Virus record (IMG/VR): IMGVR_UViG_2681813316_000024
Coordinates: 1 to 24,423 of that record
DNA length: 24,423 nucleotides
Reading direction: 5' to 3' (one strand)
Origin: a virus
Lineage: Duplodnaviria; Heunggongvirae; Uroviricota; Caudoviricetes
Program-made: the position numbers and the translations under genes
In this document: in pieces, positions 1 through 24,423 of the stretch
How the letters are laid out: every line of letters begins with the position of its first letter
Numbering within the stretch: the first letter of the stretch is position 1
The notes under the pieces: generated by a model
Seen by the model: only the letters and a program-made list of their open reading frames with translations
What the model was told of the DNA's origin: nothing
Database searches by the model: none

Positions 1-507
1 ATGGCGCAATCACAAGCCGGATTCGGAATGGCTGCATTCTGTGGTAAGCACGAACTCAGCCAGAACGACAAACAAAAGGCTATCAACTATCTGATGCAAT
101 TTGCACACAAGGTATCGGGGAAATACCGTGGTGTGGCAAAGCTCGAAGGAAATACTAAGGCAAAGGTACTGCAAGTGCTCGCAACATTCGCTTATGCGGA
201 TTATTGCCGTAGTGCCGCGACACCGGGCGCAAGATGCAGAGATTGCCACGGTACTGGCCGGGCCGTTGATATTGCCAAAACAGAACGGTGGGGGAGAGTT
301 GTCGAGAAAGAGTGCGGAAGATGCAAAGGCGTCGGCTATTCAAGGATGCCAGCAAGCGCAGCATATCGCGCTGTGACGATGCTAATCCCAAACCTTACCC
401 AACCCACCTGGTCACGCACTGTTAAGCCGCTGTATGACGCTCTGGTGGTTCAATGCCACAAGGAAGAGTCAATCGCAGACAACATTTTGAATGCAGTCAC
501 ACGTTAG
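1..507 (+). CDS. Q: Late-gene antiterminator Q (lambda Q type); ORF starts at window base 1, so the N-terminus is probably cut off
   Basis: 168-aa ORF with Cys-rich zinc-binding motif CRDCHGTGR...CGRCKGVGY; translation matches my recollection of lambda Q almost residue for residue; followed directly by a PR'-like promoter. Confidence 0.85.
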   Translation: MAQSQAGFGMAAFCGKHELSQNDKQKAINYLMQFAHKVSGKYRGVAKLEGNTKAKVLQVLATFAYADYCRSAATPGARCRDCHGTGRAVDIAKTERWGRVVEKECGRCKGVGYSRMPASAAYRAVTMLIPNLTQPTWSRTVKPLYDALVVQCHKEESIADNILNAVTR

Positions 508-549
508 CAGCATGATTGCCACGGATGGCAACATATTAACGGCATGATA

Positions 550-578
550 TTGACTTTTTGAATAAAGTTGGGTAAATT
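550..578 (+). promoter_or_regulatory. PR'-like late promoter with overlapping qut-type Q engagement region
   Basis: -35 TTGACT (550-555), 17-bp spacer, -10 TAAATT (573-578); position and sequence resemble lambda PR' immediately downstream of Q. Confidence 0.7.
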
Positions 579-611
579 TGACTCTAACGATGGGTTGCTG
601 CCTTCGTTCAA

Positions 612-640
612 GCCCTGATATTAACGTCTCGGGGCTTTTT
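612..640 (+). terminator. tR'-like intrinsic terminator shortly downstream of PR' (Q antitermination target)
   Basis: Imperfect hairpin GCCCTGA (612-618) / TCGGGGC (629-635) with one G-U pair, followed by TTTTT (636-640). Confidence 0.45.
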
Positions 641-876
641 GCGTTTTAAGCACAACGGAAAGCCTTCTTTCATGCCCTGCTTAGGCTCGACACTAAGTAT
701 TTGGGAGAGTTGGCTTCCCCATGTGGTTAAAACATGGTTTGTAATGGGTACTCAGCCAAAGAACCTTCCTGTAGGGCGCTGAGCTAAGTCTCACGTAGTA
801 GCCACCACATCCTAACCTGCTACCTCAGGAAATCGGTCGAAAGACGCCTGATAAACGTAACTGGTCCCCTTCAGCT

Positions 877-1233
877 ATGGCTAGACCGGCCAGTCGAAAA
901 GCAGTATCGTCACTGCCTGCCATAGCGAACATAGACGAGCAACTAGACGAGGTTGTTATGGAAAAAATCTCTGGAAGAGAACTGCATTTTCTCAATCGAA
1001 TTCTTCAATTTAAGCAGGAGAGAATTGCTGATTCTGACGTACAGGATGATGAGATTCTCATGGTTGACTCATTGGTCCGTCATGGATATCTTGCTGTTGG
1101 CTTTTTCGACCGTGATAATAACGGCGGATATCATAGCTTAATGCAATACTACTCTCTTACCGAACTTGGCGTTGCAGCTCATAAAGATGAATGGAAATGG
1201 AGAGGGAATCCAAATTCAAATAAAGGTCGCTAA
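877..1233 (+). CDS. Hypothetical protein (moron ORF between PR'/tR' and holin); alternative start at 958 has a better RBS (GAGG)
   Basis: 118-aa ORF; occupies the Q-to-S position where lambdoid phages carry cargo genes; own terminator overlaps its stop; no recognisable motif. Confidence 0.5.
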   Translation: MARPASRKAVSSLPAIANIDEQLDEVVMEKISGRELHFLNRILQFKQERIADSDVQDDEILMVDSLVRHGYLAVGFFDRDNNGGYHSLMQYYSLTELGVAAHKDEWKWRGNPNSNKGR

Positions 1234-1246
1234 GGCGGCCTTTTTA
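1225..1246 (+). terminator. Intrinsic terminator overlapping the moron stop codon
   Basis: Stem GGTCGC (1225-1230) / GCGGCC (1235-1240) with one G-U pair, loop TAAG, then TTTTTATT. Confidence 0.45.
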
Positions 1247-1516
1247 TTGCACGACATTTCTGAAAGCGCATTCCACCAAAAACCAGACAGACAAAACCCT
1301 CACCTTATCCGCTGTGGCTACGGTGCGGTGTGCTTTGCATAAAAGAAAACCAGCTCAATGGCTGGCTTCGTGAAAGCGGGTGGCAAGAGGTTGCGCTAAC
1401 AACCTGATGCCGTTTTGCCCGTGCATATCGGTCACGAACAAATCTGATTACTAAACACAGTAGCCTGGATTTGTTCTATCAGTAATCGACCTTATTCCTA
1501 ATTAAATAGAGCAAAT

Positions 1517-1545
1517 CCCCTTATTGGGGGTAAGACATGAAGATG
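1517..1545 (+). promoter_or_regulatory. sdi-type RNA hairpin plus dual translational start of the holin gene (antiholin/holin)
   Basis: CCCC (1517-1520)-TTATT-GGGGG (1526-1530) hairpin just 5' of ATG AAG ATG (starts at 1537 and 1543), the Met-Lys-Met dual-start motif of lambda S. Confidence 0.6.
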
Positions 1546-1860
1546 CCAGAAAAACATGACCTGTTAGCCGCCATTCTCGCGGCAAAGGAACAAGGCATCG
1601 GGGCAATCCTTGCGTTTGCAATGGCGTACCTTCGCGGCAGATATAATGGCGGTGCGTTTACAAAAACAGTAATCGACGCAACGATGTGCGCCATTATCGC
1701 CTGGTTCATTCGTGACCTTCTCGACTTCGCCGGACTAAGTAGCAATCTCGCTTATATAACGAGCGTGTTCATCGGCTACATCGGTACTGACTCGATTGGT
1801 TCGCTTATCAAACGCTTCGCTGCTAAAAAAGCCGGAGTAGAAGATGGTGGAAATCAATAA
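1537..1860 (+). CDS. S: Class I holin / antiholin (lambda S type)
   Basis: 107-aa ORF beginning [20 protein letters not shown]; three hydrophobic segments; matches recalled lambda S107; upstream leader also lambda-like. Confidence 0.95.
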
Positions 1861-2320
1861 TCAACGTAAGGCGTTCCTCGATATGCTGGCGTGGTCAGAG
1901 GGAACTGATAACGGACGGCAGAAAACCAGAAATCATGGTTATGACGTCATTGTTGGCGGAGAGCTATTCACTGATTACTCCGATCACCCTCGCAAACTTG
2001 TCACGCTAAACCCCAAACTCAAATCAACAGCAGCCGGACGTTACCAGCTTCTTTCCCGTTGGTGGGATGCCTATCGTAAGCAGCTTGGCCTGAAAGACTT
2101 CTCTCCGAAAAGCCAGGACGCTGTGGCACTGCAACAGATTAAAGAGCGTGGCGCTTTACCGATGATTGATCGCGGTGATATCCGTCAGGCTATCGACCGT
2201 TGCAGCAATATCTGGGCTTCACTGCCGGGCGCTGGTTATGGTCAGTTCGAGCATAAGGCTGACAACCTGATTGCAAAATTCAAAGAAGCAGGCGGAACGG
2301 TCAGAGAGATTGAGGTATGA
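1844..2320 (+). CDS. R: Endolysin, lytic transglycosylase (lambda R type)
   Basis: 158-aa ORF overlapping S stop; sequence [26 protein letters not shown]... matches recalled lambda R. Confidence 0.95.
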
Positions 2321-2754
2321 GCAGAGTAACCGCGATTATCTCCGCTCTGGTTATCTGCATCATCGTCTGCCTGTCATGGGCTGTTAATCATTACCGTGAT
2401 AACGCCATGACCTACAAAGAGCAGCGCGATAAAGCCACATCCACAATCGCTGACATGCAGAAGCGTCAACGTGATGTAGCTGAACTCGATGCCAGATACA
2501 CAAAGGAGCTTGCTGATGCTAACGCGACTATCGAAAGTCTCCGTGCTGATGTTTCTGCTGGGCGTAAGCGCCTGCAGGTCGCCGCCACCTGTGCAAAGTC
2601 AACGACCGGAGCCAGCGGCATGGGCGATGGAGAAAGCCCAAGACTTACAGCAGATGCTGAACTCAATTATTACCGTCTCCGAAGTGGAATCGACAGGATA
2701 ACCGCGCAGGTTAACTACCTGCAGGAATACATCAGGACGCAATGCCTTCGATGA
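2317..2754 (+). CDS. Rz: Inner-membrane spanin subunit (Rz, i-spanin)
   Basis: 145-aa ORF, ATGA overlap with R stop; N-terminal TM anchor [30 protein letters not shown] matches lambda Rz, remainder coiled-coil-like but divergent. Confidence 0.85.
2516..2701 (+). CDS. Rz1: Outer-membrane lipoprotein spanin subunit (Rz1, o-spanin), embedded in +1 frame inside Rz
   Basis: ATG at 2516 preceded by AAGGAG (2503-2508); signal peptide [20 protein letters not shown] with lipobox V-S-A-C; Pro-rich mature part; entirely nested in Rz. Confidence 0.7.
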
Positions 2755-3133
2755 TAGCGATAATTTTACTCATCATCCTTCACATCTGGCTCTGTAGACA
2801 GGGTGGTGATCACTTCTGGAGTGAATCCAGATTAAACATCTCATTGCTGATGCTTGATATTGAGCATCTGGCGCGCGGTAAGGGGCTGCGTTGAGATAAG
2901 AGCCAGTTCATTACAAAGCCTATCTACTGGTGGGCTTGATAATGAAACCGGAATTTATTCTGGGTAACCAGTTACGGCAGTACAGCGAAACAACCCAAGC
3001 CAGTAAGTGGGGAAATAACACTGGCAGCCACTGAAAGATGAACCTCCTGCCTTATGGCAAAAAAAGATTCTTTGTGGTGGCGGACTGATGGAAAGACATC
3101 CTAATCAAGCAACCACTCCACAGGGTCATAATT

Positions 3134-3514
3134 ATGAACGACCAGCAAATCGAAAAAGAAATCGTTGAGAAAGGCAAAACCGCTCCGAGAATCACTCCGC
3201 AGCACATCGAAGACGTGATTAAAAGCGAGCATTACTTTACTGCTTATGATGGACGTAATGGTGCCATTTCCAGCAACGAATATTGTGGCAGGGAAAAACC
3301 AGAAGAAGGCGATCGTGATTTATCACCATTGAAGTTGCTCACTTTCTGCGTACTGGTGCTGAAGAATGGCTTCACCGTCACCGGAGAGAGTGCCTGTGCA
3401 AGCCCGGAAAACTTTGATGCAGAAATTGGTCGGAAGATTGCCCGGCAAAATGCTGTAAACAAAATCTGGATGCTCGAAGGTTACTTGCTGAAGCAGAAGC
3501 TAAGCGAACAGTAG
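3134..3514 (+). CDS. Hypothetical phage protein (between lysis cassette and terminase)
   Basis: 126-aa ORF, same orientation as late operon; contains hydrophobic segment LLTFCVLVLKNGF; no catalytic motif recognised. Confidence 0.55.
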   Translation: MNDQQIEKEIVEKGKTAPRITPQHIEDVIKSEHYFTAYDGRNGAISSNEYCGREKPEEGDRDLSPLKLLTFCVLVLKNGFTVTGESACASPENFDAEIGRKIARQNAVNKIWMLEGYLLKQKLSEQ

Positions 3515-3617
3515 TTATTACAAAAGCCATTCCCTACAGAGTGGCTTTGATAATGGCTTATACCCTACACGGGATAACTTAACTGATATCCCTTTTAACG
3601 GATAAACGGAGCCAACA

Positions 3618-3860
3618 ATGGCAGAGATTATTCCCATGACTGAAGAACAGAAATTCAAGTTAGAAATTTACCGACTGCTATCTAAGAACAATTCAGCGGC
3701 AGAGGAAGCGTTTGCATTCATTGGGGCTGACCAGCTGAAACTGGAATTGTTCAAGTTGCACTACAACGATGGCGGTGCAAATCCAGACTTCACATCTCGC
3801 ACTATCGAAGCGGTGCGTAAATCGAAGGAAGCGTTAGACCTGTTCACTACCGGAGCATGA
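3618..3860 (+). CDS. Hypothetical small phage protein
   Basis: 80-aa ORF in late-operon orientation immediately upstream of small terminase; position recalls small ORFs preceding gene 3 in P22-like phages. Confidence 0.5.
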   Translation: MAEIIPMTEEQKFKLEIYRLLSKNNSAAEEAFAFIGADQLKLELFKLHYNDGGANPDFTSRTIEAVRKSKEALDLFTTGA

Positions 3861-3889
3861 TGCTCAGCCTGAAATGACAACTAAGTGAG

Positions 3890-4384
3890 ATGAATATGGC
3901 AGCACCAAAGGGCAACCGATTTTGGGAGGCCCGCAGTAGTCATGGGCGAAATCCTAAATTCGAATCGCCTGAGGCGCTGTGGGCAGCTTGTTGTGAATAC
4001 TTCGAGTGGGCTGATGATAACCCGCTATGGGAGGGAAAGGTATTTTCATATCAGGGAGAAATAATTAAGGCTAATGTCCCTAAGATGCGAGCCATGACTA
4101 TTTCAGGATTGTGTACCTTCCTTGATATCACCAGGCAAACATGGGGAACCTTCCGGTCAATGGAAGGTTTTTCTGACGTCACATCACGAGCGGAAGACAT
4201 CATCTACGACCAGAAATTCTCTGGCGCAGCCGCTGACCTTCTCAACGCTAACATCATCGCCCGTGATTTGGGCCTCAAAGAGCAGTCGCAAGTTGAAGAC
4301 GTGACACCTGATAAGGGAGATCGCGATAAGCGACGCTCTCGTATCAAGGAGCTATTCAACCGTGGAACTGGACGCGATTCTTGA
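3890..4384 (+). CDS. Terminase small subunit (P22 gp3-like)
   Basis: 164-aa ORF immediately upstream of and overlapping large terminase; N-terminus [29 protein letters not shown] typical of P22-family gp3. Confidence 0.8.
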
Positions 4385-5861
4385 TAACCTGAGCGACGAA
4401 GAGCAAATCGAATTGCTCGAGCTACTCGAAGAAGAAGAGAACTACCGGAACACACACCTGCTATATGAATTTACGCCATACAGCAAACAGCGTGAGTTCA
4501 TCGACGCCGGGCATGACTATCCAGAGCGATGTTTTATGGCTGGTAACCAGCTTGGTAAGTCATTTACTGGTGCTGCTGAAGTCGCGTTTCACCTTACAGG
4601 GCGTTATCCGGGAACAAAAGGCTATCCGGATGATGGTAAATATGGCGGGGAGTGGAAAGGTAAGCGTTTCTATGAGCCTGTTGTCTTCTGGATTGGCGGC
4701 GAGACAAACGAGACGGTAACCAAAACGACTCAACGCATCCTGTGCGGTCGTATCGAAGAGAATGACGAGCCAGGCTACGGTTCCATACCGAAAGAAGACA
4801 TCATTAGCTGGAAGAAGTCTCCTTTCTTTCCGAACCTTGTTGATCACCTTCTGGTTAAGCATCACACGGCTGATGGCGTTGAAGATGGCATTTCAATCTG
4901 CTACTTCAAACCATACTCGCAAGGCCGTGCTCGCTGGCAGGGTGACACAATCCACGGCGTGTGGTTTGACGAAGAGCCACCATACAGCATTTATGGCGAA
5001 GGTCTTACCCGTACCAACAAATACGGGCAATTCTCAATCCTGACGTTTACCCCGCTGATGGGGATGTCTGACGTTGTTACCAAGTTCCTGAAGAATCCCA
5101 GCAAGTCGCAGAAAGTGGTCAACATGACCATCTATGACGCTGAGCACTACACCGACGAGCAGAAAGAGCAAATCATCGCATCCTATCCTGAGCATGAGAG
5201 AGAGGCGCGTGCTCGCGGTATTCCTACGATGGGTAGCGGACGAATCTTCCAGATACCGGAAGAGACGATTAAGTGTCAGCCGTTCGAGTGTCCTGATCAC
5301 TTCTACGTAATTGGCGGGATGGATTTCGGATGGGATCACCCACAGGCGCAGGTTCAGCTTTGGTGGGATAAGGACGCAGACACAATCTACGTTTCACGCG
5401 TGTGGAAGGCGAAAGAAAAAACAGCCGTTCAGGCATGGGGAGCCGTTAAATCATGGGCGCATAAAGTGCCAACAGCATGGCCTCATGACGGAAACCAGCA
5501 TGAGAAGGGCGGTGGTGAGCAGCTCAAAGGGCAGTATGCAGACGCTGGATTTATGATGTTGCAGGAGCATGCGACATGGCCTGATGGCGGTAATGCTGTT
5601 GAGCCTGGCATCACTGAATTGCGAGACATGATGCTCGATGGCCGCTTCAAAGTATTCAACACCTGTGAGCCATTCTTTGAGGAGTTCCGCCTCTATCACC
5701 GTGATGAAAACGGGAAGATCGTCAAGCTTAACGACGACGTTCTCTCAGCCGTTCGCTATGCATACATGATGCGCCGCTTCGCCAAAATGATGCGCGACAT
5801 CAAAAAACCAAAAGAGAAAAAGATACCAGCCCCAATCAGGCCCATCGCACGGAGAACTTAA
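4362..5861 (+). CDS. Terminase large subunit (P22 gp2-like, headful packaging)
   Basis: 499-aa ORF, same length as recalled for P22 gp2; position between small terminase and portal; stop TAA directly abuts portal ATG. Confidence 0.9.
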
Positions 5862-8027
5862 ATGGCCGACGAAAACAGACTCAATTCCATTCTGTGTAAG
5901 TTTGACGCGGACTGGATGGCGAGCGATGAAGCCAGAACCGAGGCGACAAATGACCTGTATTTTAGCCGAGTGTCGCAATGGGATGACTGGCTATCAAACT
6001 ACACTACCCTGCAATATCGGGGACAATTCGATGTTGTTCGCCCGGTGGTCAGGAAACTGGTCGCAGAGATGCGCCGGAACCCTATCGACGTTCTCTTCCG
6101 ACCCAAAGACGGCGCTAATCCTGATGCTGCCGATGTGTTGATGGGAATGTATCGTACTGATATGCGCCATAACACGGCAAAGATTGCCGTTAACGTTGGC
6201 GTTCGTGAGCAGATAGAGTCCGGCGTTGGTGCATGGCGTCTGGTCACCCAGTACGAAGACAACGACCCAACAAGCAACAATCAGGTAATCCGACGCCTGC
6301 CAATCCATGAAGCCTGCTCACACGTCATATGGGACGCCAACAGCAAGCAGATGGATAAGAGCGACGCTAAGCACTGCACGGTGATTAACGCTTTGTCACG
6401 CAATGGCTGGAAAGAGTTCGCAGAGGATTACGGTATTGATCCTGACACCTTGCCATCTTTCCAGAATCCGAACGATACATGGCTGTTTCCGTGGGTATCG
6501 AATGATGTCGTCTACGTCGCTGAGTATTACGAGGTCGAAGAGAAGAAAGAGAAAGTCTTCATCTACCGCGACCCGCTGACAGGTGAGCCGGTAAGCTATT
6601 ACCAGCAGGATATCAAAGACGTCATCGACGACCTGGCTAATCGTGGATTCATTAAGGTAGCAGAGCGCAAGGTGAAGCGTCGGCGTGTGTATAAGTCGAT
6701 CATCACCTGTACGCAGATACTGAAAGACCGCGAGAAGATAGCCGGAGAGCATATTCCAATCGTTCCAGTGTATGGTGAATGGTCATTCGCTGGTGACAAG
6801 GAGTGCTACGAAGGAGTGGTAAGGCTGACGAAAGACGGTCAACGCCTTCGTAACATGATCATGTCGTTCAACGCCGATATTGTTGCTCGTTCACCGAAGA
6901 AGAAACCGACCTTCTTCCCTGAGCAAATCGAAGGCTACGAATACATGTACGGTGGAAATGATGACTATCCGTACTATCTGCAGAACAGGACCGATGAAAA
7001 CGGTAACGACCTGCCGATTGGTCCAATCTCCTACATGGAAAACCCTGAAGTGCCGCAAGCCAACGCTTACATGCTTGAGGCAGCCACCAACGCAGTGAAA
7101 GAGGTGGCTAGTCTTGGCGTGGATGCGCAGGCGGCAAATGGTCAGGTCGCTTTCGATACCGTCAATCAACTGAACATGCGGGCAGACCTTGAGACATACG
7201 TGTTTCAGGATAACCTGGCTACCGCAATGCGACGTGATGGCGAGATTTATGCCTCAATGGTCAACGATATTTATGACGTTCCTCGCCATGTAACGCTGAC
7301 TCTTGAAGACGGAAGCGAGAAAGACGTTCAACTCTACGCGCAAGTTGTAGATTACCAGTCCGGCAATGTGGTCACACTCAACGACATTCGCGGTCGCTAT
7401 GAGTGCTATACAGACGTTGGACCATCCTTCCAGAGTATGAAGGAACAGAACCGCGCAGAGATTCAGGAGTTACTCACCAAGGTTCCACAAGGTACTCCAG
7501 AGTTCCAGATGCTGATGCTGCAATACTTCACGCTGCTTGATGGTAAAGGCGTCGAGATGATGCGAGAGTACGCGAACAAGCAACTGGTGATGATGGGGCT
7601 GAAGAAACCAGAAACACCTGAAGAGATGGAGATGGTACAGCAGGCTCAACAGCAGCCGCAGCAGCCATCAGCAGAGCAAATTCAGGCGCAGGGTATCCTT
7701 CTGCAAGGTCAGGCTGAATTGCTCAAGGCAGAGAACCAACAGGCGCAGATTCAGGTTGAAGCCGCCAAGGTTGAAGCCCAAAACCAACTCAACGCCGCGA
7801 AGATTGCGGAAATCTTCAACAATATGGACCTAGACAAGCAGGCAGAACTGCGTGAGTACCTCAAGCTCGTAGGTCAATTCCAGCAACAGCGCAGCAAAGA
7901 TGCTCGTGCTAACGCTGAGCTGCTTCTTAAAGATGCAGACCAGACTCATTCACAACGCATGGATTTCGCGAATCTTATGCGTCAAGTTCAAATCCCCTCC
8001 GGCGGAGTAGCCGAGACACCTCAATAA
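5862..8027 (+). CDS. Portal protein (P22 gp1-like)
   Basis: 721-aa ORF; long runs match recalled P22 portal ([51 protein letters not shown]); Q/A-rich C-terminal helical barrel. Confidence 0.95.
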
Positions 8028-8040
8028 GAGAGAGTTAACC

Positions 8041-8952
8041 ATGGACCAAACCACCGACATTCAGGCTTCTGAAGAATTAACCCTGCCCGGCAATCATGCA
8101 GCGGCATCTGCTGATGGCTTAGTTGTCGATAATGCCAACGACAACGCAGGTCAGGAAGAAGGCTTCGAGATTGTCCTGAAAGACGATGAGAAACCAAAAC
8201 AAGACCCGGCAACTAATGCTGAATTTGCCCGTCGCCGCATTGAACGCAAACGCCAGCGTGAGCTTGAGCAGCAGATGGAAGCGGTTAAGCGTGGAGAGTT
8301 GCCGGAGCACCTGCGGGTGAACCCTGAGTTACCAAAACAACCAGACCCTAACGATTATCTTTCCGAAGATGCACTGGCTAAGTACGACTATGACCAGAGC
8401 CGCGCACTGGCTGCCTTCCAGCAGGCAAACAGTGAATGGCAGATCAAGGCTATGGACGCACGAAGCCAGGCTGTCGCCGAGCAGGGTCGCAAAACTCAGG
8501 AGTTCACCCAGCAATCAGCGCAATACGTCGAGGCAGCCCGTAAGCACTACGACGCAGCGGAAAAGCTCAATATCCCTGACTATCAGGAGAAAGAGGATGC
8601 ATTCATGCAACTGGTGCCGCCAGCAGTCGGTGCCGACATCATGCGCCTCTTCCCGGAGAAATCCGCCGCTCTCATGTATCACCTTGGTGCTAATCCTGAG
8701 AAAACACGCCAGTTGCTGGCGATGGACGGGCAATCCGCGCTGATTGAACTCACTCGACTGTCAGAACGTTTAACTCTCAAGCCTCGAGCCAAGCCAGTTT
8801 CAGAAGCCCCGTTACCTGATGAACCCATTCAGGGACACGCTGTTGCTGCAAATATTTCTGCGATTGAAAAGCAGATGGAAGCGGCAGCAAACAAAGGGGA
8901 TGTAGAGACATACCGCAAGCTCAAGGCGCAACTGAATAAAGGAATTCGATAA
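8041..8952 (+). CDS. Scaffolding protein (P22 gp8-like)
   Basis: 303-aa ORF matching recalled P22 gp8 ([35 protein letters not shown]..., C-terminal [11 protein letters not shown]). Confidence 0.9.
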
Positions 8953-10247
8953 TGGCATTAAATGAAGGTCAACTGGTCACGTATGCTCTGGATGAAATCA
9001 TCGAAACCATCCAGAACCTGACGCCAATGGCGTCTAAAGTGACAAAATACACCCCTCCGGCAGAATCCATGCAACGTTCAAGCAACACCGTGTGGATGCC
9101 TGTTGAGCAGGAAGCGCCAACTCAGACTGGCTGGGATTTAACTGGCAACGCTACCGGTATTCTGGAACTGTCCGTGAAATGCAACATGGGCGATCCGGAT
9201 AACGATTTCTTCGAGCTTCGTGCAGATGACCTGCGTGATGAGCGTTCTTACCGTCGCCGCATCCAGGCATCAGCTAAAAAACTGGCGAATAACATTGAGT
9301 CAGCAATTGCCAAACAGGCAACTGAAATGGGCTCACTTGTTGTTCACGATACCCGAGCAATTGGTCCATCTACTGGCCTGTCTGGCTGGGATTTTGTGTC
9401 TGATGCAGAGCGCCTGATGTTCTCCCGTGAGCTAAACCGCGATATGGGCATCAGTTACTTCCTGAACCCTGACGATTACCGCAAAGCAGGCCGCAACCTG
9501 GTAGATGGTGACATCTTCGGGCGCGTTCCTGAAGACACGTATCGCAACGGTACTATTCAGCGTCAGATTGCTGGCTTTGATGAAATTCTTCGCTCACCGA
9601 AACTTCCGGCAGTTACCAAGTCAGCCGCTACTGGTGTAACTGTTTCTGGTGCGCAGAAGTTTAAGCCGCAGGCATACACCCTTGATACCGATGGTAACAA
9701 AGAGAACGTCGACAACCGTGTTGCAACGGTGACCGTATCCTCCACCACCGGATTTAAGCGCGGCGACAAAATCAGTTTCACTGGTGTGAAATTCCTGTCT
9801 CAGATGGCGAAGAACGTGCTGACTGATGATGCGACTTTCTCAATCACCCGTGTGATCGATGGTACTCACATCGAAATCACGCCGAAGCCGATTGCGCTTG
9901 ATGACGTTTCACTGACAAAAGAAGAGAAGGCTTACGCTAATGTAAACACCTCTCTTGCTGATGCCACCCCGGTAAACGTTCTGAACGTGGCAACAACCAC
10001 CGCTAACGTGTTCTGGGCTGATGACTCAATCCGCCTGCTATCTCAGCCGATCCCGGTAACCCATGAACTGTTTGCTGGCATGAAAACGTCTTCCTTCAGC
10101 ATTCCTGGCATTGGTGTTAACGGCATCTTCGCAACGCAGGGTGATATCAACACTCTGTCTGGTAAGTGCCGTATTGCTGTGTGGTATTCAGCATGTGCTG
10201 TACGACCAGAGGCAATTGGTGTTGGTCTGCCTAACCAGACTGCGTGA
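8952..10247 (+). CDS. Major coat protein (P22 gp5-like)
   Basis: 431-aa ORF; start overlaps scaffold stop (TAATGG); motifs [35 protein letters not shown] match recalled P22 coat. Confidence 0.95.
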
Positions 10248-10254
10248 TAACCAG

Positions 10255-10278
10255 AGGGAGCTTCGGCTCCCTTTTTTA
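10255..10278 (+). terminator. Intrinsic terminator after coat gene
   Basis: Stem GGGAGC (10256-10261) / GCTCCC (10266-10271), loop TTCG (UUCG tetraloop), then TTTTTT (10272-10277). Confidence 0.65.
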
Positions 10279-10291
10279 TCTGGAGACAAAC

Positions 10292-10528
10292 ATGACACAC
10301 ATGATCTTTCGTCATGGCGACATGAAGAAGTGGAAAGGCGTTGGATACGACTTTGAAATCGTGAAAGCCGAAGAGCTTCAGGAATATCTGGATGCTGGCT
10401 GGTTTGCACATCCCGATGACCTTCTGAAGGATGTTGCAGAGCCAGAGCCAGAGCCAGAAGAAAAACAGAGTAAAAAGCCTGGTCGAAAACCTAAGGCGGC
10501 AGCAGATGAACCTGACAACGAAGGGTGA
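10292..10528 (+). CDS. Hypothetical small protein (between coat and gp4)
   Basis: ATG at 10292 preceded by GGAG (10282-10285); 78 aa, acidic PEPEPE low-complexity tail; stop overlaps gp4 start. Confidence 0.45.
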
Positions 10529-11006
10529 TTTAGTCCTTGCAGCATTACGTAAGCTCGGTGTTGCATCAAATGCCACGTTAACCGATGTCGAACCGCAGTC
10601 TATGGAAGACGGCGTCAACGACCTTGAAATGATGATGGCTGAATGGCTTGGCGGTGATGTGTCACCTGGTATCAACGTTGGCTACATTTTTGCTGATGCA
10701 GATGTCGCTCCGGATCCGGGCGATGAGCACGGTTTATCAAATAACGCTATCAATGCCGTCATTTTCAACCTTGCCTGCCGCATTGCTCCGGATTATGCGC
10801 TGGAATCGTCAGCAAAACTTATAACCACTGCCAGATACGGGAAAGAGCGACTCGTCAAACTGTCTGCAATGGACAGAGCAAAAGCCGCTAAATGTAAGTC
10901 CGGTTATCCAAACCGTATGCCTGTTGGTAGCGGTAACCAGTTGGCGAAGTGGAACGGTTGGAATTACTTCCACCGAAAGGAACCTTGCGATAACGGGAGC
11001 GAATAA
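10506..11006 (+). CDS. Head completion / tail accessory protein (P22 gp4-like)
   Basis: 166-aa ORF from ATG 10506; [25 protein letters not shown] and [13 protein letters not shown] match recalled P22 gp4. Confidence 0.85.
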
Positions 11007-12425
11007 ATGCCGATTCAGCAACTTCCGCTTATGAAAGGTGTCGGCAAAGACTTTCGAAACGCCGACTATATCGACTATCTGCCAGTGAATATGCTGGCTA
11101 CGCCCAAAGAAATCCTGAACAGCAGCGGATATCTTCGCTCATTCCCGGGCATTGCCAAACGTTCTGATGTGAATGGTGTATCGCGCGGTGTCGAGTACAA
11201 CATGGCGCAGAATGCTGTTTATCGCGTTTGCGGTGGCAAGTTGTATAAGGGCGAAAGCGAGGTCGGTGATGTTGCCGGAAGTGGTCGCGTATCAATGGCG
11301 CATGGTCGAACATCTCAGGCGGTAGGCGTTAATGGTCAACTGGTCGAGTATCGCTATGATGGCACGGTTAAAACAGTCTCAAACTGGCCTACAGACAGCG
11401 GATTCACTCAGTATGAGTTAGGTTCAGTCCGCGACATTACACGCTTACGTGGGCGTTATGCGTGGTCAAAAGACGGCACGGATTCATGGTTTATCACTGA
11501 CCTTGAAGACGAATCGCATCCTGACCGTTACAGCGCACAATATCGCGCAGAATCGCAGCCGGACGGTATCCTCGGCATCGGAACATGGCGAGACTTCATC
11601 GTCTGCTTTGGTTCATCGACGATTGAATATTTTTCCCTGACAGGTGCAACCACTGTTGGTGCCGCTTTGTATGTCGCACAGCCATCGCTGATGGTGCAAA
11701 AAGGCATCGCCGGGACTTACTGCAAAACGCCATTCGCTGATTCGTATGCGTTCATCAGCAATCCGGCAACAGGTGCGCCGTCTGTGTATATCATCGGTTC
11801 CGGTCAGGTATCACCAATCGCCAGCGCGAGCATTGAGAAAATACTACGCTCCTACACTGCTGATGAACTGGCTGATGGTGTGATGGAATCGCTGCGATTT
11901 GATGCGCATGAACTGCTGATTATCCATCTTACGCGTCACGTCCTCGTGTACGACGCATCTTCAAGCGCCAATGGTCCGCAATGGTGTGTACTGAAAACAG
12001 GCCTGTATGACGATGTGTACCGCGCTATCGACTTCATTTACGAAGGCAATCAGATAACGTGCGGCGATAAGCTGGAATCGGTTACCGGCAAATTGCAGTT
12101 CGATATCAGCAGCCAGTACGACAAACAGCAGGAACACCTGCTGTTTACTCCGTTGTTCAAAGCAGATAACGCCAGAGTTTTCGACCTTGAAGTTGAATCT
12201 TCAACTGGCGTTGCGCAGTATGCTGACCGCCTTTTTCTCTCTGCAACCACTGACGGCATCAATTACGGGCGTGAGCAGATGATTGAGCAGAATGAACCGT
12301 TCGTTTACGACAAACGCGTTTTGTGGAAGCGAGTAGGGCGCATCAGGAAAAATGTCGGCTTCAAATTGCGCGTTATCACTAAGTCACCTGTCACTCTGTC
12401 AGGCTGCCAGATAAGGATTGAGTAA
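11007..12425 (+). CDS. Tail accessory protein (P22 gp10-like)
   Basis: 472-aa ORF, same length and order position as P22 gp10. Confidence 0.85.
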
Positions 12426-13126
12426 TGGTTGATTCATCACTGAATAATCCTGTCGCGGTTCAGGCTACGCGCCTTGATGCTTCAATTTTGCCACGCAATA
12501 TATTCAGCCAGTCTTACATGCTGTATGTCATAAATCAGGGTGCTGATGTTGGCGCAATTGCCGGGAAGGCAAATCAGGCTGGTCAGGGCGCTTACGATGC
12601 TCAGGTGAAAAACGATGAACAGGACGTCGAGCTGGCAGATCACGATGCAAGAATCACCGCAAACACAAAAGCGATAAATCTCCTTGAGGTCAGGTTAACA
12701 ACCGCCGAAGGGAAGATAGTCGTACTACGTAGCGATGTTGATTACTTGCTGGATGAGGTTATCGATATTCAGGCGCATCTGGTCACTGTTGACCAAAGAC
12801 TGGATGGCGTAGAAAGCGATGTATCTGACATTAAGAGTGATTACGTATCGAAAACCGTAACCGAATCGCAGTCTCTTGCGTTACCGCTGGATGTAAAAAC
12901 ATCATATTCAGTTGATGGAATTCAGGTTATTGGAGCAAGAAATACCGGATGGACTGCAGCCACAGGTACACCTCTTCTTGGCTCATTCAACGCTAACCAG
13001 TCATACACAGTCGGCACTACGTACACACAATCCGAAGTCGCAGCACTCGCTACAGGTTTGCAGCAGGCGCGGCAGCGTATTCTGGCGCTTGAAACGGCAC
13101 TTAGATTACATGGGCTGATTGACTGA
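12425..13126 (+). CDS. Tail needle / cell-puncturing protein (P22 gp26-like)
   Basis: 233-aa ORF; N-terminus [19 protein letters not shown] and C-terminus ALR.HGLID match recalled P22 gp26; coiled-coil heptads. Confidence 0.9.
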
Positions 13127-13581
13127 TGATTACATTCAAACCAACGCGAAACATCGACCTGATAGAAGCCGTAGGAAATCACCCTGACATTATCGCCGGG
13201 AGCAACAACGGTGATGGATACGACTACAAACCTGAATGCCGTTACTTTGAGGTTAACGTGCACGGGCAGTTCGGCGGAATTGTTTACTATCAGGAGATTC
13301 AGCCGCTGACCTTTGATTGCCACGCCATGTACCTGCCAGAGATTCGCGGATTCAGCAAGGAAATAGGGCTGGCGTTCTGGCGATACATTCTGACTAACAC
13401 CACCGTTCAGTGCGTCACATCGTTCGCTGCACGCAAATTCCGCCACGGGCAGATGTACTGCGCAATGATTGGCCTTAAGCGTGTAGGAACCATCAAGAAA
13501 TACTTCAAAGGCGTGGATGACGTGACATTTTACAGTGCTACACGCGAAGAACTAATCGACTTCCTGAATCACGGGAGATAG
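13126..13581 (+). CDS. Head assembly protein (P22 gp14-like)
   Basis: 151-aa ORF in the gp26-to-gp7 position of the P22 gene order. Confidence 0.75.
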   Translation: MITFKPTRNIDLIEAVGNHPDIIAGSNNGDGYDYKPECRYFEVNVHGQFGGIVYYQEIQPLTFDCHAMYLPEIRGFSKEIGLAFWRYILTNTTVQCVTSFAARKFRHGQMYCAMIGLKRVGTIKKYFKGVDDVTFYSATREELIDFLNHGR

Positions 13582-13583
13582 CC

Positions 13584-14276
13584 ATGTTATATGCATTTAA
13601 GCTGGGCAGAAAACTGCGCGGCGAGGAACCTTATTGCCCTGAAAAAGGCGGGAAAGGTGGCAGCTCTGATAAAAGCGCAAAGTATGCAGCAGAAGCTCAG
13701 AAGTATGCCGCAGACCTGCAAAATCAGCAGTGGCAGACGATCATGAAAAACCTTGCTCCGTTCACGCCTCTTGCGGAGCAGTATGTTAACCAGCTTCAGA
13801 ACCTTTCCAGTTTAGAAGGTCAGGGGCAGGCACTTAATCAGTATTACAACTCTCAGCAGTATAAAGACCTTGCAGGTCAGGCTCGTTACCAGAGTCTTGC
13901 TGCTGCGGAGGCGACGGGTGGACTTGGTTCGACAGCCACAAGCAATCAACTGGCTACGATCGCGCCGACACTCGGTCAGTCTTGGTTATCAAATCAGATG
14001 AGCAATTACAACAATCTGGCAAACGTTGGGCTTGGTGCGCTGCAAGGTCAGGCAAACGCCGGGCAGACGTACGCCAACAACATGAGCAGCATTGCACAGC
14101 AAAGCGCAGCTCTTGCCGCTGCTAATGCCAATAAACCATCAAGTCTTCAGACCGCAATTAGCGGTGGCACGTCTGGTGCGATTGCCGGTGCAGGTCTTGC
14201 CAGCCTTTTGGAAACATCAACGCCTTGGGGCGCTGGCATTGGTGCTGGTATCGGATTGCTTGGCTCGTTGTTTTAA
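13584..14276 (+). CDS. Ejection (injection) protein (P22 gp7-like)
   Basis: 230-aa ORF, Gly/Ala/Gln-rich, hydrophobic C-terminus; position in P22 order. Confidence 0.8.
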   Translation: MLYAFKLGRKLRGEEPYCPEKGGKGGSSDKSAKYAAEAQKYAADLQNQQWQTIMKNLAPFTPLAEQYVNQLQNLSSLEGQGQALNQYYNSQQYKDLAGQARYQSLAAAEATGGLGSTATSNQLATIAPTLGQSWLSNQMSNYNNLANVGLGALQGQANAGQTYANNMSSIAQQSAALAAANANKPSSLQTAISGGTSGAIAGAGLASLLETSTPWGAGIGAGIGLLGSLF

Positions 14277-14285
14277 GGGGTAATC

Positions 14286-15692
14286 ATGGCTACTTGGCAA
14301 GGAACAAACGGCGGATTGTTGGCTGGTATCGGCGGCGTCAACTCAAACGCTCCGAGCGTAAATGACATCGGCAATACGCTTCAGCTTATCAGGCAGAACA
14401 ATGATATTGAGCGTTCAGGCGCTAACAATGTTGGGCTGACTGCTTTGCAAGGCCTTTCAGGTATTGCGGGGGTGTTTCAGCAGGAAAAGCAGGCTCAGCG
14501 GCAGAAAGAATTTCAGCAGGCATACGCTAATGCTTATGCGTCTGGTGATCGCGGTGCTTTGCGTCAGTTAGCTACTGAATATCCAGACCAGATTGAATCC
14601 GTTCGTAAAGGCATGGGATTCATTGATGAAGACCAGCGCAATTCCATCGGTACCTTAGCGGCTGGCGCTCGCCTTGCGGCATCGTCTCCAGAAGCGATGC
14701 AATCATGGCTGCAAAACAACGCCAAGGAACTGACTCGCGTAGGTGTTGACCCTAATAACGTTGCTCAGATGTATCAGCAGAATCCTTCAGGATTTGGTGA
14801 GTTTGTTGATCACCTTGGGATGGCTGCTCTCGGTCCGATTGACTACTTCAATGTTCATGACAAGATGGCTGGTCGTGAGATTGACCGAGGCAGGCTGGCA
14901 GAGACAATCCGCAGCAATCGGGCTGGAGAAGCACTTCAGGCGAGAGGGCAAAACCTTTCCTATCAGTCAGCAATGACTGGGCACAATATCGCAGCACAAC
15001 GCTTGGCTCTGGATCAGCAAGAGTTCGGGTTTAAGATGCAGCAAGCGCAGGAAAAGGCTCAGCAGTTGATTAGCGAAGCACCTAAGCTGTCAGTAAACAT
15101 GGAAAAAGGCATCGAGACGGCTGTAAACAATGCTACAGCATCATCAAACTCAGCCAATTCTATGAGTGCGCTTGCTCAACAGTTCAGAGCAGAAAAACCA
15201 ACGACAGGTTTGTTCGGTAACGCACAGAACATGTTCGCAAAACTTACCGGAAGCGATACAACATTGCGTGATTTGCGCATCCGCCAAAATGCCCTTGTTA
15301 ACAGTCAGGTTCTTAAATTCCTACCTCCAGGCCCCGCAACGGATAAAGACGTTGAGATCGTTCGGCAGGGGGCACCAACTGACATGGATAACCCTGAGAC
15401 GGTCGCAAGATGGCTTGATGCGATGGCAAACCTTGAGCGACGAAACGCGCAGTTTAATGAGTTTAAAGCCGAGTGGATGAGCGCGAATGGCAATCCAGGA
15501 CAATCGCGTAATGGCGGTCAGATATTGGGGTTGGATGTTAAAAAAGGTGAATCATTGGGGAGTGCCGTTAAGCGGTATATGTCAATGAATACTGACGCAG
15601 CGCCAGCACAAGATTCGACACCTTCAGGAGAACCACGGAATCAGGTTGGATCATATACCTCAAAATCAGGCATTCAATTTACGGTGGAATGA
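14286..15692 (+). CDS. Ejection protein (P22 gp20-like)
   Basis: 468-aa ORF following gp7 homologue; size and position match P22 gp20. Confidence 0.8.
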
Positions 15693-17920
15693 TGAAAGTA
15701 ACTGCAAACGGTAAGACATTTACCTTCCCTGATGGTACGAGCACGGAAGATATTGGCACCGCCATTGATGAGTATTTTGCTGGTCAGGCTGTTCAGCAAC
15801 AAACAGTTAATCAGGCCAATAATGAACCAGCACGGGAAGAACCATCATTGATGCAACAAGCTGGCGATTGGCTCACTGGTGGTCAAAGTGCAGGGCAAAT
15901 TGCAGAACAGGCTGGTCGTGGTCTGGTAAACATACCATTTGACGTATTGCAGGGTGGCGCAAGTCTGATTAATGCAATCAGTCAGGGGCTTGGGGGGCCA
16001 AAAGTATTGGATGATGTTTATCGTCCAGTAGACAGACCGACAGACCCCTACGCGCAAGCTGGAGAGTCAATAGGCGGTTATCTTGTTCCTGGAGCAGGTG
16101 TAGCTGGAAACATGGTCATTGGTTCTCTCGCTGACGCGGCGAATCAACGGGGTGATTTTGCCGAAAATGCCGCTATTAATGCCGGACTTAACATTGCTAC
16201 GCATGGCCTGATAAATGGCGTTACCCGTGGTGTTCGTGGTGCATCAAATATAATTAGTGGCAATAAAACATCTGCACAGAGAGCGACCACTGCGCCAACA
16301 GAAACATCACCATTCTCAGGTGATGCCGCTGCAGCAACAAATCCTGAGATTCATGCCGCAGAGGCAAGAGTAGCACAAGGTGTACCAATGATGCCTGCGA
16401 CGAGGAACCCAGAGGAAGTCGTTCGCACAGTAGCAGCACAAAAAAGGCCAAATCTCGCTTCATCGCTTGATGAACTAGATATCAATCCTCAGGCTGAAGT
16501 TCTGGAGTCTGCTGAAAGGCTTAATGTTGATTCATTACTCCCTTCACACTTTTCCGGGAACGAGCAATACAAGGCAGTTGAGCAAGCAATCAAGTCCCGT
16601 GCGGGTTCTGCTCTACAGGTGCAGGAAAATGAAGCAATCAGGCAGCTAGCACAGGGCGCGGGGGAGATAATTGATCGCGTTTCCGGTGCAAAAGATGCTC
16701 TTGGTATGAGCGACAAGTTTATTGATACGGTCAATGGAAGAATGTCTGCGCTGATGAAACGAAGCGACCAGCTTTATCGCAATGTTGAAAAGGCGATGCC
16801 TGCAGGTGCAAAAATTGATGCGCCATCAACAAGGTCAATGCTCAAACAGGTGGCAGAAGATCTTGGCGGGATGAAAAACCTTGACCCTATTGAAAAGAGA
16901 GTCTTTCGGGCAGTTAATCCAGGCAAGAACGGCGCATTAACTTATGCAAATCTCAATAAGCAACGACGACTTGTTGGTGATGCACTTCATAAGAATTCTG
17001 GACCATATAAAGATGCTGATCGCGCTGCTTTATCGAGGCTTTACGGTTCGCTCGCCGATGATCAAAAGGCGGCGCTGTCAGAGACAAATGCATTACGTGA
17101 TTTTGAAGTTGCTCAGAGGCTTGTTCAGATGCGAAAAAGCATGGAAGAGCAAATGATTAATCTAACTGGCAGAACGCTGAACGGTGATGTTTCTCGCAAA
17201 GCAACTACAGCACTACAGGCAATGTCGAAAGGCGATGCCAAAGGATTTCGTGAATTGATGCAAAACACGCCGTCCAGGAAGCTAAGAACCGAGCTACTGG
17301 GAACAGGTCTTCGGGATATGCTTTCGAACGGAAAACGTGGCGCTGATTTTAATCCTGCAGGGTTTGCTGACTGGTATCAAAACATGTTAGCAAACGGGCA
17401 GATGCGCAATCTTGCCCGACATTTACCAAAAGAGACTATGTCAGGTCTGAACGATGTATATAAGGTCGCAAAGGCTATCAAAGACGCAAAATCTTACGAG
17501 ATAACTACAGGAAGACTAAACGAGTTCGTCAAACGGTTTAATCGCGTCACTGCGGCAAATGAATTTGTTGCTAACCATGCCCAACGCATTGGCACTGCGG
17601 TTGGTTCAACTGTGTCAGGACCGTTCAGTGCAGTAGGTGCTGTTGCTGGGTCAGAAATTGGGGCAAAAGTCGCCAGCAAAATCAGGGTGATGGGCGGCGC
17701 TGCATCAATGGAATCTGCAGAAAAGCTAATTAGCTCACCAGAATTCCAGAAAGCAGCAAGGCTGGCAGTAAAACAAGCACCAGAAAGCATCGTTGATACA
17801 ACTGTAAGACGCTCTTCTGCTTGGCGCTCGTTTTACAACTCACTTCCAGAATCAGATAAGAAAACCATATCAAGGCTAGGCATCATGTACTGGATGAACA
17901 GTGATGATAACCAGAAGTAA
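15689..17920 (+). CDS. Ejection protein (P22 gp16-like), extended
   Basis: 743-aa ORF overlapping gp20 stop; last gene before tailspike as in P22-like phages; Ala/Gly-rich segments. Confidence 0.75.
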
Positions 17921-18198
17921 CGGAAAGCCACGGATGGTTAGTTGCAGTCTTTTTTATATAAATCTCTGTCCATAAATCCTCCTGTTTACCAAAACTATAT
18001 CAAACTTTAACGCAATGCTGCGCAACTTAAGTGACTGTCAGGTTGATAACAGACACTCTTTTTTGCATGATTCCTTTAGACCATCACAATTGATGAAGAA
18101 TCATGAAAAGAAGAACTCTTCTAAAGTCTTTGCTCGGCCTGACGTCACTCTTACCAGTTAAGTTTGCAGCATCTCAAAACCTGCAAGGTAAAAGTATA

Positions 18199-20436
18199 AT
18201 GTCAGACATTACACCCAATGTTGTAGTGAGTATGCCTTCGCAACTCTTCACTATGGCTCGTTCTTTTAAAGCCGTAGCTAATGGAAAGATTTATATCGGG
18301 AAAATTGACACTGACCCGGTAAACACTGAAAACCAGATTCAGGTTTATGTAGAGAACGAAGATGGTTCTCACGTTCCTGTTTCGCAACCAATCATCATTA
18401 ACGCTGCTGGATATCCGGTATATAACGGACAGATTGCCAAATTCGTAACCGTGCAAGGCCATTCTATGGCTGTTTATGATGCGTATGGTGCGCAGCAGTT
18501 CTATTTTTCGAATGTGCTGAAGTATGACCCTGACCAACTCAGGCAAGATCTTGCATCTCAAGGAGGTGTTAATCTGGTAAACGGAGCTATCTCACAGGAA
18601 GATCTTGTTTTGCAGTCGATCACAAAAATTCCAAGTTATGATAATTCTAACGTAGTCCAGGCGTGGCGCGATAGTGTTGCGACCTACGGGTATGTTTACT
18701 TCTCTAATCATTCAAAAAATCAGATGGTGTACACCGTACCGTCTACAGCTGCTAACGCTTCTTTCCTTGCGAACAGTAAAGTAATCATTGATAAAAATGT
18801 CACCCTGAGATTCGACAGTGATCTGTACTCACTGTTTAAATCGTTGCAGTACGAGGGGGAGGGTACGTTTGAATTTACGCACCTGAACTTTAAAGCAACC
18901 GGTGGAGAAGTGGATTATCTGGCTAAGCAGGCCATCCTCAACCGAAACCCTATTCGCATGAAGCGAGTGGAATGGTCAGATTGTAAAGTTTATTCCATAA
19001 ATGGTGACACGTTCTTCTATGAAGGTGAAGTCACCATATCCTCAGATAGCGCAGCTATCTTCCCCTTAACTACTGACCGTACAACAGGCCTGTTCGCACC
19101 AATAGATATTGGAGAGCATATTTCTGCACATATTCGTATGGAATCTCAGGCCGCCTCAGAAGTTGGGATTGTTCTGCGATGCTCTGGTGGTTGGATGATG
19201 TTCTATGGGGCACCAGGTGCTACACAGTGGTCTTATAGACAGAAACCAATTGGTGGTCCAGTAGCAGAAGGAACTCCATTCCCGCTGCCAGGAGGTTTAC
19301 TGTCGTACGCCCCGGGCAAAGCAACCGTTGGCGTATCACTGCAAGGTAAAAACTGGGCGCAGATAACGATGAATGGCGTTGGGATACGTTTGCCCTTTGA
19401 TACTGCTGATGTAGGGGATGTATACGAAGTTGGGTTTGTTGCACTGACCACGGCATCTGGAGGTTCTGCGCGTGTAACTGGATTATGCAGCTACACCTCT
19501 GATAATGGCGTGCACGGTAAGCCTCCACTTAATATCCTTATCCACGGTGATAGTACAGCTGAGGATTTCATTTCCGCGTTCAGCTCGTACATTCCGCAAT
19601 TAATGGATGGAGCGAACGGCCACCGTTCACATAGCATTGTAAACAAGGCAGTTGCCGGACAGACAATGAGGCAACAGTTAGATCTCCTGAAGGCTCAGGG
19701 GCCGGGTGATGCTTACATCGTTATTATGGTTGCCGGAACTAACGAAGGGCAGGCAAACCAAAACGGCGATTATATGGCGTCATTGATAGATGAGTTTGTC
19801 TTATATTGCAATGGCCTTGGTCGTATCCCTGTTTGGGTTGAGCCGTGGATGTGGTATAGCCAGTCATTTATTGGAGGGGCTGGCCAGCCATCTTCTAACT
19901 ACGACGGTGTCGCAGAGTTGCGAGAAGCTGGTAAACGCCAGATGATGAAATATGGCAATAACGTCATTTGTGTAACAACAACTCACCAGCTCCCGGCCCC
20001 ATATCCAGAGTATTTCAATACGCAATACGACCCACTTCTGCGTGATGACATTCACCAAAGCCAGTTAGGGTATCGTCTGTATGCGGAAATTATCTGCTCT
20101 GCCATTATCGACTGGTGGTCGCGTGTTGATTACACGCCAAGAGCAGCTGTTCAATGGTGGGCTGGAACAAACGTAACAGTACAGGCACCGTCAAGTTTAA
20201 CTGCCAATTCAATTAATATTAAACTGGCAGCCACTTCATTTGCGAATGGTAATACTGTTCTAACGCTGCCAAGGTGGTGTAGACCAACAGTAACAAAAAA
20301 TGTCCCTGTACCGTTCACTGCTGATGGAATATCTTACGGTATGGCGATGGCAACAATAAGCGCATCAACCGGGTCGATAACAATTAATGGATCTACTACA
20401 GCCTCACCAATATTTTACATTGATGCTTCCTGGTAG
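18199..20436 (+). CDS. Tailspike: P22 gp9-like head-binding domain fused to C-terminal SGNH/GDSL esterase domain
   Basis: ATG 18199 gives [11 protein letters not shown]...[20 protein letters not shown]...VLKYDPDQ (P22 tailspike N-domain). C-terminal part has SGNH blocks: G450-D451-S452-T (19546-19557), VAGQT, A512-G-T-N515-E (19732-19746), D616-D-I-H619 (20044-20055). Confidence 0.85.
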
Positions 20437-20441
20437 AAAAA

Positions 20442-20456
20442 GGCCGCAATGCGGCC
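20442..20456. terminator. Bidirectional intrinsic terminator between convergent tailspike and SGNH genes
   Basis: GGCCG-CAATG-CGGCC hairpin; T-run on the - strand side (TTTTT) and weaker ATCTTTTA on the + side. Confidence 0.6.
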
Positions 20457-20461
20457 ATCTT

Positions 20462-21157
20462 TTACTTCACATGTTTATTAATCTCTCTCATCCAAACGGC
20501 ATAGCCATTTTTATTTAAATGCACTCCATCATCAAAGTACAATTCAGATTTTTTATCAGATAAAAAATCTGCAGGAACTTCTATTATATTGCAGTTAACT
20601 ATGCGACTACATGTTCTATCAATAATAGAGTTAATCATGCTTATTCTTGAATTGACATGGTCTACGTCTTTTCTTGCCCCGCTTATGATTGGCAAAACTT
20701 TTAATGCATAAATATTATCAACCTTTGATACACTCTTAAGCAGTTTGTCATAATCATCAAATATTTCCTCTTCGGTTTTCGCACCCATCGCATCGTTAAC
20801 TCCACCTTCAATTATCGCAGCTTTATATCCAGACGCCCCATAATTTTCTGATAGAGTTAGGATCTGATGTATAGAGTATCCTCCGACCCCCATATTAACA
20901 TATTTAAAGTTTAACCCATATGGTGACATTCCTTGTATGAGCGAGTCGCCATAAACCACAATGTCGCCGTCAGCTTGATTAGCATTCATTTTTTTAAAAT
21001 CTAGCATCACAGCCTGAAAGTCGTTAACTTTTTTTTGAGATAAATAATTTCTAATTGAACGAACAGACAATACTATAATAACTATTGCAATCAGAATAAA
21101 CAGCATTGCCAAATATTTATTTGCTTGAGACTTTCTATTTGTTTGTTTTGACTTCAT
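20462..21157 (-). CDS. Membrane-anchored SGNH/GDSL hydrolase (putative carbohydrate O-acetyl transfer/esterase domain protein)
   Basis: 231 aa; N-terminal TM helix YLAMLFILIAIVIIVLSV; block I VVYG70-D71-S72-L (Ser codon 20942-20944), block II GVGG, block III GGVND, block V DDGVHLN; good RBS AAGGAAA; AT-rich. Confidence 0.8.
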   Translation of the reverse strand: MKSKQTNRKSQANKYLAMLFILIAIVIIVLSVRSIRNYLSQKKVNDFQAVMLDFKKMNANQADGDIVVYGDSLIQGMSPYGLNFKYVNMGVGGYSIHQILTLSENYGASGYKAAIIEGGVNDAMGAKTEEEIFDDYDKLLKSVSKVDNIYALKVLPIISGARKDVDHVNSRISMINSIIDRTCSRIVNCNIIEVPADFLSDKKSELYFDDGVHLNKNGYAVWMREINKHVK

Positions 21158-21241
21158 TGCATTTTCCTTTTAATAAGGTTTAAGGTTAAAAATATATTTA
21201 CGCTTCAAATCAACGAATTGAGAAAATTATTCAGCCAACCA

Positions 21242-21520
21242 CTAACTAGACTTGCAATCTAATCTTATATATGATCTGAGTAAGAGTGTAAAAATCCGCT
21301 TAATCCTTCTTAAGTAAAAATCGGAAAAAGAAAATTTACCGCTATTTAAATTTTTAAAAATAATACTTGAAATTAAAAGGCTAGATATTATGAAAAATAA
21401 ATCAAACCCATTGAACTCTCCAGAAAATGCGCTTGGGAAAGCGTGAAACATCACAACAGCGACTGCTCTTAAACCATCTATACCAGCTCTATACTTTATC
21501 ATTTTTATTGTCCAATTCAT
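21242..21520 (-). pseudogene. Truncated N-terminal fragment of a second AT3-family acyltransferase
   Basis: 92-aa ORF with AT3 N-terminal signature YRAGIDGLRAVAVVMFHAF...GFDLFFIIS...FYLRRIKRIF, stops after about 90 residues; no convincing RBS. Confidence 0.5.
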
Positions 21521-21816
21521 CTACAGTGAAAGAGCAAAGAAAAACAATGCAATATATCTCATGTGACTACCCCTAAAATAAATTTAATGATAATAACATC
21601 ATGAGGATAAATTTAGAAGTGGGAAGATCGGAAATGCTCATTGAGCAGCAGAAAAAATATCACTGACTCTGTATACACATACAGTATTTTTTGTCTGTTA
21701 TTGATCATTGGATACTTGAGCCTAGCGTAAAAGTAATATGAATGATACAGTATGCTTATATAATTGATTTTTGCTCTCGGTGTAAGTTCGGATTGTATTA
21801 TATAACCAGAAAATAT

Positions 21817-21835
21817 CCCCAGAACTAAGCTGGGG
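21817..21835 (-). terminator. Candidate intrinsic terminator downstream of AT3 gene
   Basis: CCCCAG (21817-21822) / CTGGGG (21830-21835) inverted repeat with 7-nt loop; on - strand followed by AUAUUUU. Confidence 0.35.
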
Positions 21836-21849
21836 ATTCATGTCATATG

Positions 21850-22890
21850 TCAGCTTGCTAGTGCGATCTTCCTAAGCCTGTGACCTATATTTATAGATGG
21901 TTTTTCAATTACCTTATAAGAAATAGTTGCTAGTGCGATCGTAGCTAATAGGTATAAAACAAAAATAATAAAATTAAAATCTGTGTCCATGTCTATACTG
22001 ACAGATACAATCTCTAAAAAGAATGGGTGAATCAAGTATACAGAGTAACTTATCGATCCCAGGAAAACCAATAATCCTACATTCAATTTTACCCGTGTAG
22101 TGAGCAATAGCGTCAATACTATGCCTGTAAGATAGCTAGCAATATAGGAGGAAGCATTTTCCCCATGCCCATAGTCTTTATTGTAGGACATTAAGCAAAT
22201 CGGAGCAATCGCCACTAGGAATGTTATTAAAAATACAATGCACATATTTCTTTCTGATCTCGATGCAATCCCAATGCTCACTGAACGCCATAAGCTACCA
22301 AAGAACATTAATGACATAGCTAGCGGTATTGCCACAGGAACTTTTTTATCAAGAACGAATCTCACGTATGAGAAAGCAAGAGCGGTTGCAATAAGTCCTA
22401 TAGAAATTAAAAATAAAGAAACCTTACTCTTTAATAAATTTACTTTGAAAAGAAACGCACAGGAAGCATAGAAGAACAACTCAATTATTAGCGTCCAATA
22501 AACACCAAACATATCTGGAGATCTCAGTAAAGATTGAAGCATGGTAATATTAGACAACAGAGTTCTTATATCAAGTGGTCTATGAGTTACAAACAAAAAA
22601 GTAAAGGCCGCCAGAAATACTGAAAACCAGTAAGCGGGATATAGTCTAAAAAACCTTGATATAATGAACCCGGATATCGCTCTTTTCCCTTCCTTTAGGC
22701 TGTAAGGTATTACCATGCCACTTAACACAAAGAAGCAAACAACACCAACCTGACCAAAGTTAACATGCTTAAATAAAAAACTGTTATGCAATGGTGTTCG
22801 CTCTATGAAATGTGCACATGCAACCATCAGGGCTGCAAGTCCACGCAAAGAGTCTAGGAATTCTAGACGATTTCCATTTCTTATAGACAT
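21850..22890 (-). CDS. AT3-family integral-membrane acyltransferase (Oac-like putative O-antigen O-acetyltransferase)
   Basis: 346 aa, about 10 hydrophobic segments; N-terminal signature LDSLRGLAALMVACAHF...GVVCFFVLSGMVI...RFFRLYPAYW typical of acyltransferase family 3; between tailspike and int as oac is in Sf6; AT-rich. Confidence 0.85.
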   Translation of the reverse strand: MSIRNGNRLEFLDSLRGLAALMVACAHFIERTPLHNSFLFKHVNFGQVGVVCFFVLSGMVIPYSLKEGKRAISGFIISRFFRLYPAYWFSVFLAAFTFLFVTHRPLDIRTLLSNITMLQSLLRSPDMFGVYWTLIIELFFYASCAFLFKVNLLKSKVSLFLISIGLIATALAFSYVRFVLDKKVPVAIPLAMSLMFFGSLWRSVSIGIASRSERNMCIVFLITFLVAIAPICLMSYNKDYGHGENASSYIASYLTGIVLTLLLTTRVKLNVGLLVFLGSISYSVYLIHPFFLEIVSVSIDMDTDFNFIIFVLYLLATIALATISYKVIEKPSINIGHRLRKIALAS

Positions 22891-23267
22891 TAAAGATACC
22901 TAAGTTAAGTGTAGTAATAGGATTAATTTTAACAGCATGATTCTGTTGATCAATGGATAAGCAGCGTGTTTTGAAGTTGATCTGATTTTTACTATGATTA
23001 TATTGTGTTCTCGCACAGTATTTTATCGTAAGTGCACTATGGGCTTCTATCTCCAGCAGCAGAACTAGTTGAAGATAGTGTGTCAATCGACAAGAGCCTT
23101 ATTGCTCCAATCTCAGTCACGTACATGATGATATCCGTCAGGTCATTATCAACGAAGAGTGTTATGGTTAGTTTGATTATTGTGCGGTGATGTGAGAAAA
23201 ACTTAGAAAAACAAAGTCTTGCACTGGATTGCAAGGCTTTGCGCTATTCGATTGTGGTTGAGGCTGA

Positions 23268-24423
23268 TCACTTCACCTTTTCATCAAGCCAATCCGCCCA
23301 CCACTGCATCATTTCTCTGCGCTTATCGAGATACTGAGCGTGGTTGTAAATCCCGCGCACAGATCCGCCGTTGGCATGTGCCAGTTGCACTTCAATAGCG
23401 TCAGCAGGCCATTCGTGCTCGTTCATAATCGTGCTGAATTCATGCCTGAATCCGTGACCGCTTTCCAGACCTTCATAGCCGATTTGTTTGATCACAAGCA
23501 GTACAGCGTTCTGGCAAATTGGCTTCTTCTTATCGTTGCGCCCGGCAAAAACAAACTCTGACACTGGTTTAGTGATTGAGCTTAGCGTAGTGAGAAGTTC
23601 AATCACCTGGTCTGACATAGGAACCACATGAATTTTTCGACCCTTCATCACACTGGCGTCGATGGTGATAATCCTGTTTTCAAAATCGACGTTCTTCCAT
23701 AGCATGGAGCGAAGCTCTTTCGTTCTTAGGGCTGTGTAGCGCAAAACTTTAGTCGCAATGAGCGATACGATGCTCCCTGAAAATGTTGCCAGTGCTTTGT
23801 TGAATGCAGGGATCTGGTCTGCAGGAAGAAACGGGAAGTTCTTCTTGCGGTATCCCTTCATGGCGTCAGCAAGGTCAGGTGCCGGGTTATATTTAGCCCT
23901 ACCAGTGACAATAGCGTAACGGAAAACCTCGCCGCATCTTCTGCGGGCTTTATTTGCTCGCTCCATTGCACCGCGATCTTCAAATCTGCGGATTACTTCC
24001 AGTAGTTGCATCGGCTCAATATCCTGAATTTCAAGACCGCCGATGATGGGTAAAATGTCGTCATCAAACATTTTTGCAAGTTCATTTGCATAGCCCTGAC
24101 CAGACTTGCTTCTTGTGCTCGTACCATTCCTTGTAAATGGCGCTAAAGGAATTGTTGTTAGACGAAGCCTTTTTCGCCTTTACCGGATCGATGCCAACCG
24201 AGATGTCTTTCCTCGCAGTCCATGCTTTATCCCTTGCCTCTTGCAAAGTCATAAGCGGATATTTTCCGACGGTCAGGATTTTCTCCTTACCGTCAATCTT
24301 GTAGCGAAGCTGCCATACCTTTTTCCCTGACACAGGGACATAAAGGTACAGGCCATTACCATCGAGTAGGCGGTATGGTTTTTCTTTCGGCTTTGCTGCT
24401 TCAATCTGCTTAACGGTGAGCAT
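23268..24423 (-). CDS. int: Tyrosine integrase (P4-type, arm-binding N-domain), interrupted by a frameshift near 24072-24100; start codon at window edge
   Basis: Two consecutive - strand ORFs (24082..24423, 113 aa, arm-type domain; 23268..24071, 267 aa, catalytic domain with R...HGFRHEF...RGIYNHAQY Tyr region). The 267-aa frame read upstream gives ...QGYANELAKMFDD continuous with the N-terminal part. Confidence 0.75.

What the first reader, a model, noticed from the sequence alone, without database searches (positions are those of the whole stretch)
877..1246. Moron ORF with its own terminator between the late promoter and the holin
The Q-to-S interval is the classic cargo site in lambdoid phages (it is where Shiga toxin genes sit). 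Here it holds a 91-118 aa ORF of unknown function followed by a hairpin/T-run terminator, while recognisably lambda-like S leader sequence only resumes downstream of it, near 1370. Its expression would be Q-dependent and late. I do not recognise the protein.
Basis: partly seen in the sequence, partly recalled or inferred. Interest (0 to 1): 0.55.

Follow-up and report, generated by a model that had tools for sequence, protein, structure and literature searches.

The report
Phage cargo gene behind structured leader
The unknown ORF is a real 91-residue winged-helix gene sitting in a portable phage cargo cassette whose conserved leader RNA (the orphan Rfam motif int-alpA) has a loop that base-pairs with the gene's own ribosome-binding site, which suggests how such add-on genes are controlled and exchanged.

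Summary
The ORF and its terminator are real. The gene is 91 aa (958-1233), not 118. It is under purifying selection (dN/dS 0.07-0.14 against Yersinia and Sodalis prophage copies) and is predicted to be a small MarR/PadR-like winged-helix protein of a very rare family.

The first 27 "codons" (877-957) are a structured leader RNA that passes Rfam's threshold for int-alpA (RF02996), a motif with no reported function.

Leader, gene and terminator lie in a 600-bp insertion (653-1252) placed just after tR' of an HK022/HK97-like late region. I found no promoter of its own, so expression should come from pR' and depend on Q.

In about 120 related prophage loci, the same leader and the same terminator (GGTCGC-N4-GCGGCC-Tn) bracket 31 unrelated small genes. 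These cassettes occupy several late-operon slots.

Across 69 variants, the leader's P3 loop is complementary to two downstream sites. One overlaps the Shine-Dalgarno or start codon in 75% of variants, against 14% for permuted loops.

My best reading is a cargo cassette with a built-in loop-to-RBS translational control element. The pairing is well supported. Its regulatory direction, and whether it acts in cis or in trans, are inferred only.

The parts
1..507 (+). C-terminal 168 codons of the late antiterminator Q; the gene is cut by the window start
   Evidence: Pfam Antiterm E 2.5e-49. The full 207-aa Q is annotated in the identical E. coli prophage.
550..578 (+). pR'-like late promoter (TTGACT-17-TAAATT) with the qut region
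   Evidence: Consensus scan. The homologous stretch is annotated as promoter/qut in HK544, HK542 and mEp phages.
610..646 (+). tR' intrinsic terminator (hairpin 610-637 plus U-run)
   Evidence: Fold -14.8 kcal/mol, z -2.76. Conserved in HK022.
653..1252 (+). 600-bp insertion relative to HK022-type phages. Both junctions read T-run + GCAC.
   Evidence: The full insertion is present in only 4 (+2 diverged) of 5426 complete E. coli genomes.
652..745 (+). Long hairpin; a diverged copy of a recurrent element with a conserved basal stem and a hypervariable top. Function unknown.
   Evidence: Fold -31 kcal/mol, z -2.6. Twelve related copies all lie just after terminators. Compensatory changes occur in 2 basal pairs.
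803..873 (+). Pre-leader segment shared with cassettes that carry other cargo
   Evidence: 89-95% identical in L014, L039, L051, L057, L104 and L111. No significant fold.
874..926 (+). int-alpA three-way junction. P1 is 874-881/919-926, P2 is 884-886/893-895, P3 is 901-905/912-916. The junction strands are UA, GAAAA and CU.
   Evidence: Rfam RF02996 hit at 874-940, 43.7 bits, gathering score 35.8. The MFE fold reproduces it. Eleven of 15 pairs show compensatory changes across 56 diverse copies.
906..911 (+). P3 loop AUCGUC (L), complementary to GACGA in S1 and S2
932..939 (+). S1: first copy of UAGACGAG, complementary to the P3 loop
   Evidence: Duplex L:S1 -7.8 kcal/mol. A proximal site is present in 88% of 69 loop variants, against 13% for permuted loops.
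938..957 (+). P4 hairpin (938-944/951-957). Its loop AGACGA carries S2 (944-951). The Shine-Dalgarno GAGG is at 949-952 and the AUG follows at 958.
   Evidence: P4 -6.1, L:S2 -7.1 kcal/mol. S2 lies in a hairpin loop in 25 of 31 representatives. An RBS-overlapping site is present in 75%, against 14% for permuted loops.
958..1233 (+). Cargo gene: 91-aa predicted winged-helix (MarR/PadR-like) protein with a C-terminal helix
1222..1246 (+). Cassette intrinsic terminator AAAGGUCGC-UAAG-GCGGCCUUU + U-run. Its 5' arm encodes the last codons K-G-R and its loop holds the stop codon.
   Evidence: It is unique in the window. The same terminator follows 105 of 118 cassettes that carry other cargo.
1253..1536 (+). 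HK022-like S leader, where homology resumes
1537..1860 (+). Holin S, first gene of the lysis cassette (R 1844-2320, Rz 2317-2754)

Best explanation
Positions 877-1246 are the core of a promoter-less cargo cassette (653-1252) inserted immediately after tR' in the late leader of an HK022/HK97-like prophage.

The cassette has three functional parts.
1. An 84-nt structured leader (874-957). Its three-way junction is a member of Rfam int-alpA.
2. A real 91-codon gene (958-1233) for a small winged-helix protein, probably a dimeric DNA binder.
3. An intrinsic terminator (1222-1246).

Transcription comes from pR'. Q-modified polymerase reads through tR', the cassette and its terminator into S-R-Rz, so the protein is made late (inferred).

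The loop of leader stem P3 (AUCGUC) can pair with either of two copies of UAGACGAG. S1 lies just after the junction. S2 lies in the loop of a small hairpin (P4) that holds the Shine-Dalgarno and ends at the AUG. L:S2, a loop-loop kiss, would hide the ribosome-binding site. L:S1, a pseudoknot, would leave it free. The leader would therefore set how much cargo protein is translated from a given amount of transcript.

The near-identical leader and terminator also act as portable ends. Unrelated cargo genes are swapped between them, apparently by recombination.

Shown: the gene is real; the motif is a member of RF02996; the cassette is mosaic; the helices covary; the loop is complementary to the RBS.

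Inferred: Q dependence; that the pairing controls translation; which state is ON; DNA binding by the protein.
For: Gene:
- 91-aa orthologues occur in Yersinia proxima, Sodalis ligni, Serratia and E. coli.
- dN/dS is 0.07 against Yersinia and 0.14 against Sodalis, at pS 0.41-0.45. The upstream extension is broken by stop codons in three relatives.

Leader:
- The Rfam int-alpA hit scores 43.7 bits, above the gathering score of 35.8. Every related copy tested also passes.
- RNAalifold on 56 diverse cores gives 15 pairs, 11 of them with compensatory changes.
- The MFE fold of the window sequence gives P1-P3 plus P4.

Loop-to-site pairing, tested on 69 distinct P3 loops:
- A perfect complement of 5 nt or more ends within -8 to +15 nt of the start codon in 75%. 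Permuted loops give a mean of 14% and a maximum of 25% in 200 permutations.
- A complement lies within 25 nt after P1 in 88%, against 13% for permuted loops.
- In an earlier set of 48 loops, both sites were 5 nt or longer in 67%, against 5.7% for cross-pairings.
- S2 sits in a hairpin loop just before the AUG in 25 of 31 representatives.

Cassette:
- The same leader precedes 117 complete ORFs that fall into 31 unrelated clusters.
- The same terminator follows 105 of 118 of them.
- L014, L051 and L057 have flanks 84-99% identical to the window but unrelated cargo. L001 and L002 have the same cargo (86-87%) but a leader only 79-82% identical and unrelated flanks.
- Cassettes occupy several slots: Q-to-S, after Rz, before the small terminase, and between portal and scaffold.

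Promoter:
- A -10-like hexamer precedes 41 of 55 leaders with a GGG-type P2, but only 3 of 24 window-type leaders.
- None was found in 653-873.

Insertion limits.
Against: - There are no expression or structure-probing data.
- The window leader alone does not fold better than shuffles (z -0.79).
- The diverse motif set was collected with a pattern that fixes the junction bases, then filtered for P1>=4, P2>=3 and P3>=4 pairs. Counts for the innermost pairs are therefore partly circular, and junction conservation cannot be judged from that set. Only the Rfam consensus speaks to it.
- Many P3 loops look like anti-Shine-Dalgarno sequences. Part of the loop/RBS complementarity therefore reflects composition, which shows in the 14% background.
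- A quarter of loop variants have no perfect 5-nt site at the RBS.
- A G-U versus A-C wobble test for strand specificity was uninformative.
- The logic of the switch (ON or OFF, cis or trans) is not determined.
- The protein model rests on 7 close sequences, and no sequence family matches.
Confidence: 0.65

Rival explanations
1. The leader is made as, or processed into, a small trans-acting RNA, which is how Rfam types it. The P1-P2-P3 junction of about 55 nt would be released by termination or processing. Its P3 loop would then act as an antisense repressor, or as an IsrK-like activator, on S1/S2 of read-through transcripts of the same or sister cassettes.
For: - In 27 of 69 loop variants, P1 is followed by 5 or more U within 9 nt, like an intrinsic terminator. 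The Rfam consensus also has a U-run after P1.
- In L137 a tRNA ends 4 nt before P1, which would give a processed 5' end.
- Many copies start at a -10 hexamer.
- Two tandem cassettes in L137 carry different loops, as expected if cross-talk must be avoided.
- Precedents exist. IsrK of Gifsy-1 has a short isoform and a read-through isoform, and the short one changes translation of the long one (PMC4825925). C4 RNA of P1/P7 is another (own knowledge).
Against: - The enteric and window-type copies have no U-run after P1, and the window type has no promoter at P1.
- Cis pairing is kinetically favoured because S1 and S2 lie within 35 nt of the loop.
- No small RNA has been observed.
Confidence: 0.2
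2. The junction is a sensor, either a riboswitch-like aptamer or the binding site of a host or phage protein. Its occupancy would decide whether the P3 loop pairs with S1 or with the RBS, gating the cargo in response to a cellular or infection signal.
For: - The three-way junction has unpaired bases that are highly conserved in Rfam's independent seed consensus (CUAG, CGAAAAGC, GCCUG in upper case).
- A loop-to-3'-tail pseudoknot that includes the Shine-Dalgarno is the usual layout of translational riboswitches (own knowledge).
- The motif is spread over many phyla.
- The genes it precedes include Rha, AntA antirepressors, integrases and HNH nucleases, all of which need tight control.
Against: - No ligand or protein is known.
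- The downstream genes have no common metabolic theme, which is unlike classical riboswitches.
- Junction conservation in my own set is imposed by the search pattern.
Confidence: 0.12
3. The leader has no regulatory role. It is only a conserved boundary: a 5' stabiliser or processing site, and a homology patch for recombination that moves cargo genes.
For: - The leader and terminator are 96-99% identical around unrelated cargo, with recombination joints at the ATG and at the terminator.
- Both insertion junctions read T-run + GCAC.
- A stable stem at the 5' end commonly protects bacterial mRNAs (own knowledge).
Against: A pure homology patch does not explain two observations: the compensatory changes in P1-P3 across very divergent copies, and the co-variation of the P3 loop with two downstream sites at the RBS. 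This reading is compatible with the best explanation as an additional role.
Confidence: 0.1
4. The ORF is a chance reading frame, or the true product is the 118-aa form starting at 877.
For: - There is no Pfam, PHROGs or PADLOC match.
- PGAP annotates the 118-aa form in strain HL15, and a 118-aa Serratia entry exists.
Against: - dN/dS is 0.07-0.20.
- The family has a conserved length of 91 aa.
- The 27-codon extension has in-frame stops in L001, L042 and L107. The same extension is found, near-identical (26-27 of 27 residues), in front of unrelated proteins, as expected of a conserved RNA and not of a domain.
- A GAGG Shine-Dalgarno lies 5 nt before ATG 958.
Confidence: 0.03

Closest known systems
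Morons of lambdoid phages (HK97/HK022; Juhala, Hendrix and colleagues, 2000; own knowledge)
   Same: An extra gene lies between two conserved late genes, is absent from close relatives and is bounded by an intrinsic terminator. It sits in the classic Q-to-S cargo site.
   Different: No promoter of its own was detected in the window copy. The cassette has a conserved structured leader and a conserved terminator shared by 31 unrelated genes. I did not find this described for morons in the searched library.
Rfam RF02996, int-alpA RNA (Weinberg et al. 2017, PMC5737381)
   Same: The window copy scores above the gathering threshold and has the same three-stem junction and junction bases.
   Different: The family is named for a position between integrase and alpA genes and is typed as an sRNA of unknown function. 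Here it lies directly upstream of cargo ORFs in late operons. The P3 loop sequence differs from the Rfam consensus, and the loop is complementary to the downstream RBS. The K-12 CP4-57 int/alpA region has no copy.
C4 antisense RNA of phages P1/P7 (immI: c4-icd-ant; own knowledge) and IsrK of Gifsy-1 (PMC4825925)
   Same: A structured RNA encoded in the leader of the operon it controls has loops complementary to repeated sites, one of which is at the RBS of the downstream gene. Outside the enterics, the int-alpA motif also precedes antirepressor (AntA) and Rha genes.
   Different: There is no sequence or covariance-model similarity: no C4 or isrK hit at E up to 10. There is one antisense loop, not two. 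Both target sites lie downstream. Processing and trans action are not shown.
Translational riboswitches and leaders with a Shine-Dalgarno-sequestering pseudoknot (for example SAM-II and preQ1-II; also the PK-repZ pseudoknot of IncI plasmids; own knowledge)
   Same: A loop pairs with the 3' tail at or next to the Shine-Dalgarno, just upstream of the start codon.
   Different: No ligand is known. A second, decoy copy of the target site (S1) is present. The genes controlled are unrelated to one another.
MarR/PadR-type winged-helix regulators; the small viral wHTH protein F93 of STIV
   Different: At 91 aa it is much shorter than MarR (about 140 aa). There is no Pfam match, and only 2 distant full-length relatives exist among 1.84 billion representative proteins.

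Membership tests
Rfam RF02996 int-alpA RNA | Covariance-model score at or above the curated gathering score (35.8 bits) | tested here: met
   43.7 bits at 874-940 on the + strand, full-length model match 1-71
Rfam RF02996 int-alpA RNA | Three helices around a junction with conserved CUAG / CGAAAAGC / CCUG | tested here: met
   Alignment to the consensus, MFE fold, and covariation in 11 of 15 pairs
Rfam RF02996 int-alpA RNA | Genomic position between integrase and alpA genes (the origin of the name) | tested here: not met
   The window copy lies between Q and S. Related copies lie in late-operon slots.
Moron (Hendrix/Juhala sense) | Extra gene between two genes that are adjacent in related phages | tested here: met
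   600 bp absent from HK022, HK97, HK544 and others
Moron (Hendrix/Juhala sense) | Own promoter upstream of the gene | tested here: not met
   No sigma-70-like site on the + strand in 653-957. Only 3 of 24 window-type leaders have a -10 hexamer at P1, against 41 of 55 of the other subtype. This is a consensus scan only, so a weak or atypical promoter is not excluded.
Moron (Hendrix/Juhala sense) | Own factor-independent terminator downstream | tested here: met
   1222-1246, -13.4 kcal/mol, z -3.15
Moron (Hendrix/Juhala sense) | Expression from the repressed prophage | not testable with these tools
   Needs transcript data from a lysogen
MarR/PadR winged-helix DNA-binding proteins | Winged helix-turn-helix fold | tested here: met
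MarR/PadR winged-helix DNA-binding proteins | Match to the family sequence profiles (Pfam MarR, PadR) | tested here: not met
   No Pfam family at E up to 1. No PDB sequence hit at E below 0.6.
MarR/PadR winged-helix DNA-binding proteins | Dimeric, sequence-specific DNA binding | not testable with these tools
   Needs EMSA, ChIP or DAP-seq
C4 / IsrK type leader-encoded antisense RNAs | Match to the Rfam C4 or isrK models | tested here: not met
   No such hit at E up to 10 in 500-1540
C4 / IsrK type leader-encoded antisense RNAs | Loop complementary to the RBS region of the downstream gene, with a second copy of the target | tested here: met
   Window L AUCGUC against S1 and S2 UAGACGAG. Family-wide test.
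C4 / IsrK type leader-encoded antisense RNAs | Released as a discrete small RNA that acts in trans | not testable with these tools
   Needs Northern blot or Term-seq
Riboswitch | Specific ligand binding that changes the expression platform | not testable with these tools
   No ligand candidate. Needs in-line probing.
Integron gene cassette (attC) | attC recombination site with R''/L''-L'/R' boxes and an integron integrase nearby | tested here: not met
   The ends of the recurrent hairpin at 652-745 (CACAAC...GTTGTGG) do not fit RYYYAAC/GTTRRRY by inspection. No integrase is adjacent in the window. This was an inspection, not a formal attC model search.

The most novel reading that the evidence does not exclude
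The int-alpA motif may be a widespread signal-responsive translational switch, sensing a ligand or a protein factor. It would gate accessory, antirepressor, integrase and nuclease genes of temperate phages across many bacterial phyla. Together with the conserved terminator, it would define a universal plug-and-play moron cassette. The window's 91-aa winged-helix protein would be one payload, released only under a particular cellular or infection state.
Probability: 0.15. Interest if true: 0.9.

Novelty: new variant of a known kind. Interest (0 to 1): 0.6.

Why it matters
Morons carry many phage-borne fitness, virulence and anti-defence genes. How they are kept quiet or dosed, and how they move between unrelated phages, is poorly understood.

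This finding gives an orphan Rfam motif a concrete and testable role: a loop that pairs with the RBS of whatever gene follows. It also shows that the motif and one particular terminator form exchangeable ends around at least 31 unrelated small genes, in several late-operon slots.

That provides three things:
- a sequence handle for finding cargo genes in prophages;
- a simple mutational test of the mechanism, by compensatory changes in L, S1 and S2;
- a candidate portable expression module.

The 91-aa winged-helix protein itself is a rare, late-expressed putative DNA binder, worth testing for effects on the host or on competing phages.

Tried and rejected
- **tRNA/tmRNA:** none in the window, nor in 10 related loci with tRNA-like 3' ends.
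- **Other Rfam families in 500-1540:** only sub-threshold noise.
- **Canonical int/alpA locus:** CP4-57 of K-12 holds no int-alpA motif, so the family name is not a guide to context here.
- **Protein sequence methods:** Pfam, PHROGs, PADLOC and PDB sequence profiles found nothing for the protein. An exhaustive phmmer search found only 2 distant full-length relatives.
- **Wobble test:** G-U versus A-C as a test of strand-specific RNA pairing was uninformative, because A-C "extensions" are also frequent in permuted controls.
- **Hammerhead idea:** three helices and a GAAA junction raised it, but the junction strands do not fit CUGANGA/GAAA/NUH and Rfam reports no ribozyme here.
- **Integron attC idea for the 652-745 hairpin:** the end boxes do not fit.
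- **Global MAFFT of window against HK022:** it misplaced the left flank, so I read the junctions from the sequences directly.
- **Literature:** no functional study of int-alpA/RF02996 is in the searchable library. The Weinberg 2017 supplement is not held.
- **** was an empty script.
Full report
**1. What is at the coordinates**

The window opens inside a late antiterminator gene Q (1-507; Pfam Antiterm, E 2.5e-49). It contains a lambda-type holin at 1537-1860 (Phage_holin_3_1, E 2.4e-30), followed by R and Rz. Between Q and the holin lie a pR'-like promoter (550-578) and a tR' hairpin with U-run (610-646; -14.8 kcal/mol, z -2.76).

It runs 877-1233 (118 aa) and has an in-frame ATG at 958 (91 aa). 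A strong intrinsic-terminator hairpin follows at 1222-1246 (AAAGGUCGC-UAAG-GCGGCCUUU plus U-run). It folds at -13.4 kcal/mol with z -3.15, and 0 of 200 shuffles fold as well. The stop codon lies in the loop, and the last three codons (K-G-R) are the 5' arm of the hairpin.

**2. Limits of the insertion**

Megablast of 500-1540 against 50,697 phage records finds 175 records, but none covers more than 44% of the query. HK544, HK542, HK022 and HK97 match the two flanks only. A sensitive blastn of 640-1380 matches only 1242-1380.

I read the junctions directly against HK022. HK022 has ...GGGCTTTTTGCGTTTTAAGCAC|GGCCTTTCTGAAAGC. The window has ...TTTTAAGCAC|AACGGAAAG...GGCGGCCTTTTTATTGCAC|GACATTTCTGAAAGC. 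The insertion is therefore 653-1252 (600 bp), with "T-run + GCAC" at both joints. Homology to the S leader resumes at 1253, not near 1370.

The whole insertion is rare. It is present in 4 of 5426 complete E. coli genomes at 99.5% identity or more, plus 2 at 90%.

**3. The gene is real, and it is 91 codons**

The protein search returns 91-aa homologues from Yersinia proxima and Sodalis ligni and a 118-aa entry from Serratia.

Against the Yersinia (L001) and Sodalis (L002) copies, synonymous sites are 41-45% diverged and non-synonymous sites 5-8%. That gives dN/dS of 0.07 and 0.14.

The 27-codon extension upstream of ATG 958 contains in-frame stop codons in L001, L042 and L107. A GAGG Shine-Dalgarno lies 5 nt before ATG 958. 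PGAP calls the 91-aa CDS in strain OkiPb01684 and the 118-aa form in HL15.

The family is tiny. An exhaustive phmmer search over 1.84 billion representative proteins finds only two further full-length relatives, at 67% and 45% identity.

**4. What the protein looks like**

Pfam, PHROGs, PADLOC and PDB sequence profiles give nothing.

AlphaFold2 on the 7-sequence alignment gives a moderate model (pLDDT 71.9, pTM 0.61). It has a helix at 6-17, a short turn, a helix at 30-41, a beta hairpin at 45-53/59-67 and a helix at 69-83.

I conclude that it is a small winged-helix protein with a C-terminal helix, probably a dimeric DNA binder. The fold is supported. DNA binding and the target are inferred.

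**5. The "N-terminal extension" is a structured RNA**

Rfam places int-alpA RNA (RF02996) at 874-940 on the + strand. It scores 43.7 bits against a gathering score of 35.8, and it is the only Rfam family in the whole window.

The decisive clue came from the protein hits. The peptide MARPASRKAVSSLPAIANIDEQLDEVVM is found, identical or with a single change, in front of many unrelated proteins. That is what a conserved non-coding leader, mistranslated by gene callers, looks like.

The MFE fold of 870-975 gives:
- P1 (874-881/919-926), P2 (884-886/893-895) and P3 (901-905/912-916, loop AUCGUC);
- a fourth hairpin, P4 (938-944/951-957), whose loop is AGACGA and which ends at the AUG.

**6. One leader and one terminator around many cargo genes**

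A pattern from the leader retrieved 115 IMG/VR loci. Behind the leader I found 117 complete ORFs of 53-165 aa. They fall into 31 clusters with no detectable similarity to each other, and the window's family has 9 members.

The few Pfam hits among cluster representatives are DUF551, DUF7336, a phage zinc-binding domain and an RNA polymerase alpha-CTD-like domain. PHROGs hits are all "unknown function".

In 105 of 118 cassettes the same terminator (GGYYGC-N3-6-GCGGCY-Tn) follows the ORF, mostly within 25 nt of the stop.

The mosaic is sharp:

| Loci | Pre-leader | Leader | Terminator + 100 nt | Cargo |
|---|---|---|---|---|
| L014, L051, L057 | 84-91% | 98-99% | 93-94% | 53-58% (noise level) |
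| L001, L002 | unrelated | 79-82% | unrelated | 86-87% |

All figures are identity to the window. Leader and cargo therefore assort independently, with joints at the ATG and at the terminator.

The cassettes occupy several late-operon slots:
- between Q and the lysis genes (about 29 of 121);
- directly after R/Rz (about 35);
- before the small terminase or an HNH gene;
- between portal and a DUF2213 protein;
- after a Mu-F-like gene.

About half of the 121 loci (57) could not be assigned to a slot with these markers.

**7. Own promoter or not**

Among 79 distinct upstream contexts, 44 have a hexamer within one mismatch of TATAAT ending 8-16 nt before the junction. A control window 30 nt further upstream has 1 of 79.

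This splits by leader subtype. It holds for 41 of 55 leaders with a GGG-type P2, but only 3 of 24 of the window's subtype (GAC/GAT-type P2). Window-type leaders follow either tR' directly or a pre-leader. The consensus scan finds no + strand promoter in 653-957.

For this window, expression from pR' with Q antitermination is therefore the best inference. The terminator at 1222-1246 would be read through by Q-modified polymerase on the way to S.

**8. The RNA is widespread and its helices covary**

I filtered hits for P1 of at least 4 pairs, P2 of at least 3 and P3 of at least 4.
- 157 of 222 matches passed among the loci then held, which were mainly viral contigs.
- 27 of 120 genome hits passed. 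By my own estimate a random match would pass at roughly 4 in 10,000.

The genome hits come from Burkholderia, Pseudomonas, Acinetobacter, Bradyrhizobium, Massilia, Nitrosospira, Planctomycetes, Acidobacteria, Nitrospirae and others.

RNAalifold on 56 diverse cores predicts 15 pairs, 11 of them with compensatory double changes. These include the outer P1 pairs, which the filter did not select. All related copies tested pass Rfam's threshold.

Outside the enterics, the gene behind the motif is larger (median 219 aa). It includes HNH nucleases, integrases, DUF1376, Rha, AntA antirepressor and Dam.

**9. The P3 loop matches the ribosome-binding site**

When the P3 loop varies, two downstream sites vary with it. 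Examples:

| Locus | P3 loop | Site 1 / site 2 |
|---|---|---|
| L122 | UUGCCUA | UAGGCAG / GAGGCAAG |
| L140 | CAUCCGCA | UGCGGAG / GCGGAGG |
| L147 | UCCUCUG | CAGAGGAG / AGAGGAGG |
| L152 | UUCAUAUUC | GAAUAUGA, twice; the second copy lies over the AUG |

Family-wide tests:
- With 48 distinct loops, both sites are 5 nt or longer in 67% of own pairings, against 5.7% of cross pairings.
- With 69 loops, a perfect complement of 5 nt or more ends within -8 to +15 nt of the start codon in 75%. Permuted loops give a mean of 14% and a maximum of 25%.
- A complement lies within 25 nt after P1 in 88%, against 13% for permuted loops.
- In 25 of 31 representatives with two distinct sites, the second site sits in the loop of a hairpin that ends just before the start codon.

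In the window, L is AUCGUC (906-911), S1 is UAGACGAG (932-939) and S2 is UAGACGAG (944-951). The Shine-Dalgarno GAGG is at 949-952. Computed duplex energies are -7.8 kcal/mol for L:S1, -7.1 for L:S2 and -6.1 for P4.

**10. How it most likely works**

Shown: a conserved three-way junction presents a loop that can pair with either of two equivalent sites, and the second site overlaps the RBS.

Inferred: L:S2, a loop-loop kiss with P4, blocks 30S binding. L:S1, a pseudoknot, frees the RBS. The leader thereby sets the translational yield of whatever cargo follows.

Not settled:
- which state prevails;
- whether anything shifts the balance, such as folding order, temperature, a ligand or a protein;
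- whether a short form acts in trans.

Two observations keep the trans-sRNA reading alive. A U-run follows P1 in 27 of 69 variants, and a tRNA abuts P1 in L137. IsrK of Gifsy-1 is a precedent for a leader with a short isoform and a read-through isoform that controls translation (PMC4825925). C4 of P1/P7 is another (own knowledge). The window subtype has neither a U-run nor a promoter at P1, which favours cis action here.

**11. Caveats**

- The window leader alone is not more stable than shuffles (z -0.79).
- The diverse set was gathered with fixed junction bases and filtered for inner pairs.
- Many loops resemble the anti-Shine-Dalgarno sequence, so some complementarity to the RBS is compositional. 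This shows as the 14% background.
- The wobble test for strand specificity failed to discriminate.
- The protein model is of moderate confidence.

**12. Comparison with what is known, and novelty**

The unit fits the moron concept in that it is an extra gene with its own terminator in the Q-to-S cargo site. It appears to lack its own promoter.

The leader is a formal member of RF02996, but it is not in the int-alpA context that named the family. The K-12 int/alpA locus has no copy.

Only 5 GenBank phage records carry a recognisable copy of the leader, and none is a classical model phage. That may explain why it has not been studied.

I found no paper on its function in the searchable library.

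I therefore rate the ORF as a new member of a known kind. I rate the cassette, with its loop-to-RBS leader, as a new variant of known kinds: moron, and leader-encoded antisense or Shine-Dalgarno-sequestering element.

**Verdict:** observation confirmed, interpretation partly supported, interest 0.6.

Noticed in passing
window 652-745; also L005, L013, L026, L034, L039, L040, L057, L067, L076, L103, L104, L111: A recurrent long hairpin with a conserved basal stem (ACAGGTAAGAGCA / TGCTCTTTCCGTTGTG) and a hypervariable top of 55-70 nt. It always lies right after an intrinsic terminator (tR' or the cassette terminator). The window holds a diverged copy (-31 kcal/mol, z -2.6). It is not in Rfam and its function is unknown.
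   Followed up: partly
window 803-873: A pre-leader segment 89-95% identical in cassettes that carry other cargo (L014, L039, L051, L057, L104, L111). It has no significant fold and no promoter match, so its role is unclear.
   Followed up: partly
L137 7815-9278 and 4576-4645: Two int-alpA cassettes lie in tandem with different P3 loops. The first starts 4 nt after a tRNA gene, one of three tRNAs upstream. A type II hammerhead ribozyme lies on the opposite strand.
   Followed up: no
L001 8320-9007 (Yersinia proxima prophage): Between the orthologous 91-aa gene and the holin, on the opposite strand, lie an AcrIF11-like ADP-ribosyltransferase gene and a 64-aa ORF. The Q-to-S slot there holds further cargo.
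   Followed up: no
L002 898-1224 (Sodalis ligni prophage): An Acb2/Tad1-like (anti-CBASS/anti-Thoeris sponge family) gene lies in the same prophage. There the 91-aa gene sits upstream of the HNH and terminase genes, not between Q and S.
   Followed up: no
L033 and L083 cargo (165 aa): One cargo family behind the enteric leader carries an RNA polymerase alpha C-terminal-domain-like helix-hairpin-helix domain (Pfam RNA_pol_A_CTD, E 3.8e-07). This is unusual for a phage accessory gene.
   Followed up: no
window 1-507: The Q reading frame is cut by the window start. The apparent ATG at position 1 is internal, and the full gene is 207 codons in the identical E. coli prophage.
   Followed up: yes
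L347 (E. coli OkiPb01684 prophage), 1-813 and 4462-5675: In this strain the otherwise identical prophage segment is flanked by IS3-family insertions. One of them truncates Rz, so that copy is probably defective.
   Followed up: no
window 3134-3514: A 126-aa ORF follows a gap of about 380 nt after Rz. In L005 an ORF of the same length, with a Pfam Phage_gp49_66 match, lies downstream of the lysis genes. The post-Rz slot holds int-alpA cassettes in many relatives but not in this window.
   Followed up: partly

Follow-up and report, generated by a model that had tools for sequence, protein, structure and literature searches.

The ejection of DNA by phage P22 is classically tied to cleavage of the O-antigen (PMC10743462), a connection which counts against a P22-type virion equipped with an esterase only. 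The P22 head-binding domain is documented to undergo domain shuffling (PMC10684548), and tailspikes in which an SGNH hydrolase deacetylates the receptor are already known from phages G7C (gp63.1, as the preliminary description of the present locus had pointed out), PP99 and Moo19/B2 and from Klebsiella prophages (PMC10743462, PMC6989608, PMC11654681, PMC13123978). Deacetylase or esterase activity has been demonstrated for PP99 (PMC6989608), for Moo19 and B2 (PMC11654681), and for two fibres of Klebsiella prophages; SGNH receptor-binding proteins are prevalent in prophages (PMC13123978). The esterase activity of gp63.1 is essential for infection by G7C, and its binding appears to be processive (PMC10743462).

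Here we describe a tailspike gene located in a window of 24,423 nucleotides, which constitutes positions 1 to 24,423 of IMG/VR record IMGVR_UViG_2681813316_000024. We consider it probable that this is the spike of a P22-like prophage of Escherichia coli O88, in which a mobile cassette of beta-sandwich and SGNH domains has replaced the beta-helix, and that it would bind the O88 O-polysaccharide and remove its O-acetyl groups without cutting the backbone. In the papers searched we found no description of a spike combining the head-binding domain with an SGNH domain, nor of an O88-specific phage protein.

Tailspike gene and domain architecture

The features of the locus are collected in Table 1. 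The open reading frame proposed for the spike is real, since the boundaries of the 745 amino acid CDS are identical to those of a gene annotated as 'phage tailspike protein' in the RefSeq genome of E. coli PigCaeca_1 (NZ_CP039298), to which the window shows 99.5% identity over 6.5 kb. In addition, phrog_17606, listed in PHROGs as of 'unknown function', matches residues 4-745. A mechanical ORF call places the start at 18103; this was dropped, the homologs and the RefSeq entry starting at MSDIT. We place the start at the ATG at 18199 (N-terminus MSDITPNVV) because the product is collinear with Sf6 gp14 and P22 gp9 and the same CDS is found in RefSeq.

Upstream of the spike lie P22-type genes for the portal and coat proteins, gp4, gp10, a DUF2824 protein, gp7, gp20 (Inj_translocase) and gp16. 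Among these the portal, coat, gp10, gp7 and gp20 are matched by Pfam families, which identifies a P22-type virion module. Downstream are found conversion genes followed by the gene of an IntS-type integrase, which is frameshifted in the window; the matching genomes have a tRNA-Arg gene (argW) beyond it. Based upon the virion genes on one side and the conversion genes and integrase on the other, the window represents the late half of a P22-like E. coli prophage. As part of what we regard as the best explanation, the protein would be the spike of a temperate, P22-like phage that had inserted at argW in the genome of an E. coli O88 strain.

Table 1. Features of the tailspike gene and of the adjoining conversion genes (coordinates of the window)
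Feature	Coordinates	Strand	Evidence
Tailspike gene, 745 aa plus stop codon	18199..20436	+	ORF listing; RefSeq CDS; phrog_17606
P22-type head-binding (virion adaptor) domain, residues 1-113	18199..18537	+	PF09008; Sf6 gp14, P22 gp9
Junction and neck, residues 114-139 (boundary after YDPDQ); adaptor/receptor module recombination boundary	18538..18615	+	
Small alpha/beta domain, residues ~140-250	18616..18948	+	AlphaFold secondary structure, pLDDT ~86-93
Beta-sandwich (galectin/CBM-like), residues ~251-436	18949..19506	+	Foldseek
SGNH hydrolase domain (predicted acetyl-esterase), residues ~440-645	19516..20133	+	
Block I, GDST 450-453, nucleophile Ser452	19546..19557	+	Conservation, TesA alignment; after strand 444-450 (model)
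Block II, Gly487 (oxyanion hole), in AVAG	19657..19659	+	Conservation, TesA alignment
Block III, GTNE 513-516, Asn515 (oxyanion hole)	19735..19746	+	Conservation, TesA alignment
Block V, DDIH 616-619, Asp616 and His619 of triad	20044..20055	+	Conservation, TesA alignment
C-terminal beta-sandwich, residues ~650-745	20146..20433	+	Model pLDDT ~95
Bidirectional terminator-like hairpin GGCCGCAATGCGGCC between convergent spike and conversion genes	20442..20456	.	Six bases past stop codon
Membrane-anchored SGNH protein, 231 aa	20462..21157	-	PF13472 E=9e-14
N-terminal fragment of AT3 acyltransferase, 92 aa	21242..21520	-	PF01757 positions 2-81, E=2.3e-4
AT3 acyltransferase, 346 aa (Oac-like O-antigen O-acetyltransferase)	21850..22890	-	PF01757 E=2.3e-30

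That the first ~110 residues form a head-binding domain of the P22 gp9 type, as originally described, was borne out by a match of residues 1-113 to the full Head_binding profile (PF09008; E=1.5e-66). Searches of the PDB sequences aligned residues 1-121 with Sf6 gp14 (7sg7; E=1.7e-64) and the head-binding domain with P22 gp9 (E about 1e-48), the identity over residues 1-113 being ~90% to Sf6 and ~67% to P22. It is through this adaptor domain only that the spike belongs to the P22 tailspike family. With the single spike protein as query, the PDB sequence search gave N-terminal matches only, and there were no NCBIfam matches to the spike. In the identity profile across homologs, proteins with other N-termini become similar to the spike from about residue 120 onward, at the junction, and the AlphaFold2 model (mean pLDDT 84; >90 for ~140-745) places the neck helices at residues 111-136.

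The second half of the proposed chimera, a replaced receptor-binding part, was likewise verified: the model contains a sandwich, an SGNH domain and another sandwich, and neither the model nor Foldseek revealed in the tailspike the beta-helix (pectin-lyase-like) fold of the P22-type endoglycosidases. Foldseek matches extending over the first sandwich and the SGNH domain together were obtained with a CE2 esterase (2waa), YxiM (2o14) and a PVA (polyvinyl-alcohol) esterase (9kr0). This sandwich also matches the galectin-like lectin AAL, and from the model it is probably a glycan-binding module placed ahead of the esterase, as in CE2 enzymes. A fragment in phage ESCO9 is 81% identical to the C-terminal sandwich. 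Among close relatives the last 20-60 residues of this sandwich are mosaic, with identity falling at the C-terminus, and in six genomes the megablast matches to the spike end at nucleotides 2129-2174.

Perhaps the spike also depolymerises its glycan, with the esterase in an accessory role and a hidden glycosidase or lyase located in residues 140-435 or at a trimer interface. Cleavage is normally needed for P22-type ejection, and the spike of epsilon15 is reported to be a barrel from which an esterase protrudes. The model of the present spike contains no beta-helix, however, and no glycosidase or lyase family was matched in Pfam, NCBIfam or the PDB. Although beta-sandwiches can be catalytic, and GH43-associated and GH16-like sandwiches are among the weak Foldseek matches, the best matches to the sandwich are non-catalytic lectins or the CBM-like domains of CE2-type esterases. 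We regard a second, glycan-cutting activity as distinctly unlikely.

The catalytic motifs of the SGNH domain had been assigned to GDST (Ser452), Gly487, GTNE (Asn515) and DDIH (Asp616 and His619), and these positions are exact. The placement of the domain in the C-terminal third of the protein was imprecise, since the SGNH domain covers residues ~440-645 and a distinct beta-sandwich comes after it. With residues 121-745 as query, a database search yielded 85 homologs down to 29% identity, 63 of which were aligned. Eleven residues (G450, D451, S452, T453, G487, G513, T514, N515, D616, I618 and H619) are at least 90% conserved over these 63 homologs, and since the latter diverge to 24% identity the four motifs are not chance matches. 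The outcome of the profile check suggested in the preliminary description was mixed: the match of the spike itself to Lipase_GDSL_2 (PF13472) spans the full profile (positions 3-178 of 178; E=1.3e-3) but at 19.7 bits stays below the gathering score (32.9), while 38 of the 63 aligned homologs match at E<=1e-3, the best at 1e-13.

Given the E. coli TesA sequence, hhalign aligned the family with this esterase at E=9e-6 and paired S452, G487, N515, D616 and H619 with TesA S10, G44, N73, D154 and H157, with equal spacing between the two oxyanion hole residues (G487 and N515; G44 and N73 in TesA). TesA was also matched weakly (E about 5e-4) when the PDB was searched with the family profile. At the level of topology, the motifs occupy canonical strand ends and helix starts in the AlphaFold2 model, and the predicted fold of the domain is the three-layer alpha/beta/alpha, flavodoxin-like one. 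The protein thus carries the block I Ser, the block II Gly and block III Asn, and the block V Asp and His that define the SGNH superfamily. Based upon the sub-threshold match over the whole Pfam profile, the 38 matching homologs, the TesA alignment and the conservation, we take the predicted catalytic core to be a genuine SGNH fold, laid out similarly to CE2 enzymes, and the SGNH module to be a probable acetyl-removing esterase. It is most improbable that the domain binds glycan without any catalysis, or transfers acyl groups instead of hydrolysing them, given the conservation of the complete Ser/Gly/Asn/Asp-His set in so divergent a family, the location on an extracellular virion protein with no acetyl donor, and the fact that the best structural matches are hydrolases.

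Mobile receptor module and its association with O88

The receptor module is a mobile cassette, and the N-terminal adaptors that precede it are of at least five kinds. These comprise the P22 head-binding domain, Tail_spike_N (PF18668, of the TSP1/gp66 type), the T7 tail-fibre N-terminus (PF03906), a tail-collar domain (PF12571), Calx-beta, and N-termini with no family assignment. In E. coli 602687 the module is part of an 800 amino acid protein of a non-P22 prophage, annotated in RefSeq as 'SGNH/GDSL hydrolase family protein'. Two further versions are joined to head-binding domains: one with 49% identity, which passes the PF13472 threshold, belongs to another P22-like virion module that has diverged from the present one, and one with 84% identity lies in a non-P22 context. 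Among 1.84 billion cluster representatives, 243 belong to the cassette family at E<=1e-3, of which 42 reach E<=1e-30. A tblastn search of 50,697 GenBank phage records gave no close relative in cultured phages, only distant ones (23-28% identity), all labelled 'hypothetical'; many prophage copies of the cassette are present in IMG/VR.

A P22-type spike N-terminus occurs in ~1146 of 5426 complete E. coli genomes and this full spike in nine. The description of an SGNH domain as unusual on a P22-type virion therefore stands in the sense that it is rare (9 of ~1146), but has to be qualified, since the fusion recurs in the second, divergent P22-like phage and SGNH receptor-binding proteins are common in prophages (PMC13123978).

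With the receptor module alone as query, 13 of the 5426 genomes were found. In one of these carriers, LR-06, the wzx and wzy genes of the O-antigen cluster are labelled in RefSeq as O88 family. This wzy is present at >=99% identity in 25 of the 5426 genomes, including all 13 carriers of the module (hypergeometric p=9e-33; about 1e-12 with only five lineages counted as independent). Among these complete genomes the receptor module is therefore exclusively associated with O88. The 13 carriers represent at least four prophage contexts, namely P22-like prophages at argW, one P22-like prophage adjoining bioA/ybhB, and non-P22 prophages with either the 800 amino acid spikes or, in strain XJ55, a spike with 72% DNA identity; they come from pig, chicken, cattle, horse and human hosts. 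Along with other serogroups, O88 has been reported from isolates of poultry (PMC3361264, PMC9311855).

The O88 gene cluster, whose products are identical between LR-06 and the culture-collection strain NCTC9088, includes two acetyltransferases together with dTDP-6-deoxyhexose and GDP-mannose genes. The two acetyltransferases lead us to expect an O-acetylated O88 repeat unit, and judging from this gene content the substrate is likely to be the O-acetylated O88 O-antigen. O88 is called branched in literature that cites Torgov et al. (1996, Carbohydr Res 283:223). The cassette family, whose members are labelled 'hypothetical', 'phage tail protein' or 'SGNH/GDSL hydrolase', thus acquires a probable receptor in the E. 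coli O88 O-antigen, which is new.

The link to O88 would be indirect if the target were another acetylated surface glycan, e.g. peptidoglycan, a K capsule, ECA or colanic acid. Capsules are acted upon by SGNH receptor-binding proteins from prophages of Klebsiella and from phages of Acinetobacter (PMC13123978, PMC8471582), and colanic acid genes with acetyltransferases adjoin the O88 cluster; colanic acid and ECA are, however, near-universal in E. coli and should impose no serogroup restriction, whereas the O88 wzy accompanies the module in all 13 genomes, which differ in prophage backbone, host and country. We judge this alternative to be unlikely.

We infer an esterase activity, acetylated O88 O-antigen as its substrate, and a role in adsorption. 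In the deacetylation model, which agrees with the receptor-modifying mode of adsorption predicted in the preliminary description, residues 1-113 would dock the spike, presumably a trimer, onto the P22-type tail. In place of the beta-helix glycanase the virion would carry the cassette of the alpha/beta domain, the lectin-like beta-sandwich, the SGNH esterase and the C-terminal beta-sandwich. The sandwich domains would bind the O88 O-polysaccharide, and the predicted Ser452-His619-Asp616 triad, with Gly487 and Asn515 as oxyanion hole, would hydrolyse its O-acetyl esters and leave the backbone uncut. Such deacetylation could make binding reversible, receptor-destroying and possibly processive, so that the virion may travel down the O-antigen layer until the needle is at the outer membrane, in parallel to what is proposed for G7C gp63.1.

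If this is true, the phage would be a natural P22-type virion apparently devoid of any glycan-cutting activity. Since P22 is the best-developed system for LPS-triggered DNA ejection in vitro, such a phage would directly test whether a P22-type needle can arrive at the membrane only if the O-antigen is cleaved, or whether deacetylation that proceeds processively, as proposed for G7C, suffices.

Conversion genes adjoining the spike

The convergent genes downstream of the spike are of low G+C content (27-37%). Both an AT3 domain (PF01757) and an SGNH domain, the constituents of AT3(-SGNH) O-acetyltransferases, are encoded here, on separate ORFs. The 346 amino acid AT3 protein matches phrog_3333 ('O-acetyltransferase') at 5e-56, and the 231 amino acid SGNH protein is the counterpart of the domain that forms the acceptor side in AT3-SGNH O-acetyltransferases. 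The 92 amino acid AT3 fragment, which is absent from the RefSeq annotation, is probably a deletion remnant. At the same position strain SRY149 encodes a fused AT3-SGNH acyltransferase of 595 amino acids, residues 397-595 of which show 79% identity to the 231 amino acid protein, while its AT3 half shows only 26% identity to the AT3 protein of the window. Comparison of the SGNH domain of the spike with that of the neighboring acetyltransferase gave no similarity, and paralogy is not supported.

The acceptor-side SGNH gene occurs in 6 of the 5426 E. coli genomes, in each directly after this spike. In IMG/VR the fused gene follows Tail_spike_N-type spikes with an 87-91% identical receptor module (records L018 and L021-L024), and a split pair (SGNH of 232 and AT3 of 342 amino acids) follows a 55-65% identical module disrupted by an IS element (L026). 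Strict linkage of the spike to these conversion genes was considered and rejected: three of the nine P22-type carriers have the exact module, three the fused variant and three neither. The association is thus frequent and not obligatory, since other carriers, e.g. A30, PEC301 and 602687, have no acetyltransferase adjoining the spike.

Speculatively, an esterase spike may be functionally related to a neighboring acetyltransferase in which the acceptor-side domain has been retained. Both might have been transferred together as an 'erase and write' pair, with one O88-type glycan as their common target: the prophage would re-acetylate the O-antigen of its host, excluding rival phages or blocking its own spike, while the matching esterase on the virion would let the phage lineage read or undo the conversion. 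In its favor are the constant position of the six SGNH genes after the spike, the recurrence of the arrangement with spikes on non-P22 adaptors and as the split pair of L026, and the exchange of the AT3 half while the SGNH half was kept. Conversion genes normally adjoin tailspike genes in temperate phages, and in an ordinary reading the esterase and the acetyltransferase act on different positions; we entertain the pair only as a tentative and rather doubtful idea. A recurrent esterase-acetyltransferase pair may bear on lysogenic conversion and on phage or enzyme tools targeted at O88.

Comparison with known systems

The OafA/OafB-type AT3-SGNH and Oac-type AT3 enzymes (PMC9558356) share with the downstream genes the AT3 membrane domain and the periplasmic SGNH domain, as well as the phage-borne lysogenic-conversion position between tailspike and integrase genes. 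Unlike the fused OafA/OafB-type enzymes, the domains in the window are encoded by separate ORFs, which are divided by the AT3 remnant.

With the tailspikes of P22 (gp9), Sf6 (gp14) and HK620 the spike shares a homologous head-binding domain and the gene position after the ejection-protein genes. The receptor part of those spikes is a trimeric right-handed beta-helix endoglycosidase, whereas here it is the sandwich-SGNH-sandwich cassette. A beta-sandwich followed by an SGNH domain is likewise found in the CE2/CE3 enzymes (2waa, 2wao and 2vpt) and in YxiM, which are among the closest structural matches; these are soluble bacterial enzymes acting on plant polysaccharides, share 13-17% identity with the spike, and have no virion adaptor.

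SGNH-esterase-based receptor-binding proteins are also represented by those of Klebsiella prophages (PMC13123978) and by the spikes of phages PP99 (PMC6989608), Possum (PMC9569702), Moo19/B2 (PMC11654681) and Aristophanes (PMC8471582). The known proteins of this kind are serotype-linked and common in temperate phages, and esterase or deacetylase activity has been demonstrated for several; their hosts, glycans and adaptors differ from those of the present spike. The closest parallel in the proposed mode of action would be G7C gp63.1 (PDB 4QNL; Prokhorov et al. 2017), which resembles the spike by analogy and is not a sequence relative: BLASTP gave no match between the esterase module and gp63.1, and hhalign aligned only the TSP-N-type adaptor of other family members. 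Gp63.1 has a gp66-binding adaptor and other accessory domains and belongs to the N4-like virion of a virulent phage, whereas the present esterase spike is that of a temperate, P22-like prophage.

Spike homologues and remnants in other genomes

The 745-aa tailspike of the window was also found in E. coli A30, within a P22-like prophage adjoining bioA/ybhB. Just upstream of it ISEc22 has inserted, and the truncated N-terminus of a second tailspike is also present; together these are evidence for an earlier spike replacement. Strain NADC1036 has two copies of the receptor module (tailspike residues ~120-745): one is chromosomal, and the other lies on a separate replicon of 38.7 kb that may be an excised or plasmid-like prophage copy. 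In an IMG/VR record, an IS element carrying an rve-family transposase sits inside a divergent homologue of the esterase spike and interrupts it; the SGNH and AT3 gene pair downstream is still intact. Phage vB_EcoM_ESCO9, a Justusliebigvirus, possesses within its tail-fibre cluster a stretch of 59 codons with 81% identity to the C-terminal end of the spike, partly overlapping a tiny ORF annotated 'endo-N-acetylneuraminidase'. This stretch appears to be a relic of the C-terminal sandwich domain, left by recombination.

Features of the window and of the comparison sequences
Feature	Sequence	Position	Strand	Context
743-aa protein	window	15689-17920	+	gp16 position
Spacer	window	17921-18198		gp16-like gene to tailspike gene
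92-aa N-terminal fragment of second AT3 acyltransferase	window	21242-21520, within 21158-21849	-	between genes of SGNH-231 (membrane-anchored SGNH protein) and AT3-346 (AT3 acyltransferase)
IntS-type integrase, two ORFs	window	23268-24423	-
Spike region with ISEc22 and truncated tailspike N-terminus	E. coli A30, NZ_CP092500	2567-5594
Receptor module	NADC1036 replicon, NZ_CP076267.1	2021-3666
IS-interrupted spike homologue	IMG/VR UViG_2808606796_000003	5536-9052
Spike-like stretch	vB_EcoM_ESCO9, OM386654	3001-3177

Acyltransferase remnant and integrase

The acyltransferase fragment between the two conversion genes points to the loss of most of the AT3 part from a fused AT3-SGNH gene and to the gain of a different AT3 gene alongside. 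In E. coli PigCaeca_1, intS is intact and encodes 385 aa; compared with it, the window carries a small indel that splits the integrase into separate arm-binding (113 aa) and catalytic (267 aa) ORFs. Either this copy of the prophage may be unable to excise, or the indel may be a sequencing error.

Ejection-protein genes and the spacer upstream of the spike

The protein in the gp16 position had no match in Pfam, and differs from its PigCaeca_1 counterpart, for which the RefSeq annotation is a lytic-transglycosylase pseudogene, marked as partial. Among prophages that are near-identical elsewhere, the ejection-protein genes form a mosaic. Between the gp16-like and tailspike genes is a spacer of just 278 bp, low in G+C, from which immI-type genes (arc, antirepressor) are absent, whereas the related PEC301 prophage carries such genes at the same position.

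Follow-up and report, generated by a model that had tools for sequence, protein, structure and literature searches.

Gene content of the prophage end

The region described here lies within a DNA stretch of 24,423 nucleotides (the window) and forms the right-hand end of a P22-like prophage carried by Escherichia coli O88. Its features are as follows.

18199-20436, plus strand: P22-type tailspike of 745 residues, with a head-binding domain and a receptor-binding module
18199..18549, plus strand: N-terminal head-binding (particle-attachment) domain of the tailspike, residues 1-117 (Pfam PF09008)
18550..20436, plus strand: receptor-binding module 'RBD-A', tailspike residues 118-745 (delimited from homologues, SGNH blocks and the structural model)
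20442..20456, no strand assigned: G+C-rich hairpin with T runs on either side, between the convergent tailspike and SGNH genes (terminator scan of both strands)
20462..21157, minus strand: small membrane-anchored SGNH protein, 231 aa, intact (Pfam PF13472, 9e-14)
21242..21520, minus strand: OafA-like AT3-SGNH pseudogene relic, 92 codons (weak Pfam match to the AT3 N-terminus)
21815..21837, minus strand: terminator-like hairpin directly after the AT3 stop codon (terminator scan)
21850..22890, minus strand: stand-alone AT3 (acyltransferase-3) membrane protein, 346 aa, intact (Pfam PF01757; start codon at 22890)
22926..23006, minus strand: leader upstream of the AT3 gene (79% blastn identity over 77 nt to the leader of a 660-aa gene in locus L038)
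23268..24423, minus strand: IntS-type integrase gene at the prophage end (Pfam matches to both halves)

The stretch from 18199 to 22890, which a preliminary description had singled out, is bounded by real genes, as these positions are the tailspike start and the minus-strand start codon of the AT3 gene. The mechanical open reading frame of the tailspike extends upstream to 18103, but the true start is placed at 18199, the point where the P22 head-binding domain begins and where RefSeq annotates the start in a prophage of 99.5% identity. The same description had predicted a conversion island that acylates a surface glycan. This under-described the island, which besides the intact Oac-like AT3 gene holds the 92-codon relic and the intact gene for the 231-aa SGNH protein. 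The hairpin at 20442..20456 has the sequence of a likely bidirectional terminator. The integrase, whose attachment site in relatives is argW, is split in the window into open reading frames of 113 and 267 aa by a 2-bp deletion near 24096 ('TA' missing in the alignment); strain PigCaeca_1, whose prophage is 99.5% identical, has an intact integrase gene (385 aa).

The AT3 protein matches Pfam Acyl_transf_3 (PF01757, 2.3e-30) and PHROG 3333, 'O-acetyltransferase' (5e-56), and keeps Arg16, His27, Arg79 and Arg82; 897 homologues were found. These matches predict an O-antigen O-acetyltransferase of the Oac type. Its gene occupies the slot between tailspike and integrase, with a G+C content of 31-36% versus ~50% in the phage, and a phage of another type has an 81% homologue by itself, with no SGNH neighbour, next to its tail-fibre genes. 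The relic corresponds to the 5' 230 nt of the intact 660-aa AT3+PF19040 gene of loci L038-41 (74% amino acid and 83% nucleotide identity), with ~1.67 kb absent from its middle and a deletion junction at ~21291-21296. The AT3 leader contains a promoter-like site at 22953-22926, which is a consensus match from a promoter scan. With a terminator-like site of its own behind it and the relic between it and the SGNH gene, the AT3 gene does not form an obvious operon with the latter in the window.

The tailspike module and serogroup O88

Residues 1-113 of the tailspike match Pfam Head_binding (PF09008, 1.5e-66), residues 1-121 align with Sf6 gp14 (7sg7, 1.7e-64) and residues 1-115 with the P22 tailspike. 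The remainder, RBD-A, is made up of a small alpha/beta subdomain, a beta-sandwich, an SGNH esterase domain (approximately nt 19525-20124) and a C-terminal beta-sandwich; in the AlphaFold model (mean pLDDT 86) the receptor-binding part is thus a beta-sandwich plus SGNH esterase domain with no beta-helix. Beyond the head-binding part, Pfam reports a weak Lipase_GDSL_2 match below its cut-off (E = 0.0013). SGNH blocks I, II, III and V are nevertheless invariant among 41 homologues with identity down to 38%, and comprise GDS with Ser452 (codon at nt 19552-19554), Gly487, GTN with Asn515, and Asp616-x-x-His619 (His619 codon at nt 20053-20055).

The closest Foldseek matches to the model are CE2 carbohydrate esterases (2waa, E = 3e-9). 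The best structural matches (2waa, 2wao) resemble the tailspike in having a beta-sandwich N-terminal to the SGNH catalytic domain, although CE2 enzymes are soluble plant-cell-wall esterases with 10-12% sequence identity to it, and many of them are without the triad Asp that the tailspike retains. Esterase activity of the tailspike is predicted from the invariant catalytic residues and this fold match. The module belongs to PHROG family 17606, annotated as of unknown function, and is found on at least five different N-terminal adaptors among the 78 homologues that carry it.

We surveyed serogroups across 5,426 complete E. coli genomes, 25 of which are O88. All RBD-A carriers among them (13/13) belong to serogroup O88 (P = 4e-30 for the 12 carriers found at high identity), which makes the O88 O antigen the likely receptor of the tailspike. 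The O88 O-antigen cluster carries two acetyltransferase genes of its own, of the hexapeptide-repeat type, and this gene content suggests that the O88 O antigen is natively O-acetylated.

Predicted acetylation genes adjoining the tailspike

At its N-terminus the small SGNH protein is basic; a single transmembrane helix (residues 17-35) and a long stalk helix follow, leading to an SGNH domain in the periplasm, as judged by family alignment, AlphaFold (pLDDT 88) and hydropathy. Its key residues in the family alignment are Ser72, Gly90, Asn121, Asp210/His213 and Cys183/Cys189. It shares 72% identity with the C-terminal domain of a 595-aa AT3-SGNH fusion protein encoded by a sister prophage. The dN/dS values of 0.07 and 0.15 indicate purifying selection, and the gene is convergent with the adjoining tailspike gene in all phage contexts seen. 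When the window is compared with locus L002, dS is 0.13 for the tailspike module and ~1.4 for the small SGNH gene; the two are therefore not diverging together, and recombination separates them. We regard this family linked to tailspikes as the most interesting lead from the locus.

Six non-orthologous arrangements, distributed over P22-like and siphovirus-like backbones, place RBD-A beside AT3 genes, periplasmic SGNH genes or both. These are the window type (RBD-A, small SGNH, AT3); RBD-A with the fused AT3-SGNH gene in a P22-like prophage; the same fusion with RBD-A in Tail_spike_N phages, including those of Enterobacter; RBD-A with the 660-aa AT3-SGNH gene and a small SGNH gene (L038-41); an operon of AT3-347 and SGNH-232 beside a 58%-identical RBD-A; and AT3-354 with a signal-peptide SGNH in O88 strain XJ55. 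The XJ55 island is interrupted by an IS5 insertion. Five further RBD-A arrangements, about half of the contexts, have no acetylation genes adjoining the tailspike.

A periplasmic SGNH gene adjoins the tailspike in 5/10 RBD-A contexts versus 1/19 for other P22-like tailspikes (crude Fisher P = 0.011), a rough comparison in that the RBD-A contexts are those found through the tailspike and that arrangement classes are set against individual records. AT3 genes are not commoner beside RBD-A, as other tailspike types carry an acyltransferase in 4/11 sampled argW P22-like prophages (Fisher P = 0.65). The coupling of tailspike and conversion genes is probably not accidental. Each part is of a known kind, and the pairing of esterase spike and acetylation genes recurs in unrelated phages. 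The suggestion that the two modules act on one polysaccharide is probably correct, given the confinement of RBD-A to O88 and the six arrangements.

Possible roles of the pairing

The explanation we favour, which we think has about as much chance of being right as wrong, is that a receptor-specific esterase tailspike is paired with a conversion cassette whose products change how the same glycan is acetylated, with exclusion as the outcome. We infer its functional steps, from the enzymatic activities and their substrate to which way the modification runs and what it does. RBD-A, as a CE2-like sandwich-plus-SGNH esterase rather than a beta-helix glycanase, would most likely bind the O88 O antigen and strip O-acetyl groups put on by the host's own O88 cluster. 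Deacetylation would be a receptor-processing step, as in phage G7C, which requires O-acetylated O antigen and whose SGNH tailspike gp63.1 removes acetyl from the O antigen of E. coli 4s. The low-G+C island, encoded on the opposite strand, would be a cassette for lysogenic conversion whose products act on the O88 O antigen in the periplasm: the AT3 protein may move acetyl across the inner membrane, and the small SGNH protein may be its transferase partner or itself act on acetyl groups. With acetylation altered, the O antigen of the lysogen would become a poor ligand or substrate for RBD-A tailspikes, leading to superinfection exclusion and fewer progeny lost on cell debris. Being both specific to one glycan, the tailspike module and the conversion genes would travel between backbones as neighbours. 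In the window the cassette appears to have been rebuilt, an older OafA-like AT3-SGNH gene having been internally deleted and an autonomous AT3-only gene lying upstream of its relic.

Some of the same observations fit a generic moron, in which the P22-like tailspike-integrase junction is a common landing site for O-antigen-modifying genes, AT3 is one more cassette, the small SGNH gene is the leftover of an older one and the shared O antigen is trivial. Acyltransferases occupy this slot beside other tailspikes at about the same rate, RBD-A occurs in five arrangements without any island, the AT3-346 family is autonomous elsewhere, and islands decay, as the relic and the IS5 insertion illustrate. 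We consider this account doubtful in view of the six non-orthologous AT3 and/or SGNH sets beside one tailspike module on different backbones, the purifying selection on the small SGNH gene, the presence of a tailspike gene beside it throughout the phage contexts seen, and the rarity of periplasmic SGNH genes beside other P22-like tailspikes. Equally doubtful in our judgement is a role of the small SGNH protein as a prophage periplasmic O-antigen deacetylase, removing the acetyl that the esterase tailspike needs for binding, with AT3, if present, adding a different acetyl; virion and lysogen would then share one chemistry, for entry and for exclusion. Relatives with ~40-46% identity adjoin tailspikes without a nearby AT3 gene, and in L038-41 the small SGNH gene occurs alongside a complete AT3-SGNH (PF19040) acetyltransferase, which should be able to do without it. 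The small protein retains all four canonical hydrolase blocks, its nearest matches of known structure, by sequence and by fold, are acetylhydrolases and sialate O-acetylesterases, and non-acetylated O antigen is unusable by G7C. The same domain (72-79% identity) is, however, fused to AT3 in sister phages, which is the OafA/OafB-type transferase architecture, and genes of distant relatives share an operon with AT3 genes or are translationally coupled to them. The transferase domain of S. aureus OatA is also among the fold matches, a canonical oxyanion hole is possible in transferases, and one clade adjoins a beta-helix-like tailspike without a detectable SGNH domain.

The preliminary description had proposed, as a hypothesis, a prophage that itself installs the modification its tailspike recognises or removes. 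In such a scheme the added acetyl would exclude rival O88 phages with glycanase spikes while the phage's own kind could still process the glycan, or the added group would create or reinforce its own receptor. Acetyl-adding and acetyl-removing functions are indeed repeatedly linked, and an esterase is a logical counter to acetyl-based exclusion. We nonetheless find self-installation improbable: the first infection is necessarily of a cell without the prophage genes, some O88 lysogens have this tailspike but no island, O88's own two acetyltransferases can supply the tailspike substrate, acyltransferases are about as frequent beside other tailspikes, and known conversion systems (Sf6 Oac, Hf4s) block the converting phage itself. 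The exclusion variant of that proposal is plausible. Least probable of all is that the tailspike SGNH domain does not deacetylate O antigen, being binding-only or acting on colanic acid, ECA or capsule, with no chemical link to the island. The sub-threshold Pfam match, the failure of our searches to find a characterised homologue and the lack of detectable sequence homology between its catalytic part and G7C gp63.1 would agree with this, whereas the catalytic residues invariant down to 38% identity and the strong match to CE2 esterase architecture argue for an enzyme, and the strict O88 restriction speaks against glycans common to many serogroups.

Several known systems resemble parts of the favoured arrangement of esterase spike and conversion cassette. 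G7C gp63.1, like the window spike in its predicted function, is a virion receptor-binding protein with an SGNH domain, and its target is a serotype-specific O-acetylated O antigen that is deacetylated rather than depolymerised. The catalytic parts nevertheless show no detectable sequence similarity (hhalign finds only the N-terminal adaptor region of other family members), the domain order differs, with the CE2-like sandwich preceding SGNH in the window spike, and the window module sits on a P22 head-binding domain in a temperate phage, whereas G7C is virulent and without conversion genes. By description, Sf6 Oac (OacA) and its phage AT3-only kin are like the window AT3, being ~340-aa membrane proteins near a P22-like integrase; according to a review of AT3 proteins, Sf6 oac adjoins the integrase gene and confers superinfection immunity, and the O-antigen acetylation blocks the phage's own spike. 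In Sf6 that spike is an endorhamnosidase, in contrast to the predicted esterase here, and the window island adds a separate membrane-anchored SGNH gene and the AT3-SGNH relic. Salmonella OafA and OafB, the latter protecting against a P22-like phage, join AT3 to a periplasmic SGNH domain, with an additional transmembrane helix; sister prophages that have the window's tailspike encode a fusion of this kind in their 595-aa protein. The window differs in that AT3 and SGNH are encoded separately, that its AT3 is not related to the one in the fusion (26% identity), and that the small SGNH is of the PF13472 type as opposed to the PF19040 type of OafA.

Klebsiella prophages, also temperate, encode receptor-binding proteins with SGNH esterase domains (PLoS Biol 2026, PMC13123978). 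The available part of that study finds acetyltransferases in 5-30% of prophages and proposes acetylation and deacetylation as a layer of phage competition; it concerns capsules rather than O antigen, and reports neither linkage of esterase spikes to AT3/SGNH genes nor a family of small membrane SGNH proteins. Salmonella phage epsilon15, which abolishes O-acetylation of the group E1 O antigen, likewise shows acetyl-related conversion in the lysogen, and a 2026 preprint, in its accessible portion, reports an esterase domain on the epsilon15 tailspike. It differs in being proposed to inhibit the host acetyltransferase, with no AT3/SGNH enzyme encoded in that view.

The tailspike and its predicted esterase module

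The window covers the late genes and the right end of a P22-like prophage. Its plus strand carries the terminase, portal, scaffold, coat and ejection-protein ORFs up to position 17920, and genes for P22_gp7, Inj_translocase and P22_gp16 precede identical tailspikes elsewhere. In the Escherichia coli strain PigCaeca_1, which carries a 99.5% identical copy, the prophage ends at tRNA-Arg (argW), beside yfdC. The features discussed below are the following.

18199-20436, plus strand: tailspike gene, with receptor-binding module RBD-A (residues 118-745)
20442-20456: hairpin between the convergent tailspike and small SGNH genes (consensus match only)
20462-21157, minus strand: small SGNH gene
21242-21520, minus strand: relic ORF of 92 codons
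21850-22890, minus strand: AT3 gene, encoding AT3-346
23268-24071 and 24082-24423: integrase gene, broken into ORFs of 267 and 113 aa

The limits of 18199 and 22890 given in the preliminary description were exact, the former being the true start of the tailspike and the latter the AT3 start codon on the minus strand. The longest tailspike ORF opens 96 nt further upstream, with an ATG at 18103, and its 32 additional residues (18103-18198) resemble a signal peptide; annotation and domain limits place the start at 18199. No immI region (mnt/arc/ant) separates the tailspike from the gp16-like ejection gene in the window (17920-18199), nor in three prophages with an identical tailspike (L019, L020 and L024); three others (L003, L016 and L022) encode Arc, Mnt and an antirepressor at this position. 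Compared with the intact intS (385 aa) of the PigCaeca_1 prophage, the integrase gene is broken by a 2-bp deletion (TA, at about 24096), which reflects either a prophage copy unable to excise or a sequencing error.

The tailspike begins with a P22-like head-binding domain (residues 1-113; PF09008, 1.5e-66). The solved Sf6 and P22 spikes align to it up to about residue 121, and none of the solved spikes matches it beyond that point; for the remaining 628 residues, RBD-A, we found no solved relative by sequence. This module is assigned to a PHROG that carries no functional label. A tblastn search with it matched only four phage records, and a protein search recovered 78 homologues, in which at least five different N-terminal adaptors precede the module (P22 head-binding, TSP1/Gp66, T7 fibre, tail-collar and Calx-beta).

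RBD-A contains the blocks of an SGNH/GDSL hydrolase, namely Ser452 within GDS, Gly487, Asn515 within GTN, and Asp616-x-x-His619, all invariant among 41 homologues down to 38% identity. The match of the tailspike to PF13472 (E = 0.0013, 19.7 bits) lies under the 32.9-bit cut-off, and a precomputed match to the same family is present in many RBD-A homologues. An AlphaFold model (pLDDT 86) consists of a small alpha/beta subdomain, a beta-sandwich, a three-layer alpha/beta/alpha SGNH domain and a C-terminal beta-sandwich. Foldseek relates this fold to CE2 and other GDSL esterases with a probability of 1.0, the best matches being the CE2 carbohydrate esterases 2waa (3e-9), 7tog, 2wab and 2wao, which share the sandwich-plus-SGNH layout of the model. 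Taken together, the invariant signature, the model and the CE2 fold matches make an active esterase a well-supported prediction for this tailspike.

Two other assignments were rejected. The model has no right-handed parallel beta-helix of the receptor-binding/glycanase type, and the solved spikes match no further than residue 121; a glycanase spike of the beta-helix type bearing an extra esterase was rejected on these grounds. The catalytic part showed no homology to the known SGNH esterase tailspike G7C gp63.1 either, as hhalign with the 41-sequence profile aligned the N-terminal adaptor segment only; another SGNH-type spike, RBD-C, likewise matches gp63.1 in its adaptor only.

The O88 O antigen as likely receptor

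We typed the host of the closest complete genome, whose O-antigen cluster is annotated as O88 (wzx, wzy). A search with the O88 wzy identified 25 of 5,426 genomes at 99.5% identity or higher. RBD-A was found in 12 genomes, every one of them within this set of 25 (P = 4e-30), and a more sensitive search added one genome, strain XJ55, with a 72% identical copy and likewise O88. Since every carrier is O88, the module is O88-specific regardless of the phage that carries it, and the O88 O antigen is the likely receptor on this co-occurrence.

The O88 cluster encodes rmlBAC, an additional epimerase/reductase, manCB and two hexapeptide-repeat acetyltransferases. From this gene content we infer a native O-acetylation of O88, the O-acetyl groups plausibly being supplied by the cluster itself. 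In PigCaeca_1, itself an O88 host, the first acetyltransferase gene is separated from galF by an ISEc1 transposase gene (NZ_CP039298.1 79800-102000, at 1510-2646 of the extracted locus L015). The O88 strain NADC1036 carries the same RBD-A gene both on the chromosome and on a 38.7-kb replicon (NZ_CP076267.1, positions 2021-3666), which could represent an excised phage genome or a plasmid-like one.

Two Logan contigs (L042/L043; protein P0014) carry a 91% identical RBD-A next to a fused AT3-SGNH gene. NCBI gives this RBD-A protein a multispecies Enterobacter name, indicating that the O88-type spike module crosses genera; an O antigen of Enterobacter may thus be related to that of O88.

The putative acetylation island and its linkage to the spike

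The minus-strand island at 20462-22890 has a G+C content of 31-36%, against about 50%, and holds three items: an AT3-only gene, a relic ORF and an SGNH gene. Its position between tailspike and integrase, its opposite strand and its low G+C content are consistent with a serotype-conversion/superinfection-exclusion module. AT3-346 is a full-length AT3 protein (PF01757, 106 bits against a 31-bit cut-off, residues 10-325 of 346, 2.3e-30) that matches PHROG 3333, 'O-acetyltransferase'. Its N-terminal Arg16 and His27 are at least 90% conserved, and Arg79 and Arg82 of an RxxR-type motif are invariant in 23 homologues; we take these four to be catalytic residues, an assignment that draws in part on the AT3 review. 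On these features the protein is predicted to be an O-antigen O-acetyltransferase of the Oac type. The gene has promoter-like and terminator-like sites of its own (consensus matches only), and an 81% identical homologue stands alone by myovirus-type tail-fibre genes, so that AT3-346 behaves as an autonomous cassette.

The 92-codon ORF shares 83% nucleotide identity with the 5' 230 nt of a 660-aa AT3-SGNH (PF19040) gene that is intact at four loci (L038-41), and homology restarts at the final 90 nt of that gene, indicating that about 1.67 kb have been deleted. The leader 5' of the window AT3 gene matches the leader 5' of the 660-aa gene, which suggests that the AT3-only gene sits upstream of an older, now deleted gene. 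The ORF was also considered as the N-terminus of the fused AT3-SGNH gene of a sister prophage (L002), to which it has no similarity. A single operon of AT3-346 and the small SGNH is unsupported here, given the terminator-like site after the AT3 gene, the intervening relic and the occurrence of the AT3 family alone elsewhere. In OafA and OafB the AT3 domain, an 11th transmembrane helix and the SGNH domain form one polypeptide, whereas in the window the AT3 protein (346 aa) and the SGNH protein (231 aa, with its own transmembrane helix) are encoded by separate genes 692 bp apart, with the relic between them; unlike the window, sister prophages do contain the fusion.

RBD-A adjoins acetylation genes in six arrangements of non-orthologous parts.

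Arrangement 1: the window type, on many contigs
Arrangement 2: P22-like prophage with a fused AT3-SGNH gene
Arrangement 3: Tail_spike_N siphovirus-like phages, Enterobacter included, with the same fusion as arrangement 2
Arrangement 4: the 660-aa AT3-SGNH gene with a small SGNH gene
Arrangement 5: AT3-347 and SGNH-232, 77 bp between them, beside a 58% identical RBD-A
Arrangement 6: O88 strain XJ55, with AT3-354, an IS5 element and a signal-peptide SGNH

The XJ55 signal-peptide SGNH shares 48% identity with its counterpart in arrangement 5 and 29% with the small SGNH of the window. The insertion in this strain, an IS5-family ISKpn26 between the AT3 and SGNH genes by the RBD-A spike (L060, 8995-9975), is a further sign that the islands are being rearranged. 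In two metagenome assemblies (QZLX01001110.1, L051 4255-6494; QZLZ01000012.1, L054 5722-7961) with a window-type prophage, the tailspike is split into ORFs of 195 and 570 aa while the AT3 and SGNH genes are intact. Five other arrangements have RBD-A without acetylation neighbors.

P22-like prophage at argW
P22-like prophages at the bio locus
Contig of another phage type
Prophages with lysis genes after the tail protein
Shewanella P2-like fibre

A periplasmic SGNH gene, by contrast with AT3, does seem enriched, being present in 5 of 10 RBD-A contexts and by 1 of 19 other P22-like spikes (P = 0.011), a crude count in that it mixes arrangement classes with individual records and its RBD-A contexts are those found via the spike. 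The wider survey of contexts is small, and some of its loci were located by way of the SGNH gene. The dS between the window and L002 is 0.13 for the spike and about 1.4 for the SGNH, hence the two have not co-diverged; by this measure the spike and SGNH genes are recombining neighbors that form no fixed unit.

A proposed mechanism and the small SGNH family

The preliminary description had noted a putative O-acetyltransferase and a putative esterase tailspike in the same phage, and raised the hypothesis that the prophage installs the modification its own spike recognizes or removes, which could serve receptor specificity or the exclusion of other phages. The coupling of spike and island gains from the results in two respects, a probably shared target glycan (RBD-A being confined to O88) and a linkage that, with six arrangements, is probably non-accidental. 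The stronger claim, installation of the group that the spike itself recognizes, is not supported. Infection must start on a prophage-free cell, some O88 lysogens carry this spike but no island, the O88 cluster has acetyltransferase genes of its own, and AT3 genes are not significantly enriched by this tailspike over the background, being equally common by other spikes (4 of 11 prophages with other spike types; P = 0.65).

We propose instead as the most likely mechanism, at roughly even odds on our reading of the combined analysis, that the spike would act as a receptor-specific esterase on the O antigen, that the neighboring cassette would re-pattern the O-acetylation of that same O antigen, and that a lysogen so altered would resist spikes of the RBD-A type. 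This mechanism is modelled on Sf6 Oac and Salmonella OafB (AT3 review) and shares the logic shown for Hf4s and G7C.

Taken singly, each part belongs to a known kind. Esterase spikes are described for G7C, for Acinetobacter and Pectobacterium phages and for Klebsiella prophages. Temperate Klebsiella phages are reported to favor SGNH receptor-binding proteins, and acetylation and deacetylation have been proposed to shape temperate-phage competition (PMC13123978); AT3 conversion genes by the integrase gene are also known (AT3 review). New are the uncharacterized, CE2-like spike module confined to O88, the repeated physical association of this module with AT3 and SGNH genes, whether these are fused, split or relics, a tailspike-linked family of small SGNH proteins, and a natural series bearing on whether AT3-only proteins need an SGNH partner. 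If the model is true, O-acetyl groups on one O antigen would be both the virion's handle and the lysogen's exclusion currency, with phages swapping a 'reader/eraser' (the esterase spike) and a 'writer' (the AT3 and SGNH genes) as neighbors. It would extend the Klebsiella SGNH observation (PMC13123978) to the O antigens of E. coli and add a specific genetic linkage, offer an O88-specific esterase spike as a typing or engineering module, and give the AT3 field fused, split and partner-less AT3/SGNH combinations on one acceptor glycan.

The small SGNH protein of the window is intact (231 aa). Its N-terminus is basic, residues 17-35 form its only transmembrane helix, and it also has a long stalk helix, the canonical blocks (Ser72, Gly90, Asn121 and Asp210/His213) and two invariant cysteines; these features suggest an enzyme of the periplasm that is anchored in the membrane. 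The same slot of the sister prophage, whose spike is 97% identical, encodes the fused 595-aa AT3-SGNH protein, and the C-terminal domain of this fusion shares 72% identity with the small SGNH; dN/dS is 0.07 against this fusion and 0.15 against another stand-alone copy. The family, which includes both membrane- and signal-anchored proteins, corresponds to PHROG 14008, without functional label, and in all the phage contexts seen its genes are convergent with a tailspike gene. An SGNH alignment scan of species-representative genomes returned nothing, and scans of viral and metagenome data returned only 11 and 9 loci, respectively, so this survey of contexts is small. Some clade members adjoin the RBD-C spike, with or without a 611-aa AT3-SGNH gene, and others a beta-helix-like spike, RBD-B, with no AT3 gene nearby.

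We suggest tentatively, and with less confidence than the exclusion mechanism, that these proteins form a tailspike-linked family of conversion factors not described before, acting either as AT3 partners or as periplasmic O-antigen deacetylases. Whether AT3-only O-acetyltransferases need an SGNH partner is a standing question of the AT3 field (AT3 review), and the small SGNH may be that missing partner, a separately encoded transferase, as AT3-SGNH fusions and AT3 operons would favor. It may otherwise be a deacetylase erasing the acetyl group that esterase-type spikes need, a reading favored by its AT3-less contexts, by its coexistence with a complete AT3-SGNH gene and by its esterase-like nearest structures; in the PDB profile and fold searches, which did not decide between the two readings, acetylhydrolases rank at the top and the OatA transferase domain is also near. 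The motifs are uninformative between esterase and transferase, because transferases can have a canonical oxyanion hole. Deacetylase activity, if true, would be the first case of serotype conversion by deacetylation, and would share its chemistry with the virion spike.

One distant relative of the small SGNH, a 247-aa protein with 27% identity, is encoded outside phages in an apparently ordinary polysaccharide locus (L058, 823-2719; Ga0105357_10003102). There its gene is translationally coupled to a gene for a 386-aa AT3 protein, with an overlap of 8 nt at the AT3 start, and the pair looks like a split operon in the order SGNH, then AT3.

Follow-up and report, generated by a model that had tools for sequence, protein, structure and literature searches.

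The closest described counterparts of the system considered here are OafA and OafB of Salmonella, fused AT3-SGNH proteins in which a membrane AT3 domain, an extra transmembrane (TM) helix, a short linker and a periplasmic SGNH domain act together on O-antigen; OafB is prophage-borne and influences phage interactions. Oac of Shigella phage Sf6 represents the AT3-only architecture and is encoded between the tailspike and int genes, and it is not known to be accompanied by an SGNH gene. PatA/PatB and AlgI/AlgJ/AlgX combine a translocase with a periplasmic SGNH-like transferase, each on its own gene. SGNH domains also occur in esterase tailspikes and tail fibres, such as gp63.1 of phage G7C and those of Klebsiella prophages. 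Within OafA/OafB, the SGNH domain performs the final, acceptor-specific transfer (PMC7448272), and the AT3-only protein WecH can feed the separate SGNH transferase PatB in place of PatA (PMC9558356). Whether AT3-only acetyltransferases need a partner, SGNH or otherwise, is a question raised in the AT3 literature (PMC9558356, PMC9833829).

The stretch of DNA analyzed here (24,423 nucleotides; hereafter the window) belongs to a P22-like E. coli prophage located at argW/intS. Between the tailspike gene (plus strand, ending at 20436) and intS (23268-24423, minus strand), where lysogenic-conversion genes classically lie, it carries an island for surface-glycan acetylation. Two intact genes occupy this island, one encoding an AT3-only acyltransferase of 346 aa (AT3-346) and the other a membrane-anchored SGNH protein of 231 aa (TM-SGNH). 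The features of the region are as follows.

18199-20436, plus strand: tailspike, with a P22/Sf6-type head-binding domain and a receptor-binding part
20442-20456, no strand assigned: bidirectional intrinsic terminator, GGCCGCAATGCGGCC, between the convergent tailspike and SGNH genes
20462-21157, minus strand: TM-SGNH, stand-alone membrane-anchored SGNH protein, 231 aa (Pfam, family alignment, AF2)
21212-21510, minus strand: stump of an OafA-type AT3-SGNH(PF19040) gene (blastn to L004, junction reading)
21669-21684, no strand assigned: LexA (SOS) box core, CTGTATACACATACAG, pattern CTGT-N8-ACAG
21815-21837, minus strand: intrinsic terminator, 8-bp stem and T-rich tail, directly 3′ of the AT3-346 stop codon
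21850-22890, minus strand: AT3-346, complete AT3-only acyltransferase, 346 aa (Pfam, phrog_3333 O-acetyltransferase, motifs)
22926-22953, minus strand: promoter-like site, TTGATC-16-TAAAAT with TG, upstream of AT3-346 (consensus match only)
23001-23184, plus strand: degenerate LexA box and humD (umuD-like) stump (tblastn, DNA similarity to L002 and L032)
23268-24423, minus strand: intS integrase, split into two ORFs through a 2-bp deletion near 24096

The initial annotation had described this segment as AT-rich and transcribed opposite to the late operon, and both descriptions were borne out. GC content is 0.340 across 20462-22890 (SGNH gene, 0.335; spacer plus stump, 0.311; AT3 gene, 0.363) against 0.494 for the late region 1-18000, where windows of the same size range from 0.473 to 0.518, and the AT3 and SGNH genes both lie on the minus strand. 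Its two-gene content, an AT3-only protein and a separate SGNH protein, likewise stands, but the account of the span passed over the OafA-type stump, the terminator, the LexA box and the humD stump. From sequence comparison, the island resolves into an AT3-346 cassette with its terminator, a dead OafA-type stump and a gene for a predicted stand-alone inner-membrane SGNH enzyme. The island is 99.9-100% identical among the three complete genomes carrying it; megablast against GenBank phage records returned no match to it, and protein searches of the same records with the island proteins returned distant matches only (24-35% identity).

AT3-346 matched Pfam Acyl_transf_3 (PF01757) over profile positions 2-325 of 326 (106.2 bits; cutoff 31), so that the AT3 domain is complete, as first proposed; the accompanying count of ten TM helices is consistent with the approximately 9-10 hydrophobic segments found in a crude Kyte-Doolittle scan. 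The translation reads R16-x10-H27, FFVLSG (F52-F53-V-L-S-G) and R79-F-F-R82, matching the motifs defined as R/K-x10-H in TMH1, FFxxSG, and RxxR in loop 2-3 (PMC7448272). With a full-length AT3 domain, no other domain and all three motifs, AT3-346 is an AT3-only (Oac-like) protein. All 120 listed homologues are single-domain, nearly all of 330-400 aa, and the long TMH1-2 loop of AT3-346 (~25 residues, H27...F52, with FGQVGVV) is typical of unfused AT3 proteins.

AT3-346 shares with Oac of Sf6 its genome position, architecture and motifs but is no close relative: a search of GenBank phage records with AT3-346 at E ≤ 1e-5 recovered no Sf6-like record, and the best match among them, from an Erwinia phage, is 35% identical. 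The gene is under purifying selection (dN/dS, 0.06-0.12), and the surrounding cassette (~21777-23146) recurs in other phage contexts at 81-83% DNA identity; it has a terminator of its own and is mobile as a separate unit. Homologues adjoin receptor-binding genes without any SGNH gene in two loci (L030 and L032), which counts against a pairing of AT3-346 with SGNH. By analogy with Oac, AT3-346 probably acetylates on its own too.

TM-SGNH is, as claimed, a separate single-TM protein: it has its own ORF, with a Shine-Dalgarno sequence (AAAGGAAAA) 5 nt upstream of the ATG, and a single hydrophobic segment (residues 17-35) behind a basic N-terminus (K2, K4, R8, K9, K14). It matched Lipase_GDSL_2 at 52.8 bits (cutoff 32.9) and phrog_14008, which is annotated as function unknown. 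The protein displays blocks I (GDS, S72), II (G92/G93), III (GGVND, N121; consensus GxND) and V (D210-x-x-H213; consensus DxxH) on an alpha/beta/alpha fold (AF2 model, pLDDT 88), as expected of an SGNH/GDSL hydrolase. Across a family alignment of 26 sequences, S72, G92/93, N121, D210, H213, C183 and C189 are invariant and the juxtamembrane helix is conserved (FQ..M..FK..N..QADGD), and comparison with relatives gave a dN/dS of 0.13-0.19. A predicted cytoplasmic location together with a lack of catalytic geometry had been named among the outcomes that would refute the initial reading; instead, the signal anchor predicts a periplasmic domain, and the catalytic residues are intact alongside two invariant cysteines. 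Hydropathy, these cysteines and the occurrence of the same helix after a 10-TM AT3 domain in a fused relative suggest that TM-SGNH is probably periplasmic.

Among 28 homologues, 26 are stand-alone proteins of 212-245 aa that keep their own start and N-terminal anchor; the other two measure 139 and 179 aa. In a wider search, 1,337 cluster representatives resemble phrog_14008 at E ≤ 1e-10. Scanning GTDB species-representative genomes with the family alignment yielded no relative, and a metagenome scan added nine further loci only. A search of NCBIfam left TM-SGNH, AT3-346 and the tailspike without a match. A derivation of TM-SGNH from the tailspike SGNH domain or from the C-terminal domain of OafA-type proteins was considered and dropped, profile-profile comparison giving generic or no similarity.

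The same SGNH family also occurs joined to AT3 domains. A 595-aa AT3-TM-SGNH fusion (P0295; L002, L022-L025 and L036), found in other E. coli, has an SGNH part to which the window protein is 79% identical, with the anchor helix placed after the 10-TM AT3 domain. The gene pair of L033 is collinear with this fusion and reads AT3(377 aa)-TAG-GAGGAGTTGTC-GTG-SGNH(222 aa), with an 11-nt gap, and distant TM-SGNH relatives overlap AT3-only genes in Wzy-type polysaccharide clusters (L041 and the P0035 locus). The AT3 domain of the fusion is itself of the AT3-only type, with the long TMH1-2 loop of unfused proteins; AT3-346 is only 26% identical to it and falls in a different clade. The earlier suggestion of a split two-component system is supported for the family, through the 595-aa fusion and the L033 pair, and is no more than possible for this particular pair, whose genes lie 690 bp and a terminator apart, whose AT3 belongs to another clade and each of whose members is found alone. 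Genetic coupling of translocase and SGNH genes is seen in relatives only (L033, L041, the P0035 locus and the 595-aa fusion) and is absent from the window pair. On sequence grounds, cooperation between AT3-346 and the window SGNH protein is possible.

Comparison with OafA/OafB sharpens these distinctions. The true members of that type are the stump and its 660-aa and 611-aa sister genes (PF01757 plus PF19040, GGFxGVD motif). By contrast, the intact window genes are unfused, as in PatA/PatB and AlgI/AlgJ/AlgX, and do not place AT3, TMH11 and SGNH on one polypeptide; their SGNH protein belongs to the Lipase_GDSL_2 type, and its Gly and Asn oxyanion blocks are canonical. An SGNH domain of the PF19040 type, with its atypical oxyanion hole, is absent from these intact genes, and hhalign detected no specific similarity between the two types. 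Moreover, where OafA/OafB have a short TMH1-2 loop and the motif GG-F/Y-x-GV-D/P/V, a long loop is seen both in AT3-346 and in the fused AT3.

The tailspike gene probably starts at 18199 (MSDITPN...) rather than at the ATG of the listed ORF (18103), and RefSeq annotates the equivalent start. Its N-terminus matched Head_binding (1.6e-66) and is near-identical to PDB 7sg7 'Gene 14 protein', which we take to be Sf6 gp14. The match to Lipase_GDSL_2 (19.5 bits) is below cutoff; SGNH blocks are nevertheless recognizable in the receptor-binding part (HGDS, AVAGQT, AGTNE and DDIH), and hhalign lines up all four with the TM-SGNH family. The tailspike thus resembles the esterase tailspikes of other phages, and related tailspikes give significant GDSL matches.

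The receptor-binding part is 87% identical to that of the sister locus L004, whose N-terminal adaptor differs. The homology extends without interruption from this part into the SGNH gene (window 21296-18562 = L004 2593-5329), which indicates from sequence that the two are passed on as a unit, and the TM-SGNH family adjoins phage tailspike genes convergently in several phage types. In each of the three hosts checked, the wzx/wzy cluster is the same and of the O88 family; two of these hosts have the island (PigCaeca_1 and LR-06) and one has the fusion (SRY149). This cluster contains two cytoplasmic-type acetyltransferase genes. The window-type tailspike was found with three architectures, each having exactly one intact AT3 domain: AT3-346 plus the stump (window/L001), a 660-aa OafA-type gene (L004-L007) or the fusion (L002/L022-L025). 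The AT3-only cassette is present where the OafA-type gene is deleted.

On balance, we favor the reading that independently mobile genes for surface-glycan O-acetylation have come together in the island as a mosaic, with O-antigen (probably O88) as the likely target and the SGNH protein as the periplasmic transfer step. A single helix followed by a short conserved linker, comparable to TMH11 plus linker of OafA/OafB, would keep TM-SGNH near the membrane, and Ser72 would accept an acetyl group and pass it to a specific hydroxyl of the nascent O-antigen. The SGNH protein would be the acceptor-specific part and the AT3 an exchangeable acetyl supplier, which in sister phages is fused to SGNH, translationally coupled or contained in the OafA-type protein; in the window, AT3-346 would fill this role, or else an AT3 of the host, for example WecH. 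A changed acetylation pattern would then alter what the esterase-type tailspike of the phage reads, with serotype conversion and exclusion of superinfecting phages as the result. The anatomy, the deletion, the family with its fused and split orthologues, the tailspike linkage, purifying selection and the O88 hosts are observed; what we infer is that catalysis runs toward transfer and not hydrolysis, which acceptor is used, and that AT3-346 hands over to SGNH.

We prefer transfer because fused and coupled AT3+SGNH orthologues exist, including the distant AT3/SGNH overlaps in Wzy-type clusters; because topology, invariant catalytic blocks and dN/dS fit a periplasmic enzyme; because each window-type architecture retains one intact AT3 domain; because the SGNH gene and the receptor-binding part form one homology block; because the three hosts checked are all O88; and because OafA/OafB and the WecH-PatB pairing provide precedents. 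Counting against it are the separate ORFs and intervening terminator of the window pair, the occurrence of TM-SGNH genes without an AT3 gene within ~6 kb (L008/L028, L012/L038, L017/L018, L027, L040, L047 and Aeromonas L009-L011), their occurrence beside complete OafA-type enzymes having their own SGNH domain, and the small number of independent lineages in the sample.

Other explanations start from the decay visible in the region. The stump consists of the 5′ ~220 bp (21291-21510) of an OafA-type gene joined out of frame to its 3′ ~85 bp (21212-21296), ~1.67 kb having been lost at an ATTT microhomology; three codons are absent from TMH1. It reads as a 92-aa ORF (21242-21520), aligns by blastn with L004 at 693-922 (83% identity) and 2593-2677 (75%), is 74% identical at the amino acid level to the N-terminus of the 660-aa protein and matches Pfam AT3 below cutoff (20.8 bits), the motif PGGFIGVD of L004 having decayed to SGEFNGFD. 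As one option, the initial annotation had proposed a decayed AT3-SGNH fusion of which the SGNH gene would be the remaining 3′ portion. In its favor, remnants of an AT3 gene are found 85 bp upstream of the SGNH gene and a fused 595-aa form exists, yet this origin is highly improbable and already contradicted: the gene is a full-length stand-alone family member, as are nearly all its homologues, and the decayed gene is a different one, whose own PF19040-type SGNH domain and stop codon region are accounted for. That other gene is complete in sister loci, and even there (L004-L007, L035) the intact 660-aa AT3-SGNH(PF19040) gene stands upstream of a separate SGNH gene (76% aa identity to that of the window); furthermore, the AT3 of the 595-aa fusion is only ~21% identical to the OafA-type gene behind the stump. 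It is likewise improbable, if less so, that TM-SGNH worked only with the deleted OafA-type AT3 domain and is now an intact but functionless passenger, leaving AT3-346 as the only gene that matters. The OafA-type stump, the humD stump and the frameshifted intS would agree with such decay, as would the youth of the island, near-identical in its three complete genomes, and the estimation of purifying selection against older relatives only. Against it, the TM-SGNH gene is intact and retains every invariant residue as well as a ribosome-binding site, many prophages keep a member of the family on its own with no need of an adjacent OafA-type gene, and the deletion spared the upstream region of the former operon.

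A different function deserves more weight, although we consider it less likely than transfer: TM-SGNH may be a self-sufficient periplasmic O-acetyl-esterase that strips native O-acetyl groups needed by the tailspike, with AT3-346 as a separate acetyltransferase. The stripped groups would be those put on nascent O-antigen in the cytoplasm by the acetyltransferases of the O-antigen cluster itself, and the O88 cluster of the hosts has two genes of this type. In several phage types, TM-SGNH stands alone, with catalytic residues intact, directly convergent to the tailspike gene; many of those tailspikes have an SGNH domain (significant Pfam matches in L012, L013 and L047; all four blocks in the window type), which implies an O-acetylated receptor. 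Canonical oxyanion blocks, acetyl-esterases as the nearest solved relatives, presence alongside complete OafA-type enzymes, for which a second SGNH would be superfluous, and the activity of Klebsiella prophage esterase receptor-binding proteins (PMC13123978) point the same way. However, hydrolysis leaves the fused and coupled AT3+SGNH orthologues and the overlapping pairs in biosynthetic clusters hard to explain; every characterized AT3-SGNH fusion is a transferase (PMC7448272), S. aureus OatA, a transferase, has canonical blocks too (PMC9487903), and the literature searches turned up no case in which an esterase brings about lysogenic conversion. Esterases and transferases are alike in sequence and fold, which therefore cannot tell them apart.

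Returning to periplasmic transfer as the preferred reading, we tentatively extend it to the whole family (phrog_14008), which could be the trans-acting periplasmic partner suspected in the AT3 field for stand-alone AT3 proteins, an acceptor-specific acetyl-transfer module usable with any available AT3 and co-inherited with the tailspike receptor-binding domain. The envisaged partners would be a fused or coupled AT3, an unrelated phage AT3 (AT3-346), the AT3 half of an OafA-type protein or host WecH. If true, this would account for TM-SGNH as the sole conversion gene in some prophages. One SGNH family here offers a natural series: fused, translationally coupled, unlinked, alone and paired with a complete OafA-type enzyme. 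This series, which for the window-type tailspike apparently involves one O-antigen type (O88), makes the question of an AT3 partner accessible to simple genetics. The physical tie between a prophage conversion gene and a tailspike receptor-binding domain, esterase-type tailspikes included, bears on how temperate phages write or erase receptor acetyl marks, and on serotype conversion and host range in E. coli and Enterobacter.

Several minor features complete the region. Promoter-like sites are no more numerous in it than expected from shuffled sequence. The pattern CTGT-N8-ACAG occurs once in the whole window, in the LexA box; this box precedes the stump ORF by ~150 nt and the start of the SGNH gene by ~510 nt. 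Nearly all related loci have an equivalent box upstream of their conversion genes, usually 20 nt from the divergent humD start; SOS control of the conversion genes was set aside, the box being most simply the humD operator. A second, degenerate LexA box (23003-23018; ACAG to ACAA) precedes the frameshifted humD stump, which retains the first ~48 codons and is matched at 23041-23184 in tblastn by HumD of L002, L008 and L032. The 2-bp deletion in intS is called relative to the E. coli PigCaeca_1 gene, to which the window gene is otherwise 99.7% identical.

The segment between tailspike and integrase (20462-22890) has a GC content of 34.0% against 49.4% for the late region, in which equal-sized windows all reach at least 47.3%, bearing out the AT-richness described in the initial annotation. 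Open reading frames and Pfam searches likewise confirmed a complete AT3 gene and a separate SGNH gene, both on the minus strand and convergent with the tailspike gene. From the integrase side, the island comprises the following features:

23001-23184, plus strand: frameshifted stump of humD (umuD-like) with a degenerate LexA box alongside, at the integrase-side end
21850-22890, minus strand: AT3-346, a complete 346-aa acyltransferase of the AT3-only kind (Pfam Acyl_transf_3, 106 bits, whole profile)
21815-21837: intrinsic terminator between AT3-346 and the LexA box
21669-21684: intact LexA box
21242-21520, minus strand: 92-codon ORF (the stump) with a sub-threshold Pfam AT3 match
20462-21157, minus strand: SGNH gene, encoding the 231-aa protein TM-SGNH
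20442-20456: bidirectional terminator common to the SGNH gene and the convergent tailspike gene

At the equivalent position, relative loci L004-L007 and L035 carry two separate genes: an intact 660-aa OafA-type gene (Pfam AT3 plus PF19040, 'SGNH domain fused to AT3'; phrog_6705, 'O-antigen acetylase'), then a 228-aa SGNH gene whose product is 76% identical to TM-SGNH. In the DNA alignment, the opening ~220 bp of that OafA-type gene correspond to window positions 21510-21291 (83% identity); homology resumes at 21296 and runs downwards through the gene's final ~85 bp, the intergenic spacer and the SGNH gene to cover most of the tailspike. The deletion removed ~1.67 kb at an ATTT microhomology and left the junction out of frame; three TMH1 codons are also absent, which breaks the R-x10-H spacing. 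The L004 alignment thus identifies the dead gene as a separate upstream gene with its own, different-type SGNH domain. This argues against the initial proposal that the SGNH gene is the surviving 3′ part of a decayed fusion, as do the lengths of the 231-aa protein's homologues in a 5.8-billion-protein collection (212-245 aa in 26 of 28; 139 and 179 aa in the remaining two), and we give that reading almost no credence. In an exhaustive profile search with the SGNH family, just 7 of the best 150 matches exceeded 400 aa.

The family of TM-SGNH matches phrog_14008 ('unknown function') and has no NCBIfam model. Literature searches found nothing on the stand-alone family; a 2026 Klebsiella prophage study mentions, in passing only, SGNH genes adjoining receptor-binding genes (PMC13123978). 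The protein begins with a basic stretch and a single hydrophobic helix (residues 17-35 by hydropathy), and our 26-member alignment revealed a conserved juxtamembrane helix (FQ..M..FK..N..QADGD), invariant catalytic residues (GDS with S72, G92/G93, GG(V/T)ND with N121, D210-x-x-H213) and invariant cysteines C183 and C189. The AlphaFold model is confident (pLDDT 88), and dN/dS against relatives is 0.13-0.19. An anchor helix, short linker and SGNH domain, arranged like the TMH11-linker-SGNH of OafA/OafB, point to a periplasmic catalytic domain; this layout, predicted from hydropathy and analogy, together with the invariant catalytic blocks, agrees with the initial expectation of a periplasmic and catalytically competent protein. 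Judged by its sequence, the domain falls outside the OafA type: its Pfam match is Lipase_GDSL_2, profile comparison with OafA-type C-terminal domains gave no specific similarity, and its oxyanion residues are the canonical ones, which are absent from OafA/OafB (PMC7448272).

Comparison of the window with L004 showed a single uninterrupted stretch of homology (78% DNA and 87% protein identity) that spans the SGNH gene and the 630 receptor-binding residues of the tailspike; the N-terminal tailspike adaptors differ, one being a P22 head-binding domain and the other Tail_spike_N. The SGNH gene thus travels together with receptor specificity. The tailspike of the window (18199-20436) contains all four SGNH esterase blocks (HGDS, AVAGQT, AGTNE, DDIH) with a sub-threshold Pfam match; a second tailspike type accompanying the TM-SGNH family has a significant GDSL domain, and a third has none. 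Significant Pfam hits of this kind were obtained for the tailspikes of L012, L013 and L047. The tailspike ORF start listed at 18103 adds 32 residues absent from homologues, and 18199 is likely the true start.

To place the SGNH gene in context, we compared 5-6 kb on each side of the related loci, which represent few independent lineages and include several near-identical copies. In the prophage loci except three from Aeromonas (L009-L011, where the SGNH gene has no adjoining tailspike), it converges on a gene for a tailspike or receptor-binding protein at a distance of 12-114 nt. Its AT3 company falls into five architectures:

A, the window and near-identical copies L001, L003, L019-L021, L034 and L037: AT3-346 plus the stump
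B, L004-L007 and L035 (660 aa) and L013-L016, L029 and L039 (611 aa, 40% identical to the 660-aa one): complete OafA-type gene upstream of the SGNH gene
C, L008/L028, L012/L038, L017/L018, L027, L040, L047 and Aeromonas L009-L011: no AT3 gene within 5-6 kb each side
D, L002 (E. coli SRY149), L022-L025 and L036, disrupted in L026: single 595-aa protein, its AT3 domain running directly into anchor helix and SGNH
E, L033: unfused orthologue of D, with AT3 (377 aa) and SGNH (222 aa) genes

The L033 pair is collinear, residue for residue, with the 595-aa fusion (cluster P0295, 77 member sequences), and its AT3 shares 61% identity with the corresponding portion of D. At its junction, the AT3 stop TAG is followed by a strong ribosome-binding site and an SGNH GTG start 11 nt past the stop. 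Architectures D and E have an 'unfused'-type AT3, in which the TMH1-2 loop is long and the GGFxGVD motif is missing; its relatives beyond L033 are all AT3-only (~370-390 aa). Among distant relatives, SGNH and AT3-only genes overlap in two chromosomal Wzy-type polysaccharide clusters, ordered SGNH-AT3-GT4-Wzy_C (L041) and WecG-AT3-SGNH-Wzy_C (P0035 locus). On an IMG/VR contig (L026:260-1802), the fusion gene is split into 102-aa and 409-aa ORFs; a fusion-type conversion gene is therefore also seen decaying.

AT3-346 carries R16-x10-H27, FFVLSG and R79-x-x-R82, which correspond to the R-x10-H, FFxxSG and RxxR motifs needed for activity in characterised AT3 acetyltransferases (PMC7448272). It matches phrog_3333 ('O-acetyltransferase'), is under strong purifying selection (dN/dS 0.06-0.12) and shares only 26% identity with the AT3 of the 595-aa fusion. 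Its cassette (~21777-23146) is an insertion relative to L004, because window 23006-22930 matches L004 419-495, and it recurs at 81-83% DNA identity beside a tail fibre of myovirus type (L030), flanked by humD and an unrelated tailspike in a locus lacking an SGNH gene (L032), and in one case with a distant SGNH bearing a signal peptide (L031). This recurrence identifies AT3-346 as a self-contained moron that moves independently. Mosaic assembly has brought it next to the SGNH gene of this window by chance, irrespective of any present co-operation between them. The L031 metagenomic contig (690-6048) groups four acetylation-type genes next to an integrase gene fragment: an 89% identical AT3-346 homologue, a 227-aa signal-peptide SGNH, a convergent 639-aa OafA-type AT3-SGNH and a 378-aa SGNH protein.

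On balance, we slightly favour TM-SGNH as a periplasmic, acceptor-specific acetyl-transfer module of surface-glycan acetylation: an AT3 protein would deliver acetyl at the outer face of the inner membrane, and TM-SGNH would pass it to a specific glycan acceptor in the periplasm. This reading draws on the D/E fusion/fission pair, the AT3-only/SGNH overlaps in biosynthetic clusters, and the precedents of OafA/OafB, whose SGNH domain performs the specific transfer (PMC7448272), and of AT3-only WecH, reported to be able to supply PatB, an SGNH transferase encoded separately (PMC9558356). The architectures fit an exchangeable generic AT3 combined with a specific SGNH travelling with the receptor-binding domain. 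The split two-component system of the initial annotation is supported at family level by D/E and the overlapping pairs; in the window, the putative supplier would be AT3-346 or a host AT3.

The main rival, which we consider rather unlikely, makes TM-SGNH a self-sufficient esterase removing native acetyl groups needed by an esterase-type tailspike. It is the simplest account of SGNH genes often standing alone beside such tailspikes, or accompanying complete OafA-type enzymes, but explains the fusions poorly. That TM-SGNH is an orphan left-over appears more doubtful still.

The island shares its position with Sf6 oac and would act in the manner of the conversion systems of Sf6 (oac) and Salmonella (OafA/OafB). 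Its intact genes fall outside the fused OafA/OafB family, because they lack the single AT3-TMH11-SGNH polypeptide, the GG-F/Y-x-GV-D/P/V motif with short TMH1-2 loop, and a PF19040-type SGNH. PatA/PatB is alike in its split logic, with an MBOAT where the island has an AT3. The loci offer a natural series for addressing a question raised in the AT3 literature, namely whether enzymes of the AT3-only kind work with SGNH partners encoded separately (PMC9558356, PMC9833829).

By RefSeq product names, the hosts E. coli PigCaeca_1 and LR-06 (architecture A) and SRY149 (D) share the same O88-family wzx/wzy cluster. Its genes include rmlBAC, manBC, two acetyltransferase genes of cytoplasmic type and an NAD-dependent epimerase/dehydratase gene that we interpret as encoding a 6-deoxytalose-type reductase. 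We infer that tailspikes of the window type recognise O88 O-antigen in its acetylated form and that this polymer is also what the island acts on.

A LexA box close to the consensus (CTGT-N8-ACAG) precedes the conversion genes in almost all related loci. As a rule it lies 20 nt away from where a divergent humD begins, with the first codon of the AT3 or SGNH gene at a distance of 105-135 nt. In the window, the intact box (21669-21684) has no humD alongside, and the degenerate one (23003-23018) lies beside the humD stump. This stump (23041-23184, plus strand) retains the opening ~48 codons in frameshifted form; identity to the intact HumD proteins of L002 and L032 is 42-56%, and compared with L002 the gene lacks ~250 bp. 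In lambdoid-type L012 (5314-5873) and L013 (3031-3587), the LexA box adjoins an ORF of 79 aa, and next comes a 106-aa protein starting MGFPSPA like HumD; the arrangement resembles a HumD variant of reduced length accompanied by a partner protein.

The integrase gene intS (23268-24423, minus strand) has a 2-bp deletion at ~24096 when compared with its PigCaeca_1 counterpart, to which it is otherwise 99.7% identical; the deletion splits it into arm-binding (24082-24423) and catalytic (23268-24071) ORFs. The split reflects either a pseudogene, in which case the prophage would be trapped, or a sequencing error.

Follow-up and report, generated by a model that had tools for sequence, protein, structure and literature searches.

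OafB/GtrC of Salmonella phage BTP1 is an O-antigen rhamnose acetyltransferase in which an AT3 membrane domain and an SGNH domain are fused, and the same two-domain architecture (PF01757+PF19040) is found in OafA of S. Typhimurium. In OafA, R14 and H25 of the R/K-X10-H motif in transmembrane (TM) helix 1 are both essential, F41 and G46 of the FFXISG motif are invariant, an RXXR motif lies in the loop between helices 2 and 3, and a GG-F/Y-XGV-D/P/V motif at the periplasmic end of TM helix 2 is specific to fused proteins (PMC7448272). Oac of Shigella phage Sf6 belongs to a shorter type that consists of the AT3 part only, and its gene lies near the integrase gene (work cited in PMC9558356). A two-gene solution to polysaccharide O-acetylation is provided by PatA/PatB, in which a membrane acyltransferase is paired with a separate SGNH protein (PMC12148441).

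The window analysed here (24,423 nt) is the right end of a P22-like Escherichia coli prophage inserted next to tRNA-Arg (argW, integrase IntS). An intact AT3-only, Oac-like O-acetyltransferase gene of 346 codons (AT3-346; 21850-22890, minus strand; PF01757, E 2.3e-30) and an intact stand-alone SGNH/GDSL gene of 231 codons (SGNH-231; 20462-21157, minus strand; PF13472, E 9e-14) flank a 92-codon ORF (21242-21520, minus strand; taken from a mechanical ORF listing), which we call the stub. It has the orientation and the place described in the earlier note, and 84 nt separate it from the SGNH-231 gene. The tailspike gene (18199-20436, plus strand; P22-type head-binding domain) is convergent with SGNH-231, with a bidirectional terminator between the two. 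The NCBI/PGAP annotation has the tailspike, an SGNH/GDSL hydrolase and an acyltransferase here, and no gene between the latter two. Of 5426 complete E. coli genomes, 3 have the 2.6 kb around the stub over its whole length at 100% identity. The module of the window is absent from all the sequenced phages that were searched. A scan of 20300-23400 against Rfam gave no match at E<=1, and a search for an ops/JUMPStart element near the module found none.

AT3-346 is of the same short type as Sf6 Oac (phrog_3333 ‘O-acetyltransferase’, E 5e-56) and, like oac in Sf6, it lies near the integrase gene. Its R-X10-H and FFxxSG motifs are present and the fused-type motif is absent, and its subfamily is unrelated to that of the stub. 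The AT3-346 gene is followed by an SGNH gene, unlike Sf6 oac, after which we know of no such gene. In having a membrane acyltransferase gene and then the gene of an extracytoplasmic SGNH protein, the layout resembles PatA/PatB (PMC12148441), although PatA is an MBOAT protein and the membrane acyltransferase here is of the AT3 family. The partnership of AT3-346 with SGNH-231 is a candidate only, since there are loci in which the SGNH gene has no such neighbour or comes behind an AT3-SGNH fusion that is complete. As a separate observation, a 77-nt element upstream of AT3-346 (22926-23006, minus strand) is conserved with the related contig L004 (79%) and partly with E. coli XJ55, and holds the sequence TTGATC-16-TAAAAT, which resembles a promoter and is preceded by a TG.

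The 92-codon ORF begins as a fused-type acetylase

The proposal that this ORF reproduces the first two TM helices of an AT3 protein and then ends agrees with both profile and homologue matches. Pfam PF01757 matches it over profile positions 2-81 of 326 with E 2.3e-4 and 20.8 bits (gathering score 31 bits), and with 8 of the 10 AT3 helices missing the ORF does not qualify as a whole domain, which takes 10 TM helices and a score at or above the gathering threshold. The long PHROG 6705 ‘O-antigen acetylase’ profile of 647 positions matches at positions 4-80 with E 3.2e-23, and the short-type phrog_3333 does so more weakly, at E 1.3e-5, so that profile comparison points to the long (fused) subfamily over the AT3-only one. 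The translation has two hydrophobic stretches, the first of them three residues short, and aligns with residues 1-78 of a homologue that is intact and 660 aa long (74% identity, E 3e-34).

The native start of the stub is most likely the ATG at 21502 (MIKYR...), which matches that of the intact gene, and the six additional codons from 21520 are the product of a recombination joint. Codons 7 to about 80 of the ORF are thus the 5′ stub of an oafB/gtrC-like gene, and its last ~12 codons (RSYIRLDCKSS) are the 3′ end of the gene read out of frame. The identical ORF (P0001) is present on 43 contigs and a variant (P0002) on 2-3 others; this recurrence, together with a spacing of 693 nt between AT3-346 and SGNH-231 that is constant in all 10 of the contexts listed for proteins identical to AT3-346, rules out an assembly artefact.

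A protein search with the 92-aa translation returned short fragments only, the 660-aa relatives being missed because of a word-index limit, and the intact gene was located through the neighbours of the closest SGNH homologue. Truncated OafA-like N-terminal pieces also occur elsewhere (P0022, P0004, P0020), including a 160-aa metagenomic protein in which the start of an AT3 domain runs in frame into the last part of PF19040. Pseudomonas and Herbaspirillum contigs of megabase size have further ones, ‘acyltransferase’ ORFs of 132-149 aa. Genes of this kind may repeatedly decay into such stubs.

Intact relatives and the extent of the deletion

On six contigs (L004-L009), a 660-aa PF01757+PF19040 gene (E 1e-30 and 6e-20, respectively) is followed after 55 nt by a 228-aa SGNH gene and then by a convergent tailspike gene. 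A second 660-aa version (P0052), 81% identical to the L004 protein, is found at three further loci (L137-L139), which are E. coli P22-like prophages with a tailspike gene 93% identical in nucleotides to that of the window over its whole length. In both groups the gene occupies the homologous site and precedes a tailspike of the same type, and it is here that the ancestral AT3-SGNH fusion gene postulated in the earlier note, which had recommended looking for it in related prophages, has its intact counterpart. The 660-aa gene is also found without a gene of the SGNH-231 type. More than 7900 proteins match it at E<=1e-50, and among the 120 matches listed, which are 657-731 aa long, all have both domains, which indicates that the long form is ancestral and the form in the window derived.

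Among phage genes with a name, gtrC (OafB) of BTP1 comes closest, with 44% identity to the 660-aa protein over residues 2-440. The 660-aa relative has in common with OafB/GtrC and OafA not only the two-domain architecture but also the R-X10-H motif of TM helix 1 and the GGFxGVD, FFxISG and RxxR motifs, and like gtrC of BTP1 it sits in a conversion region beside the tailspike gene of a P22-like prophage. Searches of viral and genome contigs with the 660-aa protein gave distant relatives only (<=53% identity), whose context was uninformative, and a sequence search of the PDB gave no match.

Alignment to L004 maps both arms of the lost gene. Window positions 21510-21291 correspond to L004 693-922, the start of the 660-codon gene, at 83% nucleotide identity over 230 aligned columns with a 9-nt gap, and positions 21296-18562 correspond at 78% identity to L004 2593-5329, which comprises the last ~90 nt of the 660-codon gene, the SGNH gene and the tailspike gene. 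An intact two-domain gene therefore matches both sides of the gap. What is absent from the window is L004 ~923-2598, that is, 1676 nt and codons ~75-630 of 660. The internal deletion suggested in the earlier note thus stands, but its extent is larger than the TM3-TM10 given there, as the loss of these codons took away almost the entire SGNH domain of the fusion along with TM3-TM11 and the linker. Its length is not a multiple of three, which accounts for the unrelated tail of the ORF.

The 5′ relic (21291..21502, minus strand, from the L004 alignment) holds codons 1 to ~74 of the 660-codon OafB/GtrC-like gene, from which 9 nt have been lost in frame within the part for TM helix 1, and the deletion joint lies at 21279..21299 (minus strand), where the left and right homologies overlap in the pairwise alignments. 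The 3′ relic (21205..21290, minus strand, from the frame-1 translation) holds the last ~30 codons, the end of the fused PF19040 SGNH domain. It has two in-frame stops and retains the original stop codon of the gene at 21207-21205; the old frame reads ...YSDHI, stop, D, stop, IASLVSGWLNNFLNSLI, stop, and the intact L004 protein ends in ...YSDHIPDYYATIVGDGLNKFLNSLD. Unlike OafB/GtrC, then, the window keeps only ~74 N-terminal and ~30 C-terminal codons, out of frame with each other and with damaged motifs.

The ancestor would have been a P22-like E. coli prophage with a 660-codon fused AT3-SGNH O-antigen acetylase gene, similar to OafB/GtrC of BTP1, between the integrase end of the prophage and the tailspike gene, the fusion gene being followed by a separate, small gene for a membrane-anchored SGNH protein. 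An out-of-frame internal deletion of ~1.7 kb would then have removed codons ~75-630 and left the first ~74 and the last ~30. In the intact relative, short imperfect repeats (GAWWTTT ... CTTATT) border the 1676 nt on either side, and repeats of this kind probably mediated the deletion, which is a plausible mechanism; its endpoints and the role of the repeats are approximate, because the intact relatives are 78-83% identical to the window and not its direct ancestor.

Damage to the remnant

What remains of the AT3 domain has lost residues that are conserved in the family. In the stub, the TM helix 1 motif reads LRAVAVVMFH, an R-X7-H in which three residues have been lost between Arg and His (LRAVAVLAVVIFH in L004), so the spacing found in functional AT3 proteins, R/K-X10-H, is gone. 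FFIISS has Ser in place of the invariant Gly of FFXISG, RRIKR is kept, and the fused-type motif is recognizable but degenerate (GEFNGFD, vs GGFIGVD in the intact relative). The R-X10-H, GGFxGVD and FFxISG motifs are all intact in the L004 gene.

Selection was compared between the window and L010, a whole-locus allele that is 95% identical. The stub differs by four non-synonymous and no synonymous substitutions, whereas AT3-346 and the SGNH gene each differ by one non-synonymous and three synonymous ones (Fisher one-sided p ~0.03 for the stub vs its neighbours, with very few substitutions). Identity to L010 is 98.2% in the stub and 99.4-99.6% in the neighbouring genes. Small as the numbers are, this contrast goes in the direction expected of a pseudogene between two constrained genes. 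It is thus very probable that the 92-codon ORF is a pseudogene, the remnant of an internally deleted 660-codon acetylase gene of the fused type. The SGNH gene that follows it is separate and intact, which makes this a case of ordinary gene decay in a much-reshuffled prophage module. The stub would be neither expressed nor functional, and would have no acetylase activity. AT3-346, with intact motifs and under constraint, presumably does the O-antigen acetylation in this lineage now, replacing the lost fused gene.

For annotation, positions 21205-21562 should carry the label of pseudogene remnants rather than that of a small membrane protein, and the SGNH-231 gene is not to be called a split-off domain. 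The stub is a commonplace pseudogene, left by an internal deletion in a gene of known type. RefSeq does not annotate it, and in itself it has little biological importance.

SGNH-231 is an independent gene

SGNH-231 is anchored in the membrane by its N terminus, and its gene has a ribosome-binding site (AAGGA) to itself. Its match to PF13472 is above the cut-off, and it has the blocks that define SGNH/GDSL hydrolases (GDS, G, GxND and DxxH): G70-D71-S72, G90, G119/N121 and D210/H213 are invariant in 24 sequences. The aligned homologues also have an N-terminal hydrophobic anchor and two invariant Cys. The closest one (P0024) is the 228-aa protein of L004-L009, 76% identical and with its own Shine-Dalgarno sequence. 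Stand-alone members of 220-245 aa form an accessory gene family of diverse temperate elements (L124-L129, L143-L145), including N15-like telomere prophages, and the family is almost absent from 50,697 deposited phage genomes, in which the best matches have 24-28% identity.

The structural model of SGNH-231 (pLDDT 86.7) has an SGNH fold with a long N-terminal helix (residues 5-61). The best Foldseek matches are a sialate O-acetylesterase of Phocaeicola vulgatus (7PZG/6NJC) and PAF acetylhydrolase Ib, with the C-terminal transferase domain of OatA (6VJP) nearly as close (E 1.5e-8 to 8e-8, TM 0.6-0.75); identity to these small acetyl-esterases and to the OatA domain is only 16-21%, and SGNH-231 differs from them in having the membrane anchor and the long helix. 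The model suggests that SGNH-231 is likely an acetyl-handling enzyme, in a fold comparison that does not separate hydrolysis from transfer. It most likely acts independently or with AT3-346. Another reading, with a small but appreciable chance, is that the family is an autonomous periplasmic O-antigen de-acetylase, which would remodel the receptor alongside tailspikes with SGNH-like domains.

The earlier note had suggested that SGNH-231 is the C-terminal half of the fusion, so that a single AT3-SGNH gene would have lost TM3-TM10 while its own SGNH domain survived under a new start and ribosome-binding site. The stub and SGNH-231 are indeed in the same orientation and only 84 nt apart, and the stub does come from an AT3 gene of the fused type. 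However, SGNH-231 belongs to PF13472 and the fused domain to PF19040, against which SGNH-231 gave no match at E<=0.1. When the two pieces are aligned to a full-length fusion homologue, as had been advised, the stub finds its place at residues 1-78, but SGNH-231 has no similarity to either the fused domain or the linker: the best local blastp match has E 0.065 and lies elsewhere in the protein, so the likeness that had been seen between its N-terminal helix and the linker helix of the fusion is not confirmed. The SGNH gene is already separate in L004-L009 and L140-L141, where it follows the intact fusion; all 28 of the homologues listed are stand-alone proteins (139-245 aa); and between the stub and SGNH-231 one can still make out the actual 3′ end of the fusion. 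An SGNH gene without an AT3 gene upstream, which had been named beforehand as evidence against such a split, occurs in L124-L129 and L143-L145, and its settings comprise N15-like elements, a P22-like prophage of Enterobacter, an Aeromonas contig that bears phage genes, E. coli prophages inserted at argW like the present one, and another E. coli prophage whose tailspike is of a different type. An origin of SGNH-231 by splitting of the fusion is accordingly very improbable.

Two other explanations concern the stub itself. It might be a partial duplicate of the neighbouring AT3-346 gene, both being AT3-family sequences in tandem orientation; we rejected this, with hardly any probability left to it, as no blastp similarity is detectable between the two, they fall in different PHROGs, and the stub has the fused-type motif, which AT3-only proteins are without. 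Somewhat less improbable, though still quite unlikely, is that the stub has been retained for a function, either as a small two-helix membrane protein or as a translated leader through which RNA polymerase from the promoter of a second, lost SGNH gene would be carried into SGNH-231. The ORF remains open (86-92 codons) in both known alleles. A terminator-like hairpin with a T-run lies directly after the stop codon of AT3-346 (21815..21837, minus strand, from a terminator scan), so transcription of SGNH-231 may have to start from a promoter in 21563-21814 and read through the stub, and the stop codon of a short relic of the lost gene abuts the ATG at 21520. On the other hand, all four of the allelic changes in the stub alter amino acids, conserved AT3-family residues are destroyed, and a promoter scan of the minus strand from 21158 to 21814 found none above threshold. 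Nor is a counterpart conserved in other lineages, in which the SGNH gene follows nothing or an intact gene. We therefore keep to the reading of the stub as a pseudogene.

A mosaic conversion region

The conversion region is a mosaic, with relics of a second SGNH gene and of a umuD-like gene besides the stub. Directly in front of the stub lies a 13-codon relic (MRYIALFFFALSL, then a stop codon; 21521..21562, minus strand) of a second, different stand-alone SGNH gene, recognized by homology to E. coli XJ55, as is the former upstream region of that lost gene (21563..21690, minus strand), which carries a LexA-box-like palindrome. Window positions 21653-21527 are 77% identical in nucleotides to XJ55, where the matching stretch takes in the first 12 codons of a 227-aa SGNH gene and the sequence upstream of them; the product of that gene has 27% protein identity to SGNH-231. 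The order of genes in XJ55 is an AT3 gene (354 aa), an IS5 element, the 227-aa SGNH gene and a tailspike gene with the same receptor-binding part; the IS5-family element between the AT3 and SGNH genes is ISKpn26 (L003 6664-7644).

The homology to XJ55 ends at 21527 and that to L004 starts at 21522, which gives a clean joint directly in front of the stub. Compared with L004, the segment 22929-21523 (AT3-346, the hairpin and the 13-codon relic) replaces ~190 nt, and homology between the window and L004 resumes at 23006-22930. Recombination would have brought in AT3-346 along with the promoter region of a different SGNH gene and 13 codons from its start. A DNA-pattern scan, a scan of viral contigs with AT3-346, the contexts of the exact protein and complete E. 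coli genomes were used to look for a donor, having both AT3-346 and the lost SGNH gene, and for an intermediate in which AT3-346 is followed by a 660-codon gene that is still intact. Neither was found in these sets, which gave only the arrangement of the window itself or E. coli XJ55.

The joint and the relics indicate that the pair of AT3-346 and SGNH-231 comes from two modules, each of which has lost its original partner. There is a small but appreciable chance that the relics record a natural module swap, in which an AT3-only acetyltransferase without its own SGNH neighbour and a membrane-anchored stand-alone SGNH enzyme without its fused OafB-like neighbour came to stand side by side, and if so, such partners are interchangeable. 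The same receptor-binding part of the tailspike (81-93% identity) stands beside four different conversion modules (in L003, L004, L137 and the window), namely a fused acetylase alone, a fused acetylase with an SGNH gene, the 354-aa AT3 gene with another SGNH gene, and the set found in the window. The stub can thus be read as a dated scar of the way in which seroconversion modules beside one tailspike type are put together anew from exchangeable parts, which are a fused acetylase like OafB, acetylases of the AT3-only type and stand-alone SGNH enzymes of two kinds. The greater interest lies in this combinatorial AT3/SGNH conversion module and in the stand-alone SGNH family as a widespread accessory gene of temperate phages.

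Esterase tailspikes are known, for example, gp63.1 of G7C. The receptor-binding part of the tailspike here has an HGDSTAEDF motif (GDS) and a weak match to PF13472; a sequence search of the PDB with the tailspike matched only its head-binding domain, so a link to the known esterase tailspikes was not demonstrated.

The LexA-box-like site, TACTGTATGTGTATACAGAG (21669-21684, minus strand), lies in the spacer after AT3-346, and no other CTGT-N8-ACAG palindrome is present in the 24-kb window. A single plausible extended -10 sequence follows ~60 nt downstream of it. In relatives, canonical boxes lie between a divergent Peptidase_S24 gene and an SGNH or acetylase gene, but no umuD-like gene stands beside the site in the window, which is more likely an orphan than a regulator of an SGNH gene. 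A decayed LexA-box-like copy, TACTGTGCGAGAACACAATA, is present upstream of AT3-346 (23001-23020, minus strand). The relic of a UmuD-like Peptidase_S24 gene is found at 23041-23184 (plus strand; 38% identity over 48 aa, E 3e-7), with DNA homology at window positions 23199-23148 and 23133-22930; its 3′ and 5′ ends are kept and its middle is absent, which indicates that this gene, too, has been internally deleted. Beyond it, the integrase gene (23268-24423, minus strand) has a 2-bp deletion at ~24095-24096 relative to the intact 385-aa intS of strain PigCaeca_1, which splits it into ORFs of 113 and 267 aa and could reflect either a defective prophage or a sequencing error.

Follow-up and report, generated by a model that had tools for sequence, protein, structure and literature searches.

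A 2-bp deletion splits the IntS-family integrase gene of an argW-associated, P22-like prophage in a probable private lesion of one Escherichia coli isolate

Two neighboring minus-strand open reading frames (ORFs), of 113 and 267 codons, close the 24,423-nucleotide stretch of DNA analyzed here (the window), and comparison with intact homologues confirmed, at the sequence level, that they are two frames of a single IntS-family integrase gene. The window corresponds to bases 1-24423 of the E. coli draft contig CYBQ01000006.1 (GCA_001284265.1, 181 kb), with coinciding gene coordinates, and represents the late-gene half, on the int side, of a P22-like prophage (Lederbergvirus, Sf6/HK620-type) integrated at argW. 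The split is probably due to a real 2-bp deletion within int of this argW-integrated Sf6/HK620-like prophage, one that is private to a single E. coli isolate and arose very recently, and the prophage is predicted to be unable to excise. An element of this kind might be called otherwise functional, a description that holds for the 24 kb seen, i.e., for the late half only. The event is of an ordinary, already-known kind, namely a pseudogene of a well-characterized integrase family in a well-known phage type, and does not point to a new system; as a routine pseudogene, a frameshifted prophage integrase has little meaning beyond this isolate. The features concerned are listed in Table 1.

Table 1. 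Features of the split integrase gene and of its surroundings. Positions refer to the window unless residues are indicated.
Feature	Position	Strand	Description
Late operon	3890..20436	+	Terminases, portal, scaffold, coat, gp4/10/26/14, ejection gp7/20/16, tailspike
Acyltransferase-3 family gene, putative O-antigen acetylase, intact	21850..22890	-	346 aa, 100% identical to WP_001317235.1 (PigCaeca_1)
Integrase 3' fragment	23268..24071	-	267-aa ORF; native residues 119-385, starting MFDDDILP...
Stranded native-frame codons 111-118 (GYANELAK)	24072..24094	-	Native-frame translation in neither ORF
2-bp deletion junction	24095..24096	-	Codon 110 (GTA, Val) without TA
Integrase 5' fragment	24082..24423	-	113-aa ORF; native residues 1-109 plus 4-residue out-of-frame tail GLCK
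Arm-DNA-bind_3 (DUF4102, PF13356)	Residues 2-86 of the 113-aa ORF		Pfam, E = 2e-26, complete
Intact IntS layout	Residues 2-86; 93-188; 199-365		Pfam: Arm-DNA-bind_3; PF22022 core-binding; PF00589 catalytic

Reading frames and domains of the split integrase

The start ATG of the 113-aa ORF coincides with the exact window end (24423, minus strand). Its product terminates in ...KQVWSGLCK*, encoded by ...YEHKKQVWSGLCK-TGA, with the stop codon (24082-24084) right after the out-of-frame tail, and the ATG of the 267-aa ORF (24071) is located 10 bases past this stop, in the other frame. An earlier note on this DNA had placed the arm-type and catalytic parts of the integrase in different minus-strand frames, as the two ORFs bear out, and had read the catalytic frame upstream of its ATG as ...SGQGYANELAKMFDD, which we also obtained. 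It had further proposed that a single indel near 24072-24100 separates both parts. In a four-way alignment with the intact integrases of the PigCaeca_1 prophage, Sf6 and HK620, exactly one indel was found, at 24095/24096 and thus within the proposed interval. An indel does split the integrase, but its description needed refinement, since two bases rather than one are missing and the break interrupts the core-binding domain instead of separating two domains. At the junction, in codon 110 of 385, TCAGTAGGC is changed to TCAGGGC: the intact codons are TCA GTA GGC, and the lost bases are TA. Nine native residues (110-118) are consequently absent from both split products. When TA is put back, which adds Val110, a 385-aa protein results that is found verbatim in public data.

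Apart from the lesion, the gene is highly conserved. The native part of the 113-aa ORF is identical (109/109) to the intact IntS of PigCaeca_1, of IME10 and of the sister contig described below, and the 267-aa ORF is identical to the intact IntS of the sister isolate over residues 119-385. At the DNA level, the integrase gene is 99.7% identical to its PigCaeca_1 prophage counterpart and 94-97% identical to relatives in Sf6, HK620, CUS-3, IME10 and others; "prophage integrase IntS" is the annotation in about 1,850 complete E. coli records. By these alignments, the split integrase is a pseudogene of the IntS / P4-like heterobivalent tyrosine integrase family, and the two "integrase" coding sequences of the record (CTU18767.1 and CTU18758.1) are the halves of this one pseudogene. 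Because the frame shifts at codon 110, normal translation cannot yield a full-length integrase.

In IntS-type, heterobivalent enzymes, the N-terminal domain binds arm-type sites, while binding and recombination of core sites are functions of the C-terminal part (PMC2951348). The 113-aa product comprises the entire arm-binding domain and extends ~17 residues into the core-binding domain. The match of the 267-aa ORF to the 96-position PF22022 core-binding profile is limited to positions 28-96, compared to positions 1-96 in the intact protein, while the catalytic domain is complete by profile (PF00589, E = 3.7e-39, positions 2-170 of 172), with E305Q as its sole difference from the common allele P0031. 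Judged by these profiles, the break at residue 110 is within the central core-binding domain and not at a domain border, since PF22022 spans residues 93-188 and the NMR structure of the K-12 CPS-53 integrase (PDB 2KJ8) spans residues 87-197.

We also inspected the signals that might rescue expression across the break. Within 25 nt ahead of the ATG that opens the 267-aa ORF, no Shine-Dalgarno-like sequence was present, and no canonical X XXY YYZ slippery heptamer (for a -1 shift) was found at the shift site, where the only recoding-like feature is an AAA-UGA with AGGG 6 nt upstream. That the gene is still functional, either through +1 frameshifting at AAA-UGA-A (24082-24087) or through two cooperating polypeptides, is a reading to which we give hardly any credence. 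A lysine codon followed by UGA, with AGGG at that distance, loosely resembles the +1 site of prfB, and the stop-to-ATG distance of only 10 nt makes re-initiation conceivable. However, the spacing and the P-site codon of the prfB site are unlike those found here. A +1 shift would yield a 384-aa Int in which VGYAN is replaced by GLCK, that is, with an altered core-binding domain, and a frameshift is used by none of the about 1,800 homologues. A programmed ribosomal frameshift of the prfB or IS-transposase type was rejected since, besides the missing slippery heptamer, the shift is not conserved (0/1,833 records; the sister is in frame). As regards a two-piece enzyme, neither the catalytic fragment of lambda Int alone nor its wild-type N64 and C65 parts supplied as separate polypeptides gave any attP/attB recombination (0% in both cases; PMC9791396). 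The split described here also cuts the core-binding domain, part of which is removed, and this candidate was discarded as well.

Distribution of the deletion and the case for a real mutation

The 80-bp stretch around the lesion was present in 1,833 complete E. coli records, none of which carried the deletion; the best identity was 97.6%, corresponding to 80 matches in 82 columns when the 2-bp gap is counted. Searches with the exact 36-mer junction gave no match in the GTDB species representatives, IMG/VR or the JGI metagenomes. The exact 113-aa and 267-aa products co-occurred on two contigs only, CYBQ01000006.1 and one from the independent Logan assembly of ERR137790, which we infer to be the read set behind GCA_001284265.1. 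The two contigs were identical over all of the roughly 14,400 bases compared, junction included, and neither assembly showed a contig break or bubble at the junction.

These data bear directly on whether the real gene might be intact and the gap produced by base-calling, assembly or polishing, as the earlier note had offered as an option. The lesion is confined to the data of one isolate, a near-clonal sister carries the intact gene, and the source is a draft assembly with a contig break inside the prophage, all of which would fit such an artefact. Nevertheless, the identical junction was recovered in two different assemblies, which agree over about 14 kb, and the deletion site is neither a homopolymer nor a tandem repeat nor a contig end. 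Furthermore, no other indel distinguishes this DNA from PigCaeca_1 over 8.8 kb of common prophage sequence, or from the sister over 14.4 kb, which indicates that the assembly is not generally indel-prone. An assembler artefact is thus unlikely and a platform artefact improbable, and we consider a sequencing or assembly error of any kind an unlikely explanation overall.

A second split gene was observed in the chromosomal flank outside the window, where yfdF (L004 6431-7526) is divided into ORFs of 37 and 224 aa. Relative to the intact PigCaeca_1 gene, a 35-bp stretch is duplicated in tandem (around L004 6672-6741) and one base is inserted (L004 6537). We considered this split as a possible sign of an indel-prone assembly and rejected it as such, given that it consists of a duplication and an insertion and that yfdF is also annotated as frameshifted in the complete genome SCZE5; this counterpart likewise counts against an artefact in int.

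The E305Q substitution (GAG to CAG at window position 23513, int codon 305) occurred in none of the 1,665 complete E. coli records matching that stretch. The repaired protein with Q305 occurred elsewhere only on a Logan contig of 24,138 bp from SRR11236251, which has the same argW flank, the same prophage end and an intact 385-aa integrase. Over 14,453 aligned bp, this contig showed just two differences from that of the window isolate, namely the TA indel and a synonymous SNP within the acyltransferase gene. Full-text literature searches on ERR137790 and SRR11236251 returned no publication. By this alignment, SRR11236251 represents a near-clonal sister with the intact, ancestral int allele, and it follows that the deletion is private to the window isolate and very recent. 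The same comparison disposed of the notion that E305Q is a sign of relaxed constraint or poor sequence, as the intact sister shares Q305, which makes it a lineage marker. Short IntS fragments present in the 90% cluster were also considered as a base rate of independent truncation; they end in native sequence and look like contig-end partials, and gave no such rate.

The prophage and its attachment region

In the parent contig, an intact tRNA-Arg(CCT) gene (argW) ends 162 nt upstream of the int ATG, and repeated GGGTAAAA/TTTTACCC motifs (TAAA-type arm repeats) are present. Past the window, the contig runs through attL, argW, yfdC, mlaA, yfdF, fadL and fadIJ. The adjacency to argW, with attL between the tRNA gene and int, is the arrangement that characterizes the IntS family. 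The recombination module is common to KplE1, HK620, Sf6 and CUS-3, and IntS binds arm sites in attL and thereby represses its own promoter (PMC2951348). Within int, CATTTTACCCA (24047-24057, minus strand) follows the deletion at a distance of about 40 nt and is unaltered by it. It matches a repeat that the HK620 record annotates as belonging to attP, and it is similar to the TTTTACCC arm-type motifs found just ahead of the int ATG.

The late operon is transcribed towards int, attL and argW. The remaining phage genes in the window, roughly 20, are full length when compared with the plaque-forming phage IME10 or the PigCaeca_1 prophage. This applies to the lysis genes (holin, 107/107 aa; lysozyme, 158/158; Rz, 145/145), to packaging (small terminase, 164/164; large terminase, 499/499), to the head proteins (portal, 721/721; scaffold, 303/303; coat, 431/431) and head completion proteins (gp10, 472/472; gp26, 233/233; gp14, 151/151), to the ejection proteins gp7 (230/230) and gp16 (743/743), to the tailspike (777/777) and to the surface-modification module (SGNH hydrolase, 231/231; acyltransferase, 346/346).

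The left end of the window (1-507, plus strand) starts inside the Q antiterminator gene, with a 168-aa ORF that equals the C-terminal 168 residues of IME10 Q, for which a 207-aa ORF and a 270-aa annotated coding sequence exist. Since the contig starts in Q, the draft breaks within the prophage, and the early half (immunity, the recombination directionality factor RDF and attR) must be on another contig.

The prophage is a mosaic. The N-terminal half of gp20 (14286-15692, plus strand) is 77% identical to that of IME10 or 50% to that of PigCaeca_1, and the tailspike (18103-20436, plus strand) is common to IME10 only over the ~130-residue head-binding domain, while that of PigCaeca_1 is 99.4% identical. 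No record in the phage and complete E. coli collections covered at least 80% of the window. With regard to the PigCaeca_1 prophage itself, the only RefSeq annotation at L001 18506-20737 is an incomplete lytic transglycosylase pseudogene, where we found an uninterrupted 743-aa ORF, 99.9% identical to the gp16-like ejection protein of the window; judging by this ORF, the pseudogene call seems to reflect a quirk of the annotation and not a real loss of the gene.

Between the tailspike and int (20462-22890, minus strand) are the acyltransferase-3 gene and a separate gene for an SGNH/GDSL hydrolase (231 aa, 20462-21157), parted by a spacer of ~690 bp with a 92-aa ORF (21242-21520). The hydrolase, like the acyltransferase, is 100% identical to a PigCaeca_1 prophage protein. 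At the equivalent place, Sf6 has an acyltransferase (oac) only, and the two genes may, by their sequences, form a split two-gene O-antigen acetylation module.

The position of this module next to int, whose inactivation would stabilize it, recalls the other option of the earlier note, that of a domesticated conversion element. Here, the loss of int would have been selected because it fixes the O-antigen-modifying acyltransferase and SGNH hydrolase genes in the chromosome. We regard domestication as very unlikely. The lesion was found in a single isolate and is not lineage-wide, with int being intact in the sister and in the 99.7%-identical PigCaeca_1 and LR-06 prophages. In addition, no structural or lytic gene in the window has decayed, lysis, head and tail genes alike, and a full lytic program in a non-excising prophage would be costly. 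Moreover, KplE1/CPS-53, the classic case at argW, shows the reverse situation, in which the CI module is missing and the int/RDF module works (PMC2951348). The earlier reading of domestication is thus not supported by these results, although its narrower part, a prophage unable to excise, is the most likely consequence of the deletion.

Predicted consequences and comparison with known systems

Heterobivalent integrases need the arm-binding and catalytic parts on one chain, which leads to the prediction that self-excision is lost and the prophage locked in. By analogy with the lambda Int fragments mentioned above, we expect the integrase to be null and the prophage not to excise unaided. The 267-aa catalytic ORF is probably poorly made and inactive, as it has no ribosome-binding site and is missing the first 27 core-binding profile positions. 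The 113-aa product, in which the arm-binding domain is whole, may retain binding to the P' arm sites, with which the int promoter overlaps in attL. Some E. coli genomes harbor 2-3 IntS-type copies, and another integrase of this type, if encoded elsewhere in the genome, could complement the defect in trans.

P22 mutants with int or xis deletions do not excise and replicate in situ, and the location of pac in terS results in unidirectional headful packaging (PMC8575938). With lysis, head, tail and O-antigen-modification genes intact, in situ replication would likewise be expected upon induction of the prophage studied here. Packaging would then start at pac (3890-4384), within the small-terminase gene, and proceed in headful units (about 44 kb in P22) across int towards argW-yfdC-mlaA, fadL and beyond. 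Given that the late operon is oriented towards int, attL and argW, the DNA packaged upon induction should comprise part of the prophage, followed by yfdC, mlaA and fadL, and the expected output would be transducing particles rather than viable phage.

A more elaborate role for the fragments, in which the free 113-aa product acts as a repressor or decoy at attL/attR, or in which a trickle of integrase arises via +1 recoding at AAA-UGA, seems extremely improbable to us. If the repressor or decoy reading were true, the int promoter would be kept shut and excision would be blocked even with a related integrase supplied, turning an intact headful-packaging prophage into a dedicated lateral-transduction engine downstream of argW. 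On our preferred reading, a recent inactivating deletion, the practical consequence is that prophage-prediction tools would score the element as intact though it probably cannot excise. The isolate and its near-clonal sister, int-broken and int-intact, respectively, also make up a natural near-isogenic pair for the study of locked-in P22-like prophages in E. coli, which could serve to measure the effects of excision loss on phage yield and on lateral transduction of the argW-yfdC-mlaA-fadL side.

The closest known systems are the argW-specific P4-like heterobivalent tyrosine integrases, i.e., IntS of K-12 KplE1/CPS-53 and Int of HK620, Sf6 and CUS-3. The integrase described here shares with them the three-domain layout, the adjacency to argW and the attL arm sites overlapping the int promoter, but differs in that the ORF, continuous over 385 aa in those elements, is split at codon 110. 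KplE1/CPS-53, a cryptic element, occupies the same site and uses the same integrase family; it is a remnant without CI but with working IntS and TorI, whereas the window prophage has kept all visible late genes and lost Int.

With regard to the state of the integrase, the situation is similar to that of lambda Int N64 plus C65 in that arm binding and catalysis are assigned to separate polypeptides. The arm-binding fold family is PF13356 in our case, in contrast with lambda Int, so that the lambda evidence comes from a different arm-domain family. Compared to N64/C65, the split is also a worse one, as the break falls within the core-binding domain and nine residues are gone from both products.

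In terms of the predicted behavior, the prophage resembles Mud-P22 and the P22 delta-int and delta-xis derivatives, which are also P22-like headful (pac) phages with a complete late region and a lost excision route, a loss that is predicted in our case. The known outcome in those systems is in situ (escape) replication with unidirectional packaging of the adjoining chromosome (PMC8575938). Unlike these P22 prophages, which were engineered, the element in this isolate carries a spontaneous point lesion, and we infer its behavior by analogy. The attP side of int is opposite to that of P22, and for this reason packaging would be expected to cross int and enter argW and yfdC.
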